Source: an uncultured Verrucomicrobiae bacterium (GTDB taxonomy: Bacteria; Chlamydiota; Chlamydiia; Chlamydiales; Rhabdochlamydiaceae). Taken from it: a stretch of DNA of 64,000 bases. Under the pieces are notes generated by a model that ran no database searches, had not been told where the DNA came from, and saw only the letters and a program-made list of their open reading frames with translations. Both the position numbers and the translations under genes were made by a program. Shown here piece by piece: positions 1 through 64,000 of this stretch; the first letter of the stretch is position 1; the number at the start of each line of letters is the position of its first letter. The stretch is from the NCBI GenBank assembly GCA_963813135.1, contig CAWEXY010000011.1, positions 128,001-192,000 of the forward strand. Direction: 5' to 3'.

Positions 1-1
1 T

Positions 2-307
2 CTTATCGGCGGGGCCGCAGGAGCGGTCGGCGGAGCCATCATTGGAGCGGCGCTCGAAAGCAGCGACCGGGATTCTCTTCAAAAGCAAAGCCCCCGCACC
101 CTCAATAAGATCGACAATAAAGAACCTCTCTCGGTCGACGACATCAAAAAGATGAGCAAAGCGGGCCTTAGCGATAATGTCATCATTAGCCAAATCCAAG
201 CGACAAACAGTGTCTTTTATCTCAGCACTGCTGACATCATCGACCTCAAAAACGCCGGCGTCTCTCAACGCGTGATCGATTATATGATTCAGACAGGAAA
301 TCAATAA
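2..307 (+). CDS. Glycine-zipper domain protein (probable lipoprotein), 5' truncated by window edge
   Basis: Manual translation from base 2: LIGGAAGAVGGAIIGAALESSDRDSLQ...VSQRVIDYMIQTGNQ*, stop TAA at 305-307. Confidence 0.7.
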   Translation, partial: LIGGAAGAVGGAIIGAALESSDRDSLQKQSPRTLNKIDNKEPLSVDDIKKMSKAGLSDNVIISQIQATNSVFYLSTADIIDLKNAGVSQRVIDYMIQTGNQ

Positions 308-316
308 CTTTCGTTT

Positions 317-1325
317 ATGACAACATCCAATATCTTCAGCTCGTCCAAAAAAAGAACCGCTGCATCCTTTGCTCCCGATGCTCTCCACCATCTTGCTAAG
401 CAAGCGGCGCGTCATTTCCGCCGGATTACCCGCTCCTACGCCCTATTTAATATCTCTTACTTTCTAGTTTTTACATTTCAACTCTTCGCCCTTCTCCTTT
501 TTTTTCCTTTTTTTTACTCGTTCTTCTATCGTGGCTTTTACCCTTGGAGCCCTTTTTCTGACTGGTTTTTCTTATTTTGTCCTCCGCTTTTACTTCCAAG
601 GACGCAAACCCCAGCAACTAGAGCAGCTCAAACAAGAATTTGTGGCCAGCTGCCAGCAATGCCTGCCAAAAGACCTAACCGCCATAGATACCCGGCGCTC
701 CACGATCCAAGCGCTCCACCTATTTATTACGGAGCTGCAGGGGCAGGAATACCAATTTTATCCCCTTCCTAGCTGGCTTGCCTCCCTTCAGCCCCTCCTG
801 CAAAAATTCAGTCTATGGTGCCATTGGCAGGATGTTCAGGACACGAAAGAACTCCTCTTCCGCGCTTCGCTTGCCCTTCAAATGGAAAATATGAAGATGG
901 AGCCCACCTCCATTGACATCCATACCACCCTCGCAAAAACCTATATCGATCTTTACCGCCTGTATCAAACACCCCAACCCTTCGCCTCGCAAGAACAATC
1001 GAAAATCCTATCTGACAAGTTCCACACCGCTGCCCTGAGGGCTCTCGAAGAGTTAAAAATCATAAACACCTTTGCGCCCGACGAATTATGGGTCCAAGCC
1101 CAATTTGTTTCAGTCTATGGAGATTTAGGCAAAAGGGATAAAGAGATCGAGCATTGTGAAACGCTGGCCCGCCTGGCTCCTCACGACCGCGACATTCTTT
1201 TCCGCCTGGGCTTTCTCTACTTCAACCAAGGGAAAATGGCGCAAGGGCTCAAGATCTACGAGCAGCTCAAAAAATCGCGCGACCCCCAAGCCGACGAGCT
1301 CCTCGCCCACTACATCCACCGCTAA
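317..1325 (+). CDS. Membrane-anchored TPR-containing protein, split by one frameshift
   Basis: ORFs 317..772 and 531..1325 join across poly-T runs at about 498-515; two hydrophobic segments, then C-terminal TPR-like LFRLGFLYFNQGKMAQGLKIYEQL. Confidence 0.65.
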
Positions 1326-1329
1326 AAAA

Positions 1330-1470
1330 ATGCGAATATTTCATATTCGCATCCATTTAATAAGATTAGTTGTTGGTTAATATAGACGCAGGGGCGCAGC
1401 CCCGACGTCTATATAAATTACAGAACTTCTCTTTTCATTTTACATGGACGCGAATATGAAATATTCGCAT
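1330..1470. repeat. 141-bp nested palindromic element (MITE/REP-like) between convergent genes
   Basis: 31-bp terminal inverted repeats with 2 mismatches (1330-1360 vs 1440-1470), each arm itself a hairpin (ATGCGAATAT-TTC-ATATTCGCAT); central hairpin TATAGACG..GGGGC-GCA-GCCCC..CGTCTATA. Confidence 0.8.
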
Positions 1471-2394
1471 CTACTTGATGAGGACATTCCAGCTGATGGT
1501 GCCGAGGAGGATGCCGGCCACGCAGAGAGCGCTCGCCCACCAGTTGACCCTCTCCTTATAAAGACCCCGCCCCCATATATTACAGAGGATGATGACAGAC
1601 ACCGCAAAGATGGGGAATATCAGGGCTCCTTCGGAAGGCGTCGCCACCTCCGTGGACCGGATCATAAAGAACGTGCCAATGCCGTTGGCGATCCCGCCCA
1701 AAACTCCGTAGACAACTTCGCTGACTTTGGGAAATTTCTTCGTGCTTCCATAGTAGACAATGGCTTGAAAAAGAAAAGCGACAAAGAAAACTGTAGGCAT
1801 AAACCATTGGCTCTTCGCATCATCCATATCAAAGGAGAGGAAAAGACCTGTTTCTCCAGGATAATTAATGAAGAGGGCCCTCCAGTTCGAAGATCAAAAA
1901 GAGCGTATGCAGGAAAAACGTCGCCGTGACAAAAGCGACCCAACTAAATTTTTGCTCGCTGCGCGCTGTCTGCCATCCTGCCCAAAAAAGGCCGAAGCAC
2001 GAGGATAGATCCGACAGCATTCCAAGGAGTATAAAGGCATCCTAGCTCGGCCCCGAAGATCAAGAACATCAATATAGAGGGCATCACCGTCGAAGCATTG
2101 AGGACGGCAATCGTAAATCCTGGGGGGCCGCGCTCTAATGATCGACCGAGGGAGGCCATCATGAGCGCGAGGATCAGTCCCCCTGCGCAGCCAAAGGCTG
2201 CCATGCAGCCGCTCCAGTGATAGTAGCTCGCCGCTGCGGACAGGATTTAAAAGAATAGCGATCAAAAAAACCCAAAAAAGTTGGACCATTAAAAAGCCCT
2301 TCGACGATCCACCCGCGTCGATACTACGCCGCATACATAAGTTTGATGCAGCGACAAAAACTCCAGCGATCAAAATAAATTGTATTCCAAGCAT
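1471..2394 (-). CDS. DMT/EamA-like multi-pass transporter, several frameshifts
   Basis: Hydrophobic ORF pieces 1894..2421, 1944..2204 and 1471..1827 read as consecutive TM helices of one protein. Confidence 0.6.
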
Positions 2395-2484
2395 GTCTGC
2401 ATATCTTACACAAGCCATCATTTTTTTGAGGACAAAAAAAAGAGTTTGCCGGTTGAATGGAGATCAATATAATTGTGAGGAGCT

Positions 2485-5139
2485 ATGACAAAAATTGTAT
2501 CAACGATCTGTCATTCTGCCATTTTGCTTCAGGGAACTCTGCTCCCTAAAGAACATTTGTCCCCTCAGGAAAATGTTTTCCTCAGGCGCATTACTGAATT
2601 TTGGAAAGACAAGGATTATGCTCTCGTCAAAAAGCAAGTCATCGATTTTATCAGCGCCAATCCTCTTTCTCCTCTGACAGATCATCTCTATGCCATTTTG
2701 GGAGATCTCTATTTCCAAGAGAAAAATTATACCGAGGCCATCCAAGCCTATCGGCAAATCAACGTGGCCGAATTCCAAGAAAAAACACTCTATTCCCATG
2801 CATGCAGCCTCTATACAACCAATGACTACGCCGGCGTTGTCGCCCTGGCGCAGCCCTTCTACCAAAAGGGGACGCTGTCCCGCATCGACCGGGGGGAAGA
2901 AATCCATTCTATTTTAGGCGACAGCTTTTACCGCATCATTTCTGCGGAGGAAAATTCCGCTAAGAAAAAAGAACTCGCCGCTATCGCTAAACCTATCCTC
3001 CAATCTCTTGCCCCCAAAGAGCCCCGCGCGCTCCATTTCTTGGCCGACATCCACCGCCATCTCGGAGAATATCCTGAAGCATGCACCTTTTATATCCTCC
3101 TCGCCGACAAAGAAACGGACAAGAAAGAAGAGTTCTTGCTGCAAGCCGCTTCTTTGCAGCTCGACTTTGACAAAACTGCAGCTGCAGCAACTTACGGGAA
3201 AATAGCCGTTCTCGGCGGGCCGAAAGCTACGGAAGCTGCCTATAATCAATTCGCCCTGCTTTTCCAGGCGCAAAATTATGCAGAGCTGGCCTCTGCGCAT
3301 CAGGCCATTTCTGCCCACTTGGCCCCCGAACATCTCCCGCTTTTCCAACTTTGCCTCGGAAGGAGTTATTTTTTCCTAGAGAACTATAACGCTGCCGCCC
3401 AGAGTTTTGAAAAATATTTAGAAAATCAGAAAGACAAAGGCGCTCTTATCATGCTCCTTATTTGCGCGCAAAAAACAAGCGATACGGCTCTTTTTGACCG
3501 CGTAATGGATGATCTTGTCAAAGCGTATCCGCAAGATCCCGAAGTGGCGCAAGCGCTTCTTATTCACGCTCAACATGCGGTTGAAAAGCAGGATCTGTCC
3601 AAAGCAGCTTCTGATCTCGGAAAAGTTCTCGCCGAGTTTCCCAACATCGACAATAAAGAAGTCCTTCTCTACGACCATGCGCTGCTTCTTTCTCAAACAC
3701 AAAACTGGGGCGCCAGCCGCAATTCTTATCTCAAACTGCTTGAGCAGTTCCCCGGAACGGCGCATAAAACTCAAATCTATCAATTCTTGCTCACTTGTTC
3801 GATCGAGGGGCTCAAGGCATCTCCTGATGACGTCGAGGTTAAAAAACAGCTCGTCGGCGACCTCCAAAATGCTCTGCCCACTTTTTCTGATGATCAAAAA
3901 GCTTCATACCTCTTTCTCCTAGGCAAAGCACAGTTTGAGCTCGAACAATACAGCCAAGCGAGCGAGACGCTCCAATCTCTACTCACAGCTTATCCCGAAC
4001 ATCCATCGGCCCATGACGCTCATCTGCTGGCAGCGCTTTGCCAGCGCGAGCAGGGAATTTACGATAGCGCTTTTGCCGAACATGCGGAAAAAGCGCTCGC
4101 AGCAGCGCCTCTTGCCACTCCGATGCAGGCCCTGCACCGCGACCTTTTCAACGCCTATAGAAATCAAGGCAACTGGGAAAGAGCCGCTGAACATCTTTAT
4201 CAAGCTTATGTCGTTGGGAATGAATCCATCCAAGAAGATAACAAGATCTGGCTGGCTAGTTTTTACTTTGAAAAGGCCAAAGAGGGAGATAAGGCGGCCA
4301 AAGAAAAAGCCCTTGCGATTTACCCCAAGCTCCTATCCCTTGTCGGCGAGCAAATGACGCCGACAGCCGCTGTCATTCATCCGATGCTGGAAGCAGAAGT
4401 GCTCAAATTTTCTTCCCTCCTTCCTCAACCCAAGAAGGCGCTCCTCCTCTCCTCTTTGACGGATCTGCAAGAAAAGAACCCCCAGATCGAATGGAAGCTT
4501 GCACAACAGACGCTCTTCGAGCTAGGAAAGACCTATGCCTCCTTGCATGAGTCTCAAAAGGCCCTCGATATATTCAGCAACCTGATCCAGCCCTCCTCTC
4601 CTTCGTATTTCTCCTCAGCAGCCCAGCTCGAAAAGTCCCGCCTATTTTTCATTCTGTGCCCCGAAGAAAAGCGCAATGAGGAAAATCCTGAGATCGTAGA
4701 AGTTCTCAGCTCCCTCAAGGACCTTCAAATCCAGAAAAAAATCTATTCAGAGCCGCTCCACCTAGAGGCAGCGCTCGAATATGCCGATATCCGCACCTCT
4801 TTGGCCCCTTCGGAAAAGCGCATTGAAACTGCCCTCTTTTTCTTAAACCGCCTCAAAGAAGACTTTACCAATGCTGAAGATCCAGCTCTGCAAGAATATA
4901 GCGGCGCTAGCACAGCTTTTCCGGAGAAAAGCGCTCTCTACCACAACTATTTAAAATGCCTCGATGCCGAAATTAACAGGCTCCAAGCCCTCCAATGCCG
5001 TAAGACAAAAGACCTCGATACAGCCAAAACCCTAGAACAGTCGGCGCAAGCCCTCTTAACCGAAGTGCTCTCCTCTAAGAATGCAACCCCTTATCTCTTA
5101 GAGCGGGCCGAACTTAACTTGAGTGCCATACGACGATGA
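2485..5139 (+). CDS. Large tetratricopeptide-repeat protein
   Basis: 884 aa with repeated TPR-like helices (LYAILGDLYFQEKNYTEAIQAY, LFLLGKAQFELEQYSQASETL). Confidence 0.75.
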   Translation: MTKIVSTICHSAILLQGTLLPKEHLSPQENVFLRRITEFWKDKDYALVKKQVIDFISANPLSPLTDHLYAILGDLYFQEKNYTEAIQAYRQINVAEFQEKTLYSHACSLYTTNDYAGVVALAQPFYQKGTLSRIDRGEEIHSILGDSFYRIISAEENSAKKKELAAIAKPILQSLAPKEPRALHFLADIHRHLGEYPEACTFYILLADKETDKKEEFLLQAASLQLDFDKTAAAATYGKIAVLGGPKATEAAYNQFALLFQAQNYAELASAHQAISAHLAPEHLPLFQLCLGRSYFFLENYNAAAQSFEKYLENQKDKGALIMLLICAQKTSDTALFDRVMDDLVKAYPQDPEVAQALLIHAQHAVEKQDLSKAASDLGKVLAEFPNIDNKEVLLYDHALLLSQTQNWGASRNSYLKLLEQFPGTAHKTQIYQFLLTCSIEGLKASPDDVEVKKQLVGDLQNALPTFSDDQKASYLFLLGKAQFELEQYSQASETLQSLLTAYPEHPSAHDAHLLAALCQREQGIYDSAFAEHAEKALAAAPLATPMQALHRDLFNAYRNQGNWERAAEHLYQAYVVGNESIQEDNKIWLASFYFEKAKEGDKAAKEKALAIYPKLLSLVGEQMTPTAAVIHPMLEAEVLKFSSLLPQPKKALLLSSLTDLQEKNPQIEWKLAQQTLFELGKTYASLHESQKALDIFSNLIQPSSPSYFSSAAQLEKSRLFFILCPEEKRNEENPEIVEVLSSLKDLQIQKKIYSEPLHLEAALEYADIRTSLAPSEKRIETALFFLNRLKEDFTNAEDPALQEYSGASTAFPEKSALYHNYLKCLDAEINRLQALQCRKTKDLDTAKTLEQSAQALLTEVLSSKNATPYLLERAELNLSAIRR

Positions 5140-6933
5140 TGCGATCTCTACTTTCTAAATGCCTTTTCGCCTCTGTTGTCTTCCACCTCGTGTTGATTTG
5201 GATCTTTTTCTCGCATCCTCTCTTTTTACAGCCCTATTTCTCTTCTATCTTTGGGAAAACGACATCGATACCCCTAGAGGAAGAAGATATCGCTCTCTCA
5301 GAAAAGAACGTGTCGATGGAAGAAGTCTTTAATCAAATCATCGCCATGCCTCCGCGAAGGCAAGTTCCCTATGATTATGAACATGTGATTTCCGCCAAAT
5401 CCAAGCATAAGCCTTGCTTGGAGGAAAAAGCATCCGTCCCCACAACTCCTCTTGCCAAATCACTGCCCTCTACTACCTTGCCCAGAGGCTTTTTTCTTCC
5501 GCAGTCCGAATTTAAAACACCCGACTGGATGCTCGATGTCGCCGCGCGGCAAGAAGCGATCGCCTCCGCACCCCTTCCTCCGCTCGATCTCGACAAACCG
5601 TACCATTCTCTTCTTTTCGACGAACTCCGCCTCGACGCCCCGCAAATCGCCGGCGATATTCCCCAGCAGCAAAGCGGTTCCACCATCGCCCAAGGACACC
5701 TTCCATCCATCGAAGGCGAAGGCGCCGCTCCGAAAGGCCCTTCCAGTTCTACGCTTTTGCCCTCATCCTCTGCTCCCACAGGCGAGCTCATCGTATTTGC
5801 CGATCCCCAATCCCTGCATTTTAGCGATGCTCCCACACCTCAATCTGCATCTATCCCTTCGAATCCGCCAGGCGCCCCTTCGAAGCTCTCCGCGGCAAAT
5901 GCCCCCCTCCCAGCTTTATCTTCCTATGGCCTTCCTGATTCCTACGCCACAGCCGATTGGAGCTCGGATTTTCTCATCGATGTGCGCACTTACAAACGCG
6001 AAGAAGGCGGTTATCTTTTCTCCTTAACCGTCCTCCCCAAATACGATATGAGCGCCAAGCGCATGCCGCAAAACATTCTTTTTCTTGTCGATAGAACCAA
6101 TGCAGAAGGCAAACACCGCTTCCAAACTTTCAAACGCGCGATACTCCGCGCCCTTCCTTTCCTGCGCGAGGGAGACCGCTTTAATATCGCCGTCGTAGGC
6201 GATACCGTGCAAAAAATGAGCGAACTATCGCTCGTATTCAATAAAAAAACCGTCGCTAGAGCTGAAGAGTTTCTGGAAAGCGAAGTCTCTGTTTCTTCCG
6301 GCGGCAATATTTTTTCAAAGCTTCCTAAAGCTTCGCTCATGACTTACGAGGATTCAGAAGTTCCTTCGATCATTCTCCTTTCCGATGGAGGCGAAGAAGG
6401 AAAAAAGCGAGAGACAAAGCCGCAACATACGCGCATGGGTGGAGCAAAACAAAGGCGAAATCGCCCTCTATGCTGCTACCATCGGCCGCGAAAATAATAC
6501 CTATCTCCTCGATCTGCTCGCCACGCTCAGCCGCGGATTCCTCGTCAACTCCGATACCCACTCCGCCCTTCCCCGCAAAGTCGGCAAGCTCGTCCTCGAT
6601 CTCCGCTTCCCCTTGGCGAAAGAAATGTCCGCCACCATCTTGCAAGCCGATCCGGGCAGCCATATTGAAATCGTTCCTCCCTCTTTCCGCCTCCCCAATC
6701 TTTTCTGCGACCACCCCTTCACCATCTGGGGTAAAGCCGAAAAGCTCACCGACTTCACGCTCCTCATTGAAGGAAGAAACCGCGACCAGCTCCTCTCCAT
6801 CCAGGCGCCGATCTCCTTTGTTGGCGCGACACCTGACAACCACAAACTTCCCAAAGAGTGGGCGCTTCAAGAAAAAAATCTATCCTACGACGAATTCCTA
6901 AAAAATGGCACAGTTCCAAGTTCTAGCCGGTAA
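5136..6933 (+). CDS. Membrane-anchored vWA-domain protein, one frameshift near 6395
   Basis: N-terminal TM, Pro/Ser-rich linker, ILFLVDRT and IILLSDG vWA motifs; continues in ORF 6385..6933. Confidence 0.65.
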
Positions 6934-7459
6934 GCTGCGCGGCAGACCTCTGCAATCTCCCAAGGGAGAGCAGACGCGGCCCACCACGGCCCTTGTCCGC
7001 AAATCGGTCTTCGACACGCTCCGCCCCTATTTAGAAGACGCCCACGTCCTCGACCTCTTCGCCGGCAGCGGGGCTATCGGCATCGAAGCGCTGAGCAATG
7101 GCGCAGCCCATGCCACCTTCGTTGAAAACCATCCCCTCGCCCTTAAAGCCCTGCGCCACAACCTCCATTCCCTCGGCCTCGAAGACTCTTCCACCATCCT
7201 CGCTCTCGATGCCCACGCCGCCCTCAAAAAACTAAAGAACACCTTCGATGTCATCTACTCCGATCCTCCCTATGACCAGGCCTCTTTCCATACCACCCTT
7301 CTCAGCTTCCTCGATACGCATCCCCTGCTTCGTCCAGGCGGTTTTCTTTTTCTCGAAGAAGGACAGCCTGCTTCCTACGCATCCCTCGCCCACCTCACAT
7401 TCATCCGCACGCGCAGCTTTGGCAATGCCCACTTGCACCTATTCCGCTCCTCAATTTAG
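6905..7459 (+). CDS. rsmD: 16S rRNA m2G966 methyltransferase
   Basis: TRPTT, VLDLFAGSGAIGIEALS and DPPY motifs. Confidence 0.9.
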   Translation: MAQFQVLAGKLRGRPLQSPKGEQTRPTTALVRKSVFDTLRPYLEDAHVLDLFAGSGAIGIEALSNGAAHATFVENHPLALKALRHNLHSLGLEDSSTILALDAHAALKKLKNTFDVIYSDPPYDQASFHTTLLSFLDTHPLLRPGGFLFLEEGQPASYASLAHLTFIRTRSFGNAHLHLFRSSI

Positions 7460-7469
7460 ACTTAAGTCC

Positions 7470-8988
7470 ATGCTCTTTGCTGATCAAATCCTCGAACAGA
7501 TGACCATCGAAGAAAAAGTCGGCCAGCTCCTCATGTGCCATTTCACCGGAGAGACCGCCAACGAAGCTTCCAAGATTATTCTTGAACAAGCGCATGTCGG
7601 CGGCATCATTTACTATAATTTCTCCAACGGCCTTACAAGCCCTGCCCAAGTGCAGCAGCTCAGCATCGGCCTGCAGCAGGACGCAAAAATTCCCCTCCTC
7701 ATCGCCGCCGACCAAGAGACCGGCATCGTCGCGCGCCTGCGCTCCGGCTTTACTCTTTTCCCTGGCAACCGCTCGGTCGCCATGGCCGGCGATGTAACCC
7801 TCGCCCGCGCAGTGGCAAGGGCCGCCGCCGAAGAGATGAAAGCCGTCGGCGTCAACATGAACCTGGCGCCTGTCGTCGATGTCAATTCCAACCCTCAAAA
7901 TCCTGTCATCGGCATCCGCGCTTTTGGGTCCGATCCTGCCATCGTCACAAAATTCAGCATCGCGACCATGCAAGGCTACGATGACGAACAAGTCATCTCG
8001 TGCCCTAAACATTTCCCCGGCCATGGCAATACGACCGTCGATTCGCATGCCAATATTCCAGTCATCGCCGGCCCTATCGAAGCCGACCTCCAGCCTTTCT
8101 ACGCGCTTGCACGGAACATGCCCGCAGTCATGACAGCCCACATCCGGGCCGATAGCATCGATCCCGATCATGTCGCTACACTTTCCAAAAAAACACTCCA
8201 AGATCTCTTGCGCGAAGAAATGGGCTTTAAAGGAGTCGTCGTATCCGATTCCCTCGTCATGCAAGGCGTGCTCCAAGAATGCCCCTCCGTCGAAGAGGCC
8301 GCAGTCCGCGCTTTTGAAGCCGGTTGCGATATCTTGCTCCTTGGCGGCCGCCAGCTCGTCGGTTCCGAAAAAAAAAGAGCTAACACCCGAGCAAATTATT
8401 CAAGTCCATAAAACTCTTGTAACAGCCGTAAAAACAGGCCGTATCAGCAAAGACACGCTGGATGCTTCCGCCCTTCGCATTTTGCAGCTAAAAGAGAAAT
8501 ATGGCCTCTTTAAGCCCGTCCCACTCACGGACGACACGATTGCTCAGCATATCAAAACGCCAGAACATGAGGCCCTCGCCCAAAAAGTCGCCGCGCTCTC
8601 TGTCCGAACGCTTCACAACCATCTTCCACCAAAGTTTTCCTTAGAAAAAACACTAACTATTGCCCCGCAAACTCTGCAAACAGAGATCGATTGGGATGGA
8701 GAAAAAGTATTCTTTAAAGAATGCAACCCATCAGAACAAGAGATCACCGACTGTCTCACTAAAACCAAAGGCGCCGAGGCGATCATTCTTTTATCTTTCA
8801 ATGCATGGAAGTTTACAGCTCAACAAAAACTATTCACTGCTCTGAAAGAACAGGGCAAGACCATCATCGTCTTCTGCGCCCGCGATCCAGAAGATGCCCC
8901 TTTCTTTAAAGACGCTGATGCTTTGATCGCAACCTACGGTCCCATAAAACCATCGCTCGGCGCCGCTCGCAAACTATTGGAGAGATAA
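7470..8988 (+). CDS. nagZ: GH3 beta-N-acetylhexosaminidase, frameshift at poly-A about 8368-8377
   Basis: ADQETG, KHFPGHG, DSH and SDSLVM GH3 motifs; C-terminal domain in ORF 8170..8988. Confidence 0.85.
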
Positions 8989-9543
8989 ATGATGGAGTCT
9001 ATTTCTGCTGAGGACGGAGTTGAGTTGCTCAAAGTAGCGCGCAGGGCTATTGAGGCTACTTTGCAAAAAATCGCTCCTCCCTGCGCATTGCCCCAGCGGA
9101 AAAATCGCGGAGTATTTACAACTGTAAGCATAGAGCAAAAAATAAGAGGCTGCTTTGGATTTCCCTACCCAGATCCTGATAAGTCCTTAGAGGAATCTGT
9201 TCAAGAAGCTTCGATCGAGTCTGTCTTAGATCCTCGCTTTCCGCCTCTGGGCGAAGAACATCTTCCTCAGATCGAAATTGAGCTTTCTGTTTTAACCCTG
9301 CCACAATCCATCGAGTTAAATCAAATTCAGCTCGGTGTTCATGGCCTTATCATTGCCCAGGAAGACAAAATGGGGCTTCTGCTCCCTCGAGTCGCCTTGG
9401 ACTTTGGATGGAATTTAGAAACGCTTTTGGAAAAGCTCTGCTTAAAGGCAGACCTGACAGCAAACGCTTGGAAAGAAGGGGCCCATCTCAGCGCTTTTAC
9501 AGTCCAAGTCTTCAGAGAAAATTCTCTCCTACACCCTAAATAG
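8989..9543 (+). CDS. AMMECR1 / AmmeMemoRadiSam protein A family
   Basis: GVFTT, IRGCFG, DPRFPP, IELSVL, GLLLP and LCLKA motifs. Confidence 0.85.
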   Translation: MMESISAEDGVELLKVARRAIEATLQKIAPPCALPQRKNRGVFTTVSIEQKIRGCFGFPYPDPDKSLEESVQEASIESVLDPRFPPLGEEHLPQIEIELSVLTLPQSIELNQIQLGVHGLIIAQEDKMGLLLPRVALDFGWNLETLLEKLCLKADLTANAWKEGAHLSAFTVQVFRENSLLHPK

Positions 9544-9553
9544 TTGTCCTGGT

Positions 9554-12145
9554 CTAGATCTTTTTGCCTTTCTCCCACTTCGTCTCGGTGCAAACACCTT
9601 TTTCGTCATAGGATTTTTTCACACCTTGGAGTTGGTCGTCCACAAAGACTTGAAGCACTTGGGGCTTGCCATCATCGTAAAACTTATTCAATTTCCCGTT
9701 GCGAAGGCCCTCTTTGTACTCGCCCTCAAAAACGAGGACGCCTTTGTCATTCCAGTTTTGGCTAAGGCCATGGAGCTTGCCGTGCACATAGACCGCCTTG
9801 CTGGCGAGCTGGCCATTGGAATGATAGGTCTTCTCTTCACCGTGCCGTTCATCGGCGGCGTAGTAAGTTTCTAAAAGGACCTTGCCATCGGGAAAATACT
9901 CAAAGGCAGGGCCTTCTTTTTTGCCGTTTTTGAACAGGATCTTCATCACGATCTGCCCCTTGGGATTAAAAAGAGTGGCCTCCCCATCTTTTTCCCCATT
10001 CACATAAGGCGTCATGGCAAGTTTGTTCCCCGCCTCATCATACTCCGTAGCGATGCCTTCGGGCTTGTCTTTAACATAATTGGCCTCGACAGCCTTGACC
10101 TTGCCGAAGACCTCATGGAGCGGATAGTAAATTTCGTGGAGGCCTTGTTTGTGGTTATTTTCATAGTGGAAAACAAATTCGCGGCCATCAGGAAGCTTTT
10201 GAAAAAACCGCCCGTGCATTTTATCATCTTCATACCAGGCTTCTTCTGTTAAGTTGCCTTGCGGATCCCATGCGCCTTTCATGCCATGGAGCTTGCCATT
10301 TTTGTAAGCGACGATCATTTGTGTTGTGCCATCAGGATAAAATCTTTTCTCTTCCCCATGGAACTTACCCTCATCATTGAAACGGCGGTATCTGGAGATT
10401 TTTTGCTCTTTTTCACCCTCTTGCAAGCGATAATATTCTTTATGCTCCCCGATAGGCGTTCCTTCACGGTATGTTTGCTCTAAAGCGATCGTTCCATCTT
10501 CATAGAAGCTCTGAACAGGCCCGTCAATTTTGTCATTTTTGTAGTTAGCGCGGGATTTGAGGGTGCCATTCGCATAATAGGCTTCTTCTTTGCCCTCTTT
10601 TTTTCCTTTGACAAAGTTCGATTCTTGGCGAAGTTTATCTTTTTCGAACCAAAAACGGACTTTCCCGTTGATGACGCCGTCCTCGTAGGGCACTTCAGCG
10701 ATCAGATCGCCTTTTTCATTCCATTCTTTATGGACCCCGACTTTCTGAGCTTGGTCATATTTTTCTTGGATTTTCTGACGGCCATTCTCAAACCATCCCT
10801 TACGCTCCCCATCATTCTTGTCGGCAACGTAATGCTCGCTGACTTTGGGTTTTCCATTCTCATACCACTCTTCTGCTGGGCCCTCGCGAAGGCCCTTAAC
10901 AAGCGTGATGCGGATCGCAGGCTTCCCATCTTCATACCATTCTTCATAGGTTCCATCTTTGATGTGGTCTTTGAAAAAGGCATGTATGTGCAGCTGTCCT
11001 GAGGCGTAAAATTCTTTTTGCTCCCCTTCGAACTCCCCTTTATCGTAATGGAAATCGACTTTAGGTTTACCATCGTCATACCACTGTTGGAATGAGCCTT
11101 GCAGCTTGCCATCTACAATGGAATAACGAGCGATCTTTTGACCCGTCGCACTGAACTCCTCGATGGGGCTTTGCAATAATCCTTTATCATCGTAGAGCGC
11201 TAGGAAGCTAAGTTTTCCATTATCATGATGGCGCCAGTGCTTGCCGATCGGAGTCCCTGCTCGATATTCCCCTTCGCCCAGCAGTTGTCCAGTTTCAGAG
11301 AAAAATTGCTCTTTCCCGTCTTTTTTACCTTTTTTATAGGCGACCTTGAAGGCCTCTTTGCCATTTTTGTGGTAAACGAGATGGGTTCCGATCTGCTCGC
11401 CCTGCTGAAAATCTTGGACTTCTTGAATACCGTGGTCCTCATTGTAAACGACGACAGCAGGATGTTTCCCTTGAGAGTGGAGCAGTCCATTCTCAAAATG
11501 GCGCGCTATTTTCAGCGAACCGTTTTCATACCACTCAAAAGAGTCTCCATCGGGAACGCCGGCGGCATAATGAATGAGCGATGCGCGCGTGCCTTTGGGG
11601 AAATAACGGATATGATCCCCCACAGGCTTATCATCTTCAAAGGCTCCTTCCTCGGCTTTGACGCCATCGGCAAAATAGAACACCGAAGCGCCCGTCTTTT
11701 TTCCGGCGTTGCAATGAAACTGGGCTTTCAGTTGGTTCGAAGGATAAAAAAGTTTGACTTCGCCATGGGCCAGGCCGCGGCTGTATTGGGCCATGCGCTC
11801 CAATTTGCCATCTTCATAAAGGGCGACAAAAACTCCATGGGGAACGTAGCGGCTCTTCCATTCGCGGCTCGCAGCTTCTTCTTCGCTCACCTCGATCACA
11901 TCGGCTTCCACCTTGACTTGGCCATTGGGATAAAAAGCGATGAGTTTAAGCGGAATCTCAGCGCCCGTGTCGTCGACATCATAGAAAAGCACTTGAGAAG
12001 CCTGGCCTGAGGGATACAGCTCCAGCTCTTTGTAACGCCACTGCGGCTCGCGGGCTTTGAGGGCTGAGGCGACAGGAACGACCGGTTCGGCAGCAATACA
12101 AATAGAGGCCGCCAAAAAGATAAAGAAAAATTTTAAAATTTGCAT
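9554..12145 (-). CDS. Exported MORN-variant repeat protein (YwqK-like repeats)
   Basis: Signal peptide followed by many YxxGxxxGxxxxWYENG-type repeats over 863 aa. Confidence 0.8.
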   Translation of the reverse strand: MQILKFFFIFLAASICIAAEPVVPVASALKAREPQWRYKELELYPSGQASQVLFYDVDDTGAEIPLKLIAFYPNGQVKVEADVIEVSEEEAASREWKSRYVPHGVFVALYEDGKLERMAQYSRGLAHGEVKLFYPSNQLKAQFHCNAGKKTGASVFYFADGVKAEEGAFEDDKPVGDHIRYFPKGTRASLIHYAAGVPDGDSFEWYENGSLKIARHFENGLLHSQGKHPAVVVYNEDHGIQEVQDFQQGEQIGTHLVYHKNGKEAFKVAYKKGKKDGKEQFFSETGQLLGEGEYRAGTPIGKHWRHHDNGKLSFLALYDDKGLLQSPIEEFSATGQKIARYSIVDGKLQGSFQQWYDDGKPKVDFHYDKGEFEGEQKEFYASGQLHIHAFFKDHIKDGTYEEWYEDGKPAIRITLVKGLREGPAEEWYENGKPKVSEHYVADKNDGERKGWFENGRQKIQEKYDQAQKVGVHKEWNEKGDLIAEVPYEDGVINGKVRFWFEKDKLRQESNFVKGKKEGKEEAYYANGTLKSRANYKNDKIDGPVQSFYEDGTIALEQTYREGTPIGEHKEYYRLQEGEKEQKISRYRRFNDEGKFHGEEKRFYPDGTTQMIVAYKNGKLHGMKGAWDPQGNLTEEAWYEDDKMHGRFFQKLPDGREFVFHYENNHKQGLHEIYYPLHEVFGKVKAVEANYVKDKPEGIATEYDEAGNKLAMTPYVNGEKDGEATLFNPKGQIVMKILFKNGKKEGPAFEYFPDGKVLLETYYAADERHGEEKTYHSNGQLASKAVYVHGKLHGLSQNWNDKGVLVFEGEYKEGLRNGKLNKFYDDGKPQVLQVFVDDQLQGVKKSYDEKGVCTETKWEKGKKI

Positions 12146-12178
12146 GGTAAAACCCGCCTTTTTAATGTGGTTTTAGCT

Positions 12179-12211
12179 TATCGAAGAATTCGTGTAAATG
12201 CCAATAGAAAA
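12179..12211 (-). promoter_or_regulatory. Probable sigma66 promoter region of the 863-aa repeat gene; duplicated at 12824-12856
   Basis: Minus strand TTGGCA-N18-TAAGCT upstream of 12145; the 33-bp segment recurs at 12824-12856 with 4 mismatches. Confidence 0.55.
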
Positions 12212-12331
12212 AAGCGCCCTAATGATCAATAGTGGACGAGCATGAAAAATCACAAAATCTACGCATCGCCTATTGCAGAATTTAATCGAAGGAGATTATG
12301 ATCATCAGCTAGTTATTACCACGGATGCTAT

Positions 12332-12532
12332 ATGATCGATTTCCCTTTGAAATTTCTTAAATGGTATGGCCTAATTCTTTTAGGCGTCCTCAAGTGGAGA
12401 ACTTTATTTTTTATTTGCAAAAACTGGAAAGATTACTTCGATTATCTTTCAGTTAAAAAAACACTTGTATATTCAGCAGCAATTGGCGTATTGATTCTAA
12501 TTGCTTATGGATTAGTAGAAATAACCAAATAA
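12332..12532 (+). CDS. Small AT-rich membrane protein
   Basis: 66 aa, two hydrophobic segments, followed by a terminator-like hairpin. Confidence 0.5.
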   Translation: MIDFPLKFLKWYGLILLGVLKWRTLFFICKNWKDYFDYLSVKKTLVYSAAIGVLILIAYGLVEITK

Positions 12533-12535
12533 AAA

Positions 12536-12680
12536 AGCGCCTAGGCGACCTGAGCGCTTCATTAGAAAAAAAATTACATGAAAAAGGCAATCCAGCACAG
12601 AACAAGGCCCCAAACGAGTGGGATAATTCCCATTCCTTTGAAGAATCCTTTATGCCCCATAGTGAGTTCGATCAGCATTT
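12536..12680. repeat. Direct repeat copy 1: terminator plus 3' end of the gene at 13986..14363
   Basis: Matches 13949-14092 with 3 substitutions and a 1-nt difference in an A run. Confidence 0.9.
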
Positions 12681-12980
12681 TTTGTAAAGATTGCTGCTTG
12701 ATCTTTTGCCGATCGAAACGATGTTCGGCCTCGCTAACTTATCTCAAGTTTGACCTCGGCCTTTACATCTACTCGATCAATAAAATTCATCGCATAAATT
12801 TTTTGCCTCTCACCTGAGACTGATATGGAAAAATTCGTGTAAATACCAACAGAAAACTTAAGTTCGTAACCCCCCATTTGATAGGTAAATTTTAGCGGCA
12901 ATTTTTATAAGTAAAGGAAAATTTGCACTAAATCAAGGTGTTAAAATATACTTCATCCCATAAATCTCAAGCTTTAAGGA

Positions 12981-13922
12981 GTGTTTATGGATCCTTCCCA
13001 ACCAATTTCCACTAATCCAATGGTACCTTCTAATTCTACACAAACTTCTAACCCTGCTTCACAAACCCCTCCGCAAAGTACGCCTTCGATACCAATTAAC
13101 AATAATAGCACCATTCAAAATGCTCCTCCTCCCAACACCGTTGTCATCGACGCAAATCTTTTTATGCAATTGATGGCCGCACAACAACAGCTTGTCGCTC
13201 AACAATTAAATGCATCACACCCATCCGTAAGTTCTCAACAAACGCTGACATTCCCAAATGGAGATCGCTATGAAGGAGAAGTGAAGGAGGGTAAGCCCCA
13301 TGGTAAAGGCGTTTTGACATACGCGGCTAATGATAAAGGTAAACGCCTGAAATATACAGGAGAACTCGCTAATGGCCTGCCCCATGGCCAGGGTCATATG
13401 ACATGGATTAATGGAGATGTGTATCAAGGAGAATTTAAGGACAATGCTCTTCATGGTAAGGGTGAAACGAAATATGCTCCTAGTACTCTACATAACTGGC
13501 AGCGATATAATGGAGAATATGTTAATAATGAACCGAACGGTGAAGGGCATTTAACGAGGACAAATGGTGAAGTAGATCATGGACAATTCAAAAATGGTAG
13601 ACTTGATGGCAAAGGAAGCCGGAATTTTCCTAATGGAGAAAGTTATGAAGGGATGTTTCAAGAAGGAAGTTATTGTGGCCAGGGCATATACCGTGGAAAT
13701 GGATTTACTTATTCGGGTAATTTTATGAACGGCAAGCTGAATGGCCAAGGAACTAGGACTGACGGAGTTACAAAAGACGAAGGCATCTATAAAAATGGTC
13801 GACTCTCGGACGGGTTTTTTTACCGCAATTGGATTTCAGAACCCGGCATAAGACAACGCTATGCAAATGGAAAAGAATGCCAAGCAAATGGACAAGCATA
13901 CCTAGAGTGCAACGTAATATAG
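12981..13922 (+). CDS. MORN-repeat protein with low-complexity N-terminus and C-terminal CaaX-like motif (candidate effector)
   Basis: S/P/T/N/Q-rich first ~85 aa; repeated YEGEVKEGKPHGKG-type MORN units; ends CNVI*. Confidence 0.8.
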   Translation: MFMDPSQPISTNPMVPSNSTQTSNPASQTPPQSTPSIPINNNSTIQNAPPPNTVVIDANLFMQLMAAQQQLVAQQLNASHPSVSSQQTLTFPNGDRYEGEVKEGKPHGKGVLTYAANDKGKRLKYTGELANGLPHGQGHMTWINGDVYQGEFKDNALHGKGETKYAPSTLHNWQRYNGEYVNNEPNGEGHLTRTNGEVDHGQFKNGRLDGKGSRNFPNGESYEGMFQEGSYCGQGIYRGNGFTYSGNFMNGKLNGQGTRTDGVTKDEGIYKNGRLSDGFFYRNWISEPGIRQRYANGKECQANGQAYLECNVI

Positions 13923-13948
13923 AGACTGTTTTACAAAAAATATATAAG

Positions 13949-14092
13949 AGCGCCCAGGCGACCTGAGCGCTTCATTAGAAAAAAATTACATGAAAAAGGC
14001 AACCCAGCACAGAACAAGGCCCCAAACGAGCGGGATAATTCCCATTCCTTTGAAGAATCCTTTATGCCCCATAGTGAGTTCGATCAGCATTT
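13949..14092. repeat. Direct repeat copy 2 (intact 3' end of membrane protein gene and terminator hairpin)
   Basis: AGCGCCCAGG-CGA-CCTGAGCGCT hairpin followed by the coding 3' end; matches 12536-12680. Confidence 0.9.
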
Positions 14093-14363
14093 GCGGTACG
14101 AAAAGTCCCATGATACCGCGAATGAGAAAGACCCATCCGAGCAGTGTCACGAGAACATAGACGTCCGAAGTCCAAAGATCGTATTGGCTTAAAATGGTAA
14201 GACCGATCAAAAGATTCGCTACAGCTCCAAAATAAAATGAAGCGGGCGCATTTTTAAGGGCATTCCATACTTTGGTCATGTTCTCTGAATAGAGAAGCAT
14301 CCAAAGACCCATGATTGTTAAAAATGGGCCGAAGATACTTGCTAGCCACATTGCGTTTTGCAT
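13986..14363 (-). CDS. Four-TM hypothetical membrane protein
   Basis: 125 aa, four hydrophobic helices, strong RBS AAGGAGG upstream. Confidence 0.8.
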   Translation of the reverse strand: MQNAMWLASIFGPFLTIMGLWMLLYSENMTKVWNALKNAPASFYFGAVANLLIGLTILSQYDLWTSDVYVLVTLLGWVFLIRGIMGLFVPQMLIELTMGHKGFFKGMGIIPLVWGLVLCWVAFFM

Positions 14364-14384
14364 CCTTTCCTCCTTAAGGTTTAA

Positions 14385-14463
14385 TAGCTGCCCCTGGTTT
14401 AGTCATTTACTGACGGTTAATCTGCTGTGCCGCCGGAGTAAATCCCTAAACCAGGAACAACTA
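14385..14463 (-). promoter_or_regulatory. Candidate structured 5' leader RNA (long hairpin)
   Basis: 18-bp outer stem fully paired on the minus strand using three G-U pairs, then an ATTTACT/AGTAAAT inner stem; ends about 20 nt before the ATG at 14363. Confidence 0.5.
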
Positions 14464-14566
14464 AGTAGATCATTACTACATAAATCGCACCATAAAGATT
14501 AAAGAAATTTTTTGTCAACCTTGCATATTCGCGCCCTATGCCGTATGAAGCATTTTGGAGGTATTT

Positions 14567-14764
14567 ATGAGAATAATGCTCGCAGCACTGTGTATGCTCA
14601 GCTTTATAGGCCTCGATGAGAAATGTCCCTGCAAAAAGAAAAAAAAGAAGAAACCTAAGCTATTGAGTTTTGACGTAGCGGCCCATCAGCTCTGCCGTGG
14701 CAATGACGTGCCCTTGCATCGCTTTTTCGACCTCTACTTTGGTAGCACCCATCTTCAGTCTTAA
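14567..14764 (+). CDS. Small protein: hydrophobic N-terminus, CPC, poly-Lys; 3' end uncertain
   Basis: TTGCAT-N17-TATGAA promoter-like site at 14521, GGAGG RBS, MRIMLAALCMLSFIGLDEKCPCKKKKKKKPK; runs antisense into the next gene. Confidence 0.4.
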   Translation: MRIMLAALCMLSFIGLDEKCPCKKKKKKKPKLLSFDVAAHQLCRGNDVPLHRFFDLYFGSTHLQS

Positions 14765-15121
14765 GGTAGTATCGAGAGCATACAGTTTGAAAAAGTAACG
14801 ATGCTCACGGTCCGGAGGGCAAGGGCCTTGGTAAACAGCCGTGCCGGAGGTATTGTTGCCCACTGTTCCAGGAGGTTTAAAGTTTTCTTTTATTTCCTTC
14901 GTGCTCGGCGGCATATCAAAAACGACCCAGTGGACCCACATCCGGTCCGCACGGACGAAAGTAGGGACATCGGGATCATCCATGATAAGAACGAGGGATT
15001 TCGCTTCTTTGGGAACATTAGATATCCTCAGCGGGGGGTTGATGTTATCTCCCTCGCATGTATAGAGAATAGGAATGCTTCCGCCTTCTTTAAATTGGGG
15101 GCTCTGGATTTCCATCTTCAC
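14660..15121 (-). CDS. YbhB/YbcL family (PEBP/Raf kinase inhibitor-like) protein
   Basis: DDPD, WVHWVVF and GPCPP..HRYFFKLYALD motifs. Confidence 0.9.
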   Translation of the reverse strand: MKMEIQSPQFKEGGSIPILYTCEGDNINPPLRISNVPKEAKSLVLIMDDPDVPTFVRADRMWVHWVVFDMPPSTKEIKENFKPPGTVGNNTSGTAVYQGPCPPDREHRYFFKLYALDTTLRLKMGATKVEVEKAMQGHVIATAELMGRYVKTQ

Positions 15122-15623
15122 CTCTGGTGTGGAGTTTGATATTAAACGGACGGGTGCAATTGATGCTGTATTTACGATCCTGGCCGGAAAAAAAAAGGCA
15201 CTCCGAAGGAGTGATCACCCCATTAGGATTTATGGTCAGCTGCGACATTAACTGATTTTTGAACCACGCGATATCAACATGGTTGAGGTTACGAGGGCGC
15301 TTCGACCAATTCTCTAAAATCATTTCATCTGTCAGAAATTTCGCTTCCCAATGGCCGCTATCTTTAGAAAAATTGACTTTGATCTCGGTGTGGAGCGCGA
15401 GAGCGCAGAGCTGGGCCACTTCCAAATCATGATAGAACCCTGCAACTTCTTCCTCAAAGTTATGAAGGTCGAGAAGATCTTTGGCTTTCCACCCCAAGAA
15501 TCCCGCCGCCGTCACGAGGATCAGGAGGGCGAGCATGATCTCGAGAAGAGTGAAGGGCCTGCGGAAGTTAGGACGATGCTGTTTTAACATTTTGTTGTGC
15601 AGGAACTGCTCGTGTCTCATCAT
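15090..15623 (-). CDS. Type II secretion minor pseudopilin-like protein
   Basis: Prepilin motif RRPFTLLEIMLALLIL; downstream of the major pseudopilin. Confidence 0.7.
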   Translation of the reverse strand: MMRHEQFLHNKMLKQHRPNFRRPFTLLEIMLALLILVTAAGFLGWKAKDLLDLHNFEEEVAGFYHDLEVAQLCALALHTEIKVNFSKDSGHWEAKFLTDEMILENWSKRPRNLNHVDIAWFKNQLMSQLTINPNGVITPSECLFFSGQDRKYSINCTRPFNIKLHTRGEDGNPEPPI

Positions 15624-15972
15624 GTTTTTGCAATCTTTTAGAAGTTACATTGAATTTCGAATCAGTCTCATTCCAATCAACGTCCATTTTTTCACCCCAC
15701 CCATCCTTTAGCACCTCCGTATTATTTTTGAAGAAGCCTGATGCATTTAAAATGCCTTCCGCTTTAAGAGCTATATCTTTACCGCTTTCTTTGCGTATGT
15801 TCATCTCAAGCTCTAATATCTCGGCGATCTTTTCTTGCATCTGCTGGGTTTTAAAGGCTCGGCCGCGGTCGAGGCTGCCTTTCATATTATAGCCGACGAC
15901 ACCGCCGATTAGGCCGATGAGGAAGATCACAATCATGATCTCGAGAAGGGTGATAGACTGTCTTTTTTTCAT
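15568..15972 (-). CDS. gspG: Type II secretion major pseudopilin
   Basis: KRQSITLLEIMIVIFLIGLIGG prepilin leader; position after gspF. Confidence 0.75.
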   Translation of the reverse strand: MKKRQSITLLEIMIVIFLIGLIGGVVGYNMKGSLDRGRAFKTQQMQEKIAEILELEMNIRKESGKDIALKAEGILNASGFFKNNTEVLKDGWGEKMDVDWNETDSKFNVTSKRLQKHDETRAVPAQQNVKTASS

Positions 15973-15980
15973 AACATCTC

Positions 15981-17163
15981 CTAAGGATTGATAAACGAAC
16001 TTACGTCCGTCAAAGGAATCAAAATCGATAATAACACAAGTCCGACTATCAGTCCGAGCACTAAGAGCAACAGAGGTTGAAGCAAAGAGACGATCTGCTG
16101 AAGGTCGCGCTCGAGCTCTTCTTCATAAATAGCCGCGACGCTTCCCATCATGGAGGGCATTTCGCCGGTTTGCTCAGCGATGGCCGCCATGCGGCTGACG
16201 AGGGGAGGAATAAGGGCTTCGTCTTTAAAACAGGCGCTTAAATGTTTCCCTTGCGCGACATCGGTCTCGGCGCGCTCAATGGCGGAAGAGAGAAGGGCGT
16301 TATTCATGGCAGCCCGGGAAAGGGCGAGGGATTCGACGATGGGGACGCCGCCTGTTAGGAGCGCGGAAAAGGCTTGGCAAAACCGGGCAAGGGCGGACCT
16401 TTGGAGTATGCTCCTGATGGGGGGCAGCCGAAAGGCTAGTTTTTGAAGGAAAAGACGGCCCTGAGGGGACCGCAGGGCAAAGAAGGCGGCGGCGGCGAGG
16501 GCGCCTAGTGTGGAGAAAAAAAGGAGGCTATGGGCGCGCAGGAACCGGCTGATCGCGAGGACGGATGCCGTGATGGGGTGGAGCTCTCTTCCTGAAAAGA
16601 GTTCTTCCATGGAGGGGACGACGAAAAAAAAAGAGCGTTCCTAGGACAAAACAGCAAAATAGCAAGAGAAAAGCAGGGTAGGATAAGGCGCTGACCAACT
16701 GTTTACGGACTTTTTGCCGATGGGCAATGAGGGTGGTGAGTTTTTCGAAGATGGCGGGAAGATTGCCTGTTTTTTCAGCGGTTTTGACAAGGGAAATGTA
16801 GATCGCATCAAATGTTGCGGGATACTTTTTAAGAGCCACTGATAAAGCTTTTCCCGATTTGAGATGGTCGCATAGGTCAAGGAAAAGGCTGTGGCAGCGA
16901 TGGGTGCGATATTTTTCCTCGATCGTCACAAGGCTTTCATAGAGAGGAAGGCCTGCTTTAAGAAGCTGGGTGAGTTCCCGTGTGAAAGAAAGGAGCTGTT
17001 CAGAGGTGAGATGCCGCGGTTTTTCTTTTTCAGCGTCTAATGAAATGACAACGACTTGTTCCTTGCGAAGGCGCTCTTTTGCCACTGCGAACGAGTCGGC
17101 TTCGATGACCCCTTTGACCTGTTTTCCCCCTTCGGCCAATGCTCTATAGCGATAGAGGGGCAT
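15981..17163 (-). CDS. gspF: Type II secretion inner membrane platform protein, frameshift at homopolymer about 16624-16632
   Basis: MPLYRYRAL, FTRELTQLLKAGLPL, AEKTGNL, AEQTGEM; ORFs 16528..17163 and 15981..16610. Confidence 0.9.
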
Positions 17164-17164
17164 G

Positions 17165-18706
17165 CTAGATCTCCTCTATCGCGCTCGTGACGCGCACAAC
17201 TTCTGCGGTCGTGGTCTTTCCGGCATAAACAAGCTGGGCTCCAGCAGTGCGCAGCGACATCATGCCCGTGCCCTGCGTGGCCATGCGTATCGCTCCGGCA
17301 TCAGGACTTGTAATGATCTGCCGCCGAATGGCCGTTGTCATGGGCATGAGCTCATAAATACCGCACCTGCCTTTATAGCCGGAGCCGAGGCAAGCGTCGC
17401 ATCCCACCCCATGAGCAAAGGGACCGTCGCCTAGATAGGGCAGTTCGGCCCGTTCGATCTCGCTGGGGATATATTCTTTTTTGCATGCTGAGCAGATGGT
17501 CCGCACGAGACGCTGGGCGAGGACCCCGATCACGGAGGAGGACAGGAGATAAGGTTCTATGCCCATATCGATCAGGCGTGTAATAGCAGAAGGCGCGTCA
17601 TTGGTGTGGAGCGTGCTGAGAACGAGGTGTCCTGTGAGGGAAGCTTGGATGGCGATTTCTGCCGTCTCGCGGTCGCGGATTTCTCCGATCATGATGACAT
17701 CGGGATCTTGGCGAAGGATATGACGCAGGCCCGTGGCAAAATCGAGCCCGATTTTCGATTGGACGCCCATCTGCGCCATTTTGGGAAGCTTGTATTCGAC
17801 GGGATCTTCGATGGTCATGATGTTGATCTCGTCGCTGCTCAGTTCCATGAGCGCGCTGTAAAGGGTGGTCGTTTTTCCGCTGCCGGTAGGCCCGGTGACC
17901 AGAATGATCCCTTCGCTCATCTTGAGCAGTTTTTCGAGGCCTTCCAGCACCGGGGAGGGCATGCCCAGCTTGGGAAGGCCGAGAAGGATGTTGCTTTTGT
18001 CCAAGATCCGCATGACGACGCGCTCTCCAAAAACGACAGGGATCGTGCTCACGCGAAAATCGATATGGCGCATGCCGAGCTTGAGTTTGATGCGTCCATC
18101 TTGGGGCAGCCGCTGCTCAGCGATATCGAGGGCCGCCATCACTTTAATACGGGCGATGAGCTGAGTTTGAAGATCTTTAGGCGGAGCATGCCGCGTTTGG
18201 AGAACGCCGTCGATGCGGTAGCGGACGACGAGGCCTCCCTCCTGCGGTTCAAAATGGATATCGGAAGCCCCTTGCTGGATCGCTTCCGTCAAAATCGAAT
18301 TGAGAAGCCGGACGGACGTCGCGTCCGATGTCTGCTCGAGCAGATCGTATTCGGCGCCTTCATCCGCTTCGTTTTCTCGATCGCCGGCCAGGGCCGCGAT
18401 CAGCTGCGTGGTCGCTTGTTCTTGCTGATGAAAGCATCGCTCGATGGCTTCTTCGAGAGCGTTTAAGGGAGCGCAGATTTCTTTTGTCTTTTGTCCTGTA
18501 AAGCACCGGACTTCTTCGATCGCTTCGAGATCGAGGGGATCTGCAACAGCGACGATGAGGCGCCCCCCTTCTTCTCCAATAGGCAGCAAGCGCCTGTGCT
18601 TGGCCATGGCATAGGGGATTTTTTGCACTTTGTTCTGCACGAAAGGGTATTCGAGCAGAGAAGAGATGTAAGGAAGACCAAATTGACTGGCTATTTCCTG
18701 GCTCAT
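17165..18706 (-). CDS. gspE: Type II secretion ATPase
   Basis: ASDIHFEP, GPTGSGKTTTLY, LRQDPDVIMIGEIRD, STLHTN and Cys Zn motif. Confidence 0.95.
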   Translation of the reverse strand: MSQEIASQFGLPYISSLLEYPFVQNKVQKIPYAMAKHRRLLPIGEEGGRLIVAVADPLDLEAIEEVRCFTGQKTKEICAPLNALEEAIERCFHQQEQATTQLIAALAGDRENEADEGAEYDLLEQTSDATSVRLLNSILTEAIQQGASDIHFEPQEGGLVVRYRIDGVLQTRHAPPKDLQTQLIARIKVMAALDIAEQRLPQDGRIKLKLGMRHIDFRVSTIPVVFGERVVMRILDKSNILLGLPKLGMPSPVLEGLEKLLKMSEGIILVTGPTGSGKTTTLYSALMELSSDEINIMTIEDPVEYKLPKMAQMGVQSKIGLDFATGLRHILRQDPDVIMIGEIRDRETAEIAIQASLTGHLVLSTLHTNDAPSAITRLIDMGIEPYLLSSSVIGVLAQRLVRTICSACKKEYIPSEIERAELPYLGDGPFAHGVGCDACLGSGYKGRCGIYELMPMTTAIRRQIITSPDAGAIRMATQGTGMMSLRTAGAQLVYAGKTTTAEVVRVTSAIEEI

Positions 18707-21012
18707 GGGTTCGTAAATACTCTCAAGCTTTGTTGGAAAATCTTGCGGCGGTCTTTATCGCGGGCATCGGCGACACGCTTGACGAATTCAGGGAGGTCGC
18801 CGGGTCTTTTTTTAAGCTCCTCGGTCCGCATCTGGCGCAGCTGCTCTGCCGAGTCGTAGACAATGCGCGGAGTGATAAAGAAAAACATCTCTGTCTCCCT
18901 ATCTTCTAAGTGCGTCGAGCCAAACAGCTTGCCAATGCCGGGGATTTCCCCCAGGAAGGGAACTTTTTCTTGAACATCTTGCTTCGTTTTGCGCCTTAGG
19001 CCCCCGAGGATGATGGTTTCTCCATCGACGACGCACACTTCGTTCTCGACGTGTCTTCGATCGACAAAGGGCTGATCGTCGCGTAAATCTTCCGTTTTAG
19101 GCGTATCAAACGTGACATCGGTCTTGAGCGTCACCCGGCCTTTTTCCTCTCCGGGCTCAGGAAGATGGATCGTGGGCGTCATTTTGATGATCGTTCCATA
19201 CTGCACGCGAGAAAACGACTTTTCAAAGGTCGTTCCCTTATTCGTATCGACCGGCGCCGCGCCATTGTTGATCGACCGTTCTTCGACAATCGTGATCATG
19301 GCCGGCGTCTGGTTGACAGCGGTCACCGAAGGAGAATTGTTGAGTTGGACATCTTCGAGGGTCATGAGAAAATTATAAGCGATATCGAACTTGGGCGTGT
19401 ACTTATGCGCTGGGCCGTGGAAGAAAAACTGGAGCACGCCGTGCACCGCTGAGTTAAGTCCTTTGGAAATATCGATGTGAGGGGGCACGCGTGGCGTGTA
19501 CTGCGCCCCGTTGCTTGATTTGCCCAGTCTTAAAAGATTCAGCCCAAAATTATTGCGCGTATTGAGGCGGCGTTCGAATAAGAGCACCTCGATCTCGACC
19601 ATCTTTTTCGGCACGTCCAATTTTTTCAACAGCTCTTTCACGCGGTCGAGGACATCGCGCCTAACGGTCATGAGGAGAGATCCGGTCTTGGGGTCGGGAA
19701 TAAAATGTTCGGTATATCCGCGTTCCACTTCTAGCTGCGCCGAGACGCCGGGCTTCATGGGAGGAGGAGAGACGACGAGCGGAGGCGTCGGGGGATACCC
19801 TTCAGGGACGCGGCCGCCTCCAGAATTTTGGGCAGAAAAATTAAAATCCGTTTCTTTGGTCGGCCCTTCAGCATTCGCATGGATGAGCGACACATAGACT
19901 TTCTCGAGCACCTGCGCCAGGTCGACAGGATCGCTATTTTTACATTGATAAAGATAAACGGTCATCTCGGCAGGGTCTTGCAGCTGCTCTTCCGTCTCTT
20001 TAACGATCGCTTCGGCCCGATCGACGGTCTCTTTAGAACCGATCAAGACCAGCGTATTGCTCTGCCCTAGAGGAAAAACGGAAAGCCCTTCTTGGTCGGC
20101 CCTAGCAAAAGGAGGTTTTCCTTTATCGAGAGCTTCGCCAAAAAATGTGGTTAAAATCTTTTCCATCTCGCGCACTTGCATCTTCGTGACCGACACGACC
20201 TTGGCCATCTTTCCTTCTTGCCCTTGCCATACCGTGCTATACAGGGCGAGGAGCTTCTCGATCTCTTCTTTCGAGCCTACCAGGGCGATCTTCCCGCCGA
20301 TTTGATGGATAAATGTTTGCTTGCTGTCGCTGAACTTCTCAAAAAATTGAAACACCGACTTTACTTGTTCGATCGGAGGAGATAGCAAGAAGAACAACCG
20401 GCTGCCAGGCGCTACCCAAGCGAGGTCTTCGCTGCGGGCGGCGATCGTTTGGATCGCTGAATAATCTTGCTTCAGCACATAGAGCTGCCTAGCATAGGGG
20501 CCCGCCTTCTTGACGCCGATTCCGCTCTGCATGAGGACAATTTCGAGCACATTGCTCCACGCCTCGCGCGGAATGGGGATCGCCGAATGCAAAGAGAGTT
20601 TCATCGCTGAAAGTTCGGGCGGGACGACATACAGAAAATCGGGGGATCCGTACTCCATAACGAGCTGGCCGAGCGTGGTCTCCTCCTGATCCCATAGGGC
20701 ATACCCGTCTTCATCTTTGCGCGCCTGCATGACGGCCCCTTCGCGCCACTGGTCTTGCAAGGCGGCGATCGAGCTCTTCAACGCTTTGGTTTGCTGCAAA
20801 AGTTCCGCAAACTCCTCATCCGCCGCGCCCTTCTTATGCAGTTCTTGAGCTTTCACAAGGCATCCTTCCAGCTGCTTGCGCATAGAAAAGAGTTTGTCGT
20901 TAACCCCCTGCACTTCGGATTCTTTGGCGCTTTCTTTCTGCGACGCTGCTGCTTTCTTATCCGCAATACTGGTCGCAAAAAGAAGAGAAGGGAGGAGGAG
21001 GAGATAAATCAT
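18703..21012 (-). CDS. gspD: Type II secretion secretin
   Basis: Signal peptide; LDVPKKMVEIEV; GETIILGGL..KVPFLGEIPGIGKLF secretin C-terminus. Confidence 0.9.
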   Translation of the reverse strand: MIYLLLLPSLLFATSIADKKAAASQKESAKESEVQGVNDKLFSMRKQLEGCLVKAQELHKKGAADEEFAELLQQTKALKSSIAALQDQWREGAVMQARKDEDGYALWDQEETTLGQLVMEYGSPDFLYVVPPELSAMKLSLHSAIPIPREAWSNVLEIVLMQSGIGVKKAGPYARQLYVLKQDYSAIQTIAARSEDLAWVAPGSRLFFLLSPPIEQVKSVFQFFEKFSDSKQTFIHQIGGKIALVGSKEEIEKLLALYSTVWQGQEGKMAKVVSVTKMQVREMEKILTTFFGEALDKGKPPFARADQEGLSVFPLGQSNTLVLIGSKETVDRAEAIVKETEEQLQDPAEMTVYLYQCKNSDPVDLAQVLEKVYVSLIHANAEGPTKETDFNFSAQNSGGGRVPEGYPPTPPLVVSPPPMKPGVSAQLEVERGYTEHFIPDPKTGSLLMTVRRDVLDRVKELLKKLDVPKKMVEIEVLLFERRLNTRNNFGLNLLRLGKSSNGAQYTPRVPPHIDISKGLNSAVHGVLQFFFHGPAHKYTPKFDIAYNFLMTLEDVQLNNSPSVTAVNQTPAMITIVEERSINNGAAPVDTNKGTTFEKSFSRVQYGTIIKMTPTIHLPEPGEEKGRVTLKTDVTFDTPKTEDLRDDQPFVDRRHVENEVCVVDGETIILGGLRRKTKQDVQEKVPFLGEIPGIGKLFGSTHLEDRETEMFFFITPRIVYDSAEQLRQMRTEELKKRPGDLPEFVKRVADARDKDRRKIFQQSLRVFTNP

Positions 21013-22328
21013 GGCTGGTGCTCCTCAGGCAATTCTTTGCGCTGCTGGATGAGCATCTCTTCTTCACGCTTCGATTTTTTCCATCCGCCGCGCCTTTGCG
21101 CTGCAAGATTAGTTTTTTTCTCCGCGGTCGCTGTCATAGAAATCGGCTGCATATGAGTATGTGTAGAATCGAAGTAGGTTCCGTGGATCGACATTTTCCC
21201 TTTTTCGCTCGAAACTTCATCAAAAATAAAAAGCTCCCCTTGCAGGCGATGGGAAAGCACATCTTCGATATCTTGCATGCGGCGAATGTTTTTGAACCCC
21301 GTCCCTGTTTTGAGCCACCAATCGCCGGCTTTTAATACCACCCGGCGCTTCCCTAGCAGGCAAGTGATCTCGCTGCTCGCTTTAGGCCTAAGCGAAGTGA
21401 CGATTTCTTCCATTTTCGGCGGCGCGGCATATGTGGCCTTGAACGGCACCGCAAAATGCGTCTCGCGGAATCCCGACGGGTCCCAGACTTCGACCTCTAC
21501 GCCGCTCGAGGCGGCCGACAGCACCTTGGCCATGGGAAGCTCCGGCGATGATCCTTCCTGCCACATCTGGTCCGCCCATACGAGAAGATCGCCTTCCTTC
21601 ACGAAACAAACATATCCATCAAAATCGATTTGGATCTTCTCTGAGAGAGAGGCATAGTCCATGCCGCCATACTTGCGGAGCAATAAATCTTGGGAGTGAG
21701 CCTCCGCTTTTTGAAAAGCGGCTTCATAATCAATCTCTGCTTGGGGAGAAGACCTCGCCAATTTCCCTGTGAAAGAGCCGCTTTCTCCTCTTTCCACATC
21801 CAAACGCACAGCTCCTCTATCGAGAAGGGTAGGGATCAGCTTGATGTCGCCTGTATCGCTAAACACAAAAACCCCAGGCGACGTCTCTTTCAGCATTAGA
21901 GCTTGGCCTATTTCGATCATTTTATTTTGCTCGGAACTTTTTAAGCCGATCAGCAAAGGAATTTTCTCCCTGGGAGCATCGGGGCGCAGATTGATACCCA
22001 AAATAGCCACCTCTTCAGGCAGTCCTTTTACAGGACAAGGAGTTTTGTGTCCACCCAGCGCCAAGGGGCCCTCTCCGATGCGGTTATAATTGAAAGAGGG
22101 GGCCGTCCCAGACGTTTTGATCTCAGCAAAATCTCCCATGGCCATTTGCAACAGCAGAAAAACGGCGCCTATTCCGGCTCCCAGAAGCACTGTCATCTGC
22201 AGCCAGAAGAAGCTCTTTTCAATTTGAGGACGCAGTGGGTCGATAAGCTCCATAGTACGCTGAGTGTATCGCCGGAAGATATAAATTGCAAACGCCTGAA
22301 AAGCATTTTCTTTTTCCAGGCTTGCCAA
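21009..22328 (-). CDS. Membrane-anchored protein leading the T2SS operon
   Basis: 439 aa, single N-terminal TM, stop overlaps gspD start. Confidence 0.6.
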   Translation of the reverse strand: MASLEKENAFQAFAIYIFRRYTQRTMELIDPLRPQIEKSFFWLQMTVLLGAGIGAVFLLLQMAMGDFAEIKTSGTAPSFNYNRIGEGPLALGGHKTPCPVKGLPEEVAILGINLRPDAPREKIPLLIGLKSSEQNKMIEIGQALMLKETSPGVFVFSDTGDIKLIPTLLDRGAVRLDVERGESGSFTGKLARSSPQAEIDYEAAFQKAEAHSQDLLLRKYGGMDYASLSEKIQIDFDGYVCFVKEGDLLVWADQMWQEGSSPELPMAKVLSAASSGVEVEVWDPSGFRETHFAVPFKATYAAPPKMEEIVTSLRPKASSEITCLLGKRRVVLKAGDWWLKTGTGFKNIRRMQDIEDVLSHRLQGELFIFDEVSSEKGKMSIHGTYFDSTHTHMQPISMTATAEKKTNLAAQRRGGWKKSKREEEMLIQQRKELPEEHQP

Positions 22329-22372
22329 AAATGAAAATAATTCTTACAGTGCGAATATAGGAAGGATTATCT

Positions 22373-22753
22373 ATGGATGGAAATAAATCTAAGGAAGGGA
22401 TGTCTGTGAAAGAAATTGAAGATTACGCAAAAAAGCATCGCTACGAAGTCTTTTTTTGTTTGCTGCTCGTTGTGTCAGGAATTGCAACTCTGTTCAAAAT
22501 GTGGCCTAGATGGTCCGTACTTTTTGCAGCTGCTGGCAGTATAATCGCTATTCTCCTGTCTTCAAAAGTCGAAATGCTCTCGAAGAAAGCATTTTCTTTT
22601 GTTTTCGAGCGCGATAAAACGATTCAAATCGTTTTTGGGCTCTTCGCCTTGATCATCGGAATTTTCCTCCCGCCTATTATTTTTCTGATGGTAGGGCTGT
22701 TTGGGGGACGGGCGATGAATCAGATGGCGATGCAGGCTTCATCGAAGCAGTAA
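22373..22753 (+). CDS. Small multi-pass membrane protein
   Basis: 126 aa, about four hydrophobic segments, GGAAGG RBS-like site. Confidence 0.7.
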   Translation: MDGNKSKEGMSVKEIEDYAKKHRYEVFFCLLLVVSGIATLFKMWPRWSVLFAAAGSIIAILLSSKVEMLSKKAFSFVFERDKTIQIVFGLFALIIGIFLPPIIFLMVGLFGGRAMNQMAMQASSKQ

Positions 22754-23501
22754 GAATCGCCTCTCGGTGCCGGATATAATCGCGGAGTGTGACATCCTTG
22801 AGCTGGAAATTCTGCTGGACAAGGAGGTAGGCCTCCGCGTCAGATGTTTTGGTCGGTTCCAGCGACAAGTCCCATCCGGCATTCTTTTTAAGCTCACGCC
22901 AAGCCGTTAGTTCGCCCATAGGGGAGCCTGCCGCCTTTTCTAGAGCGGCGATCCGGACCAAATTGTAGGCATAAAGAATCGATCCATGGCTCACGATATG
23001 GCTTCTTTTCTCCCAAAATCCATTGTCGTTTTCCATGCGGACTTTAAGTTGCTTTGCCGACGCCAGGGCTTCTTCTAATTTGCCCTGGGCAATGAGAAGC
23101 GACGCCCTCGAAAAATCGGTATAGTGGGGAGAAAAACTTCCCATGCGCTTGATCGCGGCATTGGCATATCCCTGCGCCAGGCCGCTCTCGCTGGAGCGCA
23201 GCAGCTTTTGCGCGATGGCGCCATCGTATTTGACATGCAGCTCGGGATGCCTTTTTAAAATTTTTTCAAGCTTTACTAGAGTCTCCTTGCCGCCATCCCA
23301 TTTGCGATAGGCGACATCAGCCGAAACAAAATCGACCTCGCCACCCCCTTGGAACCAGCCCAGAAAACGCCCCGCTCCGATGAGGACCGCCACCACTATA
23401 GCACCGCCTGTAGCAACAAGAGATAGATGGCTTTTTAGCCAATCGACCGTCTGCTCTCGAATAAAACCAAACTTACCAATGGGAATTTCTTCTGTTTGCA
23501 T
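22677..23501 (-). CDS. Single-TM hypothetical protein
   Basis: Long ORF with N-terminal TM (LVATGGAIVVAVLIGA); start placed at MQTEEIP. Confidence 0.6.
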   Translation of the reverse strand: MQTEEIPIGKFGFIREQTVDWLKSHLSLVATGGAIVVAVLIGAGRFLGWFQGGGEVDFVSADVAYRKWDGGKETLVKLEKILKRHPELHVKYDGAIAQKLLRSSESGLAQGYANAAIKRMGSFSPHYTDFSRASLLIAQGKLEEALASAKQLKVRMENDNGFWEKRSHIVSHGSILYAYNLVRIAALEKAAGSPMGELTAWRELKKNAGWDLSLEPTKTSDAEAYLLVQQNFQLKDVTLRDYIRHREAILTASMKPASPSDSSPVPQTALPSEK

Positions 23502-23597
23502 CCTATGCAACATACTAAAAATTGGCACAAAAATCAAATTAAATTCCACCAACTATCGAGCATTTGTAGCTCAATGATCTTTAAGAGCCAATCGGTC

Positions 23598-23729
23598 GGC
23601 TGCCGCCGCCCGCCAAGACCCAAGGGGAAGGAGACAAAGAGGAGACCAGAAAGAGAAAAAAAATTCCTAAATCCCCCAATGGTCCAAGGGCCAATGCCCT
23701 AAAAGAACTTCCTAAGACCCCCAACGCCG
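23598..23729 (-). repeat. Conserved 3' block (last 10 codons plus ~100-nt non-coding element), copy 1; candidate DGR IMH region
   Basis: 132 bp identical to 26546-26677 except 2 positions. Confidence 0.9.
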
Positions 23730-26383
23730 TTGTAGAAGCTGTCGAAGTAGTAGTCGACGCTGAGACCAGCGGCCCCAAAACCCCCAACGCCCAATTGCAA
23801 ATCCTTATTATACTTCTCTTGACATCGTGTATACGTCCAGGGGCCTTCGCTATACAGCTTTGTTCCGGTGCGGACATGTTCCATTAATACAGCAACAGTC
23901 GCATCTAATACAGTCGGCAATTCGTATGGCGCTTTAATAAGTGCTTTCTGATCGCTGTAGCTTTTGTCTCGGCTCCCTTCAATGACATCTCGGGTTAGAA
24001 GCGCCCAATGCGACTTAGCAGCAGGTGCATCGGTATACTCTCCTAGATCGAAAGATAGATATTTCGTGGCTGTTCCTTGAAGGGGCTTTTCGATGAGCTC
24101 GCCTAGCGTTTTTAAGGTCAGGGGCTTTCCATTGACGGTTTTAGGAACGAGGACAAGGAGATGGGTCTCTTGCACTTTCTTTTGGGGCCAATAAGGACAA
24201 GAGCTTTGGAGAATGGCGTTGATATCGGCAGGAAGAGGCGGCTCAACTCCGACATCTCCAAAATACTTGGCCCACTCAGCCTTGCCAAAAGCGATAGAAG
24301 GCAGCACGGCTTTATTAGCAGGTGCCTTGGGGATGCTCTCTATGGGTCTGTCAGCAAGTGTCAATGTGTTTGATGGATAAGAAATTCTACTTTCAATAGG
24401 GAGTTCCTGCGCTTTATTGGGTTTAGGTGACTCGACTTGTTCGGCAGGAGGGACTGCTTGGGATGCTGCGGGTTGAGGGTTATCAGGGATGAACTTCCGA
24501 AGACCCCCAACACCGATCTCAATGTGGAGGCGGTTGATGATGGAGTCATCGAAGTTATTTTCGAAGACGTTGAGGCCTCTGGCCCCAAAGCTTCCAACAA
24601 GCAAATGATGATCAGTATTATCCTTTTCTTGACACTGCGTAAATGTCTTGGGGCTGTCGCCATACAGTTTTATCCCAGTCCGGACATGTTCCATTAATAT
24701 GGCAACAGTCGCATCTAAAACGGTGGGAACTTCATACGACGCTTTGGATTTGATAAAAGCTTGCTGATCGCTGTATTTTTTTCCGCTCCCTACTACGATA
24801 CCTCTGGTCATAAGCACCCAATGCGATTTAGCAGCGGGGGCTTCGTATCCTAGAGAGAAAATGGCATAACTCGCGGGTGTTCCTTCGAGGGGCCTTGGGA
24901 TAAGCTCGCCTAGCGTTTTTAGGGTCAGGGGCCTTCCATTGACGGTTTGAGGAACGAGAACGAGAAGATGGGTCTCTTGCACTTTCTTTTGGGGCCAATA
25001 AGGACAAGAGCTTTGGAGAATGGCGTTGATATCGGCAGGAAGAGGAGGCTCAACTCCGACATCTCCAAAATACTTGGCCCACTCAGCCTTGCCAAAAGCA
25101 ATAGAGGGAAGAGCAGCTTGGGGTGGAGGCGGTGCTTTCACGGGAACTACTGCAGGAGGTGGAGTCTGCGCCGATCCTTGGATTAGTTCGATGAGGTCTT
25201 TGGCTACTGGTTTACGAATTTTTTTATTTGCATCAAAGAGTTTCTGCGTTAATCGATAAACTTGTCGATCTTGCTCTGTTAGAGAAGATGCACTGTTGAG
25301 TTTTCTGGTTTGTTTTTCAAGGCTAGTGCGGAGGGATTCCATGTTCTGCACTTCTTCATTCTCTAAAATGCTGTAAATGTAGTCGAGAAGTGCATCTGGC
25401 AAAAGATTGTGGGAGCTGAGATCAGGAGTAGGTGTAGGAGGCATAGAAAGGGTTGCATTATTTGAGAGGTAAGGATCTTCCTTGCTTTCGGTAGTCGCTG
25501 AAAGAGTAGCAAAATTAGAAGGATAAGATCCATTGTTCTCGAATACAGGAAGAGGTTGATTAGGATCCGTGGTAAGACGAACTAGGTCTTCGGCTAGATT
25601 TTGGGCCTTGGGTCGCTGCGCAGGATCTTTCCAGCATTGCTTAATGATATCGGCAAAGGCTGGGGGTGTCTCAGATGGAATAGTTTCAGAAACGTTGTTC
25701 ATTTTCCATGCAAGGACGACCATTTCGTTAGCCGCGTTGCTATAGGGGGCTTTTCTCGCAGCAATCTCCCATAAAACCATCCCCATACTGTAAATATCGG
25801 TCTTAGTGCTAGCAGAGGCGTTTTGGCTGATTTGTTCGGGAGCCATCCAGCGCGGAGATCCCCCTTGACTGGTAAGATGGGTCTTTGTTTCATCCCGGAC
25901 TTTGGCAAGTCCAAAGTCGGTGATCTTAGCGGTATCATCTTTGGCGATCAGGATGTTTAAGCTTTTGAGGTCACGATGAACGATGTTGCGGCCGTGGAGA
26001 TAAGCAAGCCCTTTGCCGATGTCGGCTGCAATACTGTAGCGCCGGTTCCAGGGAAGATCTTCGGGCCTTTGTAAAAATTTATCAAGGGAGCCTTTTTCGA
26101 GATATTCCATGAGGATGGCGAACTTGCCTTCTTCTGCGCAAATGCCCAACATCTGAACGATATTGGGATGTTTGCACTGGGCCATGATTTGAGCTTCGTT
26201 CTTGAACATATTTAGAAATTGGTCGTCAATGATTTGCACGAGGAGTTCTTTGACGGCAATGGGAGTTGCTTGCCAATTCCCAAGGTAGACTTGGCCAAAG
26301 CCTCCTTTCCCAAGGAATTTTCCTTTGCTGAAATCCCTTGAGGGAATAGCTTCCAGTTGGACGATGATATTTGGAATGGCCAT
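23699..26383 (-). CDS. TKL-like Ser/Thr kinase fused to two copies of a GVGGLRKF-ending domain; candidate DGR target
   Basis: GKGGFG, IAVK, HRDLKSLN, DFG, WMAPE motifs; duplicated PSIAFGKAEWAKYFGDVG...GVGGLRKF domain; terminal run of NNC codons. Confidence 0.9.
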   Translation of the reverse strand: MAIPNIIVQLEAIPSRDFSKGKFLGKGGFGQVYLGNWQATPIAVKELLVQIIDDQFLNMFKNEAQIMAQCKHPNIVQMLGICAEEGKFAILMEYLEKGSLDKFLQRPEDLPWNRRYSIAADIGKGLAYLHGRNIVHRDLKSLNILIAKDDTAKITDFGLAKVRDETKTHLTSQGGSPRWMAPEQISQNASASTKTDIYSMGMVLWEIAARKAPYSNAANEMVVLAWKMNNVSETIPSETPPAFADIIKQCWKDPAQRPKAQNLAEDLVRLTTDPNQPLPVFENNGSYPSNFATLSATTESKEDPYLSNNATLSMPPTPTPDLSSHNLLPDALLDYIYSILENEEVQNMESLRTSLEKQTRKLNSASSLTEQDRQVYRLTQKLFDANKKIRKPVAKDLIELIQGSAQTPPPAVVPVKAPPPPQAALPSIAFGKAEWAKYFGDVGVEPPLPADINAILQSSCPYWPQKKVQETHLLVLVPQTVNGRPLTLKTLGELIPRPLEGTPASYAIFSLGYEAPAAKSHWVLMTRGIVVGSGKKYSDQQAFIKSKASYEVPTVLDATVAILMEHVRTGIKLYGDSPKTFTQCQEKDNTDHHLLVGSFGARGLNVFENNFDDSIINRLHIEIGVGGLRKFIPDNPQPAASQAVPPAEQVESPKPNKAQELPIESRISYPSNTLTLADRPIESIPKAPANKAVLPSIAFGKAEWAKYFGDVGVEPPLPADINAILQSSCPYWPQKKVQETHLLVLVPKTVNGKPLTLKTLGELIEKPLQGTATKYLSFDLGEYTDAPAAKSHWALLTRDVIEGSRDKSYSDQKALIKAPYELPTVLDATVAVLMEHVRTGTKLYSEGPWTYTRCQEKYNKDLQLGVGGFGAAGLSVDYYFDSFYNGVGGLRKFF
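23729..23761 (-). other. Candidate DGR variable region VR1
   Basis: Sense codons agc gtc gac tac tac ttc gac agc ttc tac aac: 11 of 11 end in C. Confidence 0.7.
24515..24571 (-). other. Decayed internal variable-region copy
   Basis: 19 codons at the same domain position, 14 ending in C; lacks the downstream element. Confidence 0.6.
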
Positions 26384-26545
26384 AACTGCATCTCCGTTGG
26401 TTAATCAGTATGGAGATGATAAACGAAGGGGCCTTTTAATGAAAAAATAAATGATGGGTGCCCAGATCGATGATTTTATCTCCCCTTCAAAAAATGAAAA
26501 CTTCATGCATGAGATTTTAGAGCTGGTTGCAAAATTCCACCGGCT

Positions 26546-26677
26546 GGCTGCCGCCGCCCGCCAAGACCCAAGGGGAAGGAGACAAAGAGGAGACCAGAAA
26601 GAGAAAAAAAATTCCGAACTCCCCCAATGGTCCAAGGGCCAATGCCCTAAAAGAACTTCCTAAGACCCCCAACGCCG
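26546..26677 (-). repeat. Conserved 3' block, copy 2; candidate DGR IMH region
   Basis: 132 bp matching 23598-23729 with 2 mismatches. Confidence 0.9.
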
Positions 26678-28500
26678 CAGTTGACGAAGTCGTAGCCGGC
26701 GTGGACGTAGCCGGAGTGGAAGTTGTCGATAGAGAGACCAGCGGACCCACACCACCCAACAGCCAATTGCTCATTCTTATTAAACCTTTCTTGACACCGT
26801 GTATACCTCCTCGCACAGAAGTCGCTATTGAGCTCGTTTCCGCGCACATGTTCCATTAATATAGCAACGGTCGCATCCAATATAGTTGGCACTTCATAGC
26901 GCAATTTAACCACTGGCACTTCATGCTCATTAATAAGCGCTTTCTGATCGCTGTAGTTTTTGTTTAGGCTTCCTTCAATGACATCACGGGTTAGAAGCGC
27001 CCAGTGCGACCTAGCAGCGGGTGCATCAGTATACTCACCAAAGTCAAAAGGGTTTGGGTCACGACGCTGCAAGTGCCAATTATCAGGGATTAAATTATGG
27101 TACCTTAAAAGGTTATATCGTTCATACCTTAAATCGCGATATTGTGTAGGCCTTCCTTGGCGGGGCTTTAAGATGAGCTTGCCGAGCGTTTTTAGGGTCA
27201 GGGGCTCTCCATTCACCATTTGAGGAACCAGAACGAGGAGATGAGTCTCTTGTACTTTCTTACGAGGCCAAAATGGGCAGGGAGCTGCCAAGATAGCGTT
27301 GATAGCGCCAGGAAGTGGAGGTTCTACCCCCACATCTCCAAAATATTTGGCCCACTCTGCCTTGCCAAAAGCGATCGAGGGCAGCACGGCTTTATTAGCA
27401 GGTGTTTTGGGGATGCTCTCTATGGGTCTGTCAGCAAATGTTGTTGTGTTGGATGGATAAGAAAGCACACTTTCAGTAGGGAGTTCCATTGGCTTGTTGG
27501 GTTGGGCAGGTTCAGCTTTATTGAGACGAGCTGGGGGCAAAGATTTTGTGGCAAGCGCCATTGCGTTTGATAGATAAGAAATTCTACTTTCACTAGGAAG
27601 CTCTAGCGCTTTATTGGGTTGGGCAGGAGATACACTCGCGGCTATTGGATGGTCGAGGTTTTGGTGTTTGGCTCTTTCCTGGAGCTGGTTTAATTCTAAA
27701 GCTATTGTTTTGGCGAGAGGACGCTCGAGGGGAAGTTTCCAGCATTTTTGTATGAGGGCTCCATATTCTTCGGGACAATCAGAGGGGATGGTTTCATGGG
27801 TGTTGTTCATTTTAGCTGCTATGACCATGTATACGTTGATGGCGTGGCTATAGGGTGCCCTGCGGGCGGCGATTTCCCAGAGGATCATGCCGAAGCTGTA
27901 GATGTCGGTAGCAAAACTAGCTGGGGCATTTTGGGTAAAATGTTCGGGAGCCATCCAACAAGGAGATCCTGCGAGCTGATTGGTGGTCATTTGGGTGCTG
28001 GTCTCGGATCTGATTTTGGCGAGGCCAAAATCGGAGATCTTGGCGATATCTTTGGCGAGGAGGATGTTGTGGCTTTTGAGGTCGCAGTGGATGACTTTTT
28101 GGCTATGGAGGTACAAAAGTCCTTTTCCTATGCCGGCAGCGATAGTAAAACGGCGGGTCCATTCTAAGGAAATATCTTTATTCTTTAGTATGCCGTAGAG
28201 GGAGCCTTCTTCGAGATATTCCATGATGAGGGCAAATTTTCCTTCTTCTAAACACAGACCAAATAATCTGACGATATTGGGATGTTGGCACCCGGCCATG
28301 AGCTCGGCTTCGCTGCGGAATATTTTCAAAAAGTCATTGGTCATTGACTGAACTAAGAGTTCTTTCACGGCGACAGGGGTGGTTATCTGCCATTTGCCAA
28401 AATAGACTTTCCCAAATCCCCCCTGGCCTAACTCTCTTTCTTTGGTGAAGTCATCCGATGGTATAGTGGGAAGCTTGGGCGCGATGCTGGGAATGGCCAT
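26647..28500 (-). CDS. TKL-like Ser/Thr kinase (non-RD) fused to one GVGGLRKF-ending domain; candidate DGR target
   Basis: GQGGFG, VAVK, HCDLKSHN, DFG, WMAPE motifs; same C-terminal domain; terminal NNC run. Confidence 0.9.
   Translation of the reverse strand: MAIPSIAPKLPTIPSDDFTKERELGQGGFGKVYFGKWQITTPVAVKELLVQSMTNDFLKIFRSEAELMAGCQHPNIVRLFGLCLEEGKFALIMEYLEEGSLYGILKNKDISLEWTRRFTIAAGIGKGLLYLHSQKVIHCDLKSHNILLAKDIAKISDFGLAKIRSETSTQMTTNQLAGSPCWMAPEHFTQNAPASFATDIYSFGMILWEIAARRAPYSHAINVYMVIAAKMNNTHETIPSDCPEEYGALIQKCWKLPLERPLAKTIALELNQLQERAKHQNLDHPIAASVSPAQPNKALELPSESRISYLSNAMALATKSLPPARLNKAEPAQPNKPMELPTESVLSYPSNTTTFADRPIESIPKTPANKAVLPSIAFGKAEWAKYFGDVGVEPPLPGAINAILAAPCPFWPRKKVQETHLLVLVPQMVNGEPLTLKTLGKLILKPRQGRPTQYRDLRYERYNLLRYHNLIPDNWHLQRRDPNPFDFGEYTDAPAARSHWALLTRDVIEGSLNKNYSDQKALINEHEVPVVKLRYEVPTILDATVAILMEHVRGNELNSDFCARRYTRCQERFNKNEQLAVGWCGSAGLSIDNFHSGYVHAGYDFVNCGVGGLRKFF
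26677..26733 (-). other. Candidate DGR variable region VR2
   Basis: Sense codons tct atc gac aac ttc cac tcc ggc tac gtc cac gcc ggc tac gac ttc gtc aac tgc: 18 of 19 end in C. Confidence 0.7.
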
Positions 28501-28566
28501 AACGGCATCTCCTCTGATTTATCAGTATGACCAGGATATAGAAAGCAGTGTTTAAATGAAATATTG

Positions 28567-29627
28567 TTACGAAGAAAGCTCGCTCCACATCAGCTCCATC
28601 GCATTGAGCGTGTGATCAAAAAGATAGTTCTCCTCCACACGCTTGCGGGCGTTTTCTCCCATGGATTTACGCAGAGCGGCATCGTTGGCCAGCTTAAGGA
28701 CAGCCTCCGCGATTTTTTCCGGAGATGCCGGCGGGACAAGAAGTCCTGTCACGCCATCGATGCAGACCTCAGGAAGCCCGCCGATTGTCGTGGTGATCAG
28801 AGGTTTTTTGAGCCAGGAAGCTTGCAAAGTCGCCTGCGATATTCCCTCATGGCCGGTGCTGAGCAAAGTAAAAATGTCCATCGCCGCGATGGCGGGGAAG
28901 GGGTTGTCGAGATGCCCCGTAAATAAAAGCCGGTCGCAGTCTAGGTATTGATCCAGATGGCCGCCTCCTACGACAACCCACTTCAGCCTGTCATCTGCAC
29001 TTAATATCTCTGCGGCGCGCATGAGATCGCGGATCCCTTTCCAAGAGCGCACGACGCACGCCGTCCCAATCAAAATTTGATCGGGGCCGACGCCGATTTT
29101 TTCCCTAAACGCCTCGGCCTCTCCGGCGCTACATCGATCGGCTCGACCCCTGTCGGAATGCAACGGCAGCGCTTCAAAGAAATGCCCGCCTGGGCTGTGA
29201 TCATCGGAATGATGGCCGAAGAAGTCGTCGCTACGCCATCGGCGAGCGTTTTGTACAGGAGGCGGCTGTTGAGCCCGGGGCGGATCGGCGTCGAGAGGTG
29301 CCGCGTGCGCAGGACATGGCGCCCGGCTAGCCGCGCGGCGATGCCGCCGAGCCACGCATCGAGGGAAGAGTGGGTGTTGACGAGGTGGATCTGATGGCGC
29401 CGAATGACCGCATGCAGCCTAGCGATCGTGAAAAGAGCGCTGCGCCGGCGAAACTCGAGCTCATAAACGACAAAACCGGCTTCCCGGGCTTTTACTGCTA
29501 ACTTGCCCCCCTTAACGACGGCGAAATAAATTTCATGGCCGCGCTCCCGCATACCGATGGCCTCGCGCAGGATGCGGATCTCTTGCCCGCCCCAGCCGTT
29601 AGAACTTTCTGTGTGCAGGATGCGCAT
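28567..29627 (-). CDS. GT4 glycosyltransferase, frameshift near 29100
   Basis: MRILHTESSNGWGGQE, NTHSSLD, WKG, EGISQATLQA, GGLPEV motifs across ORFs 29070..29807 and 28567..29355. Confidence 0.85.
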
Positions 29628-30579
29628 GCATGACCTTTTGTAAAATTTGTCTGTGGCCCGAAGCGAAGGCAAAATTACTAACCTCTTTTTCCGAGGCCCA
29701 GCGATGGCCCTCGATCGGTTTTTGTTTCTTCGCCTGCCACACTTCCGGGAAGAGGATCGCTCGATACCGTGTAAAGCCATGCTCGATAGGGGCCATATGC
29801 GTGACAAACTTCATCTCGAGCGGAAAATCCCAGTCATCGTTCTTTTCGATATAGGGAAAGAGAAATAATCCCCCCATGACTTTTCCCACCTCTTCCTGCC
29901 GGACCAGAAAAGCCCCTTCCGACCAGATCACCGCCACCCGGCGTTCCAATTTTGTGATAGGGGCCTTTTTTTTCGGCGCAGGAAATAACTCGACGACGCC
30001 CTTTTGGAACGCCTGGCAGCCTCCTTGCAGAGGGCAGGCGTGGCACCGCGCCTTCTTTTGGCAGACGAGAGCGCCCAGCTCGATGAGGGCCTCCATGATC
30101 ACCCAGGGCTCTTTATCCGGGAGCAAAGACTCTGTCTTTTCTGGGATCTTTTCTTCTGAAGCATAAAGCCGGCTGACCACCCTTTTGACATTCGCGTCGA
30201 CGGCCGCCGCCTTTTGACGGTGGGCAAAACTTAAGACTGCCCCGACCGTGTACGGCCCAAAGCCGGGCAAACGCTCCAATGCCTCGCGGCTGGTAGGAAC
30301 AGAACCTTGCATCATCCGGGCCGCGGCATGGAGATTACGGGCCCGCGAGTAGTACCCCAACCCTTCCCAGGCCTTCATCACCTCTTCTAGAGGCGCTTCG
30401 GCCAGAGCCTGCAGGCTCGGAAATTTTTGCATCCACCGGTTGAAATAGCCGACCACGACGCTTGCCTGGGTCTGCTGGAGCATCACCTCGGAAATCCATA
30501 CCTGATAGGGGGTAGGATGATGCCGCCAAGGGAAGTCCCTCTTTTCCTCTAAAAACCATTTCTTTAATCCGGCGATCAT
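29599..30579 (-). CDS. mutY: A/G-specific adenine glycosylase
   Basis: WISEVMLQQT, WEGLGYYSRARNL, LPGFGPYT and Fe-S Cys cluster. Confidence 0.95.
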   Translation of the reverse strand: MIAGLKKWFLEEKRDFPWRHHPTPYQVWISEVMLQQTQASVVVGYFNRWMQKFPSLQALAEAPLEEVMKAWEGLGYYSRARNLHAAARMMQGSVPTSREALERLPGFGPYTVGAVLSFAHRQKAAAVDANVKRVVSRLYASEEKIPEKTESLLPDKEPWVIMEALIELGALVCQKKARCHACPLQGGCQAFQKGVVELFPAPKKKAPITKLERRVAVIWSEGAFLVRQEEVGKVMGGLFLFPYIEKNDDWDFPLEMKFVTHMAPIEHGFTRYRAILFPEVWQAKKQKPIEGHRWASEKEVSNFAFASGHRQILQKVMHAHPAHRKF

Positions 30580-30608
30580 GGGAGTAATTTTAACAAAAAT
30601 TCCTCTAA

Positions 30609-30625
30609 TTGGCACGCTTTTTGCT
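30609..30625 (+). promoter_or_regulatory. Sigma54 (-24/-12) promoter
   Basis: TTGGCACG-CTTT-TTGCT, exact match to TGGCACG-N4-TTGC, about 30 nt before the ATG at 30657 with an AGGAG RBS. Confidence 0.75.
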
Positions 30626-30656
30626 TCTCCTACTATTACCAACTTTAGGAGATACT

Positions 30657-31148
30657 ATGAACCCATGGAATGAGACCCATCTTCAACTCCAAGATGCTAT
30701 GAAGAAAGAAATTGAAATGATGCGGGAGATTTTAGGCAATATGAAGGAAGAGGAACACTTTTTAGTCCATAAAGACAAGGCCGCCTGGACTTATACGGTC
30801 GAAGAAAGGACGCAGCTCCTCAACCGGCTCACCGAAGTTCAAAAATGCGAACAAAAGCTGGCCATCTCTCTACAGCAAATGGTCCTTCCCCAGGGCGGAG
30901 ATGAACTCCGCTCCCTCGAAGAAATCCTTCCTAGGGACGATGAAAATCGCTCGGAGACCCTATCCCTCAGAGATCAAATTTTAGCCCTTATAGACCGGAT
31001 GAACCTGCAGAGCAGCCGCAATGAAATGCTCTTTGAACTGGCCAGATACCGCGAAAAATACCCCGCCCACCCTCAAGAGCAGTCGGAAAAAAAGGGGAAA
31101 ATCTTTCTTGCCACCATGCCCGAGGACGAAGATAATGCAGCATCATGA
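30657..31148 (+). CDS. Helical protein, weakly FlgN-chaperone-like
   Basis: Coiled-coil pattern (REILGNMKEEEHFL..EERTQLLNRL..LRDQILALIDRMNLQ); AGGAG RBS. Confidence 0.55.
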   Translation: MNPWNETHLQLQDAMKKEIEMMREILGNMKEEEHFLVHKDKAAWTYTVEERTQLLNRLTEVQKCEQKLAISLQQMVLPQGGDELRSLEEILPRDDENRSETLSLRDQILALIDRMNLQSSRNEMLFELARYREKYPAHPQEQSEKKGKIFLATMPEDEDNAAS

Positions 31149-32092
31149 ACGCTGCCAAAAAAGTTGCAGGACTTTTACTGGGCTCGATGGAGCACCATCT
31201 CGACCACATCGCTCCCCTATGCGCTCTTAAGGAAATACCCCTCGCGGTCACCGATGAAAAAATTGAGCATTTAGCAAAATTATTTTATCCCGATCTGGAA
31301 GTGTTTTTGCTGGCGCCCGATCAAATCATTTCTTTCTTTGACACGCTCTATACCTGCACCCCTCGCCTTCTTTTCGAAGAAAGTTTTTTCATCCCTCAAA
31401 AACTCTTAGGTAAAACCGTCAAGACCCTTTGGGTCCCCCATGGCAATTCTGACAAAGGCCATGCAGCGCCGCTGATGGAAGCGCTCAAAGATGAGGCCCA
31501 TGCGCTTGTCTACGGCCCCAAGATGATCGATTTTCTGAAAAAAAAGAATGTCCACGACCACTTGAACATAGAGACCATCGGCAATTATAGGCGCCGTTAT
31601 TGGGAAAAACACCGGGCCTTCTATGCCTCCCTCCTCCCGCAGCTTCCCGGAAAAATCATCCTCTATGCCCCCACATGGAATGACGCGGAGAAATCTTCCT
31701 CTTATTTCGATCTTCTCCCATGCTTAAGTCATCATTCTGATTTCTCGGTGGTGCTCCGCCCCCATCCCAACCTGCCGCTGCCCGAGGGCCCTCTTCCTCC
31801 TAACGTCCATCTCATCACGAGCTTTCCCCCGGTCTACCCCTGGCTTGATTTGGCCGATATTTATCTCGGCGACATGTCATCCATCGGCTATGATTTCTTA
31901 ACCTTTCGCCGCCCCATGTTCTTCCTCAACCAAAACCGCCGCACCGATCTTTACCTGCACCGCTGCGGCACCGTCATCGATCCCGTAGATTACCCCCGCA
32001 TCTACGATATCCTCTCAGCAGCGGACAACCATCCCTTTCTCGCAACCCAACAAGAGGCCTATGACTACACCTTTGCATGTAAAGCCCTTTGA
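31145..32092 (+). CDS. CDP-glycerol glycerophosphotransferase (TagF/TagB-like) family
   Basis: PHGNSDK, ILYAPTW, RPHP and GDMSSIGYDFL motifs. Confidence 0.8.
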   Translation: MNAAKKVAGLLLGSMEHHLDHIAPLCALKEIPLAVTDEKIEHLAKLFYPDLEVFLLAPDQIISFFDTLYTCTPRLLFEESFFIPQKLLGKTVKTLWVPHGNSDKGHAAPLMEALKDEAHALVYGPKMIDFLKKKNVHDHLNIETIGNYRRRYWEKHRAFYASLLPQLPGKIILYAPTWNDAEKSSSYFDLLPCLSHHSDFSVVLRPHPNLPLPEGPLPPNVHLITSFPPVYPWLDLADIYLGDMSSIGYDFLTFRRPMFFLNQNRRTDLYLHRCGTVIDPVDYPRIYDILSAADNHPFLATQQEAYDYTFACKAL

Positions 32093-33107
32093 CAAGCGTC
32101 TGGCTGCCATCCACACAGGCGCCTCTACCTATCTCGACCATTTGGGCGTCCTGGCCATCCTCCTCGATCTACCCCTCATCGCCACCGACCCCCAAGTCTT
32201 TCAAGACGCGAAGCGATTTTACCCAGAACTGCGCGCCGTTTATATGGACCCCAGCGAACTCTCTCTTCCCTTCCTCGCCCAAAATTTTGATGTTATCGTA
32301 TCATCGGGACATTATTGGGCCGTCGAGCTCATTCCCCTGCTGAAACTTTTTTGCCAAAAAGAAATGCGCGTCATCTACTGCCCCCACGGCAACTCGGACA
32401 AAGGGTGGTCGCGCACAAAACCTCTCCTCAAAGACCTCTCGTTCGTCTACGGCCCTCAAATGCTCTCTTGTTTAGACGACCTGTCCGGCTATATCGTCAC
32501 AGGCAATTACCGCTATCCCTATTATCTGCAGCGGAAAGCATTCTACGACCAGCTCCTGGAACAAGAGTTAAATGGAAAGCTCGACCCTTCGCGCAAAACT
32601 CTCCTCTATGCGCCCACATGGAACGATCCGGAAAATCCCACCACATTTTTTACCGCCTGCGAAAAGCTCTTGGCCGACGTGGGCCCTCGCTTCAATGTTA
32701 TCGTGAAACTCCATCCGTTTTTGATCGATGATCATCCTATCGAGATCGAACGCATGATGCATCAGTTCAAAGACAGCGTCTTTCTTTTAAATTTTCCGCC
32801 CATCTATCCCATCTTAGACCTCTGCGATGCCTACGTCGGTGATTTTTCTTCGATCGGTTATGATTTTCTCATTTTTGATAAGCCTCTCTTTTTCCTTACC
32901 GAAAATCGAGGAATGTTAAGCGAGACGGGCCTTATCCTGCCTTCGCATGCGATCGGGCAATTTATCGAAGACAATTGGGACAGGGACTTTCATAGGGCGC
33001 GCCGTAAAATCTATGATTATGCTTTTGGGGAAGGACAGGATATGAATAAGGTTCGCGAGGAAATGGAAAGGGCCCTACTTTCCGCAGGGCCCAGAATCAC
33101 TACTTAG
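32061..33107 (+). CDS. CDP-glycerol glycerophosphotransferase family, paralog
   Basis: PHGNSDK, LLYAPTW, KLHP and GDFSSIGYDFL motifs. Confidence 0.8.
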   Translation: MTTPLHVKPFDKRLAAIHTGASTYLDHLGVLAILLDLPLIATDPQVFQDAKRFYPELRAVYMDPSELSLPFLAQNFDVIVSSGHYWAVELIPLLKLFCQKEMRVIYCPHGNSDKGWSRTKPLLKDLSFVYGPQMLSCLDDLSGYIVTGNYRYPYYLQRKAFYDQLLEQELNGKLDPSRKTLLYAPTWNDPENPTTFFTACEKLLADVGPRFNVIVKLHPFLIDDHPIEIERMMHQFKDSVFLLNFPPIYPILDLCDAYVGDFSSIGYDFLIFDKPLFFLTENRGMLSETGLILPSHAIGQFIEDNWDRDFHRARRKIYDYAFGEGQDMNKVREEMERALLSAGPRITT

Positions 33108-33306
33108 CAGGAGCTACTTCTTTTTTCTCTTCAACTTTTTTAGTATCGACAACTTTTTTTACTTCTTCTTTCTTAGTTGTTTTTACTTCTTCTTTTTGAG
33201 TGTCTTCGAAAACGACTTCTTTTGTAGTCTCGTCGTTAGCGAGGAGCCCTACAGCGTTGATAGAAACGGTGAAGGCCATGATCAACATCCAAGTAATTGC
33301 GTGCAT
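33100..33306 (-). CDS. Small exported Lys/Glu-rich protein
   Basis: 68 aa: signal-like MHAITWMLIMAFTVSINAVGLLA then KEEVK repeats; GGAGA RBS. Confidence 0.65.
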   Translation of the reverse strand: MHAITWMLIMAFTVSINAVGLLANDETTKEVVFEDTQKEEVKTTKKEEVKKVVDTKKVEEKKEVAPAK

Positions 33307-33326
33307 AAAATCTCCGGTTTTAGTTG

Positions 33327-33415
33327 GGTAAGCATTCGGCGAGTCCCGCCCCCTATGAAGCTTGCGGCGACGGGCTGCTTCGCACATAGCGGGCCTGACT
33401 CGCCGAACGCTTACC
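33327..33415 (-). repeat. 89-bp imperfect palindrome (structured RNA or MITE-like)
   Basis: 19-bp arms GGTAAGCATTCGGCGAGTC / GACTCGCCGAACGCTTACC with one mismatch, plus inner CTATG/CATAG and GAAGC/GCTTC pairing. Confidence 0.7.
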
Positions 33416-33459
33416 AGTTTTGCATAAAGAACAGCGCAAGATTACCGTTTTTTTCGAAA

Positions 33460-34404
33460 TTAGTCAATCGGCGGAAGAACGGTGACATAGGAGAGGAGAT
33501 CGAGAGAAGATATAGATGCCTTAGCCTCAATCTCATACGAACAAGCTCCCTCCTTAAGAGGGGCGATATTTTGAACATAGGCGACCCGAAAACCAGGGGG
33601 AAAAACCCCATCCAATCCCGAAGTAATCAGCAAGTCTCCTTTTTGGATCAGCGGCGTCTTTTCTCCTTGCCCCATCTGGCTCAACACTTCCCCTGTGCGC
33701 AAGGCTCGCGCCTCGCTCTCTTCATCGGCAAAATCGTAGTTAAATCCTACGCCCTTCAGATGAAGTCCACGCGAACGCCACAGAGGCTGGCTTGTCCCGA
33801 ACACTTCGCCTTTTGCCAAATACATTTTATCCCGCACCGCGCGTACCGCGACCGGCAATCCCGAATCAGAAATCAGCCTTACTTTTGACCTGCGATGGCC
33901 GACATATTCGACGACGCCGACGATTTGATCTCCGACGACGACCGGACTATTCTTAACGATCACACTTTTTCCAAGGCGTTCGTTGCTTCTCTCGCCGACA
34001 TTGATCCACAGCGATGAACTCCATGAAGCCGGTTCGCGGAAAATCACTTTTGCTAAAATGCCGCTGCCTTGCAGCTCCAAGCGCTCTAAAAACTCCGACC
34101 TGCGCCGATCAGAAAAAAGCTTGGCCTTTTCGTGTTCGTCCTGCAGCAAAGATTCCGAAATCACATATTGTTTGAGCATCTCCAGCTCGGCCTTCAAACT
34201 CTGATTTTCTTGCCGCAGCACATCGAGCTGCTTTGCGGCATCCGATGAAAAGAAAGCGGGAACGGCGGCCATCATGCGCCATACCGGAGCAAGGCTCCCT
34301 ACGGCAGCCGACCGAAAAAGATCCGAGCTGCGCGGTGAAAAGCTCAGCAGCGCAAAAAGGCAAAAGGCAAGAAAGCCGTACGGCTTATAAGACAGTCTCT
34401 TCAC
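33460..34404 (-). CDS. mreC: Rod shape-determining protein MreC
   Basis: TM, coiled coil (LRQENQSLKAEL), AKVIFR, GDLLITSGLDGVFPPG; GTG start overlaps aminotransferase stop. Confidence 0.9.
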   Translation of the reverse strand: MKRLSYKPYGFLAFCLFALLSFSPRSSDLFRSAAVGSLAPVWRMMAAVPAFFSSDAAKQLDVLRQENQSLKAELEMLKQYVISESLLQDEHEKAKLFSDRRRSEFLERLELQGSGILAKVIFREPASWSSSLWINVGERSNERLGKSVIVKNSPVVVGDQIVGVVEYVGHRRSKVRLISDSGLPVAVRAVRDKMYLAKGEVFGTSQPLWRSRGLHLKGVGFNYDFADEESEARALRTGEVLSQMGQGEKTPLIQKGDLLITSGLDGVFPPGFRVAYVQNIAPLKEGACSYEIEAKASISSLDLLSYVTVLPPID

Positions 34405-35549
34405 AGCACACCCTTGGCTAGGCAGTCTATCCCATCCTCGTTTAGACCTGCAAGGTTGACTCTGCCATCTAGCGTCATATAAATCCCATATTCCTTTTTC
34501 AGCCGCTGGATCTCTTCCACCTTCAGATTCAACATCGCAAACAGGCCTTGTCCTTCCACAATATGCGGCATAGATAATTTCTCCGCTAATCGCCGCCGCA
34601 CGCTCTTCAACCTCGTCCGCATCGCCTGCAGCTCTTCTTCCCACATCTTTTTCAGCGCCGCATCACCCAAAATCATCGCGACAATTTTTCCCCCATGCGC
34701 AGGCGGATTCGAATAAAGACCGCGGATGATCGGCTTCACCTTCGATCCCACCTTCTTTGCCGCCTCTTCCGTTCCTGTCACAAAAAAAACAGCGCCCGTG
34801 CGCTCATTGTAAATCCCAAAATTTTTCGACTGCGTACAGGCCACCACCATCTCGTGACCCTCTTCCATGAACATGCGAACCGCCCCCGCATCTTCTTCCA
34901 CTCCCAGCCCCAGTCCCTGATAGGCGATATCAAAAAAGGGCAGCAGCCCTCCCGATTTACAGATCTTCGAAATTTCCTTCCACTCCTCGAGAGTAAAATC
35001 GATCCCCGTCGGATTATGGCACGAAGCCTGCAGCAAAACCGCTGTTCCTGGCGGCAAACCCTTGAGGAATTTTTTGCACCGCTCAAAATCTCCATAAGGA
35101 TAGCTCTCCACTTCCAATCCTGCGCGCGTAAAAATCTGCCGATGATTGGCCCAGGTGGGATCCGAATAGGCAATGCGCCCTCCCACTTCCTGCTTTAAAA
35201 AATCTCCCCCCACCCTTAACGCCCCTGTTCCCCCGGGAGTTTGCGCGCCAAAAATTGTTTTACTTTTGGCCATCCATATAAAATCGCCGAAGATGAGCGC
35301 TCCCATCCTCTCAATATAATTTTTATCCCCCTCGATCGGCAAATACGGCTTGGGCTCTGCCTTCATCCTCTTTTCGGCTTCTCGCACCGCGGCAAAGAGG
35401 GGAAGCTTCAGCATATCGTCTCGATAAATCCCGGCACACAGATCGATCTTCGTCGCCCGAGGGTCCTCGCGGAACTCCTGCGCCAGAGCAAAAATGGGAT
35501 CGGGCGGACCTGCCGCGACATGGTGAAAAAAAAGTTTAGCCATACCCAC
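34401..35549 (-). CDS. aspC: Aspartate/aromatic aminotransferase
   Basis: PPDPIF, QTPGGTGAL, CHNPTG, DIAYQG and SKNFGIYNERTG motifs. Confidence 0.9.
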   Translation of the reverse strand: MGMAKLFFHHVAAGPPDPIFALAQEFREDPRATKIDLCAGIYRDDMLKLPLFAAVREAEKRMKAEPKPYLPIEGDKNYIERMGALIFGDFIWMAKSKTIFGAQTPGGTGALRVGGDFLKQEVGGRIAYSDPTWANHRQIFTRAGLEVESYPYGDFERCKKFLKGLPPGTAVLLQASCHNPTGIDFTLEEWKEISKICKSGGLLPFFDIAYQGLGLGVEEDAGAVRMFMEEGHEMVVACTQSKNFGIYNERTGAVFFVTGTEEAAKKVGSKVKPIIRGLYSNPPAHGGKIVAMILGDAALKKMWEEELQAMRTRLKSVRRRLAEKLSMPHIVEGQGLFAMLNLKVEEIQRLKKEYGIYMTLDGRVNLAGLNEDGIDCLAKGVL

Positions 35550-35613
35550 ATTCTACCGAACACCGTTTTTTCGTATTGAAAAAACTCATCTCGCAGTAAA
35601 ATAGGTTCTCTTT

Positions 35614-35686
35614 GGGGCGTTAGCTCAGTTGGTAGAGCGCAACGATGGCATTGTTGAGGTCAGCGGTTCGAGACCGCTACGCTCCA
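35614..35686 (+). tRNA. tRNA-Ala(GGC)
   Basis: GGGGCGT acceptor stem with G3-U70, TAGCTCAGTTGGTAGAGC D arm, CAACG-ATGGCAT-TGTTG anticodon arm, GGTTCGA T loop. Confidence 0.95.
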
Positions 35687-35688
35687 AA

Positions 35689-35900
35689 TCATTTCTTCGT
35701 CCGATATGCCTGCTGCGGATGCGTAGGATCCTCGAAAATATATTCTAGTTCTTGAGCGATAAAAGTATTGTAGCCGCGGTTCGATTCGAAAAGCGGCATC
35801 GAGAAATTCGCTTTGACCATTTCTTCGCGCATCGTGCTAATGCCCGTCCCCTTCGCCTCAGCATATTGAATATCATTAAACACCTGCGCGAGAATCTGAA
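35689..35900 (-). pseudogene. Remnant of an ATP-binding/RecG-C (HATPase_c_4)-type regulator gene
   Basis: AEAKGTGISTMREEM..PLFESNR joined directly to a terminal DPTHPQQAYRT segment; no N-terminal part present. Confidence 0.55.
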
Positions 35901-35924
35901 TGAATCAAAGTCTAAAAGCTCTTA

Positions 35925-36839
35925 TCAGACGAAAAGTTTTGTCATTGACCCAGTCACCATCGATGTAAAAGCTTCCCATGGACTCGGGGCGGCCTTTGTC
36001 GGGATATTTTCTGCCGTCAGGTGCTGAAGGTGTTTCACAACATACGCCAGCAAGGTTGGTTTCTGTTCAAAATCCCAATGCCAAGGAAAACCATAAGGAA
36101 TTCTATTTGAGAAATTAAAAGTAGGATCTTCGATACACCCCTCAGGGTCTTTTTTATATATATTTTCTAATATCTCTTGAGCTCTAGTTAGGAGACGGAT
36201 TTCTTGGGATATATCCGGTGCATGTTTTGCAGCAACTACAAGATAGTTGGCTTGCTGTATGGTTGCTGCAGTATTCAAAGCAGGCCAAGCCTTCACTTGC
36301 CGTTGATAAATCCTAGCAATGGTCAGAGCCTCCTGATAAATCCTTCTATTTACGTAGTCATCGCGGCTAATGGAATCAGGGGAGCAAAACCAGTCCAGCC
36401 TCTTTAATACACCGATCTTATGAAGGGCCAACGCTAGCCGTTCTTCATCGGAAGTCTTTTTTATTTTATCTAAACTTTTTAGCTCGCGCGCCCAGCTTAC
36501 TTTTCTCGGAGTGAGTTGAGCTGGGTAATCAAATTGGCGAGAGGCTAAATCAAAACATCGTGCAGCAGCCTCAATATGGCTTTTGATAAATGGAGTTTTT
36601 TTAAAGGGGCGTAATTTATGAAGATAGGTCAGGCCCGCGTTCGTTAATGCTTCATGAGATACTTTTTCGCGATAAAAGAAGACCTCGTTAAAAGACAATC
36701 CTAGTTGGCAGTCGGTATCGGCATCCGGCTCTATAGGAACTGGAAGAAGAATGTCGGGGTGCATGAATCCGCAGTTGATGACGGGTTCAGCATAGGAAGT
36801 ATGATTTATCGGAGAGGGCGCGGAATGAACTCGTTCCAC
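35925..36839 (-). CDS. Hypothetical protein (AT-rich, unrecognised)
   Basis: 304-aa ORF with AAGGA RBS-like site; no motif recognised. Confidence 0.65.
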   Translation of the reverse strand: MERVHSAPSPINHTSYAEPVINCGFMHPDILLPVPIEPDADTDCQLGLSFNEVFFYREKVSHEALTNAGLTYLHKLRPFKKTPFIKSHIEAAARCFDLASRQFDYPAQLTPRKVSWARELKSLDKIKKTSDEERLALALHKIGVLKRLDWFCSPDSISRDDYVNRRIYQEALTIARIYQRQVKAWPALNTAATIQQANYLVVAAKHAPDISQEIRLLTRAQEILENIYKKDPEGCIEDPTFNFSNRIPYGFPWHWDFEQKPTLLAYVVKHLQHLTAENIPTKAAPSPWEAFTSMVTGSMTKLFV

Positions 36840-36963
36840 AATGATCCTTTTGTTGCATTGACACGTAAACGTTAACCCAGATTCAACTCTTTTTGCAATC
36901 GGTAAAAATGCTTAGATCGTTTTCTGCTCGACAAATCCTGCACGTTTTCCTACATTGCGAATT

Positions 36964-37431
36964 ATGCGCTTCCTCCGATGGCTCAAACATGAATTCTTCC
37001 ACGTCCTGCCGGCCTTTATTTTTTTCTACGTCTCCTTCAACCTCATTAATTTCACCGAAGGACTCATGATAAAAAAAGCAGGAATCCAACCCTTTGGATT
37101 CATCACCATATTTCTCGCTGCAGGAGTCGTCGCAAAAGTTCTCATCGCCATCGACTTCTTGCCCGTGCTCAATGCTTTTCCCCGCAAGCCGCTCATCTAT
37201 AACGTGATTTGGAAAACGATCCTCTATAGTTTGGCAAGCCTGCTTGCACGTCTTCTCAACCGTCTCTGGAATGACCATTTCGGCACGCCGCTTCAATCGG
37301 CCGAGTTTTGGGCCATTCAGATTTGGTATGTGATCCTATTTTTTGTTTTTGTCGCTGCCCGCGAGCTGACGTATAAAGTCGGACCGTCTAAAGTCCGTCA
37401 GATGTTCTTTGGGAAACCAAAGAAGGAATGA
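36964..37431 (+). CDS. Multi-pass membrane protein
   Basis: Four hydrophobic segments; KPLIYNVIWKT. Confidence 0.75.
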   Translation: MRFLRWLKHEFFHVLPAFIFFYVSFNLINFTEGLMIKKAGIQPFGFITIFLAAGVVAKVLIAIDFLPVLNAFPRKPLIYNVIWKTILYSLASLLARLLNRLWNDHFGTPLQSAEFWAIQIWYVILFFVFVAARELTYKVGPSKVRQMFFGKPKKE

Positions 37432-38376
37432 TCTCTTGCAGATCGCCGCACAAAAAATAATCTTCATCGCCTAAATATGCAGGCTGCTTGAGATCGACGG
37501 CGATGATTTTCCCTTGGGGATGATGATGTTTATACCATCCTAAGAAGCCTTTATCATCGGCGCTAAGGCCAATGCAGATGATCGCATCGATGGAAGAAGC
37601 TGTCGTTGGGTCGATCTCGTAGCGCAGGCGATCGCCCTTGATACGATAAGGCTTGATCCCTGTCCGCTCATGCAAATAATCGAGATTCTCTGTCACGATC
37701 TGCGTTTGCGACAACTGAGTTAATGCGGTATGAGCAGGCGTAGGCGGACTTAAAATACAGGCCTTATGAAAGTGTTTGATATACGCTGCAGCTTTCTCTG
37801 GATCCTGAACTATTTTCTTCAAGGAATCGATAAAGCGCTCTCCCTCTTCTAGATCCAAGCCTTTCATCAATTCTGCCATCATCGGAACTTGAGAGCCTGC
37901 TGAAATCCCGGCTCCTGTATAAAAAATGATAGCGGAATTCTTACATAGCTGCGCCAGCTGCTCTACTGTGATCGGCGCAGGGCGCGCGTTTCTAAAAGTT
38001 CTCGGTTCAAACGCTGTATAGGAAGAACTTTGTGCCGGCATCTCAGGAATCTCGAGGGGCTTTCCATAAGAAAAGACAAATGCCTTTTTTGAGGCTCCAT
38101 TGATTTCTCTGTCTTCTTTATGAAAAAGAATTTTTCCGTCTCTGTAAAGCTGTCAGGAAGTTGTACGAGAGCTATTTCAAAAAAAATACCGTTCCAATAT
38201 GTCTCAAACCGAAAATAGCCTTGATCCTTGAGAGAGCACCGCATATCTAAACTTTTGCTTTCAGCGCCAGTTTGGAGCTCCGCCTCGGTAATTCTTTCGG
38301 GTAAAGAGAGAAGTTCAACAGCAGCAGACAAAAAAGTCTGCTGCAACAAGCAAAAAATGGCTATCCAATAGCGCAT
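37388..38376 (-). CDS. Sir2-family NAD-dependent deacylase with N-terminal signal peptide, one frameshift
   Basis: YTGAGISAGS, PTPAH, TENLDYLHE and IICIGLS motifs in ORF 37388..38041, whose frame extends up to about 38118; N-terminal part in ORF 37963..38376. Confidence 0.7.
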
Positions 38377-39048
38377 TTAGAATCTATAAGCGATGGTGCT
38401 TCTGAAGCCAAAATAGTCTTCAGCCGCTTTCGAGCCGTGCATATAAATGTTAAAAGGCTCGATGCGGATATCCCAATGCCGTTTGGGGCCGAAACGGAAA
38501 GTGAGGGGTACGCTGACATCAACTCCCACAATGGTCGATCCCCAGGTTGGCCCGCGTTTTTTTCCTGAAGAACCGCCCACCATGCCTTTTACATTCAATC
38601 CTAAATTGACAACAGAGTTGAACTCATGGTCATACAGAACGCCTGCCATTCCATAAACAATGGCGGGCCGCGCTTTGCGTTTGTGCCAACTCACCGTGAA
38701 ATATCCCCAATCCTCAACAACGGTTCTATGATCATGCCGTTCATAATCCTTAAATACGCCTACGCCAAGCACCGGTGTCAAATGATCTCGGCCATTGAAG
38801 AAGAAATTATAGCCCATACGGAATTCGGTCTCTAATATGACGCTGTGCTTATGGTTATAGGCTGCTGTGAGCCAAGCTTCGATTCCAGCGTAGAGAGCAT
38901 TGGGCTTGATGCGCTCATAGGCTTGATGCAATGGATCAAAAATAACAATTCGATTGTGGTGCTCGACGAAGGGGGTCGGTGTTTTCACCGGCTCTTTGGC
39001 GTATCCTATTCCTGCCAATAACAGCAGCGGAAGCAGTAACTTTTTCAT
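38377..39048 (-). CDS. Probable outer membrane beta-barrel protein
   Basis: Signal peptide, alternating beta-strand patterns, C-terminal aromatic TIAYRF. Confidence 0.65.
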   Translation of the reverse strand: MKKLLLPLLLLAGIGYAKEPVKTPTPFVEHHNRIVIFDPLHQAYERIKPNALYAGIEAWLTAAYNHKHSVILETEFRMGYNFFFNGRDHLTPVLGVGVFKDYERHDHRTVVEDWGYFTVSWHKRKARPAIVYGMAGVLYDHEFNSVVNLGLNVKGMVGGSSGKKRGPTWGSTIVGVDVSVPLTFRFGPKRHWDIRIEPFNIYMHGSKAAEDYFGFRSTIAYRF

Positions 39049-39118
39049 GGAACAACTCCTGTTTCAGTTCAGATGAAAAACAAGTTTAGAACTGTCTAAG
39101 AGATTGTAGCAATGAAAA

Positions 39119-40783
39119 TTATTCGCCTTCGAGAAGATCGAGGAAGGCTTGAAGTTGCTTAGAACGCGTCGGATGGCGCATTTTGCGCAGCGCCTTCGCT
39201 TCAATCTGACGCACGCGCTCGCGCGTCACTTTAAAGCGCAGGCCCACTTCTTCGAGCGTCTTTGGTTTTCCATCGAGGAGTCCAAATCGTTCGATAAGCA
39301 CAGTGCGTTCGCGATCGGTGAGCGTCGCGAGCACTTCGCCCATTTTGTCTTTGAGGATGGCATAACCGGTCGCTTCCGCAGGAGATTCGGTCGACGTATC
39401 TTCGAGGAAGTCGCCAAATTGGCTCTCGCCCCCATCGCCGACTTCGGCTTGCAGGGAGATGGGATGCTGAGCGATTTTGTAGATCTCGCGGACGCGCTCA
39501 GGCGTTAGTCCGAGCTCAACGGCGAGCTCTTCAGGCGTCGGCTCGCGGCCTGTTTCCATCATCAATTTTTTGGCTCCGCGGAGCACTTTGTTGATCGTCT
39601 CGATCATGTGCACTGGAATACGGATCGTGCGCGCTTGGTCGGCGATCGCACGCGTCACCGCCTGACGGATCCACCATGTCGCATACGTGGAGAACTTATA
39701 ACCGCGCCGATACTCAAATTTCTCGACGGCCTTCATCAGGCCCATATTCCCTTCTTGGATCAGATCGAGGAAAGAGAGGCCGCGGTTCGTGTATTTCTTT
39801 GCAATCGAGATAACAAGGCGCAGGTTAGACTCGACCATTTCCCGCTTCGCTTCTTGGCTCTTATCGAGCCAGCGCTGGAGCATACGGACATCTTTTTTAA
39901 ACTCATCGAGCGTACGGCCCGCCGCCATTTCGCGCTTAGAGAGCTTGCGCTGAACGGCAACGAGTTTTGCTGCAGCAAATTTATTTTTCTCAGCGCGGGG
40001 GATCAGCTCTTGCATCTCTTTTTCGAGAGATAAGAATCGATCGTAGGCGGTGAGAATGACTTCGCCAAAGTCTTCGATGATGTTGTGGCGCAGATGCATC
40101 TGCCTTAAATAGGCTTGGTTGCGGATGCGGCATTTTTCAATATTTTCGAGAGTTTTAGCTTTATCGGCTTTTTTGCCTTGCGTATCGCGCAGCTCTTGCT
40201 GCAGCTTTTCTAAGACGTCGTCTTCGGCTTTAAGAAGAGAGCAGAGTTTGGGGAGCAGCGTGAGGAAAAGTTGTTTGTCGGCAACTTCCTTTTCGGAAAT
40301 CACCTTGTCAAATCGCTCTTTGCCCGTGATGAGGTAGGTCGCAATCGAGATCGCTTCTCTTGTGGAGTAGCGGAAACGCATGATAATTTTTTCAACTTGG
40401 ATCTGGGCCTTTTCAATCCGTTTAGAGATCTCGACTTCTTCTTCGCGCGTCAGGAGAGGGACCGAGCCCATCTCTTTGAGGTACATGCGCACAGGATCAT
40501 CGGCGGAGGCTTCGGCGCGCTTGGGAAGCGCTTCGAGTTCTTTCGCTTCTTTTTTACGCTCTTTCTGACGGTCGACTTCGGCTTGGTTCAGGACCTGAAT
40601 GTCCATTCCGCTCAAGAAAATCAAAACCTGATCGATCTGCTCGGGCGTGTCGAAAGACATCGGCAGAATTTCATTGATTTCCTCGTACGTGATGTAGCCT
40701 TGCTCTTTCGCAAGGCTGACGAGTTCTTCAACCTTCTGCTGCTGCTGCTGATTAAAAATGTTGGAAAAATTTCCTTTACTCAT
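39119..40783 (-). CDS. rpoD: Primary sigma factor (sigma66)
   Basis: [50 protein letters not shown]. Confidence 0.98.
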
Positions 40784-40824
40784 GAGACTATTTGAATATC
40801 CGTCCTTAGCCCGTTTAAGTCAAG

Positions 40825-41616
40825 ATGCAGCTGTACGCTTTGTTTCAAAATCAACCTATCCTTGCAAGCCATGCACACCAGGGCCGCGATTACCTATGCC
40901 CGGAATGCCGTTCGATCGTCCGCCCCCGAGGGGGCTTCCGTCGCCAGCGCCACTTCTATCACCTCAAAACGGCGACATCATGCCGGCAGCATCACAAAAG
41001 TGTACCACATCTGAAGATCCAACTCCACCTCAAATCTCTCATCCCCTCCATCTCCCTCGAAAAACCCTTCCCCACGATCGCCCGGATCGCCGATGCCGCC
41101 TGGGAGGATGCCAAGATAATATTTGAAGTTCAATGCTCCCCCATTTCTCCTGAAGAGGCCCGAAAAAGAACCGAGGACTATCGGTCGCTCGGCTGGCGCG
41201 TCGTCTGGCTCCTCTATGACCGCCGCTATAATAAAAGAAGTCTTTCACCCGCTGAACACTACTTGCGGTCTGCGGGCGCCTATTTTTTTTCGGGCCTCCA
41301 GATCTACGATCAGTTCGACGTTGTCCACCGCTTCCGCCGCCTCCATCGAGGGCCCCGTCTTCCCATCATCCTCCGCGAACCCCTCCCGCTTCCCAACATC
41401 TCCCATCCTCCGCAGGCGATCAAAACCCGCCTGTGGGAACTGGCCTTCCGCGGAGATCTTTTTGACCGCCTCTCCCAAGGGGCGGGCACCCGCGCTTTCC
41501 GCCGGGAGGAGCGGCTGGCCCGCCGCCAACGTTGGCTCCGAACCTTAAGCAGAAATTATTTAAAAATCCTTCACGCTCTCTTGGCCTTATATTCGAGCGA
41601 CCGGATGAGAAAATAA
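40825..41616 (+). CDS. coiA: CoiA-family protein (Zn ribbon plus PD-(D/E)XK nuclease-like)
   Basis: YLCPEC..HFYH, RIADA..IIFEVQCSPIS, RTEDYRSLGWRVVWL. Confidence 0.8.
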   Translation: MQLYALFQNQPILASHAHQGRDYLCPECRSIVRPRGGFRRQRHFYHLKTATSCRQHHKSVPHLKIQLHLKSLIPSISLEKPFPTIARIADAAWEDAKIIFEVQCSPISPEEARKRTEDYRSLGWRVVWLLYDRRYNKRSLSPAEHYLRSAGAYFFSGLQIYDQFDVVHRFRRLHRGPRLPIILREPLPLPNISHPPQAIKTRLWELAFRGDLFDRLSQGAGTRAFRREERLARRQRWLRTLSRNYLKILHALLALYSSDRMRK

Positions 41617-41990
41617 AAATATCCTGTTACTCCTAGAGCTACGACCGAGTAAAGAATTTTCTTGTAGGGGAATGTTTTTTCTATAGCAACTATTTGAGGG
41701 TCCTTAGAATTGATCCAAAACGTCTGCATTTTGCCCTCGAGAGCCCGCGCCGCGCGCTCTGCTGAAGGCCCGTTGAGGTGGTAGGGCTCGCCCAAAAGAC
41801 AAGTTCGATTTTGAAAGTAAGCTTTTAATTCAAATTTTGACGGTCCCCGCCGGACAACCTCAACCCGCTCGACGACGGCGTCAACAGGAGCGCTGAGACG
41901 CCAATAAAGCCGCAGATCTTGAAAGGCTCCCCAGGCCAGCCATAGAAGGACCGCGCCTGGGAGCAGGGGAAGATACTTGCTGATAAACAT
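41571..41990 (-). CDS. Two-TM hypothetical protein
   Basis: N- and C-terminal hydrophobic helices around a small soluble domain. Confidence 0.6.
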   Translation of the reverse strand: MFISKYLPLLPGAVLLWLAWGAFQDLRLYWRLSAPVDAVVERVEVVRRGPSKFELKAYFQNRTCLLGEPYHLNGPSAERAARALEGKMQTFWINSKDPQIVAIEKTFPYKKILYSVVALGVTGYFYFLIRSLEYKAKRA

Positions 41991-42033
41991 CTCTATGCGA
42001 TATTATAGGAACTCAACTTAAAAACGGATACTT

Positions 42034-42336
42034 ATGGCAGACGAAGCAAAAGCACCAGCAGCGAAAGAAAAAAAGAAAAACGGCAAAGTTCCTTCTGCAA
42101 AGAAGCGCGACTTGCAAAGCAAGAAACGTCAAGAGTGGAATTCTGCTTTTGCCGCTAGCGTACGCACAGCTGTCCGCCAATTTGAGATGTCCCTAGCTAA
42201 AGGCGACAAGGCCGAATCGATGAAGCGCCTGGATAACGTCTATAGTCTCATGGACAAAGGCGTGAAGACCAACCGCTTCAAGCTCAACAAAGCCGCGCGC
42301 ACCAAATCGCGCCTAGCCAGCCGCCTTCCCGCTTAA
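42034..42336 (+). CDS. rpsT: 30S ribosomal protein S20
   Basis: SAKKR..N..VRTAVR..MDKGV..NKAARTKSRL. Confidence 0.95.
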   Translation: MADEAKAPAAKEKKKNGKVPSAKKRDLQSKKRQEWNSAFAASVRTAVRQFEMSLAKGDKAESMKRLDNVYSLMDKGVKTNRFKLNKAARTKSRLASRLPA

Positions 42337-43805
42337 CTTTTTCGAGTAAAAAGAGCCAGTTTTTTGCAGATCGCATCTTCGATCTGGCTCTTGTATTCTT
42401 CCGTAGACCCCACAAAACCATTCATCAAAATCACGACAGAGAGCGTTTCGTTATCGCGCGTCACAACGTAGCCCGTCAGACCCGTGATGCCCATCATCCC
42501 GCCTGTCTTCGCGCGGACACGCGATGCGATGGAGTTCATTCTATTTTTGAGCGTCCCATCGACCCCTGAAATAGGAAGAGAAGAGATCACCTCGTCCGAG
42601 AACTTAAAGTCACGGTAAAGCCAAGCGAGTAGATGAGAAAAGTTGTGGGGAGAAAGCAGGTCGTAACGCGACAGGCCCGAGCCATCGAGGATGATCAGGT
42701 CGCTGGGATCGAGGGCGGTCTCGCGGCGCAAAAATTCCCGCATCGCCATGGATCCTTTTTGCCAAGAGCCAGGAGGTCCGAGATAGGTAGCGGCCATGCG
42801 CTTGAAGAAGGAATCGGCATACATATTATCGGAGTTCTTCATCATAGGGTACAGAAGCTGGCTGAGCGGCTCAGAATAGTGGGTAACGAGCAGCTGGGCT
42901 GTTTGCGGCGTGCGCAGAAGAATAACCTTGCCTCTCACAAGGATATTCTTTTCTTGGAGGAGGCATTTCAAGACTTCGCCGGCGTAGAGAGCAGGAGAAG
43001 GGACGGGAATGCGGATTTGCTGGAGGGGAAATTGTAGGGGCAGCTCTCCCGACAGGACTAGCGTGAGCTTTTGATTATCGACGCGCCGATCGACTTTGAA
43101 GGTATTTTTGGTCCCGGTGCTGGCTTGCGAATCGACATGAACGTTCGAAAGAGGCGGGTCAAGAACAAAAGAAGGAGGAAGGTCCGCCCTTTTCCCAGGA
43201 GTTACATAGATCGAGATAGTGCTGTGATCAACCGTAAGTCCATCGCTCGGGGAGTTCCAATACGCGGGCGGTTCATCCCACATCCATCCCGGCCCCTGCC
43301 AGAAAGGGTCGAAGACCGTATTATCGACAAAAATGTCTTGCACATCGAAAGCGCCTTGGAGGATGAGATCGCGGATCATCTGCCGAAGATCGTCTTGAGA
43401 AAGCGAGGGGTCGCCCGAGCCTTGGAGATAGAGATTTCCTTCCGTGTCGCGGTAGAGTTTTGTCTCGAAGCGGTAATCGACGCCGAGGATGCCCGCAGCA
43501 GCAGCAGCGGTGAAAAGCTTGAGGGTGCTGGCGGGGATGAAAAGCTGGTCGTTATTTTTTTTATAGAGGACTTCGCGGTTTTTCATGGACACGACTTCGA
43601 TCCCTACGTGCACGTTAGGATCGACGGCGGTGATAATTTCGTCGATCGCGCTCCGCAAATCGGTGAGCGGCGTCGCCTGGAGCGTGCCTAATGTAAAAAA
43701 AACAAAAGCGAAGATTTTTAACGCAAAGGCGCAAAGAACCTCAGCGCCTTTGCGCCTTTGCGTTAAAAATCTCTCTTGTTTCTCAGCGATCTCGGTGATC
43801 AACAT
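42333..43805 (-). CDS. dacB: D-Ala-D-Ala carboxypeptidase/endopeptidase PBP4; start uncertain
   Basis: PASTLK, GSGDP, SDN, DGSGLSR and KTG motifs. Confidence 0.9.
   Translation of the reverse strand: MLITEIAEKQERFLTQRRKGAEVLCAFALKIFAFVFFTLGTLQATPLTDLRSAIDEIITAVDPNVHVGIEVVSMKNREVLYKKNNDQLFIPASTLKLFTAAAAAGILGVDYRFETKLYRDTEGNLYLQGSGDPSLSQDDLRQMIRDLILQGAFDVQDIFVDNTVFDPFWQGPGWMWDEPPAYWNSPSDGLTVDHSTISIYVTPGKRADLPPSFVLDPPLSNVHVDSQASTGTKNTFKVDRRVDNQKLTLVLSGELPLQFPLQQIRIPVPSPALYAGEVLKCLLQEKNILVRGKVILLRTPQTAQLLVTHYSEPLSQLLYPMMKNSDNMYADSFFKRMAATYLGPPGSWQKGSMAMREFLRRETALDPSDLIILDGSGLSRYDLLSPHNFSHLLAWLYRDFKFSDEVISSLPISGVDGTLKNRMNSIASRVRAKTGGMMGITGLTGYVVTRDNETLSVVILMNGFVGSTEEYKSQIEDAICKKLALFTRKS
43712..43772. 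repeat. Perfect 25-bp inverted repeat (REP-like) in the 5' end of dacB
   Basis: AGATTTTTAACGCAAAGGCGCAAAG - 11 nt - CTTTGCGCCTTTGCGTTAAAAATCT. Confidence 0.9.
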
Positions 43806-43808
43806 TTC

Positions 43809-45128
43809 TCAATCTCTTTTTTGTAATCTGGCACGAAGTCCCGATATTTTTCTAGAGTGGGATAAGATTGTTTGCCGAATCACTTGAGGATCTCCGCTAA
43901 TCGTGACGCTGTTGCGGGCCCTTGTGATCGCGGTATAAAGGACCTCGCGGCCAAATACCTCCGAACCAGGAGGCGCGAGAACAGAGACATGATCGAACTC
44001 GCTTCCTTGGCTTTTGTGCACGGATAGCGCGTAGGCATATTCGTAGGGAGGGAGGGCCTCCGCGTCAAAACGGCGCCCATCAGGAAATCGAGCGTAAAGC
44101 GGCTTGACTTTGCTTCGAACGAGCAGGCCGGTCTCGCCATTATAAAGGCCTTTATCGTAATCGGTGCGGGTGATCAAAATGGGCATCGCCGCCTCTTCAC
44201 CGCTTTTAAGACGGCCTATGACGCGCGCAGCGATCTGGTGGTTGAGGGTGCTGACGCCTTCCGATCCTTTTTTGAGGCAGGAAAGGATCGTGGCATTTTC
44301 GCGTGTTGGGTCGAAGGGCGTCAAGGCAGCGAGGATAGGCTCGGGATCGCCGCGGCGGACAGCATCCGCCAGGCTTAAAATTTGGACTTGGTCGCTCCGG
44401 AACGAGCGGGTAAGACGCGCTGTGGGAACATTGTCGACAAGATCCGCGAAAATACTTCCTGCGCCCACGGAAGGAAGCTGATCGGCATCGCCGAGGAAGA
44501 CGACGCGCGTCCCTGTTTGGATGGAGGCTAGTAAAAAAGCGAAAAGGGAAAGGTCGATCATCGAAGACTCGTCGACGATAAGGAGATCGGCTTTGAGGTA
44601 GGAGCCTTCTTGCGAAAGGTCGCGCGCCGAGCGGATGCCGAGCACGAAGTGGAGCGTTCCGCAGAGGGCGTCGGGGCGGACGGATTGCAGGCGGGCGGCG
44701 GCTTTACCGGTGGGCGCTGCCAGAATGACACGGCCGGGGATCGCTTTAGCCAGCATGCGCGCGACGTGGGTTTTTCCGGTGCCAGGCCCGCCGGTGATGA
44801 GCGAGACAGGATGGGAGAGAGCGAGGGCGACGGCATTTTGTTGTTCAACAGACAAGTCGGAAGCAGCGGAAGAGAGCGTTGGGAGGGGAGATTGGAGGCG
44901 GGCGAGATGGTCGAGAATGCGCGTCTCGAGCACCCAATGGCGCTGTGGATAAAGATAGGAACCCCATCGATGTAAAAGGGGATGGGAAACAGATGCGTCG
45001 GCCTCGATACAGACATGGCCCTCTTGGAGAGCGGACAGCAGATCGGCAGCTGCTTTGGGCTCAATCTCAGCGAGGCTCGATAGTATAGACGGCAGGTCCT
45101 CGGACGAAGACATACAGCGCACCTCCAA
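43809..45128 (-). CDS. recD: Exonuclease V alpha subunit
   Basis: TGGPGTGKT, APTGKAAARL, VDESSM, GDADQLPSV, SVHKSQGSEF, YTAITRA. Confidence 0.92.
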   Translation of the reverse strand: MEVRCMSSSEDLPSILSSLAEIEPKAAADLLSALQEGHVCIEADASVSHPLLHRWGSYLYPQRHWVLETRILDHLARLQSPLPTLSSAASDLSVEQQNAVALALSHPVSLITGGPGTGKTHVARMLAKAIPGRVILAAPTGKAAARLQSVRPDALCGTLHFVLGIRSARDLSQEGSYLKADLLIVDESSMIDLSLFAFLLASIQTGTRVVFLGDADQLPSVGAGSIFADLVDNVPTARLTRSFRSDQVQILSLADAVRRGDPEPILAALTPFDPTRENATILSCLKKGSEGVSTLNHQIAARVIGRLKSGEEAAMPILITRTDYDKGLYNGETGLLVRSKVKPLYARFPDGRRFDAEALPPYEYAYALSVHKSQGSEFDHVSVLAPPGSEVFGREVLYTAITRARNSVTISGDPQVIRQTILSHSRKISGLRARLQKRD

Positions 45129-47763
45129 TTTTTTCTTTTAAATACCGCTCCATAGCGTCGGTGTAGATCGATGCCTGGAGAAAATAATCACCGTTGTTCA
45201 TCTCCGCTTCTAAGCTAGGGAAAGAGTAGTCGGAAAGCCAGTTAGTTTTCCAGTCGACGATGTAATATTTGCCTTCGCGCTCAAAGCACAGATCGATAAA
45301 TCCTTTCATCACGCCGCCCATGTGGGGGAATAAAAACTCGACTTCGCTGATCTTGGCTGCCTTGTCTAGACCTTGAAGCTCAGGAAGCGCCAGAGTTTTT
45401 TCGACAAGAGAGATGATCTCATTTTCCCAAGGCTCGAGAAGGGTGCCCGCGATTTCTTGGCGGACGAGGGGGCGCAGGGGCATAGAAAAGGCTCGTTCGA
45501 AAATTTTATGGATGATCACGCCTGTCTCAGCGCCTGCGGGAAGGATATTTTCGGGAATTTGCTTGGGGGAGAGAGTTTTTTGCGAAAGGGCCGAAAAGGA
45601 AAAGAGGAAAGACGGCGTGTTGTGCAAAAGGGGGAGCTCGAGTTTTTTTTCTTCGCGCGCAGGCCACGGCTGAAGATGGAGCGGCGTCTCTGCGAGGACG
45701 ATGTGCGGAAAGCGGCTGAGATCGGGGGACGTCTTGGCCCAAAACTTCTCTATGGGCGATTTGCCCTCGCTAGAAAGGGGCAGAGGCACATAAAGACGGG
45801 TTTTGGCGCGCGTCATCCCCACATATAGCTGACGCATTTTTTCGGCCTCGATCTCTTCGGAATCTTCATCGTGCGAGGGTGCGGCCAGGCCCAAGGCAAA
45901 AACGGTGTCGAACTCGAGGCCTTTGCTCGCATGGATGGTTAAAATTTGCACGCCGTGAGAGGCGCTGGGCAGCCTTTCTTCAAGGCCGATCTTGGAAAAG
46001 AGGTCGAGCATGGGCAGGAGCTGGGCGCTATCGGGCTGCAGGGAGAGCTTTTCGGCGATGGCGTCGAGCGTTTCATCGCGGCCTAAAAAGGGAGCATAGA
46101 AAGCGGCAAAGCCTAAGGCGAGAAGAGTTTTGTGCATCTCAAAGAAGGACTCCCGCGCAAGCCCCTCGGAGAGGGGGCCGAGCAGAGCTTTTTTAACCGC
46201 ATTGATATCGAGAGGGTCGAGGACCGCCGCTAAAAAATCCCGCATCGAAGGAATCATCGCGAGCGCTTCTTTCCTTTGCTGAGAAGAAGGGATATTCCAT
46301 GTGGCTAAAAATTGCTGGACGCGGCGCGCTTGGAATCGGTCCTTCACTAAGATCGCGATATGCTCCAAGGGAAGCTGTAATTTGGTGATCTCATGGACGG
46401 CGAAGGAAAGATAAGCATTTTCTTCTTCGCCGATCAAAAAGAGAAGATGGCCTTCGCCTTCTTTGGCGGCGCGGGAAGGAGGAATAGAGAGGGTCGTGTT
46501 CCACTTAGGCAGGTCCATCCACTCTTTGCCTGCAAATAGATCGTTGAGGGCAGAGACGAGGCCTTGCTCTGAACGATAATTGGTATCAAGAAAAGCATGC
46601 GCTGCAGGCCCCATGGTCTTTCCCGCTTCAAGAAAGGTGTAGACATCGGCCTTGCGGAAGGCATAGATCGATTGTTTGGGATCGCCGACCAAATAAAAGG
46701 CTTCGAGGTTCGCTAAGCTAAACAGCGTATCAAAAATCTCCCATTGGACCGGATCGGTATCTTGGAATTCATCGATGACGACAGCGCGGTACCGCTTTTG
46801 CACTTGGACCAGAAAGGAAGGGGTTTTTAGCGCTTCTTGAACGCGAAGAAGGAGATCGTCGGGAGAAATCACTTCCTTGGAGCGGCGATATTCCTCAAAG
46901 TCGGCGGAAAGACGGCGCTGAAGTTTTTTGTAATGCGCAGATTCATCCCAGAGAGGGAAAAGAACATCGTGCAGCTCTTCTAAGCGCAAGAGGGGCGTGC
47001 TCTTCACTTTGCGGTTATCGGCCGCAGTGTACTGCAAAAAAAATGGTTTGCAGCGAAGAAGCAGATCCCATTCTTTTTCAAGCGCGTGCTGTTTTTGGAC
47101 CATCGCATCCAACATCTTGGCTTGGTTTTCAAAATCGGGGTCGGTGATGCGCCGGTAGTTTTTAGAGGCGAGCGAAAAGTCGCTCAAGACAGAAAAGGGA
47201 GAGATTTTTTTTAGCGCTTCATTCCATTTTGCAAAGCTTTCCATAAAATCAAGAGAGGGAACAGGCGGAGTTTTGAGCACTTGCGTTCGCAAAAGATCGA
47301 GATCGCTGCGGGCAGAGCGGACGAGTGTTTCGATTTGGCTGGCGCTGTAGCGCCCGGAGGAAAATATGTGCTCTAAAAAAAGATCGAATGCCTCCTTTTC
47401 TTCTTCCGGAGTCCACTGGGCCAGATCGAACCCAGCTCCCGCTTCAAAAGCAAGCTCGGATAGGATTTTCTGGCAAAAGCCATGGATGGTAAAGATCTGC
47501 GCCTCATCAAAAAGAAGGAGGCCTTTTTGCACCTTTTTCTCTGTTCTTTTCTCTAGAGCCGCGCGAATCCGCATTTTGAGCTCGCGCGTCGCCGCGCGCG
47601 TGAACGTCACGACGAGGATCTCCGGCAGCTGCACATCGGTCTCCAACAGAAGACGAACAAAAAGATGCTCAATGGCAAATGTTTTTCCGGTGCCGGCCGA
47701 CGCTTCTAAGAACCGTTTTCCTAAGATGGGCGTCGCGGGATCTAAAATATCAAATCTCTGCAT
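45067..47763 (-). CDS. recB: Exonuclease V beta subunit
   Basis: EASAGTGKT, DEFQDTD, GDPKQSIYAFR, YVGMTRA and nuclease GFID..VDWKTN. Confidence 0.95.
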   Translation of the reverse strand: MQRFDILDPATPILGKRFLEASAGTGKTFAIEHLFVRLLLETDVQLPEILVVTFTRAATRELKMRIRAALEKRTEKKVQKGLLLFDEAQIFTIHGFCQKILSELAFEAGAGFDLAQWTPEEEKEAFDLFLEHIFSSGRYSASQIETLVRSARSDLDLLRTQVLKTPPVPSLDFMESFAKWNEALKKISPFSVLSDFSLASKNYRRITDPDFENQAKMLDAMVQKQHALEKEWDLLLRCKPFFLQYTAADNRKVKSTPLLRLEELHDVLFPLWDESAHYKKLQRRLSADFEEYRRSKEVISPDDLLLRVQEALKTPSFLVQVQKRYRAVVIDEFQDTDPVQWEIFDTLFSLANLEAFYLVGDPKQSIYAFRKADVYTFLEAGKTMGPAAHAFLDTNYRSEQGLVSALNDLFAGKEWMDLPKWNTTLSIPPSRAAKEGEGHLLFLIGEEENAYLSFAVHEITKLQLPLEHIAILVKDRFQARRVQQFLATWNIPSSQQRKEALAMIPSMRDFLAAVLDPLDINAVKKALLGPLSEGLARESFFEMHKTLLALGFAAFYAPFLGRDETLDAIAEKLSLQPDSAQLLPMLDLFSKIGLEERLPSASHGVQILTIHASKGLEFDTVFALGLAAPSHDEDSEEIEAEKMRQLYVGMTRAKTRLYVPLPLSSEGKSPIEKFWAKTSPDLSRFPHIVLAETPLHLQPWPAREEKKLELPLLHNTPSFLFSFSALSQKTLSPKQIPENILPAGAETGVIIHKIFERAFSMPLRPLVRQEIAGTLLEPWENEIISLVEKTLALPELQGLDKAAKISEVEFLFPHMGGVMKGFIDLCFEREGKYYIVDWKTNWLSDYSFPSLEAEMNNGDYFLQASIYTDAMERYLKEKIGGALYVFVRGPAVYTIEPR

Positions 47764-50413
47764 CGAACACCTCCCTTAAGAACGGCTGCCACTGTTTAAC
47801 ATCGGGCCATTCAAAATGATCGAGGAACCAATCGACGATCGGATCGTCCTCTATCTTGATCTCCTCGCCGGATAGAATATTTTTCGCAATGCGCGGTAGA
47901 AAAGGAGACGGCTTTTGCATCGCTTGCATGTAATAAGATAGGTAGCGCTTCAGAGAAGCGGCAGGGTCCGGAAAAAGAGCAGCCTTTTGTGCGCCATCCC
48001 GGGTCAGCAGCAGCTGGCGTGGGACCTCTAGTGGCAAATGATGGAGCAAGAGGAGAAGCGGCCATGCTTTGAGAAGATCGGGATACGTAAGGCCGCCGGA
48101 AAACAAAAGTCCTTTCGATGTCAGATCATTGATCTTTCCCACGATGGTAATATCGGAGATTTTCAAAGCGGGAACGATCCACTCGGTTTCCGACTTTTGG
48201 ACCGCCGCATCGCATCCGGCACGCATATCGACAGAGAATATCTCGTTAACTCCCCACATGCGGAGCATCTTTTGAAAATCCTCGATCTCTTCAGTGACTT
48301 TGCGCGTACACATCTCTTGAAAGGGAGGAAAAGGCAGTTTTCCTTTCGTTTGCATGCGATGCACGATCTCGGGCGCGCTTTGTTTAAGAGAAGAGCGGCG
48401 CGCCTGGGCCAGATCGTAATGCGAGACAAAGGAGGACGAAGAGGAGTCAAAATAGAGCCCCAAACTGCGCTGGAGATAAAATTCGATGGGATGCCGCGCC
48501 AAGAGGCGAAGATGCCGCACATCGATGGTGTGGGAGGGAGCTGTCTCGGGAAGCTCTCTTTTAGCCATCTTGGCAGGATAAGGACGCGGGCTATGCTTCG
48601 TGATCTTGACTTGCGGAAGCATTTTACAAAGTTCGGCGAGCACAATGGACGGCGGCACTTCTTTACCATCGTCGACATCGATGCAGGTATACGTGAAGAT
48701 CAGTTTATCCTTGGCCGTTAGGAGAAGCTGCAGAAAAAGATACCGGTCCAGTTCGCTGTGGCTGGGCCTGTATTTTTCATCGGCGAGAGCGAGCGAACTA
48801 TTTTTTTCTTTGCGTGGAAATTTTCCCTCCTCCATTCCCATCACGATGATCACCGATGTCGCCATCACAGGGCACAGCGAGGCAAAGCGGACAGCATTGA
48901 GGTGCGATGCTTGAAAGACTCCGAACTTGCGATGGATCATGTCTTCTACCGCGCGCCGGACGCTAGTCCAAGAAAAAAGTCCCGCTTCTATTTTGGCCGC
49001 CGCGCGCAAGTACCGCATCAGCGGTTCATCTTCTTGATCCACAACAAACAATGTGGAGACCATCTCTTGTAAAAACACCATCCACTCCGCAACCATTTTC
49101 GTTTGGTTTTCAATGAGCGGCGTGAGGAATTTTTCGAGCAGCCCCGTTACCTCGCGCCACTTAGCGAGCAGCTCAAGGTCTTCCATATCTAAGGAAGGAT
49201 CGTCGCTTTCGGGCGCGGCGAGGATCGCCGTCAGCGCACGCGCAAAAAAAGAGTTCCAAGGCAATCGGACCTCGTCGCTCCACTTTTGGATTTTTTCAAC
49301 ATCGGCGGCATCCAGCGAAAACTTTTGGAGGAACGGAGTGCAGGAGAGGAGGGACTTGACGCTAGAAGGGGCTAATCGATGTTCCACGATATGAAGAAGG
49401 GCCCGGACGCCGGGCGCCACACTGCTGTCGGCATCGAGCGGAAGATCATAAATCGCATAATCGCACCGTCCTGCAAATACCATATGGATATAAGGTGCGT
49501 ATTCCGCCATATCGGGCGCTAAAACGACAATTTCGGACAGCGGAACTTTGAGCTGGGAAATCCGCTCAAGAACGATCTCGACTTCGCGCCTTTTGCTCCT
49601 TGCCGCGTGGATCTCTATCCCTTCTTGGGTTTCGCGAGGCAGCGGAGATAGATCGAGAAGGCTTTTTTGGATTTGGGAGAGCAGCGACTTTTTTTTAGGA
49701 GCCGCATAACGACTGACGCCTTCAGCGGAAATAGATTTTTCAAACTCCCTTCCCGCCTTGCCAAAATGCGTGAGAAGCGGATGCTGCGCCTCAAAATATT
49801 CTTCGAGGTGCGGCAAGAAAAGCTGCTCTTTGGGCGCTAACACATCTCCCCAATAATGCTGGGAGGGAGATAGCGCAAATAATGCCGCTGCTTCGCGCTG
49901 AAAAAAATCTCGGAAGCGCGGCGGCAAAAACGGAGGATAGAATAAGAACAGGTGATCATCGCTTTTTCTTTCTGCCACCTGCGGCCACACTTTTTCCCAA
50001 AGCTGCTGCTGCCATCCTTCCACTTTTCCATCGTAGGCAAAATAGCGGAGAAAAAGTTCACTTAAGTGATCGCAAAAAGAAAGATAGCGCTCCTGCCCGA
50101 TCCCTTCCAAAAATTGCTGCAGCTGCGGATCGTCTATCGTTAAAAGACAATTTTCAATTTTGAGCGATAGTTCAAGTTTGGAGGGCAATCCCGGGAAAAA
50201 TTCAGCGAGCGCGTGCGGCATCTCCAGAAATCTAACAGCGCAGACAACCTTTAATTTAGGATCATGCGCCCAGCGCATCTGTAAAGAATGTTTCACTTGA
50301 GCGCTAGGAACAATTACCGTGCGCGCGCTCAAGGGGTGCAGGCCGGCGCAAAAAAGAATATCGCGCAAACTGTCGGCCAAAACATCAATAGAGTTACTGA
50401 AAAAGGGTTTCAT
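47750..50413 (-). CDS. recC: Exonuclease V gamma subunit
   Basis: Upstream of recB; SN..L start, YWGD, HPLL..FGK, REVE, DRYLFLQ motifs. Confidence 0.85.
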   Translation of the reverse strand: MKPFFSNSIDVLADSLRDILFCAGLHPLSARTVIVPSAQVKHSLQMRWAHDPKLKVVCAVRFLEMPHALAEFFPGLPSKLELSLKIENCLLTIDDPQLQQFLEGIGQERYLSFCDHLSELFLRYFAYDGKVEGWQQQLWEKVWPQVAERKSDDHLFLFYPPFLPPRFRDFFQREAAALFALSPSQHYWGDVLAPKEQLFLPHLEEYFEAQHPLLTHFGKAGREFEKSISAEGVSRYAAPKKKSLLSQIQKSLLDLSPLPRETQEGIEIHAARSKRREVEIVLERISQLKVPLSEIVVLAPDMAEYAPYIHMVFAGRCDYAIYDLPLDADSSVAPGVRALLHIVEHRLAPSSVKSLLSCTPFLQKFSLDAADVEKIQKWSDEVRLPWNSFFARALTAILAAPESDDPSLDMEDLELLAKWREVTGLLEKFLTPLIENQTKMVAEWMVFLQEMVSTLFVVDQEDEPLMRYLRAAAKIEAGLFSWTSVRRAVEDMIHRKFGVFQASHLNAVRFASLCPVMATSVIIVMGMEEGKFPRKEKNSSLALADEKYRPSHSELDRYLFLQLLLTAKDKLIFTYTCIDVDDGKEVPPSIVLAELCKMLPQVKITKHSPRPYPAKMAKRELPETAPSHTIDVRHLRLLARHPIEFYLQRSLGLYFDSSSSSFVSHYDLAQARRSSLKQSAPEIVHRMQTKGKLPFPPFQEMCTRKVTEEIEDFQKMLRMWGVNEIFSVDMRAGCDAAVQKSETEWIVPALKISDITIVGKINDLTSKGLLFSGGLTYPDLLKAWPLLLLLHHLPLEVPRQLLLTRDGAQKAALFPDPAASLKRYLSYYMQAMQKPSPFLPRIAKNILSGEEIKIEDDPIVDWFLDHFEWPDVKQWQPFLREVFDAEI

Positions 50414-50433
50414 GGCTAGAATGCACATTATAT

Positions 50434-52164
50434 ATGAAAAACATTGGACGATCCATCTTTGCCTCGCTCCGCCAGTTTTTTTTCAAGCTTCCGGGCTTTT
50501 CTAAGATGGACACCCATTCGATTTATTTTCTCAACGGCGCCCAATTTTGCGGCGTTCTTAATGATAATATCTTTAAACTCGTCATCGCCTATCTCTTGAT
50601 CGAAGCGCAAGGGCAGCGCAGCGCCAGCGCGATTATGTCGACCGCGGGAGCGATTTTCGTCATTCCCTTTCTCCTTTTTTCTCCGGCCGCCGGCGTCTTG
50701 GCCGACCGGTTCAGCAAGCAGCGGTTGCTAGTGGGCATGAAAGTCATCGAGATGCTCATCATGCTCCTTGCCATGGTGGCCTTTGCTTTTAAAAGCGCCT
50801 GGGGAAGCTATACCCTCCTCTTCCTGCTCTCTACCCACAGCGCTGTTTTCGGCCCTTCCAAGTATGCGATCATCTCCCAACTAGTGCCCCCCGATCGTAT
50901 TTCAAGAGCCAACGGCATCATCACGTCTTTTACCTATTTAGGGATGATCCTGGGAACATTCCTCGCTTCCTTCCTCACCGAACTGACGAATCGCAATTTC
51001 GTTCTCGTCGCGGGCTGTTGTTTTTTAATTGCAGCTGCGGGGTTCATCAGCACGTTTGGCATCCGCCACACACCACCCCAAGGAACCGAAAAAAAGCTCC
51101 ACCTTTTTTTTATCAAAGAAATTTGGAACACGCTCGTTTTCTGCAAGAGCCGCAATCATCTTCTCCTCGCCCTCACAGGATCCGCCTATTTTCTATTTAT
51201 TGGCGCTTTCACTCAGCTCAACATCATCCCCTTTGCCATCGAATCTCTGCACTTAAATGAGATCGCCGGCGGATATCTCTTTCTCTCCACCGCCATAGGG
51301 ATCGCCATCGGCGCCTATATCGCCGGCAAGGCCTCCAAAGCCCGCATCGAACTGGGCCTTGCCTGCTTGTCAGGCCTTGCCATTTCAGCGCTGCTCATCC
51401 TTCTCTCCTTTTTTGCAAACGACCTCTTCTCTGTCATCTCTCTTCTCATCTTCCTGGGCGTTTGCGGCGGCCTTTTTATTGTCCCCTTCGACACTTTTGT
51501 CCAGGTCTTTAGCCCCGATGAAAAACGGGGGCAGATCATCGCCGCCAGCAATTTCCTTAGCTTCACGGGCGTCCTCATCGCTTCCTTCGCCCTCTTTTTC
51601 TATTCAGAAGTCCTCACCATCTCCAACGCCGCGGGATTTACCGTCACGGGCGTCATCACTTTGCTTTTAGCGCTCTTCATGATCTCGCGCCTCTCCGATT
51701 ATTTTCTTCCCTATGTTTCCCGTATGTTCATCAAGCCCTTCTTTCGCGTCCGCACCGAAAATCTCGAATTCCTCGACGACAATCCGAGAGCCATTCTTGT
51801 CCTTAAAAAAGCCAGCTGGACAAAGGCTTTTCTTCTCCTAAGCGTAGCCCCCAAAACACACCTGCTTCTTCCCAATGGCCGGCGTCGAAGATTCCCTTGG
51901 TTGAACTGGGCGTTTTATTCCATTCACTTGATCCCCTCCGATGCCACTTATAAACCGCTTCTCGAAGCTGCTAAGGAAGTGGCCTCCGACACAGCGAACC
52001 CCTGCATTTTTGTCGACGAACAGACCGTCCCTGAAAGCCTCGGATCTCCCACATTCCTGAGCAATCTTTTTAAAATTTCGCCGCCTGTGCTTCTCTATGT
52101 CGATGTCGACTATGCGGGCCCCGGGACCACGATCCGATTTTCAAAAAATCTCTTAAGTTCCTAA
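50434..52164 (+). CDS. MFS transporter, LplT/Aas-like
   Basis: QFCGVLNDNIFK, AGVLADRFSK, FGPSKYAII; multiple TM helices plus C-terminal soluble domain. Confidence 0.85.
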   Translation: MKNIGRSIFASLRQFFFKLPGFSKMDTHSIYFLNGAQFCGVLNDNIFKLVIAYLLIEAQGQRSASAIMSTAGAIFVIPFLLFSPAAGVLADRFSKQRLLVGMKVIEMLIMLLAMVAFAFKSAWGSYTLLFLLSTHSAVFGPSKYAIISQLVPPDRISRANGIITSFTYLGMILGTFLASFLTELTNRNFVLVAGCCFLIAAAGFISTFGIRHTPPQGTEKKLHLFFIKEIWNTLVFCKSRNHLLLALTGSAYFLFIGAFTQLNIIPFAIESLHLNEIAGGYLFLSTAIGIAIGAYIAGKASKARIELGLACLSGLAISALLILLSFFANDLFSVISLLIFLGVCGGLFIVPFDTFVQVFSPDEKRGQIIAASNFLSFTGVLIASFALFFYSEVLTISNAAGFTVTGVITLLLALFMISRLSDYFLPYVSRMFIKPFFRVRTENLEFLDDNPRAILVLKKASWTKAFLLLSVAPKTHLLLPNGRRRRFPWLNWAFYSIHLIPSDATYKPLLEAAKEVASDTANPCIFVDEQTVPESLGSPTFLSNLFKISPPVLLYVDVDYAGPGTTIRFSKNLLSS

Positions 52165-52208
52165 AATTCCTATTCTTTAAATACCCTCTTGGTTTACAAT
52201 CATGCCTC

Positions 52209-52799
52209 ATGAAAAGGTTAATATCCTCTGTAGTTTGTTTAGTTGTACTAGCCAGTTGCAGTTATGTGCCTGAGGATGTTCAGGTATCTTATCAGCCCGT
52301 TTTGCAAGCGGAACCCCTCGCTGAGGCCTCTGCTGTGAATGTCGACATACAAGTCGTCGACAATCGTAGAGACGGAAAGCGTGTCAGCCGCAAAAAAGAT
52401 GCTTACGGCATCGAACTCGCTTCTATTCGTTTAGAGGGTGATTTAACCTCAACGGTCTATGAAGCGATGAAAGCCGAACTTCAAAATTTAGGATTTCCCA
52501 TTGCTTCAGGAAATGTTGAAGTAGAAGTCGATATTCAAAAATTTTACAACGATTTCAAGCCCGGTTTCTTTTATGACCGCGGCATCTCTGAACTATTGCT
52601 AGGCGTCACCGTTAAGAAAAAAAATGGCCATATTATTTATTCTAAAAACATTGTTGGCATAGGCGAAGTTGGTGATGTCTGGAGGCATTCGGGCAAAAAT
52701 GCAAAAGTCGCTTTAGATTCGGCCTTGAAAGACGCTATAGAGAAAGTGCTCAGGGACCGTTCTTTTATACAAGCCTTGATCAAAAACTCTGAAGCCTAG
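52209..52799 (+). CDS. YajG-like lipoprotein
   Basis: Lipobox LASC; VVDNR and ELQNLGF pattern. Confidence 0.7.
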   Translation: MKRLISSVVCLVVLASCSYVPEDVQVSYQPVLQAEPLAEASAVNVDIQVVDNRRDGKRVSRKKDAYGIELASIRLEGDLTSTVYEAMKAELQNLGFPIASGNVEVEVDIQKFYNDFKPGFFYDRGISELLLGVTVKKKNGHIIYSKNIVGIGEVGDVWRHSGKNAKVALDSALKDAIEKVLRDRSFIQALIKNSEA

Positions 52800-52832
52800 A
52801 ATTAAATTTGCATTTCCTGCTAAAGCAAGGAT

Positions 52833-53462
52833 ATGTACAAATATTTTCTCCTTTTTGCTTGCGCCATCTGCTCTCTTCATGCCGAGGAAACCGCTTCAGA
52901 AAAATCACTCCGCTTCCTGATGGAAGGCAATGGTCGATTTTCTACAGATAAATCTCTTCACCCCGATCGAACCTCCGAGCGCCGTTTAGAGACGACTCAA
53001 AAACAAGAGCCTTTTGCGGTTATTGTCGGGTGCTCCGATTCTCGTGTCGCTCCTGAAATTTTATTTGACCAAGGCATCGGCGATCTTTTCATCGTCCGCG
53101 TTGCAGGAAATGTGGTCGGCCCTCTCGAGCTAGATAGCATCGAATACTCCGCCAAATATCTTCACTCTTCCCTCATTCTTGTACTGGGCCACGAAAATTG
53201 CGGCGCCGTTCAAGCCGCCGTCAATGGAGTCACCGATGACATTGAAAATGTCATGGAGCTCATCGAGCCTGCGGTTAAAAAATCGGCGAAAATGAAAGGC
53301 AACCGTCTCGAAAACGCCATCAAGACCAACGTCCAGCTCGTCGTGGCTCAGCTGAATAATGCACCCGTGTTGCGCGAGCTCATCGACAAGAAAAAGCTCA
53401 TGGTCGCCGGAGGCTATTATAACTTCCATACGGGCAAAGTTATACTTCTTCCAGAGAAATAA
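52833..53462 (+). CDS. Exported beta-class carbonic anhydrase
   Basis: Signal peptide; GCSDSRV, RVAGN, GHENCGAV. Confidence 0.92.
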   Translation: MYKYFLLFACAICSLHAEETASEKSLRFLMEGNGRFSTDKSLHPDRTSERRLETTQKQEPFAVIVGCSDSRVAPEILFDQGIGDLFIVRVAGNVVGPLELDSIEYSAKYLHSSLILVLGHENCGAVQAAVNGVTDDIENVMELIEPAVKKSAKMKGNRLENAIKTNVQLVVAQLNNAPVLRELIDKKKLMVAGGYYNFHTGKVILLPEK

Positions 53463-53465
53463 CGT

Positions 53466-54233
53466 TTAAAACTTCACGTTCGCGGCAGCGGTGACGGCTT
53501 GTTCGCTGAACATGCGCGCCTCTAAAGTCAGATCAAATTTCTTGCCCGAAGAGAGCGAACATCCCACGGCCATGCCAAATCGATCGACATTGCGCATATG
53601 GAAATGCGTAGCTGGATAAACCGTGTGCCTAAAACCGGTCAGATTCGCCTCAGCAACGGAGTAAGTCGCGCCAATATAGGGCGTGAACATATCGACAGTA
53701 TATGAAAGGCCTGTGCCGACTTGCCACTCCCAATAGCGCATATGAGCTCCTGTATCATGGGAAGTCCCGTTGACAGCGGCCCATTTGAAATGCGGCGCGC
53801 TGTACTGATATTTAGCATCCACTCCAAGGATCGTATTTCCCCATTGGAAAAGAATGAGGCGCGCGCCGCCGCCGGCCGTCCATCTATCATGCGACTCGAC
53901 TTCGCGGCGCTCTTTGTCGACACGGGGGCGGTGCCAATAGGTGGAGGTGAGAGATCCTGCGGAAACATAAATTTCGCCGCGGTCCAGAATGTTAAATGTT
54001 GCTACTCCCTGGTCCATGCGCAGCTCGAAACGGTCGATACGTCCTGATATACCATCGTGGGCGCGCATCTTGCGGTTGAAGACCCAATCTCCTTGGTAGC
54101 CAACTTTGATAGTAAGAAAACTATCTTCGCTCATGAAAAACCCTTCATCCACGACTTGAGGTTCTGCAGGGTTCCCTAAATACAGCGCCGAGAGCTGGGC
54201 CGAAGCAAGCAAGAGAGCAAGAAAATAGAGCAT
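53466..54233 (-). CDS. Chlamydial MOMP/PorB-like porin
   Basis: Mature N-terminus LYLGNPAEP (cf. MOMP LPVGNPAEP), YWEWQVG, FTPYIG, terminal NVKF. Confidence 0.8.
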   Translation of the reverse strand: MLYFLALLLASAQLSALYLGNPAEPQVVDEGFFMSEDSFLTIKVGYQGDWVFNRKMRAHDGISGRIDRFELRMDQGVATFNILDRGEIYVSAGSLTSTYWHRPRVDKERREVESHDRWTAGGGARLILFQWGNTILGVDAKYQYSAPHFKWAAVNGTSHDTGAHMRYWEWQVGTGLSYTVDMFTPYIGATYSVAEANLTGFRHTVYPATHFHMRNVDRFGMAVGCSLSSGKKFDLTLEARMFSEQAVTAAANVKF

Positions 54234-54263
54234 AGTTCCTCCAAAGGAGAAACTTTACCACAC

Positions 54264-55055
54264 TTAACGATAAAAATAATCCATCTCTTCGTTTTTTTTC
54301 GGGCCGATCACGCGCCATTTGAGGCGGAGGCTGTGGCGATCGCAGAAGATCTGGCCGAAATAGATATCGCCGCCGCATAGATGCGAGTCGATCGAGGAGA
54401 GCGAATGCGAGCCTGCGGGAGCTAAGTGAAATAAAAAGACCGGCCGCTGAGCACCATGGCGCAAATGCTCCAGGGATATGACTCCAGCGGAGACATCGAG
54501 CGTCCAACGAAAAGCATTGCTAAAGTCAATATCGCGACCCTGCGGCGTCTGCCACTTGCCTTTTTCAGTAAAGATAAGAACCTTGTCGTTTTCTTTGGCG
54601 GCGACGACCTCGCCAACGCCTTTTCCATTCCAGCCTCCCTCTTTGTTATTGGTGCGGGCGTGGAACATGAGATGCTCTGTCGCCGCCAAACGCTCCCAAA
54701 AAAAGAGAAGGACCTTTGTGCGTTTCTCTTGGGTCATCCCAGAGGAGCGATCGCCCTCTTCAACATAGCAATATTGCTTCTTTTCAACGGCAGGCATCAA
54801 GGTATAGGCTTTTTTGAGCAGCTGCTGCAGTTCTTCGAGGAGAGGATAGGCGGGATTGAACTGGTAGATCCTGGTTTTACCTTCGTAATAGCTGTGAATG
54901 ATGCCTCCTTTTTCTAAGCGGGTGAAGGCTTTTTGGATGGGGGTGAGGGGGCTGCTCAGCAGGCGCTGCAGCTGAGTTCCATAGCACTTGTTGTTGACAA
55001 AGAGAAAAAGAAGGATTTTTTGGACATTTTTATTTCCGCAAAGCACCTCGATCAT
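54264..55055 (-). CDS. Winged-HTH domain fused to a small beta-rich domain
   Basis: N-terminal wHTH (YGTQLQ..IQKAFTRLEKGGI..GKTRIYQFNP); C-terminal HLCGGDIY domain. Confidence 0.65.
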   Translation of the reverse strand: MIEVLCGNKNVQKILLFLFVNNKCYGTQLQRLLSSPLTPIQKAFTRLEKGGIIHSYYEGKTRIYQFNPAYPLLEELQQLLKKAYTLMPAVEKKQYCYVEEGDRSSGMTQEKRTKVLLFFWERLAATEHLMFHARTNNKEGGWNGKGVGEVVAAKENDKVLIFTEKGKWQTPQGRDIDFSNAFRWTLDVSAGVISLEHLRHGAQRPVFLFHLAPAGSHSLSSIDSHLCGGDIYFGQIFCDRHSLRLKWRVIGPKKNEEMDYFYR

Positions 55056-55233
55056 GAATATTTCCTCCTAAAATCAGCATTTTTCAAACTATTTAGGGGT
55101 TTTTTGCCCGCTATTCACCTGAACCGCCAAATCTAACCTATTTTAGGAATATCATAAACTCCTTTTTAGTTTATACATCTGTTTTGAGGGGATTGTCATT
55201 TTCATAAACGGAGAAGTAGACTCTTGATTTTAC

Positions 55234-55800
55234 ATGGAGGCATTTATGCAAACGATCGTTTTAAAACAAAACCATATCCTTAGAGAGGTAAGCGTCGCTC
55301 TGGCGGGCAGCCTCTTTTTGGCCATGATGGCCCAAATCTCCGTTCCGCTTCCCTTTACTCCTGTACCTCTAACGATGCAAACATTGGCGGTTTTTCTTTT
55401 GGGAGGCATCCTGGGACCCAAACGGGCCTTATTTGCATTAGTCGCCTATTTGGCGGAGGGCTCCTGTGGTCTACCCATCTTCACAGGCGCTGCCATCAAA
55501 CCTCTATGGTTTTTAGGCCTGCATGCTGGCTATCTATTCGCCTTTCCTATAGCTACCTATGTTGTCGGGAAACTCACCGAGCGCCGCGAAAGCATTTTCC
55601 ATTTTCTTTTGGCGCTTTTCATTGGAGAGATCATCATTTTAGGCCTCGGATCGAGCTGGCTAGCGCTTTTCTTTGGCTGGAAGAAGGCTTTCTTACTCGG
55701 GGCTGTCCCATTTTTTATCGGAGCGATGTTAAAAATTTGCGCAGGGGCGTTAATCCTGAAAAGCTATGTCATTACTCGCCAAGCTTTCTTTTCTCGTTAG
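55234..55800 (+). CDS. bioY: Biotin ECF S-component
   Basis: AQISVPLPFTPVPLTMQT, YLAEG..GLPIF, GYL. Confidence 0.92.
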   Translation: MEAFMQTIVLKQNHILREVSVALAGSLFLAMMAQISVPLPFTPVPLTMQTLAVFLLGGILGPKRALFALVAYLAEGSCGLPIFTGAAIKPLWFLGLHAGYLFAFPIATYVVGKLTERRESIFHFLLALFIGEIIILGLGSSWLALFFGWKKAFLLGAVPFFIGAMLKICAGALILKSYVITRQAFFSR

Positions 55801-55810
55801 GAGAACTCAG

Positions 55811-56511
55811 ATGATTCTTGTCTATCATGATAGAGGCTCGTGCGACCTGAGTTCCGACGCCCTGACAAGCGAACTCAGAAAATGCTTTTCGAGGGTCCAG
55901 AAAGTGGATAGCCATTTTCTTAAAACGGCGCCCTGGGAACTGACTGCCTCGGCCCTCGTCATGGGAGGCGGAACTTGTTCGGTATGGGAAGAGCAATTGC
56001 AACAATCGGGAATGGAAAAAATCCACAATTTTGTCATGCGAGGAGGAAAATTCGTCGGATTTTGCGCGGGCGCTTACTTTAGCGCTCCCTACAGTTGTTT
56101 TTCCTATGCGAGCGGTCTCCTCATCGAAAAAAGTCGGCCGCTTAAATTTTTTGAAGGAAAGGCAGTGGGCCCGCTCATACCCACGGACAATCCACTGGGA
56201 CCTGAGTCCGCACAAGCCATCGCTATCAAAATGGGTATCGCAAAGGGATTTTGTTACTACCAGGGAGGCTGTTATTTCGATGTGGACAATCGGGCGGAGG
56301 TCTTAGCCTATTATGACAGCCCTTATGAAAAGCCTGCCATGATCAAGGCAAAATCGGCCCTTCTCTGCGGCTTCCATCCCGAGTTTTCTTGGGGAATCTG
56401 CAGAAATATTCAGATCCAGCTTTTGGCGCCCTAGTGGATATTCTTTCAACGCAGGAGGCTTTCCGCCGCATCGTTTGGCAAAAAGTTCTCGATCACCTTT
56501 CTCAAGAATAA
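55811..56511 (+). CDS. BPL-N (class I GATase-like) domain protein, frameshift near 56391
   Basis: ILVYHDRG, VMGGG, FVGFCAGAY, HPEF; shifted frame continues NLQKYSDP..LSQE* to 56511. Confidence 0.75.
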
Positions 56512-58722
56512 TCGCTAGGATCGAAATAGAGGATCCAAGGATGGCCTTTAGCACGAAACATTGCGTTTCCAAGAGGTGATCGGCGCGCCCATGGTTCAGG
56601 TGCGGTCGACGCGCCACAGCTCGAGCTTTTTCGTTCGGGGGCTGACGACGAATGCGAAATAATTATGCAGCCAGTTGGTGTCGGCAAAGAAAAGGACGCG
56701 GGGGGCAAGGCCGATCTCGCGCGCTCTATCTGCAATAAGCGCATGAACGTCCATCGGCTGATATTGCAGATGCATCTTGGCTATATTTTTAGTTCTTGGC
56801 TGTGCAATGGGAAGGCAGATTTTCAGGCAGGGAAACAGGAACTTTCCAAGGGGCCAGAAGCTCTTGTAAAACCCTTTGACATTGGTCGCGAGCAACTAAT
56901 GGTGAGCGACTCAAAAAGTTCCGCATCGGACAGTTTAGGATCGAAAAGAGCCGGCTGCTTTTTCATAGAATTCTTGCATCGGGAGGAGGAAATTATCGCG
57001 CACCCATGTATCGGTCGAAGCCGCGTGCCATCCCTCAGCGGAAGGAAGGCATGCCCGGCTTTAACAGAAACTCGTGCGTAGGGGATTGCATGAGCATGCT
57101 TTTCGCAGGATTTTGCAAAAATTGATCGGTGATTTTGGGGGGTAAGCTCTTGAGGGCCTCTAAAAGAAAAATGCAAAGATCGAGAGGATCTTCAACGCTG
57201 CGGCTTTCTTGATGGGGGGCTGATTCCTTGCCGAAATATGTTTTCAGCAAGAATTTCCATGGTGCCGCCTGAAAGATAGGCCCACGGTGTGCGCCCGATC
57301 TTTTTGGTGCGGGCAGGCGCTGATTTCAAAAACTCCTCGGAACGAATCTGCTGCAGCGCGGCAGTTGTTGCGAGAGTGGCGAGCTCTTTTCCCTTCCGTT
57401 GCGCACCCATGCGCAATGGAAGCTTCGCTCAAGTTAAAAAAATCGACGAGGCTGCGGATATACTCATCGGATGAGCGCACGATCGTCCATATGGAAGCAT
57501 CGGCGCGCCCATGCTTATAGACAAGCCGAAAACCTGCAGGGCTGTCTTCATAGGCCTCTTCGCGCACTTCCGCCATTTCAGGATCATAGATCTCCTGAAA
57601 ATACTCGGGGAATTTTCTATCGTATTCCTGAATAAGATAATTAAAAAAGTTAGCGTAGCGCTTTCCTCTCTCTTCATAATCTTCGGCCAGATCGCGGCAG
57701 GCTAGGCTGTGGTAATACCGCGCTTGATATTCGGCTTTAAGGCGGCGCGCTTCGGCCTCTGTTTCCGCGCGGCGCAGCAAAGCCTCGACCGAACGCACTT
57801 GATCAATCGCTGCATTATACTCTCCGGCATACTCCTGAAGTTTTTCGTTGGCCGATTGAAGTTTTTCGTCGATGAGGCGGAACAGCACTTCGCCCAGTCC
57901 TCCTTTTTCGCCCGGATGCAGCCCCAAGCTCGTGTAGAGGTTCCACCGAGAAAATTCCATCTTGATCTCGGAATATGATGCGAGCGTAAACTCCCACGCT
58001 TTGAGAAGGGCGTGATCGACATATCCCTTAAACTGCGCTTTCGCCTGTTCGGGGATGATTTTTTCTAGCGGCGTGTCCGGATGGATTTTTGCAGGAAGGG
58101 CCACGTGTTGAAGGCTGGGGCTTTCCCGCAGAGGATGATGATCGGCTTTTTTATAAAGGTCCCCGCGTCCCCAGCTCAGGGACAAAGGAACGGTATATTC
58201 TTTTCCTCCAAAGGTCCGGCGAAGACGCCCTGTGGTGAGTAAGTCGTAAAGATCGAGCAAGAAGCGATCGGGCTCCTCTTCCTGGATAAGGATCGCAGGC
58301 GCCGTGGCAAAGCAAGAGCCGACATTTTGCCGCAAGGGCGTGAGGGCGGCAGAAACGACGGCGCGGCGGACATGAACGTCCGTCAATGTGGTGTTCGAAG
58401 AGAGCTGGAGAGAATCTTGGATCAGTTTTTCAGCGCCCTTGTGGCATAGAGGCAATTGAAAACGAAGAAAGCTGCGAAAAAACCGGTCATCGGTCTTCCA
58501 ACGCTGCAAAAACTTTTCTTGGTGCTTCCTCAAAAGCTCGTCGGAGAGCCCATTCAAATAAAATGGAGCGGGTAAAATAATTTCAGGACGCTGCAATTTT
58601 CCTTCTTCGTCTACGAGAAGAGAGGCCAGCGCGCGGGCGCGGCTGACAGCCCGATAGCTATAAGAATCTTGAATTCCTACCACATCGAATGCATGCGAAA
58701 GAGTTTTTTCGTCTAAAAACAT
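56502..58722 (-). CDS. Large conserved hypothetical protein, multiple frameshifts in 3' third
   Basis: ORF 57244..58755 (LRQNVGSCFATAPAILIQ) continues through overlapping ORFs (TPWAYLSGGTM, HAFL, FADTNW, WILYFDP). Confidence 0.6.
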
Positions 58723-58772
58723 TTCGGTTTTTGCTACAATTGCCTGAAACACCACAAATTACCACGGAAGTT

Positions 58773-60707
58773 ATGAAGATACAAGTCGATGCAGAATGGA
58801 TGGAGCTCCCCGAAGGGAGTTTAGCTAAAGATGTTGCCGAAAAAAAACGCCTCACAGGCCCAGACCAAGCCCTTGCTGTCTCCATCAATGGAAAACTTTT
58901 CGACCTGACAGCGCCTTTAAAAGAGGGAGACCAACTCCACTTTCTCAACTTTTCCGAGAAAGAAGGAAAAGAAGTTTTTTGGCATACCTCCGCTCACGTC
59001 CTGGCTCAAGCGATCCTGCGCCTATTTCCCGATGCCAAACCGACCATCGGCCCGCCGATCGAGCAAGGGTTTTATTATGATTTTGCCAACCTCTCCCTCT
59101 CCGACGCCGATTTTGCCAAGATCGAAGAAGAGATGCAAAAAATCCTCGACGAAAACTATAAACCAAAGCGCCATCTCTTCGAGGATAAGAAAGAAGCGCT
59201 CGCTCGTTTCAAAAAAAATCCCTACAAAATCGAGCTCATCGAAGGATTTGAAGAAGGGCCGATCACGGGCTATGAACAAGGAGAGTTTTTCGATCTCTGC
59301 CGAGGTCCGCACCTTCCCAGCCTAGGAAAAATCAAAGCAATTAAAATTTTAAAAGTCTCCGGCGCGTATTGGAAGGGCGATTCCAAAAAAGAAATGCTCA
59401 CCCGCATTTACGCCATTTCCTATCCCGACCGCAAACTGCTCAAAGAATTTCTCCACCTTTTAGAAGAGGCCAAAAAGCGCGACCACAAACTCATTGGACA
59501 ACACCTCGATCTCTTCTCCATTCAAGAAGAAGCGCCAGGCTGCCCCTTCATTCATCCGAAAGGAATGATCATCTGGAACCGTCTTGTCGAATTTCTGCGG
59601 GGCCTCAATCGCAAAGCCGGCTACGTCGAAATTAAAACACCTCTTCTGTGCGGCCAGCAGCTGTGGGAGCGGTCCGGCCATTGGAACTATTACCGCGAAA
59701 ACATGTATGCATTTGAGATCGAAGACCGCGCCTATGCGCTCAAGCCGATGAACTGCCCGGGATGCATGCTGTTTTATAAAACCCGCACGCATAGCTACCG
59801 CGAGCTTCCTTTCCGCGTCAGCGAACTGGGCCACGTGCACCGCCACGAACTTTCCGGTGCGCTCAACGGCCTTTTCCGTGTGCGCAGCTTCCACCAGGAC
59901 GACGCCCACCTCTTCATGAAACCCTCCGACATCAAGCAAGAAATTTTAGGAATTTTAGGACTCGTCGAAGAAATTTACAGCACCTTTGGCCTTGCGTACC
60001 GCTTTGAACTCTCAACGCGGCCTGAGCAAAGCATCGGCACAGACGAAGACTGGGACCATGCCACCAAAGGACTGCAAGGCGCGCTTGAAGAATGGGGCCA
60101 GCCCTACCAGATCAACGCAGGCGACGGGGCCTTCTATGGGCCCAAAATCGACATCCACATCCGCGATGCCCTGGGGCGTTCGTGGCAATGCGGTACGGTC
60201 CAACTCGACATGGCCCTTCCCGAAAAATTCGCTCTCGAATATATGGATAAGGACGGAATGCATCGCCGGCCAGTCATGGTGCACCGAGCGATCTTCGGAT
60301 CGGTTGAGCGGTTCTTTGGGATATTGATCGAACACTTTGCGGGCAAGTTTCCGCTGTGGATCAGTCCGCTGCCGATTCGTGTGATCACTGTGGCCGACCG
60401 GCACCGTGAATTTGCTTTCCATGCGCTGAGTGAGATCCAAGCGAAGGGCTTTATTGCCGATGTCGATGATACATCCGAGTCGGTCGGTAAAAAAATACGC
60501 AATGCCCAACTCTTGCAGATCAACTACATGCTGACCGTGGGAGACAAAGAAGTGGAAAACAAAACCGTGAGCATCCGCACCCGCGACAACGTTGTCCACG
60601 GTGAGATGCCACTCGATGCGTTCCTCGAAGCGATAGAAACCGAAATGAGAAACAAGTCGCTTAACTCAAGCTTAGGAAGTGCTCATGTGGGTCATAACGA
60701 TCAGTAG
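58773..60707 (+). CDS. thrS: Threonine--tRNA ligase
   Basis: WHTSAHVLAQA, DLCRGPH, KPMNCP, GAFYGPKID, HRAIFGS. Confidence 0.98.
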   Translation: MKIQVDAEWMELPEGSLAKDVAEKKRLTGPDQALAVSINGKLFDLTAPLKEGDQLHFLNFSEKEGKEVFWHTSAHVLAQAILRLFPDAKPTIGPPIEQGFYYDFANLSLSDADFAKIEEEMQKILDENYKPKRHLFEDKKEALARFKKNPYKIELIEGFEEGPITGYEQGEFFDLCRGPHLPSLGKIKAIKILKVSGAYWKGDSKKEMLTRIYAISYPDRKLLKEFLHLLEEAKKRDHKLIGQHLDLFSIQEEAPGCPFIHPKGMIIWNRLVEFLRGLNRKAGYVEIKTPLLCGQQLWERSGHWNYYRENMYAFEIEDRAYALKPMNCPGCMLFYKTRTHSYRELPFRVSELGHVHRHELSGALNGLFRVRSFHQDDAHLFMKPSDIKQEILGILGLVEEIYSTFGLAYRFELSTRPEQSIGTDEDWDHATKGLQGALEEWGQPYQINAGDGAFYGPKIDIHIRDALGRSWQCGTVQLDMALPEKFALEYMDKDGMHRRPVMVHRAIFGSVERFFGILIEHFAGKFPLWISPLPIRVITVADRHREFAFHALSEIQAKGFIADVDDTSESVGKKIRNAQLLQINYMLTVGDKEVENKTVSIRTRDNVVHGEMPLDAFLEAIETEMRNKSLNSSLGSAHVGHNDQ

Positions 60708-61455
60708 TTTTAAAGGCGGAACCGCCAAGACATCGACGTCGCTCCATATCGGAGCTGCGCTCGCTCGGAAGCATAAGCAAAAAGTCCTCCTCATCGACTT
60801 CGATGCCCAGGCCAATCTCACATCCGGCCTCGGCTACGATCCCGATGCGCACGATAGCTTAGCTCCCGTTCTTCAGCGCAAAAAAACCATCCAAGAAGTC
60901 ATCTTAAAAACGTCGATCCCCAACCTCTTCCTCATTCCCGCAGACACCTGGCTAGAGCGCATCGAAGTCACCGAGGCCTTGGCCGGCGATCGCTACTCGC
61001 ATGAGCGCCTCAAAGAGCTTCTCAAATCGCTCAAAGGGTTTGACACGGTCATCATCGATACCCCGCCATCGCTGTGCTGGCTCACCGAGTCGGCCCTCAT
61101 CGCTTCCCAATTTGCCCTCGTCACCGCCACACCTGAGTTTTACAGCGTGAAAGGACTGCAGCGCCTCTCCCAATTTCTCACGAGCATCGGCGAGCGCCAT
61201 ACCCTTGACGTCCTCGGCATCGTCCTGTCCTTTTGGAATCCCCGCGGCAAAAGCAACGACGCGTTCCTCGACGTCATCGAACAGACCTTCCCGGGCAAAA
61301 TGCTCAAAGCCAAAGTCCGCCGCGACATTTCCGTCTCCGAAGCTTCTGTCCATGGGAAATCGGTCTTTGAAATCGCCCCCAGTTCGCGCGCGGCTGAAGA
61401 CTATACCTCTCTTGCCAAAGAACTCTTAAAGAGACTACAGAAATGTCCAAAATGA
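60685..61455 (+). CDS. parA: ParA family ATPase (chromosomal pGP5-D-like)
   Basis: FKGGTAKTS, IDFDAQANLT, IIDTPP. Confidence 0.9.
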   Translation: MWVITISSFKGGTAKTSTSLHIGAALARKHKQKVLLIDFDAQANLTSGLGYDPDAHDSLAPVLQRKKTIQEVILKTSIPNLFLIPADTWLERIEVTEALAGDRYSHERLKELLKSLKGFDTVIIDTPPSLCWLTESALIASQFALVTATPEFYSVKGLQRLSQFLTSIGERHTLDVLGIVLSFWNPRGKSNDAFLDVIEQTFPGKMLKAKVRRDISVSEASVHGKSVFEIAPSSRAAEDYTSLAKELLKRLQKCPK

Positions 61456-62192
61456 ACTCCCTTCTTTCGTCCCGCCTAAAGGCAGCGACGCAAAAGCTCA
61501 CGAAGATGACGTCTCTCGCTGAACTGTCTGCCGAAGGACAACTTTCCTCTTTCTCCGGAGTCTTCCGCGTCACGCCTCTTTCGCTGATGGAACAATCGGC
61601 CCTCGAAGCCCTCCTGGAAAATTATAAAAGCGAAGCGCAAGAAATCGGCGCCGACCTCTCGCAACTCTCCAGCATCACTTCCGAAGTAAGGGCCATCAAC
61701 AACCAAGCCGCCATTCTCCATGGCGAGCGCATCAAAAAAGCGCAAGAGATCCTCAAAAAATACCGCGATGGCGCCTTTTCCGCCTGGCTCGTTACCACCT
61801 ATGGGAATCGACAAACTCCCTATAATTTTCTCCAATATTATGAGCTCTTTCTGCAACTGCCCAAAGCGCTCCATGAAAACCTCGACCGTATGCCGCGCCA
61901 AGCCGTCTACACTCTGGCCAGCCGCGATGCTCCCCTCGAGCGCAAGGAAGCGATCATCCAAAATTACCGCGGCGAGAAAAAGCGTGAGATATTAAAAATC
62001 ATCCGCAAGACATTTCCCCTCGCAGGCGATGATAAGCGCGCGGAAGACACCGCAGCGCAAGCGATTTCCTCTCTGCAAAAAACATTGGAAATCGTCAAAG
62101 AGAAGCGATTCAGCCCCAGCCCTGCTCAACAGCAGACACTGCTAGGCCTCATCCGCGACATCGAGCGCCGCATCGAAGCTAATAACACTTAG
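61443..62192 (+). CDS. Chromosomal pGP6-D-like protein
   Basis: INNQAAILHGERIKK, FSAWL..YGNRQTPYNFLQYYE, YTLASR; follows parA as in Chlamydia. Confidence 0.85.
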   Translation: MSKMNSLLSSRLKAATQKLTKMTSLAELSAEGQLSSFSGVFRVTPLSLMEQSALEALLENYKSEAQEIGADLSQLSSITSEVRAINNQAAILHGERIKKAQEILKKYRDGAFSAWLVTTYGNRQTPYNFLQYYELFLQLPKALHENLDRMPRQAVYTLASRDAPLERKEAIIQNYRGEKKREILKIIRKTFPLAGDDKRAEDTAAQAISSLQKTLEIVKEKRFSPSPAQQQTLLGLIRDIERRIEANNT

Positions 62193-62258
62193 AGAAAATT
62201 TGACAACCGCTCTCGACAACAAACTTCTAATCTTTGAGAACAATAGGTTTCTGCAAAT

Positions 62259-63350
62259 TTACAAATTGAGATTCTGATCCAACAAGAATGCATGTAAGAC
62301 TTTTATAGGGCCTTCTTCCGAAAGACAATAGACTTGACCCCAGATTGGTTTAATAAGCCAGCCATCTATATCTCTTGCGGCATCTTCTAAGGTTCTGTTC
62401 AATAAGCCTAGTCTATTTTTGATGTCTAAACTCTTGTCAGAAGTGAAGCATAGAACTTTTTCACCATTCAGTCCTAGAACAGCAAAATCTATTAATTCCC
62501 CATCGCATAAGTCATCTTTGCGACTTAATGGTTCGTATTGATCCAGCCAAGCCTTGACTTGAGCGAATTCTGGATTGCTAGGATCTCGAGCTAATATTTT
62601 TGCAAAGGTGTAATATCTGTTTTCTGCTAGTCTGAAAAACCCAATTTTATTTCCATTTATGAATTGGTCATGAAAAAAAGCAAAAAGAGAATCAAACCAC
62701 ATTTTAGCCTTTTCAAACATGACAAAAGCTTCTTGCTTGGAAATTTGATCAGGCTGAATGAACGGAAAGGTCGTCAACAGGTTCCATGTGAGTTGTCCCA
62801 ACAAATTAGCTAGAACGTCTTCTTGATGATCAGAAAGATGTTGGCGGTATCTTTTTAAAGTAAGTTGCACCAACTCCTTTGCTGCGTCGCTGGTAGCGTA
62901 TTTTTCAATTTTTTCATCAAGCAACTTCACTAGTGAATCCGCCTTCAACTCTTTCATCTGAGTTAGAAGAGAATAAAAGATTTCATGCATTCCATTCAAA
63001 AAAACGGCTATTTCCTCTTGAAGATTTTTCAAATCTACCGTGCTTAAATTTTTCGGATTGGGCATATTCTTGATATAAGTTTGGACCAATTTAACTACTG
63101 TTTTGTATCCTTGGCTACTATGCAGCAAATGTAACACCCCACCCAATCCAATACTTTCTAGAAAAAGGAAAGGGGTAAAAATTGGATCGCATCCCTTAAT
63201 TAAATCAATGTTGTGCGTCTCACATTCGTCAATGAATTCGTTCCAACAACACTCATTGTCGCGCTTCGTTAATCTCCCAGAAAAATTTGAATCGAAATAA
63301 GATTTCACAATTAAATAAACCAAGTTATTGCTATTATTTTCTTGCGTCAT
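62259..63350 (-). CDS. AT-rich hypothetical protein, possibly PIN-like
   Basis: 363 aa; YFDSN near N-terminus and CDGELIDFA..CFTSD near C-terminus resemble PIN acidic motifs. Confidence 0.55.
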   Translation of the reverse strand: MTQENNSNNLVYLIVKSYFDSNFSGRLTKRDNECCWNEFIDECETHNIDLIKGCDPIFTPFLFLESIGLGGVLHLLHSSQGYKTVVKLVQTYIKNMPNPKNLSTVDLKNLQEEIAVFLNGMHEIFYSLLTQMKELKADSLVKLLDEKIEKYATSDAAKELVQLTLKRYRQHLSDHQEDVLANLLGQLTWNLLTTFPFIQPDQISKQEAFVMFEKAKMWFDSLFAFFHDQFINGNKIGFFRLAENRYYTFAKILARDPSNPEFAQVKAWLDQYEPLSRKDDLCDGELIDFAVLGLNGEKVLCFTSDKSLDIKNRLGLLNRTLEDAARDIDGWLIKPIWGQVYCLSEEGPIKVLHAFLLDQNLNL

Positions 63351-63395
63351 AAATATCCTTTATAAATTATCGGCTTTGAAAGGTTGAAAATTATT

Positions 63396-63698
63396 TTAGG
63401 CGATTCTTATTTCTAAGTTTCTTCCTAATGCGCTAACAGCCATAGCCAAAGATTTGAGCGTACAACTTTTTCTAGGATCTAACAAACGATTAACAGAGGC
63501 GCGACTCGTCTTCAATCTTTTGGCAAATTGACTTTTTGTCATTTTTTGCTTTTTTAATTCTTTTTCGAGCTGAAATGCGATGACTCTTTTAATAGCTTCG
63601 GCATTACATTCTTCAAATAAACCCTCTTCCTTCAAGAAGTCATCAAAACTAGAGCCTCTATGTTTATTTTTCACTTTTTTTCTCTTTTTTTTATCCAT
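63396..63698 (-). CDS. XRE-HTH antitoxin (HigA-like)
   Basis: GSSFDDFLKEEG, MTKSQFAKRLKTSRASVNRLLDP, TLKSL; downstream of toxin. Confidence 0.85.
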   Translation of the reverse strand: MDKKKRKKVKNKHRGSSFDDFLKEEGLFEECNAEAIKRVIAFQLEKELKKQKMTKSQFAKRLKTSRASVNRLLDPRKSCTLKSLAMAVSALGRNLEIRIA

Positions 63699-63999
63699 AT
63701 TTTTTAGCTCGTTTTCGTGCCAACTCTAGATCTTGTTCTGGCATTTTTTGACTCTTTTTTATGAAGCCATGAAGCAGAACCATTTCACCATCTGCCATTT
63801 TAAAAATTATTCTCGCAATCCCATGGGGAATATGCGATCTCGACTCCCATAATCCCTTTCCTAAACTGCGGACTAAGGGCATTCCTAATGGCCATCCTAT
63901 CTGAATCGTTCTAAGGTCGTTCCCAATTTCCTTTCTAGCTTCTTTAGTTAAAGTACGCAACCATTCTCTAACGGGTTCGTTGCCGCTACCTTCTTCTTT
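63691..63999 (-). CDS. RelE/Gp49-like toxin, 5' truncated by window edge
   Basis: GNEPVREWL, GWPLGMPLVRSLGKGLWESRS, LLHGFIKKSQK. Confidence 0.85.
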   Translation of the reverse strand, partial: KEEGSGNEPVREWLRTLTKEARKEIGNDLRTIQIGWPLGMPLVRSLGKGLWESRSHIPHGIARIIFKMADGEMVLLHGFIKKSQKMPEQDLELARKRAKKYG

Positions 64000-64000
64000 A

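Follow-up and report, generated by a model that had tools for sequence, protein, structure and literature searches.

Two neighbouring kinase genes on the minus strand of an uncultured chlamydial genome end in the same domain, and the last loop of this domain, which differs between the two, is encoded almost wholly by codons ending in C. The question that this locus raises is what wrote these loops. An earlier note on the window (the whole stretch of DNA analysed, 64,000 nucleotides) proposed that they are variable regions (VRs) diversified by a diversity-generating retroelement (DGR) located elsewhere in the genome. We consider it likely (probability about 0.85) that the last loop in the C-type-lectin-fold domain of each kinase is a VR written by a DGR. 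The loops have the codon signature of DGR targets, the domain has the appropriate predicted fold and is homologous to proven targets, and related genomes have DGR cassettes with remote targets. The same machinery as in these relatives probably wrote VR1 and VR2.

Kinase Genes and Their C-Terminal Domain

The genes and domain copies concerned are:

23699-26383, minus strand: k1, 894 aa, from the list of open reading frames
26647-28500, minus strand: k2, 617 aa, with a eukaryote-type kinase domain and one copy of the C-terminal domain that has an insertion (alignment)
23702-24286, minus strand: C-terminal domain of k1, 195 aa, predicted C-type-lectin/FGE fold
24491-25075, minus strand: first, internal domain copy of k1, with a decayed loop at 24515-24571 (NNC in 14 of 19 codons)

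Both proteins match the Pfam family PF07714 (PK_Tyr_Ser-Thr), k1 at 3.1e-61 over aa 21-267 and k2 at 1e-56 over aa 20-267, and HRD/HCD, DFG and APE motifs are present in both translations. The best solved relatives of the k1 kinase are CTR1, CSK, MLK, RIPK1, TAK1 and B-Raf, and all 60 solved relatives listed for it are eukaryotic kinases. To judge from these matches, the kinases are of eukaryotic TKL/TK-like type, as the earlier note had claimed, and their activity is predicted. Three TLC nucleotide transporters are encoded in this genome vs. none in 14 control genomes; such transporters, as in nucleotide parasites, are markers that suggest an intracellular lifestyle of the organism.

The two genes do end in a homologous domain of about 195 aa, for which Pfam and NCBIfam have no family. 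Its C-type-lectin or FGE fold had been suspected, with structure prediction named as the check, and the prediction agrees. The AlphaFold2 model of the k1 domain has a mean pLDDT of 94 and a pTM of 0.92, and its VIA-align matches include EgtB (Z 7.2) and the DGR variable proteins TvpA (2y3c, Z 7.1), Mtd (1yu0, Z 6.0) and TaqVP (Z 4.9), while nearly all remaining rows are C-type lectins or FGE-like enzymes. Every Z is below 8, which the tool regards as middling, so that it is the agreement among the matches that supports the fold. Foldseek found no match in the PDB at E <=0.001, the best being the C-terminal domain of Legionella Lcl at 0.059. In the model, the VR is located at the extreme C-terminus of a predicted C-type-lectin/FGE fold, as in DGR variable proteins.

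The domain family comprises about 3,900 representative clusters at E <=0.001. Its N-terminal partners among the 120 homologues listed include PARP (16), U-box (14), kinase (12), F-box (4) and TIR (3). Within the bacterial family, the domain was found in 41 of 101 genomes, and a reverse transcriptase (RT) of the DGR clade adjoins it in about 5-6 of these.

Variable Loops and Codon Signature

The two loops are:

23726-23764, minus strand: VR1, the last loop of k1, 13 consecutive NNC codons that end 8 codons before the stop
26674-26730, minus strand: VR2, the last loop of k2, 19 consecutive NNC codons that end 8 codons before the stop

The run of 11 NNC codons first noticed at 23729-23761 in k1 is the inner part of this longer run of 13. 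For k2, the interval 26677-26733 gives the 18 of 19 that had been counted, the odd codon being TCT, and the full run of 19 is found at 26674-26730. The bias is absent outside the loops, as had been stated, with NNC in 261 of 895 codons of k1 and 206 of 618 codons of k2 (29-33%). Third-position T and C occur in a ratio of 0:13 in the loop vs. 223:195 in the rest of k1 (p about 5e-5), and 0:19 vs. 130:145 in k2 (p about 5e-6). Five loops of this genome together have NNC in 72 of 73 codons, and the same genes elsewhere have 21-33%.

Paralogous loops of equal length differ from each other by 5, 7 and 0, by 6, 7 and 1, and by 7, 7 and 1 nucleotides at codon positions 1, 2 and 3, respectively; in the 450 nt upstream of the loop, k1 and its closest paralog differ by 13, 8 and 33. 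The variation in the loops is located where an AAC-type template would be expected to mutate, at codon positions 1-2 and free of stops, in keeping with the AAC-template signature that the earlier note had read from them. One paralog (C15:21062-21640) has three in-frame stops, yet its loop is NNC in 11 of 11 codons and its 3' block is intact. The signature thus persists in a pseudogene, and codon selection does not account for it.

NNC runs of at least 10 codons in stop-free frames are found more than 100 times in this genome, mostly in genes rich in third-position C, and run length by itself is therefore not unique to the loops. When 437 runs of at least 8 NNC codons were ranked, each scored against the third-position C level of its own frame, six loops of the domain family fell within the top 14, each ending 8-9 codons before the stop. 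Not every copy is preserved in this way. The internal loop of k1 is followed by coding sequence, and TTGG is absent from the 60 nt downstream of it. Other decayed loops of this genome have NNC in 6 of 13 (contig C19), 10 of 12 (C3) and 10 of 12 (C23) codons, and the loops of an RT-less complete genome (G046) are decayed to between 6/12 and 9/14. The loops also vary in length, with 11, 13 or 18 variable codons, and the differing lengths count against one shared template, although the proven VRs of relatives also depart from template length (see below). Among public sequencing runs, only soil or unlabelled metagenomes matched the genome, with at most 0.18 of the sampled words, and four that were mapped gave 15 scraps of 151-194 nt at depth 2-5 that leave VR1 and VR2 uncovered.

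Retroelement Cassettes in Related Genomes

Complete DGR cassettes, having a bRT-like RT, Avd and an AAC-rich template repeat, are present in G004, which belongs to the same genus, and in G045, G044 and G010. Their RTs of 348-362 aa adjoin copies of the domain; a fifth RT beside a domain copy, in G009, is cut at two contig ends. The motif GxxxSQ is a mark of DGR RTs, and the G004 enzyme has LGNVTSQ as well as a YCDD box. Its best match is the reverse transcriptase 8ub7_A, which we take to be that of phage BPP-1 (full length, 4.2e-42); group II intron RTs match at 3e-19. The Avd proteins, scored in G004 and G045 only, match NF033474 at 88 bits (cut-off 80) and bAvd PF22296 at 1.7e-17. The avd gene runs antisense, between the template and the RT gene.

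Template repeats of these relatives are AAC runs. In their template/variable pairs, 91 of 101 mismatches are at a template A, against an A content of about 23% in the template cores, as expected of a DGR. The VRs of the cassettes in G004, G045 and G044 belong to the same domain, and those of G010 to a more divergent version of it. Remote targets, which the earlier note had invoked for the kinases, occur among these genomes, including the one of the same genus. For example, a VR on contig C7 of G004 is as long as the template on C3 and mismatches it at 8 positions, 7 of them at A, and VRs in G045 are found ~280 kb from the cassette. Proven VRs in G004, G045, G044 and G010 depart from template length by 1-6 nt. 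A further region, L026:4260-4520, was considered as a second G045 template and rejected as a gene fragment.

A kinase fused to the domain is absent from all five DGR-bearing relatives examined, where the closest kinase matches are at most 39% identical and located elsewhere; hence no kinase-linked VR is paired with a template. A search of metagenomes for a template-matched kinase fusion gave two related loci, with an RT in neither contig. Neither the G004 template region nor the window had an Rfam match close to any gathering score. Of 300 sampled genomes from the phylum, 19 have an RT of this clade, and they belong to at least 8 families; broken RT genes (in-frame stops or fragments) were found in six genomes (G181, G130, G319, G294, G264, and G123).

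Constant Flanks and the TTGG Array

The conserved segments around the loops are:

23765-23794, minus strand: 5' constant flank of VR1, adenine-free, which with the CTC codon at 23762-23764 makes 33 nt
23699-23725, minus strand: 3' constant block of k1, 8 codons and the stop, a candidate homing boundary (IMH-like)
26647-26673, minus strand: 3' constant block of k2, with the same sequence as in k1
23599-23698, minus strand: conserved non-coding stretch after the k1 stop, 98/100 identical to 26547-26646
26547-26646, minus strand: conserved non-coding stretch downstream of k2, which has a TTGG array

The absence of adenine from the 33 nt upstream of VR1 (23762-23794), noticed earlier, was confirmed, and the template repeats of relatives are likewise A-free in the part that matches this flank. 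On the other side, the 27-nt block is identical at all 27 positions among k1, k2 and two C15 paralogs, and in relatives the template/variable homology stops within the corresponding block, at GGAA. Conservation extends beyond the genes. Paralogs are 93-98% identical over the 100 nt past the 3' block and 64-88% in their coding parts; in the 450 nt upstream of the loop, k1 and k2 have an identity of just 311/485.

The stretch 23599-23698 opens with three TTGG motifs at a spacing of 7-8 nt, after which come a pyrimidine tract and a GC-rich end. In four genera, the 60 nt that follow a true VR end have 2-6 copies of TTGG, compared with a mean of 0.28 after 1524 control gene ends. No significant hairpin was found downstream of the VR when 156 nt were folded as DNA (z -1.93, 6 of 200 shuffles as good), the sole stem being one of 5 bp at the stop codon that is absent from some copies. 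A CCAA array, as pairing partner of TTGG, was not found in the template-to-RT transcripts of G004 and G045. The 27-nt block and the TTGG array within the 100 nt that follow it are candidate cis elements.

Search for the Retroelement in this Genome

The assembly is 82% complete, with about 18% of marker genes absent. In this assembly no match was found to PF00078 (RT) or PF22296 (Avd) at E <=1, tblastn with four chlamydial DGR RTs reached a best E of 0.2, and no 12-codon window had more than 5 AAC codons. The non-coding, A-rich copy of the VR that the earlier note hoped to find by short-word BLASTN did not appear in the 82%-complete assembly, where only paralogous VRs matched. The G004 cassette is located between rpsL and a gene for a 663-aa protein; here these genes are 85 nt apart and the site is empty. 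The proposal of a DGR acting in trans therefore stands in part. It is supported by the signature, the fold, and the cassettes and remote targets of relatives, but RT, Avd and template repeat are absent from the 82%-complete assembly. A template repeat and an RT, whose absence from this genome or its close relatives was to speak against a DGR, are missing from this assembly and present in close relatives.

Origin and Role of the Loops

Without any retroelement, the loops would be surface loops rich in Tyr, Asp, Asn, Phe, and Gly, having C-ending codons by local preference or composition, and the paralogs would differ by mutation or gene conversion. Some genes do favour C-ending codons, and more than 100 NNC runs of at least 10 codons are found elsewhere in the genome. 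However, T and C are used about equally outside the loops (223:195 and 130:145), the differences fall at codon positions 1-2 with 0-1 at position 3, the signature is kept in a pseudogene, the homologous loops of relatives can be aligned with AAC templates, A being the site of 91 of 101 mismatches, and short-word BLASTN of the assembly found no donor copies for gene conversion. Such an origin is highly improbable. A different course of events, in which a DGR wrote the loops and was since lost from the lineage, leaving them frozen, agrees with the missing RT, Avd and template of this assembly and its empty syntenic site, with the lack of a DGR-clade RT in most domain-bearing genomes of the family (41 of 101 have the domain, about 5-6 of them the RT), with the six genomes that have broken RT genes, and with the decayed copies in this genome (internal k1 loop at 14/19, C19, C3 and C23). 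Conflicting with it is the NNC content of 72 of 73 codons over five copies, one of them a pseudogene beyond selection, compared with roughly 50-85% in RT-less genomes. In addition, about 18% of the marker genes are not in the assembly, and a short repeat-bracketed RT/Avd segment is easily dropped from a draft, as the G009 RT cut at two contig ends illustrates. Loss of the element is conceivable, although we would not expect it.

The role of the domain can also be read in two ways. It might be an internal sensor, perceiving, for example, phage proteins and triggering a kinase, TIR or PARP effector in bacterial conflict or defence, instead of being the aiming part of a secreted effector. Its partner domains include TIR, PARP, kinase, and an NTPase of NACHT type (PF05729, presumably NACHT). 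According to the accessible part of the respective sources, bacterial conflict systems include sensor domains of FGE type that are diversified by DGRs (PMC7159879), and cyanobacteria have kinase-linked DGR targets (PMC7517822). The F-box and U-box partners (18 among the 120 homologues listed) nevertheless require eukaryotic ubiquitin machinery, and such families in Parachlamydiaceae are read as host-directed in the portion of PMC4209131 available. The eukaryotic origin of all 60 solved kinase relatives listed and the nucleotide-parasite transporters of intracellular bacteria encoded in this genome also argue against a sensor, which we regard as rather unlikely.

Aiming of host-directed enzymes by DGR-written loops is the preferred reading. 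In the relatives, the RT/Avd pair would copy an RNA template repeat of AAC codons and misread its adenines, and the cDNA would replace the loop between two constant blocks. The outcome would be stop-free NNC codons encoding a new binding surface, tethered to a eukaryote-type kinase here and to F-box, U-box, PARP or TIR in relatives. The most likely role of this surface is to redirect, towards new partners, enzymes that an obligate intracellular bacterium aims at its host. Translocation into the host is suggested by the eukaryote-type partner domains and the intracellular lifestyle markers; the kinase would then be secreted into the host and re-aimed there. To judge from the 72 of 73 codons that are still NNC, the loops were recently rewritten. 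The RT, Avd and template of this genome may be in its unassembled part, or may have been lost very recently. More generally, we tentatively suggest, at somewhat less than even odds, that DGRs are in environmental chlamydiae a retargeting engine for an arsenal of host-directed enzymes (kinase, F-box, U-box, PARP, and TIR), with a host target changeable within generations, and that a TTGG array, and not the hairpin known from classical DGRs, marks the targets.

Most DGR targets known so far are receptor-binding proteins of phages, surface proteins or adhesins. The targets discussed here would be of a new kind, having the diversified module on enzymes (kinase, F-box, U-box, PARP, and TIR) that obligate intracellular bacteria presumably send into a eukaryotic host. 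In that case, targeted hypermutation would reprogramme the aim of host-manipulating proteins, with consequences for the way in which amoeba symbionts and chlamydia-like organisms keep pace with varied hosts. The work also defines a large domain family that is blank in current annotation pipelines, points to the TTGG array as a candidate target-marking element, and indicates from this genome that VRs may look pristine in a draft assembly that lacks the machinery. The earlier note was not aware of a DGR described in Chlamydiota, and literature searches likewise found no paper describing one. "Chlamydi" has no occurrence in those supplementary files of Roux et al. (2021) that were searched, where the taxonomy is lumped as "Bacteria:PVC" and may include chlamydial entries.

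Comparison with Known Systems

Cyanobacterial DGRs diversify kinase and other regulatory proteins, according to the available part of PMC7517822, and have in common with the present genes a kinase joined to a DGR-diversified C-terminal module. In contrast to these, the kinase here is of eukaryotic TKL/TK type and belongs to an intracellular bacterium, and the chlamydial RT is 24-28% identical to RTs of Nostoc, Fischerella and Calothrix. DGR-linked ternary conflict systems of multicellular bacteria, as far as covered by the accessible part of PMC7159879, similarly have a DGR-diversified FGE/C-type-lectin-type domain fused to other domains, but the fusion partners there are vWA components, and the bacteria are cyanobacteria and gammaproteobacteria. 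The words "chlamydia" and "endosymbiont" are absent from the main text of that paper. Parachlamydiaceae have expanded F-box, U-box/RING, and BTB gene families, with eukaryote-type ubiquitination domains N-terminal in large paralog families as here, whereas their C-terminal parts are LRR repeats (PMC4209131, in the part available). The main text of that article does not contain "retroelement," "reverse transcriptase," "hypervariable," or "kinase."

The nearest RTs outside chlamydia-like genomes, with 42-49% identity over almost full length, are those of CPR bacteria and DPANN archaea. These are DGR-rich lineages. The profile of the target domain has no match beside their RTs, and the sole domain match of the profile search (loci L038-L107) comes from a PVC-labelled genome, where it adjoins an RT with 63% identity.

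The Bordetella phage BPP-1 DGR (Mtd, bRT, bAvd, TR/VR) is similar in its RT, matched over full length by that of the sister genome (8ub7_A, 4.2e-42), in its Avd family, in the AAC-rich template repeat with mismatches at adenines in relatives' cassettes, and in a C-type-lectin fold whose extreme C-terminus carries the VR (Mtd 1yu0, Z 6.0). It differs in that the chlamydial target is an enzyme fusion and not a phage receptor-binding protein, the chlamydial avd is antisense between template and RT, the chlamydial VRs are followed by a TTGG direct-repeat array with no significant hairpin (DNA fold z -1.9), and the template region is without an Rfam match.

TvpA of Treponema denticola (2y3c, Z 7.1 over 139 residues) and TaqVP of Thermus aquaticus (5vf4, Z 4.9 over 140 residues) resemble the chlamydial domain in having a C-type-lectin/FGE-type fold with a C-terminal variable loop, but their sequences are 7-9% identical to it and they have no Pfam family in common with it. 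TvpA and TaqVP are stand-alone, surface-type proteins, whereas the chlamydial domain forms the C-terminal part of proteins with a kinase, PARP, U-box, F-box, or TIR domain.

Kinase Genes and Their C-Terminal Domain

Two adjacent kinase genes, k1 and k2, end in homologous domains of about 195 aa, the last loops of which (VR1 and VR2) are runs of codons ending in C (NNC). The features are:

23650–23698, TTGG array after k1
23699–26383, minus strand, k1, kinase gene adjacent to k2, 894 aa
23726–23764, minus strand, VR1, last loop of the k1 domain, 13 NNC codons in a row
26598–26646, TTGG array after k2
26647–28500, minus strand, k2, kinase gene adjacent to k1, 617 aa
26674–26730, minus strand, VR2, last loop of the k2 domain, 19 NNC codons in a row

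The N-terminal kinase domain is the sole Pfam match in either protein (PK_Tyr_Ser-Thr, 3.1e-61 in k1 and 1e-56 in k2). The solved structures nearest to that of k1 are eukaryotic TKL/TK kinases (CTR1 at 6e-50, CSK, MLK, RIPK1, TAK1, B-Raf), and all 60 solved matches listed for it are eukaryotic, in agreement with the eukaryotic type assigned in the earlier note. A large ORF upstream of the kinases (18703–21012, minus strand) has C-terminal motifs that by eye mark it as a candidate secretin-type outer-membrane channel.

The C-terminal domain, of which k1 has an internal second copy, matches no family in Pfam or NCBIfam. Its AlphaFold2 model, built on a 22-sequence alignment, has a mean pLDDT of 94 and a pTM of 0.92. 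A Foldseek search with this model gave no significant match; a wide VIA-align search returned rows that were nearly all C-type lectin or FGE folds, including the Bd2740 C-terminal domain (Z 7.5), EgtB (7.2), TvpA (7.1), pFGE (6.8), Lcl (6.4), Mtd (6.0) and TaqVP (4.9), with many animal C-type lectins lower in the list. The predicted fold is that proposed earlier, C-type lectin/FGE; all Z scores are below 8, so the assignment rests on the consistency of the list, three solved variable proteins of diversity-generating retroelements (DGRs) among them.

Codon Bias of the Terminal Loops and Their Paralogs

Both NNC runs stop 8 codons short of the stop codon. The bias reported earlier is borne out, as is the adenine-free stretch of 33 nt preceding VR1: outside the loops the NNC share is 29% in k1 and 33% in k2, and in codon pairs differing only at the third position the T:C ratio is 0:13 (k1) and 0:19 (k2) in the loops vs. 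223:195 and 130:145 in the remainder of the genes. In one respect the earlier framing needs amending: by length alone such runs are not distinctive, since stop-free frames of the source genome (G000) hold more than 100 of at least 10 codons, because some genes are rich in third-position C. When each run is scored against its own gene, six loops of the domain family fall in the top 14 of 437 runs.

The source genome has at least 11 copies of the domain. Five loops pooled are NNC in 72 of 73 codons, and differences between equal-length loops at first, second and third codon positions number 5, 7, 0; 6, 7, 1; and 7, 7, 1. Over the 450 nt upstream of the loop, k1 and its closest paralog show the usual third-position excess (13, 8, 33). 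Four copies share the 27 nt after the loop without a single difference, and the 100 non-coding nt beyond are 93–98% identical, compared with only 64–88% in the coding parts of the same paralogs. One paralog (G000:C15:21062-21640; 4063–4464 of locus L030) has three in-frame stops, making it a pseudogene, and retains the identical 27-nt block, the TTGG array and a loop of 11/11 NNC codons. So pure a loop in a pseudogene is not explicable by selection on codons but is by a mutational writing process. The internal k1 copy is decayed, with 14/19 NNC codons in its loop and no TTGG array after it.

DGR Cassettes in Related Genomes

Of 101 genomes sampled from the same family, 41 have the domain. Within this sample, short reverse transcriptases (RTs; 348–362 aa) adjoin domain copies in four genomes, G004 (same genus), G045, G044 and G010, and a fifth, in G009, is interrupted by contig ends. 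Related RT-bearing genomes are labelled Parachlamydiales/Parachlamydiaceae; the same-genus one is labelled Verrucomicrobia, yet is placed in the same family by the genome collection. The G004 RT matches the reverse transcriptase 8ub7_A over its full length at 4.2e-42, vs. 3e-19 for group II intron RTs, and has the motifs YCDD and LGNVTSQ, the latter containing GxxxSQ, which we take to be a marker of DGR RTs. An adjoining small ORF is Avd (NF033474, 88 bits, cut-off 80), and its counterpart in G045 is bAvd-like (1.7e-17).

Self-comparison of the RT loci identified a non-coding copy of the target gene end, in which an AAC run is flanked by the same constant blocks. Within shared cores, of which adenine makes up about 23%, and omitting the first local G004 target (5' block differs) and one of three remote G045 copies, 91 of 101 mismatches lie at template adenines (G004 19/26, G045 46/48, G044 16/17, G010 10/10); one decayed G004 copy supplies 5 of the 10 others. 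Some targets are remote, as the earlier note had supposed of the kinase genes: one in G004, on another contig, has the same length as the template and 7 of 8 mismatches at A, and about 280 kb separates variable regions of G045 from the cassette. The relatives show the chemistry, with a template, mutagenesis of its adenines and a replacement bounded by the constant blocks; for the two kinase loops the same chemistry is inferred.

Several further features of the cassettes were observed. The avd gene sits between template repeat and RT on the opposite strand in G004 (L025 7661–8035, plus) and G045 (L026 7953–8435, minus), so that a template-to-RT transcript would be antisense to it. Upstream of the template repeat a block is conserved in two genera (L025 8150–8330, minus; L026 7700–7860), which could be a promoter or a piece of the template RNA. 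Five aligned G045 variable regions (L026, L108) exceed the template (L026 7861–7952) in length by 1 or 3 nt, four by one codon and one with a frameshift; the offset is 3–6 nt in G044 and G010, and one G004 region is longer by two codons (L025 5172–5300). The cause is either a loss of AAC units from the templates or slippage during copying of the AAC run. Another DGR, in a Parachlamydiales genome (L038), has its template at 5520–5604 and targets at 7149–8057 and 9632–10609, F-box-like at the N-terminus by eye; they end in a more divergent domain variant that the domain profile A1 fails to detect and whose end resembles the GFxCAR motif of FGE-type domains.

TTGG motifs 7–9 nt apart follow every intact variable-region end, at 2–6 per 60 nt in four genera (L025, L026, L027, L028, L108, L110, L111, L128 and L129, besides the window). 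Control gene ends (n = 1524) have a mean of 0.28 TTGG, and just 0.46% reach three. No array follows the template repeats, one tandem paralog or the decayed k1 copy. The array is a candidate mark for the targets of this DGR clade.

Is the Element Still in the Source Genome?

In attributing the loops to a DGR the earlier note named the right kind of process, with strong backing from relatives, which have complete cassettes; the trans-acting element that it proposed is unproven in the source genome, whose assembly (82% complete) has no PF00078 match, no bAvd match, nothing A-rich that is homologous to the variable regions and no AAC-rich window, and gave a best E of 0.2 in tblastn with four chlamydial DGR RTs. 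In G004, rpsL and a 663-aa gene flank the cassette; in the source genome these two genes are 85 nt apart, and the latter gene exits the contig end and resumes on another contig. In genomes that lack an RT the loops have decayed, to between 6/12 and 9/14 NNC in the complete genome G046 and to roughly 65–85% NNC in other RT-less relatives. The purity of the source loops counts against a long-lost element. Both kinase loops are read here as DGR-written, probably recently, and the odds that the element is present but unassembled are put at even or slightly better.

Two contigs of this assembly have irregularities. About 117 straight cytosines (39 CCC codons) at G000:C18:26553-26670 are likely an assembly artefact, and fusA, rpsG and rpsL matches broken into pieces in differing frames on G000:C14 (L035, 3024–6116) suggest frameshift errors or a low-quality contig.

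Domain Partners and Possible Role

Among 120 listed homologues, nearly all annotated at source as 'hypothetical protein', 56 carry a Pfam partner: PARP (16), U-box (14), kinase (12), F-box (4), TIR (3), HEAT/ARM (3), LRR (2), TPR only (1) and NACHT-type NTPase (1), where TIR, HEAT, LRR and NACHT are the names we assume for the Pfam accessions. Cassette-linked targets have N-terminal domains that are F-box-like in G010 and weakly so in G004, U-box/RING with TPR in G045 and G009, and PARP in G045.

In such proteins a C-type-lectin scaffold would present a binding face open to rewriting, tethered to enzymes acting on eukaryotic substrates. The main rival reading is an internal sensor-effector (defence) module. 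The TIR, NTPase and PARP partners agree with it, and PMC7159879 offers a precedent; the F-box and U-box partners are at odds with it, such proteins of this bacterial family being interpreted as host-directed in passages of PMC4209131. The source genome has three TLC nucleotide transporters, compared with none in 14 control genomes.

Distribution and Comparison with Known Systems

Full-text searches of the openly readable literature returned no description of a chlamydial DGR or of DGR-diversified effector-type proteins. The DiGReF paper, in the part consulted, places 0.6% of hits in the 'Chlamydiae/Verrucomicrobia group' with no detail, and Roux et al. (2021) pool taxa as PVC in the portions consulted, 'Chlamydi' occurring nowhere in the searched portions of the supplements; catalogues may therefore contain chlamydial elements that have gone unremarked.

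Against 1.84 billion representatives, the domain profile matched 3,898 proteins at E ≤ 0.001 and 1,159 at ≤ 1e-30, with up to six copies per protein. Among 300 genomes sampled from the phylum, 19 carry RTs of this clade, and they represent at least eight families. Some RTs have in-frame stops or are fragments only (G181:C1:111554-112594, G130:C36:5627-6649, G319:C355, G294:C4, G264:C27, G123:C69), an indication that the element often decays in chlamydia-like lineages. The wider pattern, of environmental chlamydiae with a DGR clade that has eukaryote-type enzyme fusions as its targets, extends beyond the window and is worth following up. Beyond chlamydia-like genomes the nearest RTs, at 42–49% identity, belong to CPR bacteria and one DPANN archaeon, and the target domain is missing from their loci.

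Follow-up and report, generated by a model that had tools for sequence, protein, structure and literature searches.

A periodic repeat behind kinase genes of a rhabdochlamydial bacterium as a probable target-side flank of DGRs

Two kinase genes and the element behind them

The window, by which we mean the whole stretch of 64,000 nucleotides analysed here (G000:C11:128001-192000, G000 being this genome, 1.83 Mb in size and 82% complete), contains two kinase genes that are both predicted to end in a domain of C-type-lectin fold (CLec) with a loop of NNC codons (Table 1). Such codons make up 11/11 and 18/19 positions of the terminal loops, against a background of 33%. In gene 1 the variable region (VR) lies in the last CLec domain, and the internal one is a former target. 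The C-terminal domain, of about 200 aa, matched no family in Pfam or NCBIfam. Its model reaches a pLDDT of 95.8 with an alignment of 55 sequences, versus 36 when predicted from the single sequence, and the leading fold matches are C-type-lectin/FGE-type folds with Z of 6-7.4, among them TvpA (Z 7.3) and Mtd (Z 6.1), which are variable proteins of diversity-generating retroelements (DGRs), and no Z value reaches 8; a Foldseek search with the model of the terminal domain returned nothing at E<=0.001. The genome holds about ten copies of the domain. Its nearest language-model clusters come mostly from Minisyncoccota, which we take as a lead on its origin only.

An earlier note on this DNA had pointed to some 100 non-coding nucleotides that are almost the same after both stop codons. 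The comparison of 23598-23698 with 26546-26646 confirmed it: over 101 nt there are two mismatches, at 23668 and 23671 in copy 1, and upstream the copies stay identical for another 31 nt, counted from the first base of the element, past the stop codon and up to 23729. The tract of 62 nt without adenine is also real (sense strand, 23602-23663), as is the G/C run. The tract is unusual rather than unique, since the genome (1.83 Mb, both strands) has eight adenine-free runs of at least 62 nt and 73 of at least 40 nt. Searching the genome with the element, as the note had proposed, recovered further copies at C15:21058-20958 (95%), C11:236284-236379 (83%) and C15:18919 (partial), plus a diverged one on C23, every one of them after a gene with the same terminal domain. 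The possibility that only the two window copies exist can thus be set aside. At the mismatch positions, window copy 1 has its allele in common with C15:21059 and C11:236279, and copy 2 has its allele in common with C15:18920. The sequence that copy 2 has in common with C15:21059 goes well beyond the element.

Read from the stop codon outwards, the element consists of a three-unit repeat core, a pyrimidine-rich spacer whose length and A content differ between lineages, and a hairpin (Table 1). The G/C run, formerly proposed as a targeting signal, is the 5' arm and loop of this decayed GGCA-loop hairpin and no equivalent of the (GC)14 of BPP-1. The hairpin keeps 7/8 pairs in copy 1 and 6/8 in copy 2, where the predicted minimum (-6.4 kcal/mol) is in another register, and it is perfect at C15:18920 (10 bp, GGGA loop); the loops across copies are GGCA, GATA and GGGA. 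A second, small hairpin had been noticed behind copy 1. It is there, but in copy 1 only, it overlaps the better-conserved GRNA hairpin, and it is probably due to chance. An intrinsic terminator was considered and rejected: no site with a GC hairpin followed by a T run was called at either copy on either strand, and the T-run precedes the hairpin.

Elsewhere in the window, a duplication of about 150 nt (12529-12680 and 13942-14092, 93-98% identity, 1412 nt apart) takes in sequence downstream of a small membrane-protein ORF together with the 3' end of that ORF; it is unrelated to the element.

Table 1. Features of the two kinase genes and of the sequence behind them (window positions)
Feature	Position	Strand	Basis
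Gene 1, 894 aa: Tyr/Ser-Thr-type kinase, linker, two predicted CLec domains	23699..26383	-	ORF; PF07714 E 3e-61; fold
Gene 2, 617 aa: kinase and one predicted CLec domain with variable region	26647..28500	-	
VR1 5' anchor, codons V-G-G-F-G-A-A-G-L; homology to the 5' part of TRs in relatives	23762..23788	-	
VR1 variable loop, 11 codons, all NNC	23729..23761	-	
VR1 3' anchor, IMH-equivalent, end of TR homology	23709..23728	-	
VR2 5' anchor, 4 substitutions versus paralog consensus	26734..26760	-	
VR2 variable loop, 19 codons, 18 NNC	26677..26733	-	
VR2 3' anchor, IMH-equivalent, identical to copy 1	26657..26676	-	
Internal CLec domain of gene 1: decayed loop, 14/19 NNC, no element behind	24488..25105	-	
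Conserved core, copy 1: three (C/A)TTG(G/A) units, 7-8-nt spacing	23676..23698	-	unit comparison across targets
Three-unit repeat core, copy 2	26624..26646	-	
Pyrimidine-rich spacer, copy 1: bulk of the A-free tract, with two more TTGG units	23613..23663	-	
Pyrimidine-rich spacer, copy 2	26561..26611	-	
Decayed hairpin, copy 1: 8-bp GC stem, one mismatch, GGCA (GRNA) loop; includes the G/C run	23593..23612	-	-9.4 kcal/mol, DNA parameters
More decayed hairpin, copy 2: 6/8 pairs in GGCA register	26541..26560	-	
Small hairpin, copy 1 only, shares bases with the GRNA hairpin	23586..23601	-	

Relatives carry complete cassettes, and their templates stop short of the element

Related genomes contain the machinery that would act on such genes. 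A reverse transcriptase (RT) is found at E<=1e-60 in 15 of 300 genomes of the phylum, from seven families, and Avd in 11 of 128 relatives of the family (eight over the cut-off). In G001, a genome of the same genus, a full cassette adjoins two targets, with Avd (NF033474) over the cut-off and an RT of PF00078; the template (TR) and the RT are on one strand and avd is antisense between them. At L048:7661-8300 of G001, avd and RT stand head-to-head with an overlap of 17 bp. The complete cassettes of the relatives (TR, Avd, RT) rewrite the CLec loop at template adenines: under neutral scoring, TR/VR mismatches affect 7/18 positions with A in the TR versus 1/65 others in G001, and 13/19 versus 2/64 in G009, and in total, over 21 TR-matched targets, a set that was defined by its low non-A rate and aligned with a scoring that favoured A mismatches, 185/399 versus 35/1381. 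Together with the indirect evidence from this genome, its NNC loops and its homogenised anchors (see below), this adenine-directed variation supports the claim that both kinase genes are DGR targets.

Upstream of the TR, about 200 nt are predicted to form a conserved structured non-coding RNA. The predicted structure of the RNA around the TR is conserved over nine genomes, with compensatory changes in 31/92 pairs, and Rfam gave no match in three cassette loci. We also observed that a genome of the same genus is labelled Verrucomicrobia at its source and that its RT goes under the name of a group II intron RT. Such labels may be part of the reason for these DGRs having been overlooked.

The TRs of the relatives allow us to place the limit of the copied region. 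In 16 of them the homology reaches only as far as the Arg-Lys codons of GLRKF, which corresponds to 9 nt before the stop in this genome, and from there 37/37 TR-matched targets go on with G, nearly always as GTTC, while the 16 TRs go on with A or C into a hairpin of their own. The IMH-equivalent is therefore 23709-23728, within the gene; the element behind the stop lies beyond what is copied and is no IMH. The earlier note had read it as the IMH with its G/C run, copied from the template and avoiding adenine as a protection against mutagenesis, and had expected one copy of it in the TR. The adenine-free tract and the GC run do exist, next to a true VR, but no counterpart of the element follows any of the 16 TRs, and a tract that is not templated needs no protection from the RT. 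Nor are the flanks of relatives free of adenine, the longest A-free run behind their 37 TR-matched targets being 10-44 nt (median 21). The two mismatches, supposed to sit at template adenines, lie outside the TR and their alleles are common to other paralogs. We consider this reading close to untenable.

A 7-8-nt-periodic array follows targets that match their template

The conserved core of the flank is a short repeat of 7-8 bases and not the adenine-free tract. It may resemble the short tandem heptamer repeats of cyanobacteria; no pertinent literature was found on heptamer repeats in combination with four-helix-bundle/Avd genes. We scored the array as at least two (C/A)TTG(G/A) units in the first 50 nt; 82 of 122 intervals between units are of 7 or 8 nt. 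In nine genomes, the array is present behind 21/21 TR-matched targets versus 1/23 diverged copies. These counts have to be read knowing that the motif and the threshold of 8% mismatches were chosen after viewing the data of family f1, that a low non-A rate follows from the 8% cut itself, and that the alignments, both here and in the hold-out described next, penalised mismatches at TR adenines less; the distribution of mismatches among copies does have a gap between 8% and 17%. G047 and G020, two of the 11 genomes with Avd, are omitted from the count since neither yielded a TR of the same type. A hold-out of six genomes from other families, which had no part in the definition of the motif, gave the array behind 14/16 TR-matched targets, 3/3 intermediate copies and 2/24 diverged ones. 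It comprises six of ten genomes: no TR was found in the loci of G212, G349 and G327, and in G362 a TR was found and the targets were left out; for G193 it covers 10 loci of 38 matches plus the RT locus. The exceptions are two TR-matched targets of the hold-out with fewer than two strict units and three diverged copies that retain the array. Paralogs and genomes are kin and the counts are not independent, so that any p-value for the array would overstate its significance.

As to controls, the array is behind 0/16 TRs, and 333 of 20000 random windows of 50 nt have at least two units. Behind 1524 long ORFs of this genome, two units occur in 37 cases and three or more in six, five of these six being CLec-domain genes. 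The three-unit pattern, which was derived from the very copies in the window, occurs there twice, once per copy, versus 0.01 expected, and none of 100 shuffles reached two. The hairpin is far less constant: a strong one is found behind only 5/21 TR-matched targets, the six TR-matched targets of the near-complete G111 have none within 115 nt, and its distance from the IMH is 95 nt in the window copies and 55-72 nt in G001 and G009.

These data suggest that the element is, with good probability, a DNA-level flank on the target side of a DGR, outside the copied region, which marks usable paralogs. Of the earlier idea of a cis element that makes these genes targets, the tie to target status stands, as the array goes with a TR match, and the identification with the IMH falls. 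It could be argued that the genes are DGR targets whose flank has no role in homing and is simply carried along with the domain's 3' end upon duplication, the 98% identity of the two copies being the product of recent gene conversion. Flanks have clearly been copied along with the domain, RT C-terminal codons ride behind remote targets in G001 and on C23 of this genome, copy 2 and C15:21059 are alike far past the element, and conversion probably explains the exact 99/101 identity. Yet the periodic units are retained in families with RTs just 54-70% identical to that of G001, even as the letters change from unit to unit and the distal flank is replaced, and within genomes the array is behind only 1/15 older terminal paralogs. 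Mere co-inheritance is hence an improbable account of the array. We give slightly less credit to an RNA-level 3' signal of the gene family (a Rho-loading tract, a stability element or a site for protein binding on the mRNA) that would mark the selected genes incidentally. An unstructured pyrimidine-rich tract followed by a GC hairpin is indeed strand-specific, as would suit such a signal, but neither copy has a terminator-like site, most intact paralogs whose VR has diverged are without the array, and the six targets of G111 have no pyrimidine tract.

Returning to the target-side flank, a hint that its proximal part suffices comes from the two targets of G262 with a replaced distal flank, which keep the match to their TR (1 and 3 mismatches over 57 non-A positions). 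At L128 and L137 (G262) and L139 (G283), in two families, the same foreign sequence starts within or just after the array and takes the place of the distal flank.

A second type of flank was observed at C11:235163 (+) and L059:7189 (G009), with a hairpin of 6 bp and a GACAA loop directly after the stop. The sequence behind this hairpin is similar in the two genera and changes in the stem preserve pairing. These copies differ in their IMH and lack the array, even though C11:235163 arose recently by tandem duplication of a gene that bears the element (5/82 synonymous differences).

State of the system in this genome

Neither RT, Avd nor TR was found in this 82%-complete genome using Pfam, NCBIfam, tblastn, blastn and a profile of the relatives' RTs. 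Contigs from four sequencing runs (of six known, with shares of 0.05-0.11), short and of low depth, yielded no TR. A scan of metagenomes for the IMH pattern gave two loci, apparently the same target as in G024, and no TR of this organism; a scan of genome contigs gave two loci, one of them chlamydial. Viral contigs contained three distant RTs and no relatives of the domain, and their six pattern matches are due to chance, inside an unrelated gene.

The targets themselves speak of past activity. Among the five element-bearing copies with a common IMH, synonymous differences affect 191/679 codon pairs (28%) upstream and 8/141 (6%) in the anchors, the pairs not being independent of one another. 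The anchors have thus been homogenised, which implies that a common template rewrote them recently, after the copies had diverged. At C23:848-865, right behind the C23 target and where relatives have the end of their RT, there is a six-codon relic of an RT C-terminus, the sole such motif in six frames. The remote targets of G001 (L049 and L050) bear the same relic while the cassette of that genome is intact, so the relic shows an origin from a cassette-linked gene rather than a loss. The cassette of this organism was either lost recently or is unassembled, and the window copies may be orphans; that a DGR is currently active here we would rather doubt than affirm.

At C15:21059-23012, an element-bearing paralog is frameshifted and has nonetheless near-consensus anchors and a loop with 11/11 NNC codons.

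Discussion

The mechanism that we propose would start with a remote cassette, made of a structured RNA with the TR, an antisense avd and the RT, producing cDNA mutated at template adenines. This cDNA would pair with the anchors of a variable region and rewrite the loop at the tip of the CLec domain, and the flank would mark which paralogs serve as targets. Its conserved part would be the array of (C/A)TTG(G/A) units with a period of 7-8 nt, starting some 7-19 nt from the IMH, while the pyrimidine spacer and the distal GC hairpin would be accessory and variable between lineages. Judging by the co-occurrence of array and TR match, on which the link with homing rests, the array would act in homing, most likely as a protein-binding site or as a tract that holds the strand open, either replacing a cruciform or beside it.

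In the BPP-1 DGR, targeting involves (GC)14, the IMH and a hairpin/cruciform, with stems of 7-10 bp, GRNA loops and a distance of 4-34 bp from the VR, according to the available text of Guo 2011 (PMC3240598). The BPP-1 system has been reconstituted in laboratory E. coli (PMC12875486, available text). Features in common here are the GC-rich 3' end of the VR that is homologous to the TR, the fixed VR/TR divergence just after it and, in this genome's copies, a downstream hairpin with GC stem and GRNA loop. Unlike in BPP-1, the hairpin lies at 95 nt from the IMH instead of 4-34 bp, is decayed in both window copies and is strong in just the minority of relatives' targets counted above; the gap is filled by the periodic TTG(G/A) array, which is better conserved than the hairpin and goes unmentioned in the available text of PMC3240598. 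A downstream inverted repeat is reported for only 34% of 372 curated DGRs in the available text of Wu 2018 (PMC5758913).

The closest parallel in protein architecture comes from cyanobacterial DGRs, where kinase-CLec proteins and remote targets have been described and cis signals were proposed without being defined, as far as the available text of Vallota-Eastman 2020 goes (PMC7517822). Here too a kinase is joined to a C-terminal CLec domain, paralogs are many, and a single cassette has remote targets. The differences are the host, a member of the Chlamydiae with type III secretion, the CLec family, which has no Pfam or NCBIfam match, and the U-box, F-box-like and PARP partners. The clade-5 DGRs of multicellular bacteria, proposed as sensors in conflict systems and with tandem repeats that are MITE-like (Dore 2024, PMC10907252, available text), are similar in the shuffling of domains combined with hypermutation of the CLec tip, in their duplicated targets and in the degraded parts of cassettes; the string 'chlamyd' is absent from that available text. 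Elsewhere, one available passage of PMC3521204 gives the Chlamydiae/Verrucomicrobia group 0.6% of hits with the organism unnamed, and in the 13 supplements of PMC8144416 the matches listed for 'Chlamyd' were only Chlamydomonas rows (2 of 5 listed in one file); since the taxonomy seen there is pooled as PVC, chlamydial RTs may be present without being named. Our literature search, which covered few subscription papers, returned no description of chlamydial DGRs or of a TTG(G/A) array.

For the question of how DGRs recognize their targets, this lineage offers a short candidate signal by which live paralogs can be told from retired ones and which lends itself to a deletion test. Moreover, DGRs are seen here in Chlamydiae, which are obligate intracellular bacteria, and on proteins that resemble effectors. 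Among 12 proteins of relatives (from 19 listed), the partner domains are U-box/RING in four, PARP in two, F-box-like in one, NACHT in one and a weak LRR in one, with none in three; homologs in protein collections add further F-box, U-box and PARP cases. With U-box, F-box-like and PARP domains as partners, the targets look like host-directed effectors. This genome encodes SctU and SctV of type III secretion and a nucleotide transporter, and we infer that the target proteins would be secreted and that the loop would pick host substrates.

Chlamydial F-box and U-box families with repeat domains, NEX and PEX, have been reported as type III substrates (Domman 2014, PMC4209131, available text). They share with our targets the combination of ubiquitination modules with a C-terminal target-binding domain and an expansion through gene birth and death. 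Their binding parts are LRR, TPR and ankyrin repeats, whereas here it is a CLec domain mutated by a DGR, and the terms 'reverse transcriptase' and 'lectin' do not appear in the available text of PMC4209131; known effector families obtain their specificity from repeat domains. A bolder proposal would be that environmental Chlamydiae have a DGR lineage in which targets are licensed in cis by a kind of signal not described so far. A protein would read the 7-8-nt-periodic TTG(G/A) array in place of the GRNA cruciform, and one cassette could thereby hypermutate the tips with which many enzymes directed at the host (kinases, E3 ligases, PARP-like proteins) bind their substrates. In this full form the proposal is speculative and, in our opinion, rather unlikely; if true, it would represent a programmed retargeting of effectors inside eukaryotic hosts.

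The domain can also occur in much larger proteins. Many of its 38 matches in G193 are tandem domains within proteins of 1000-2300 aa, and a close TR match was seen in 1 of the 18 copies scored there.
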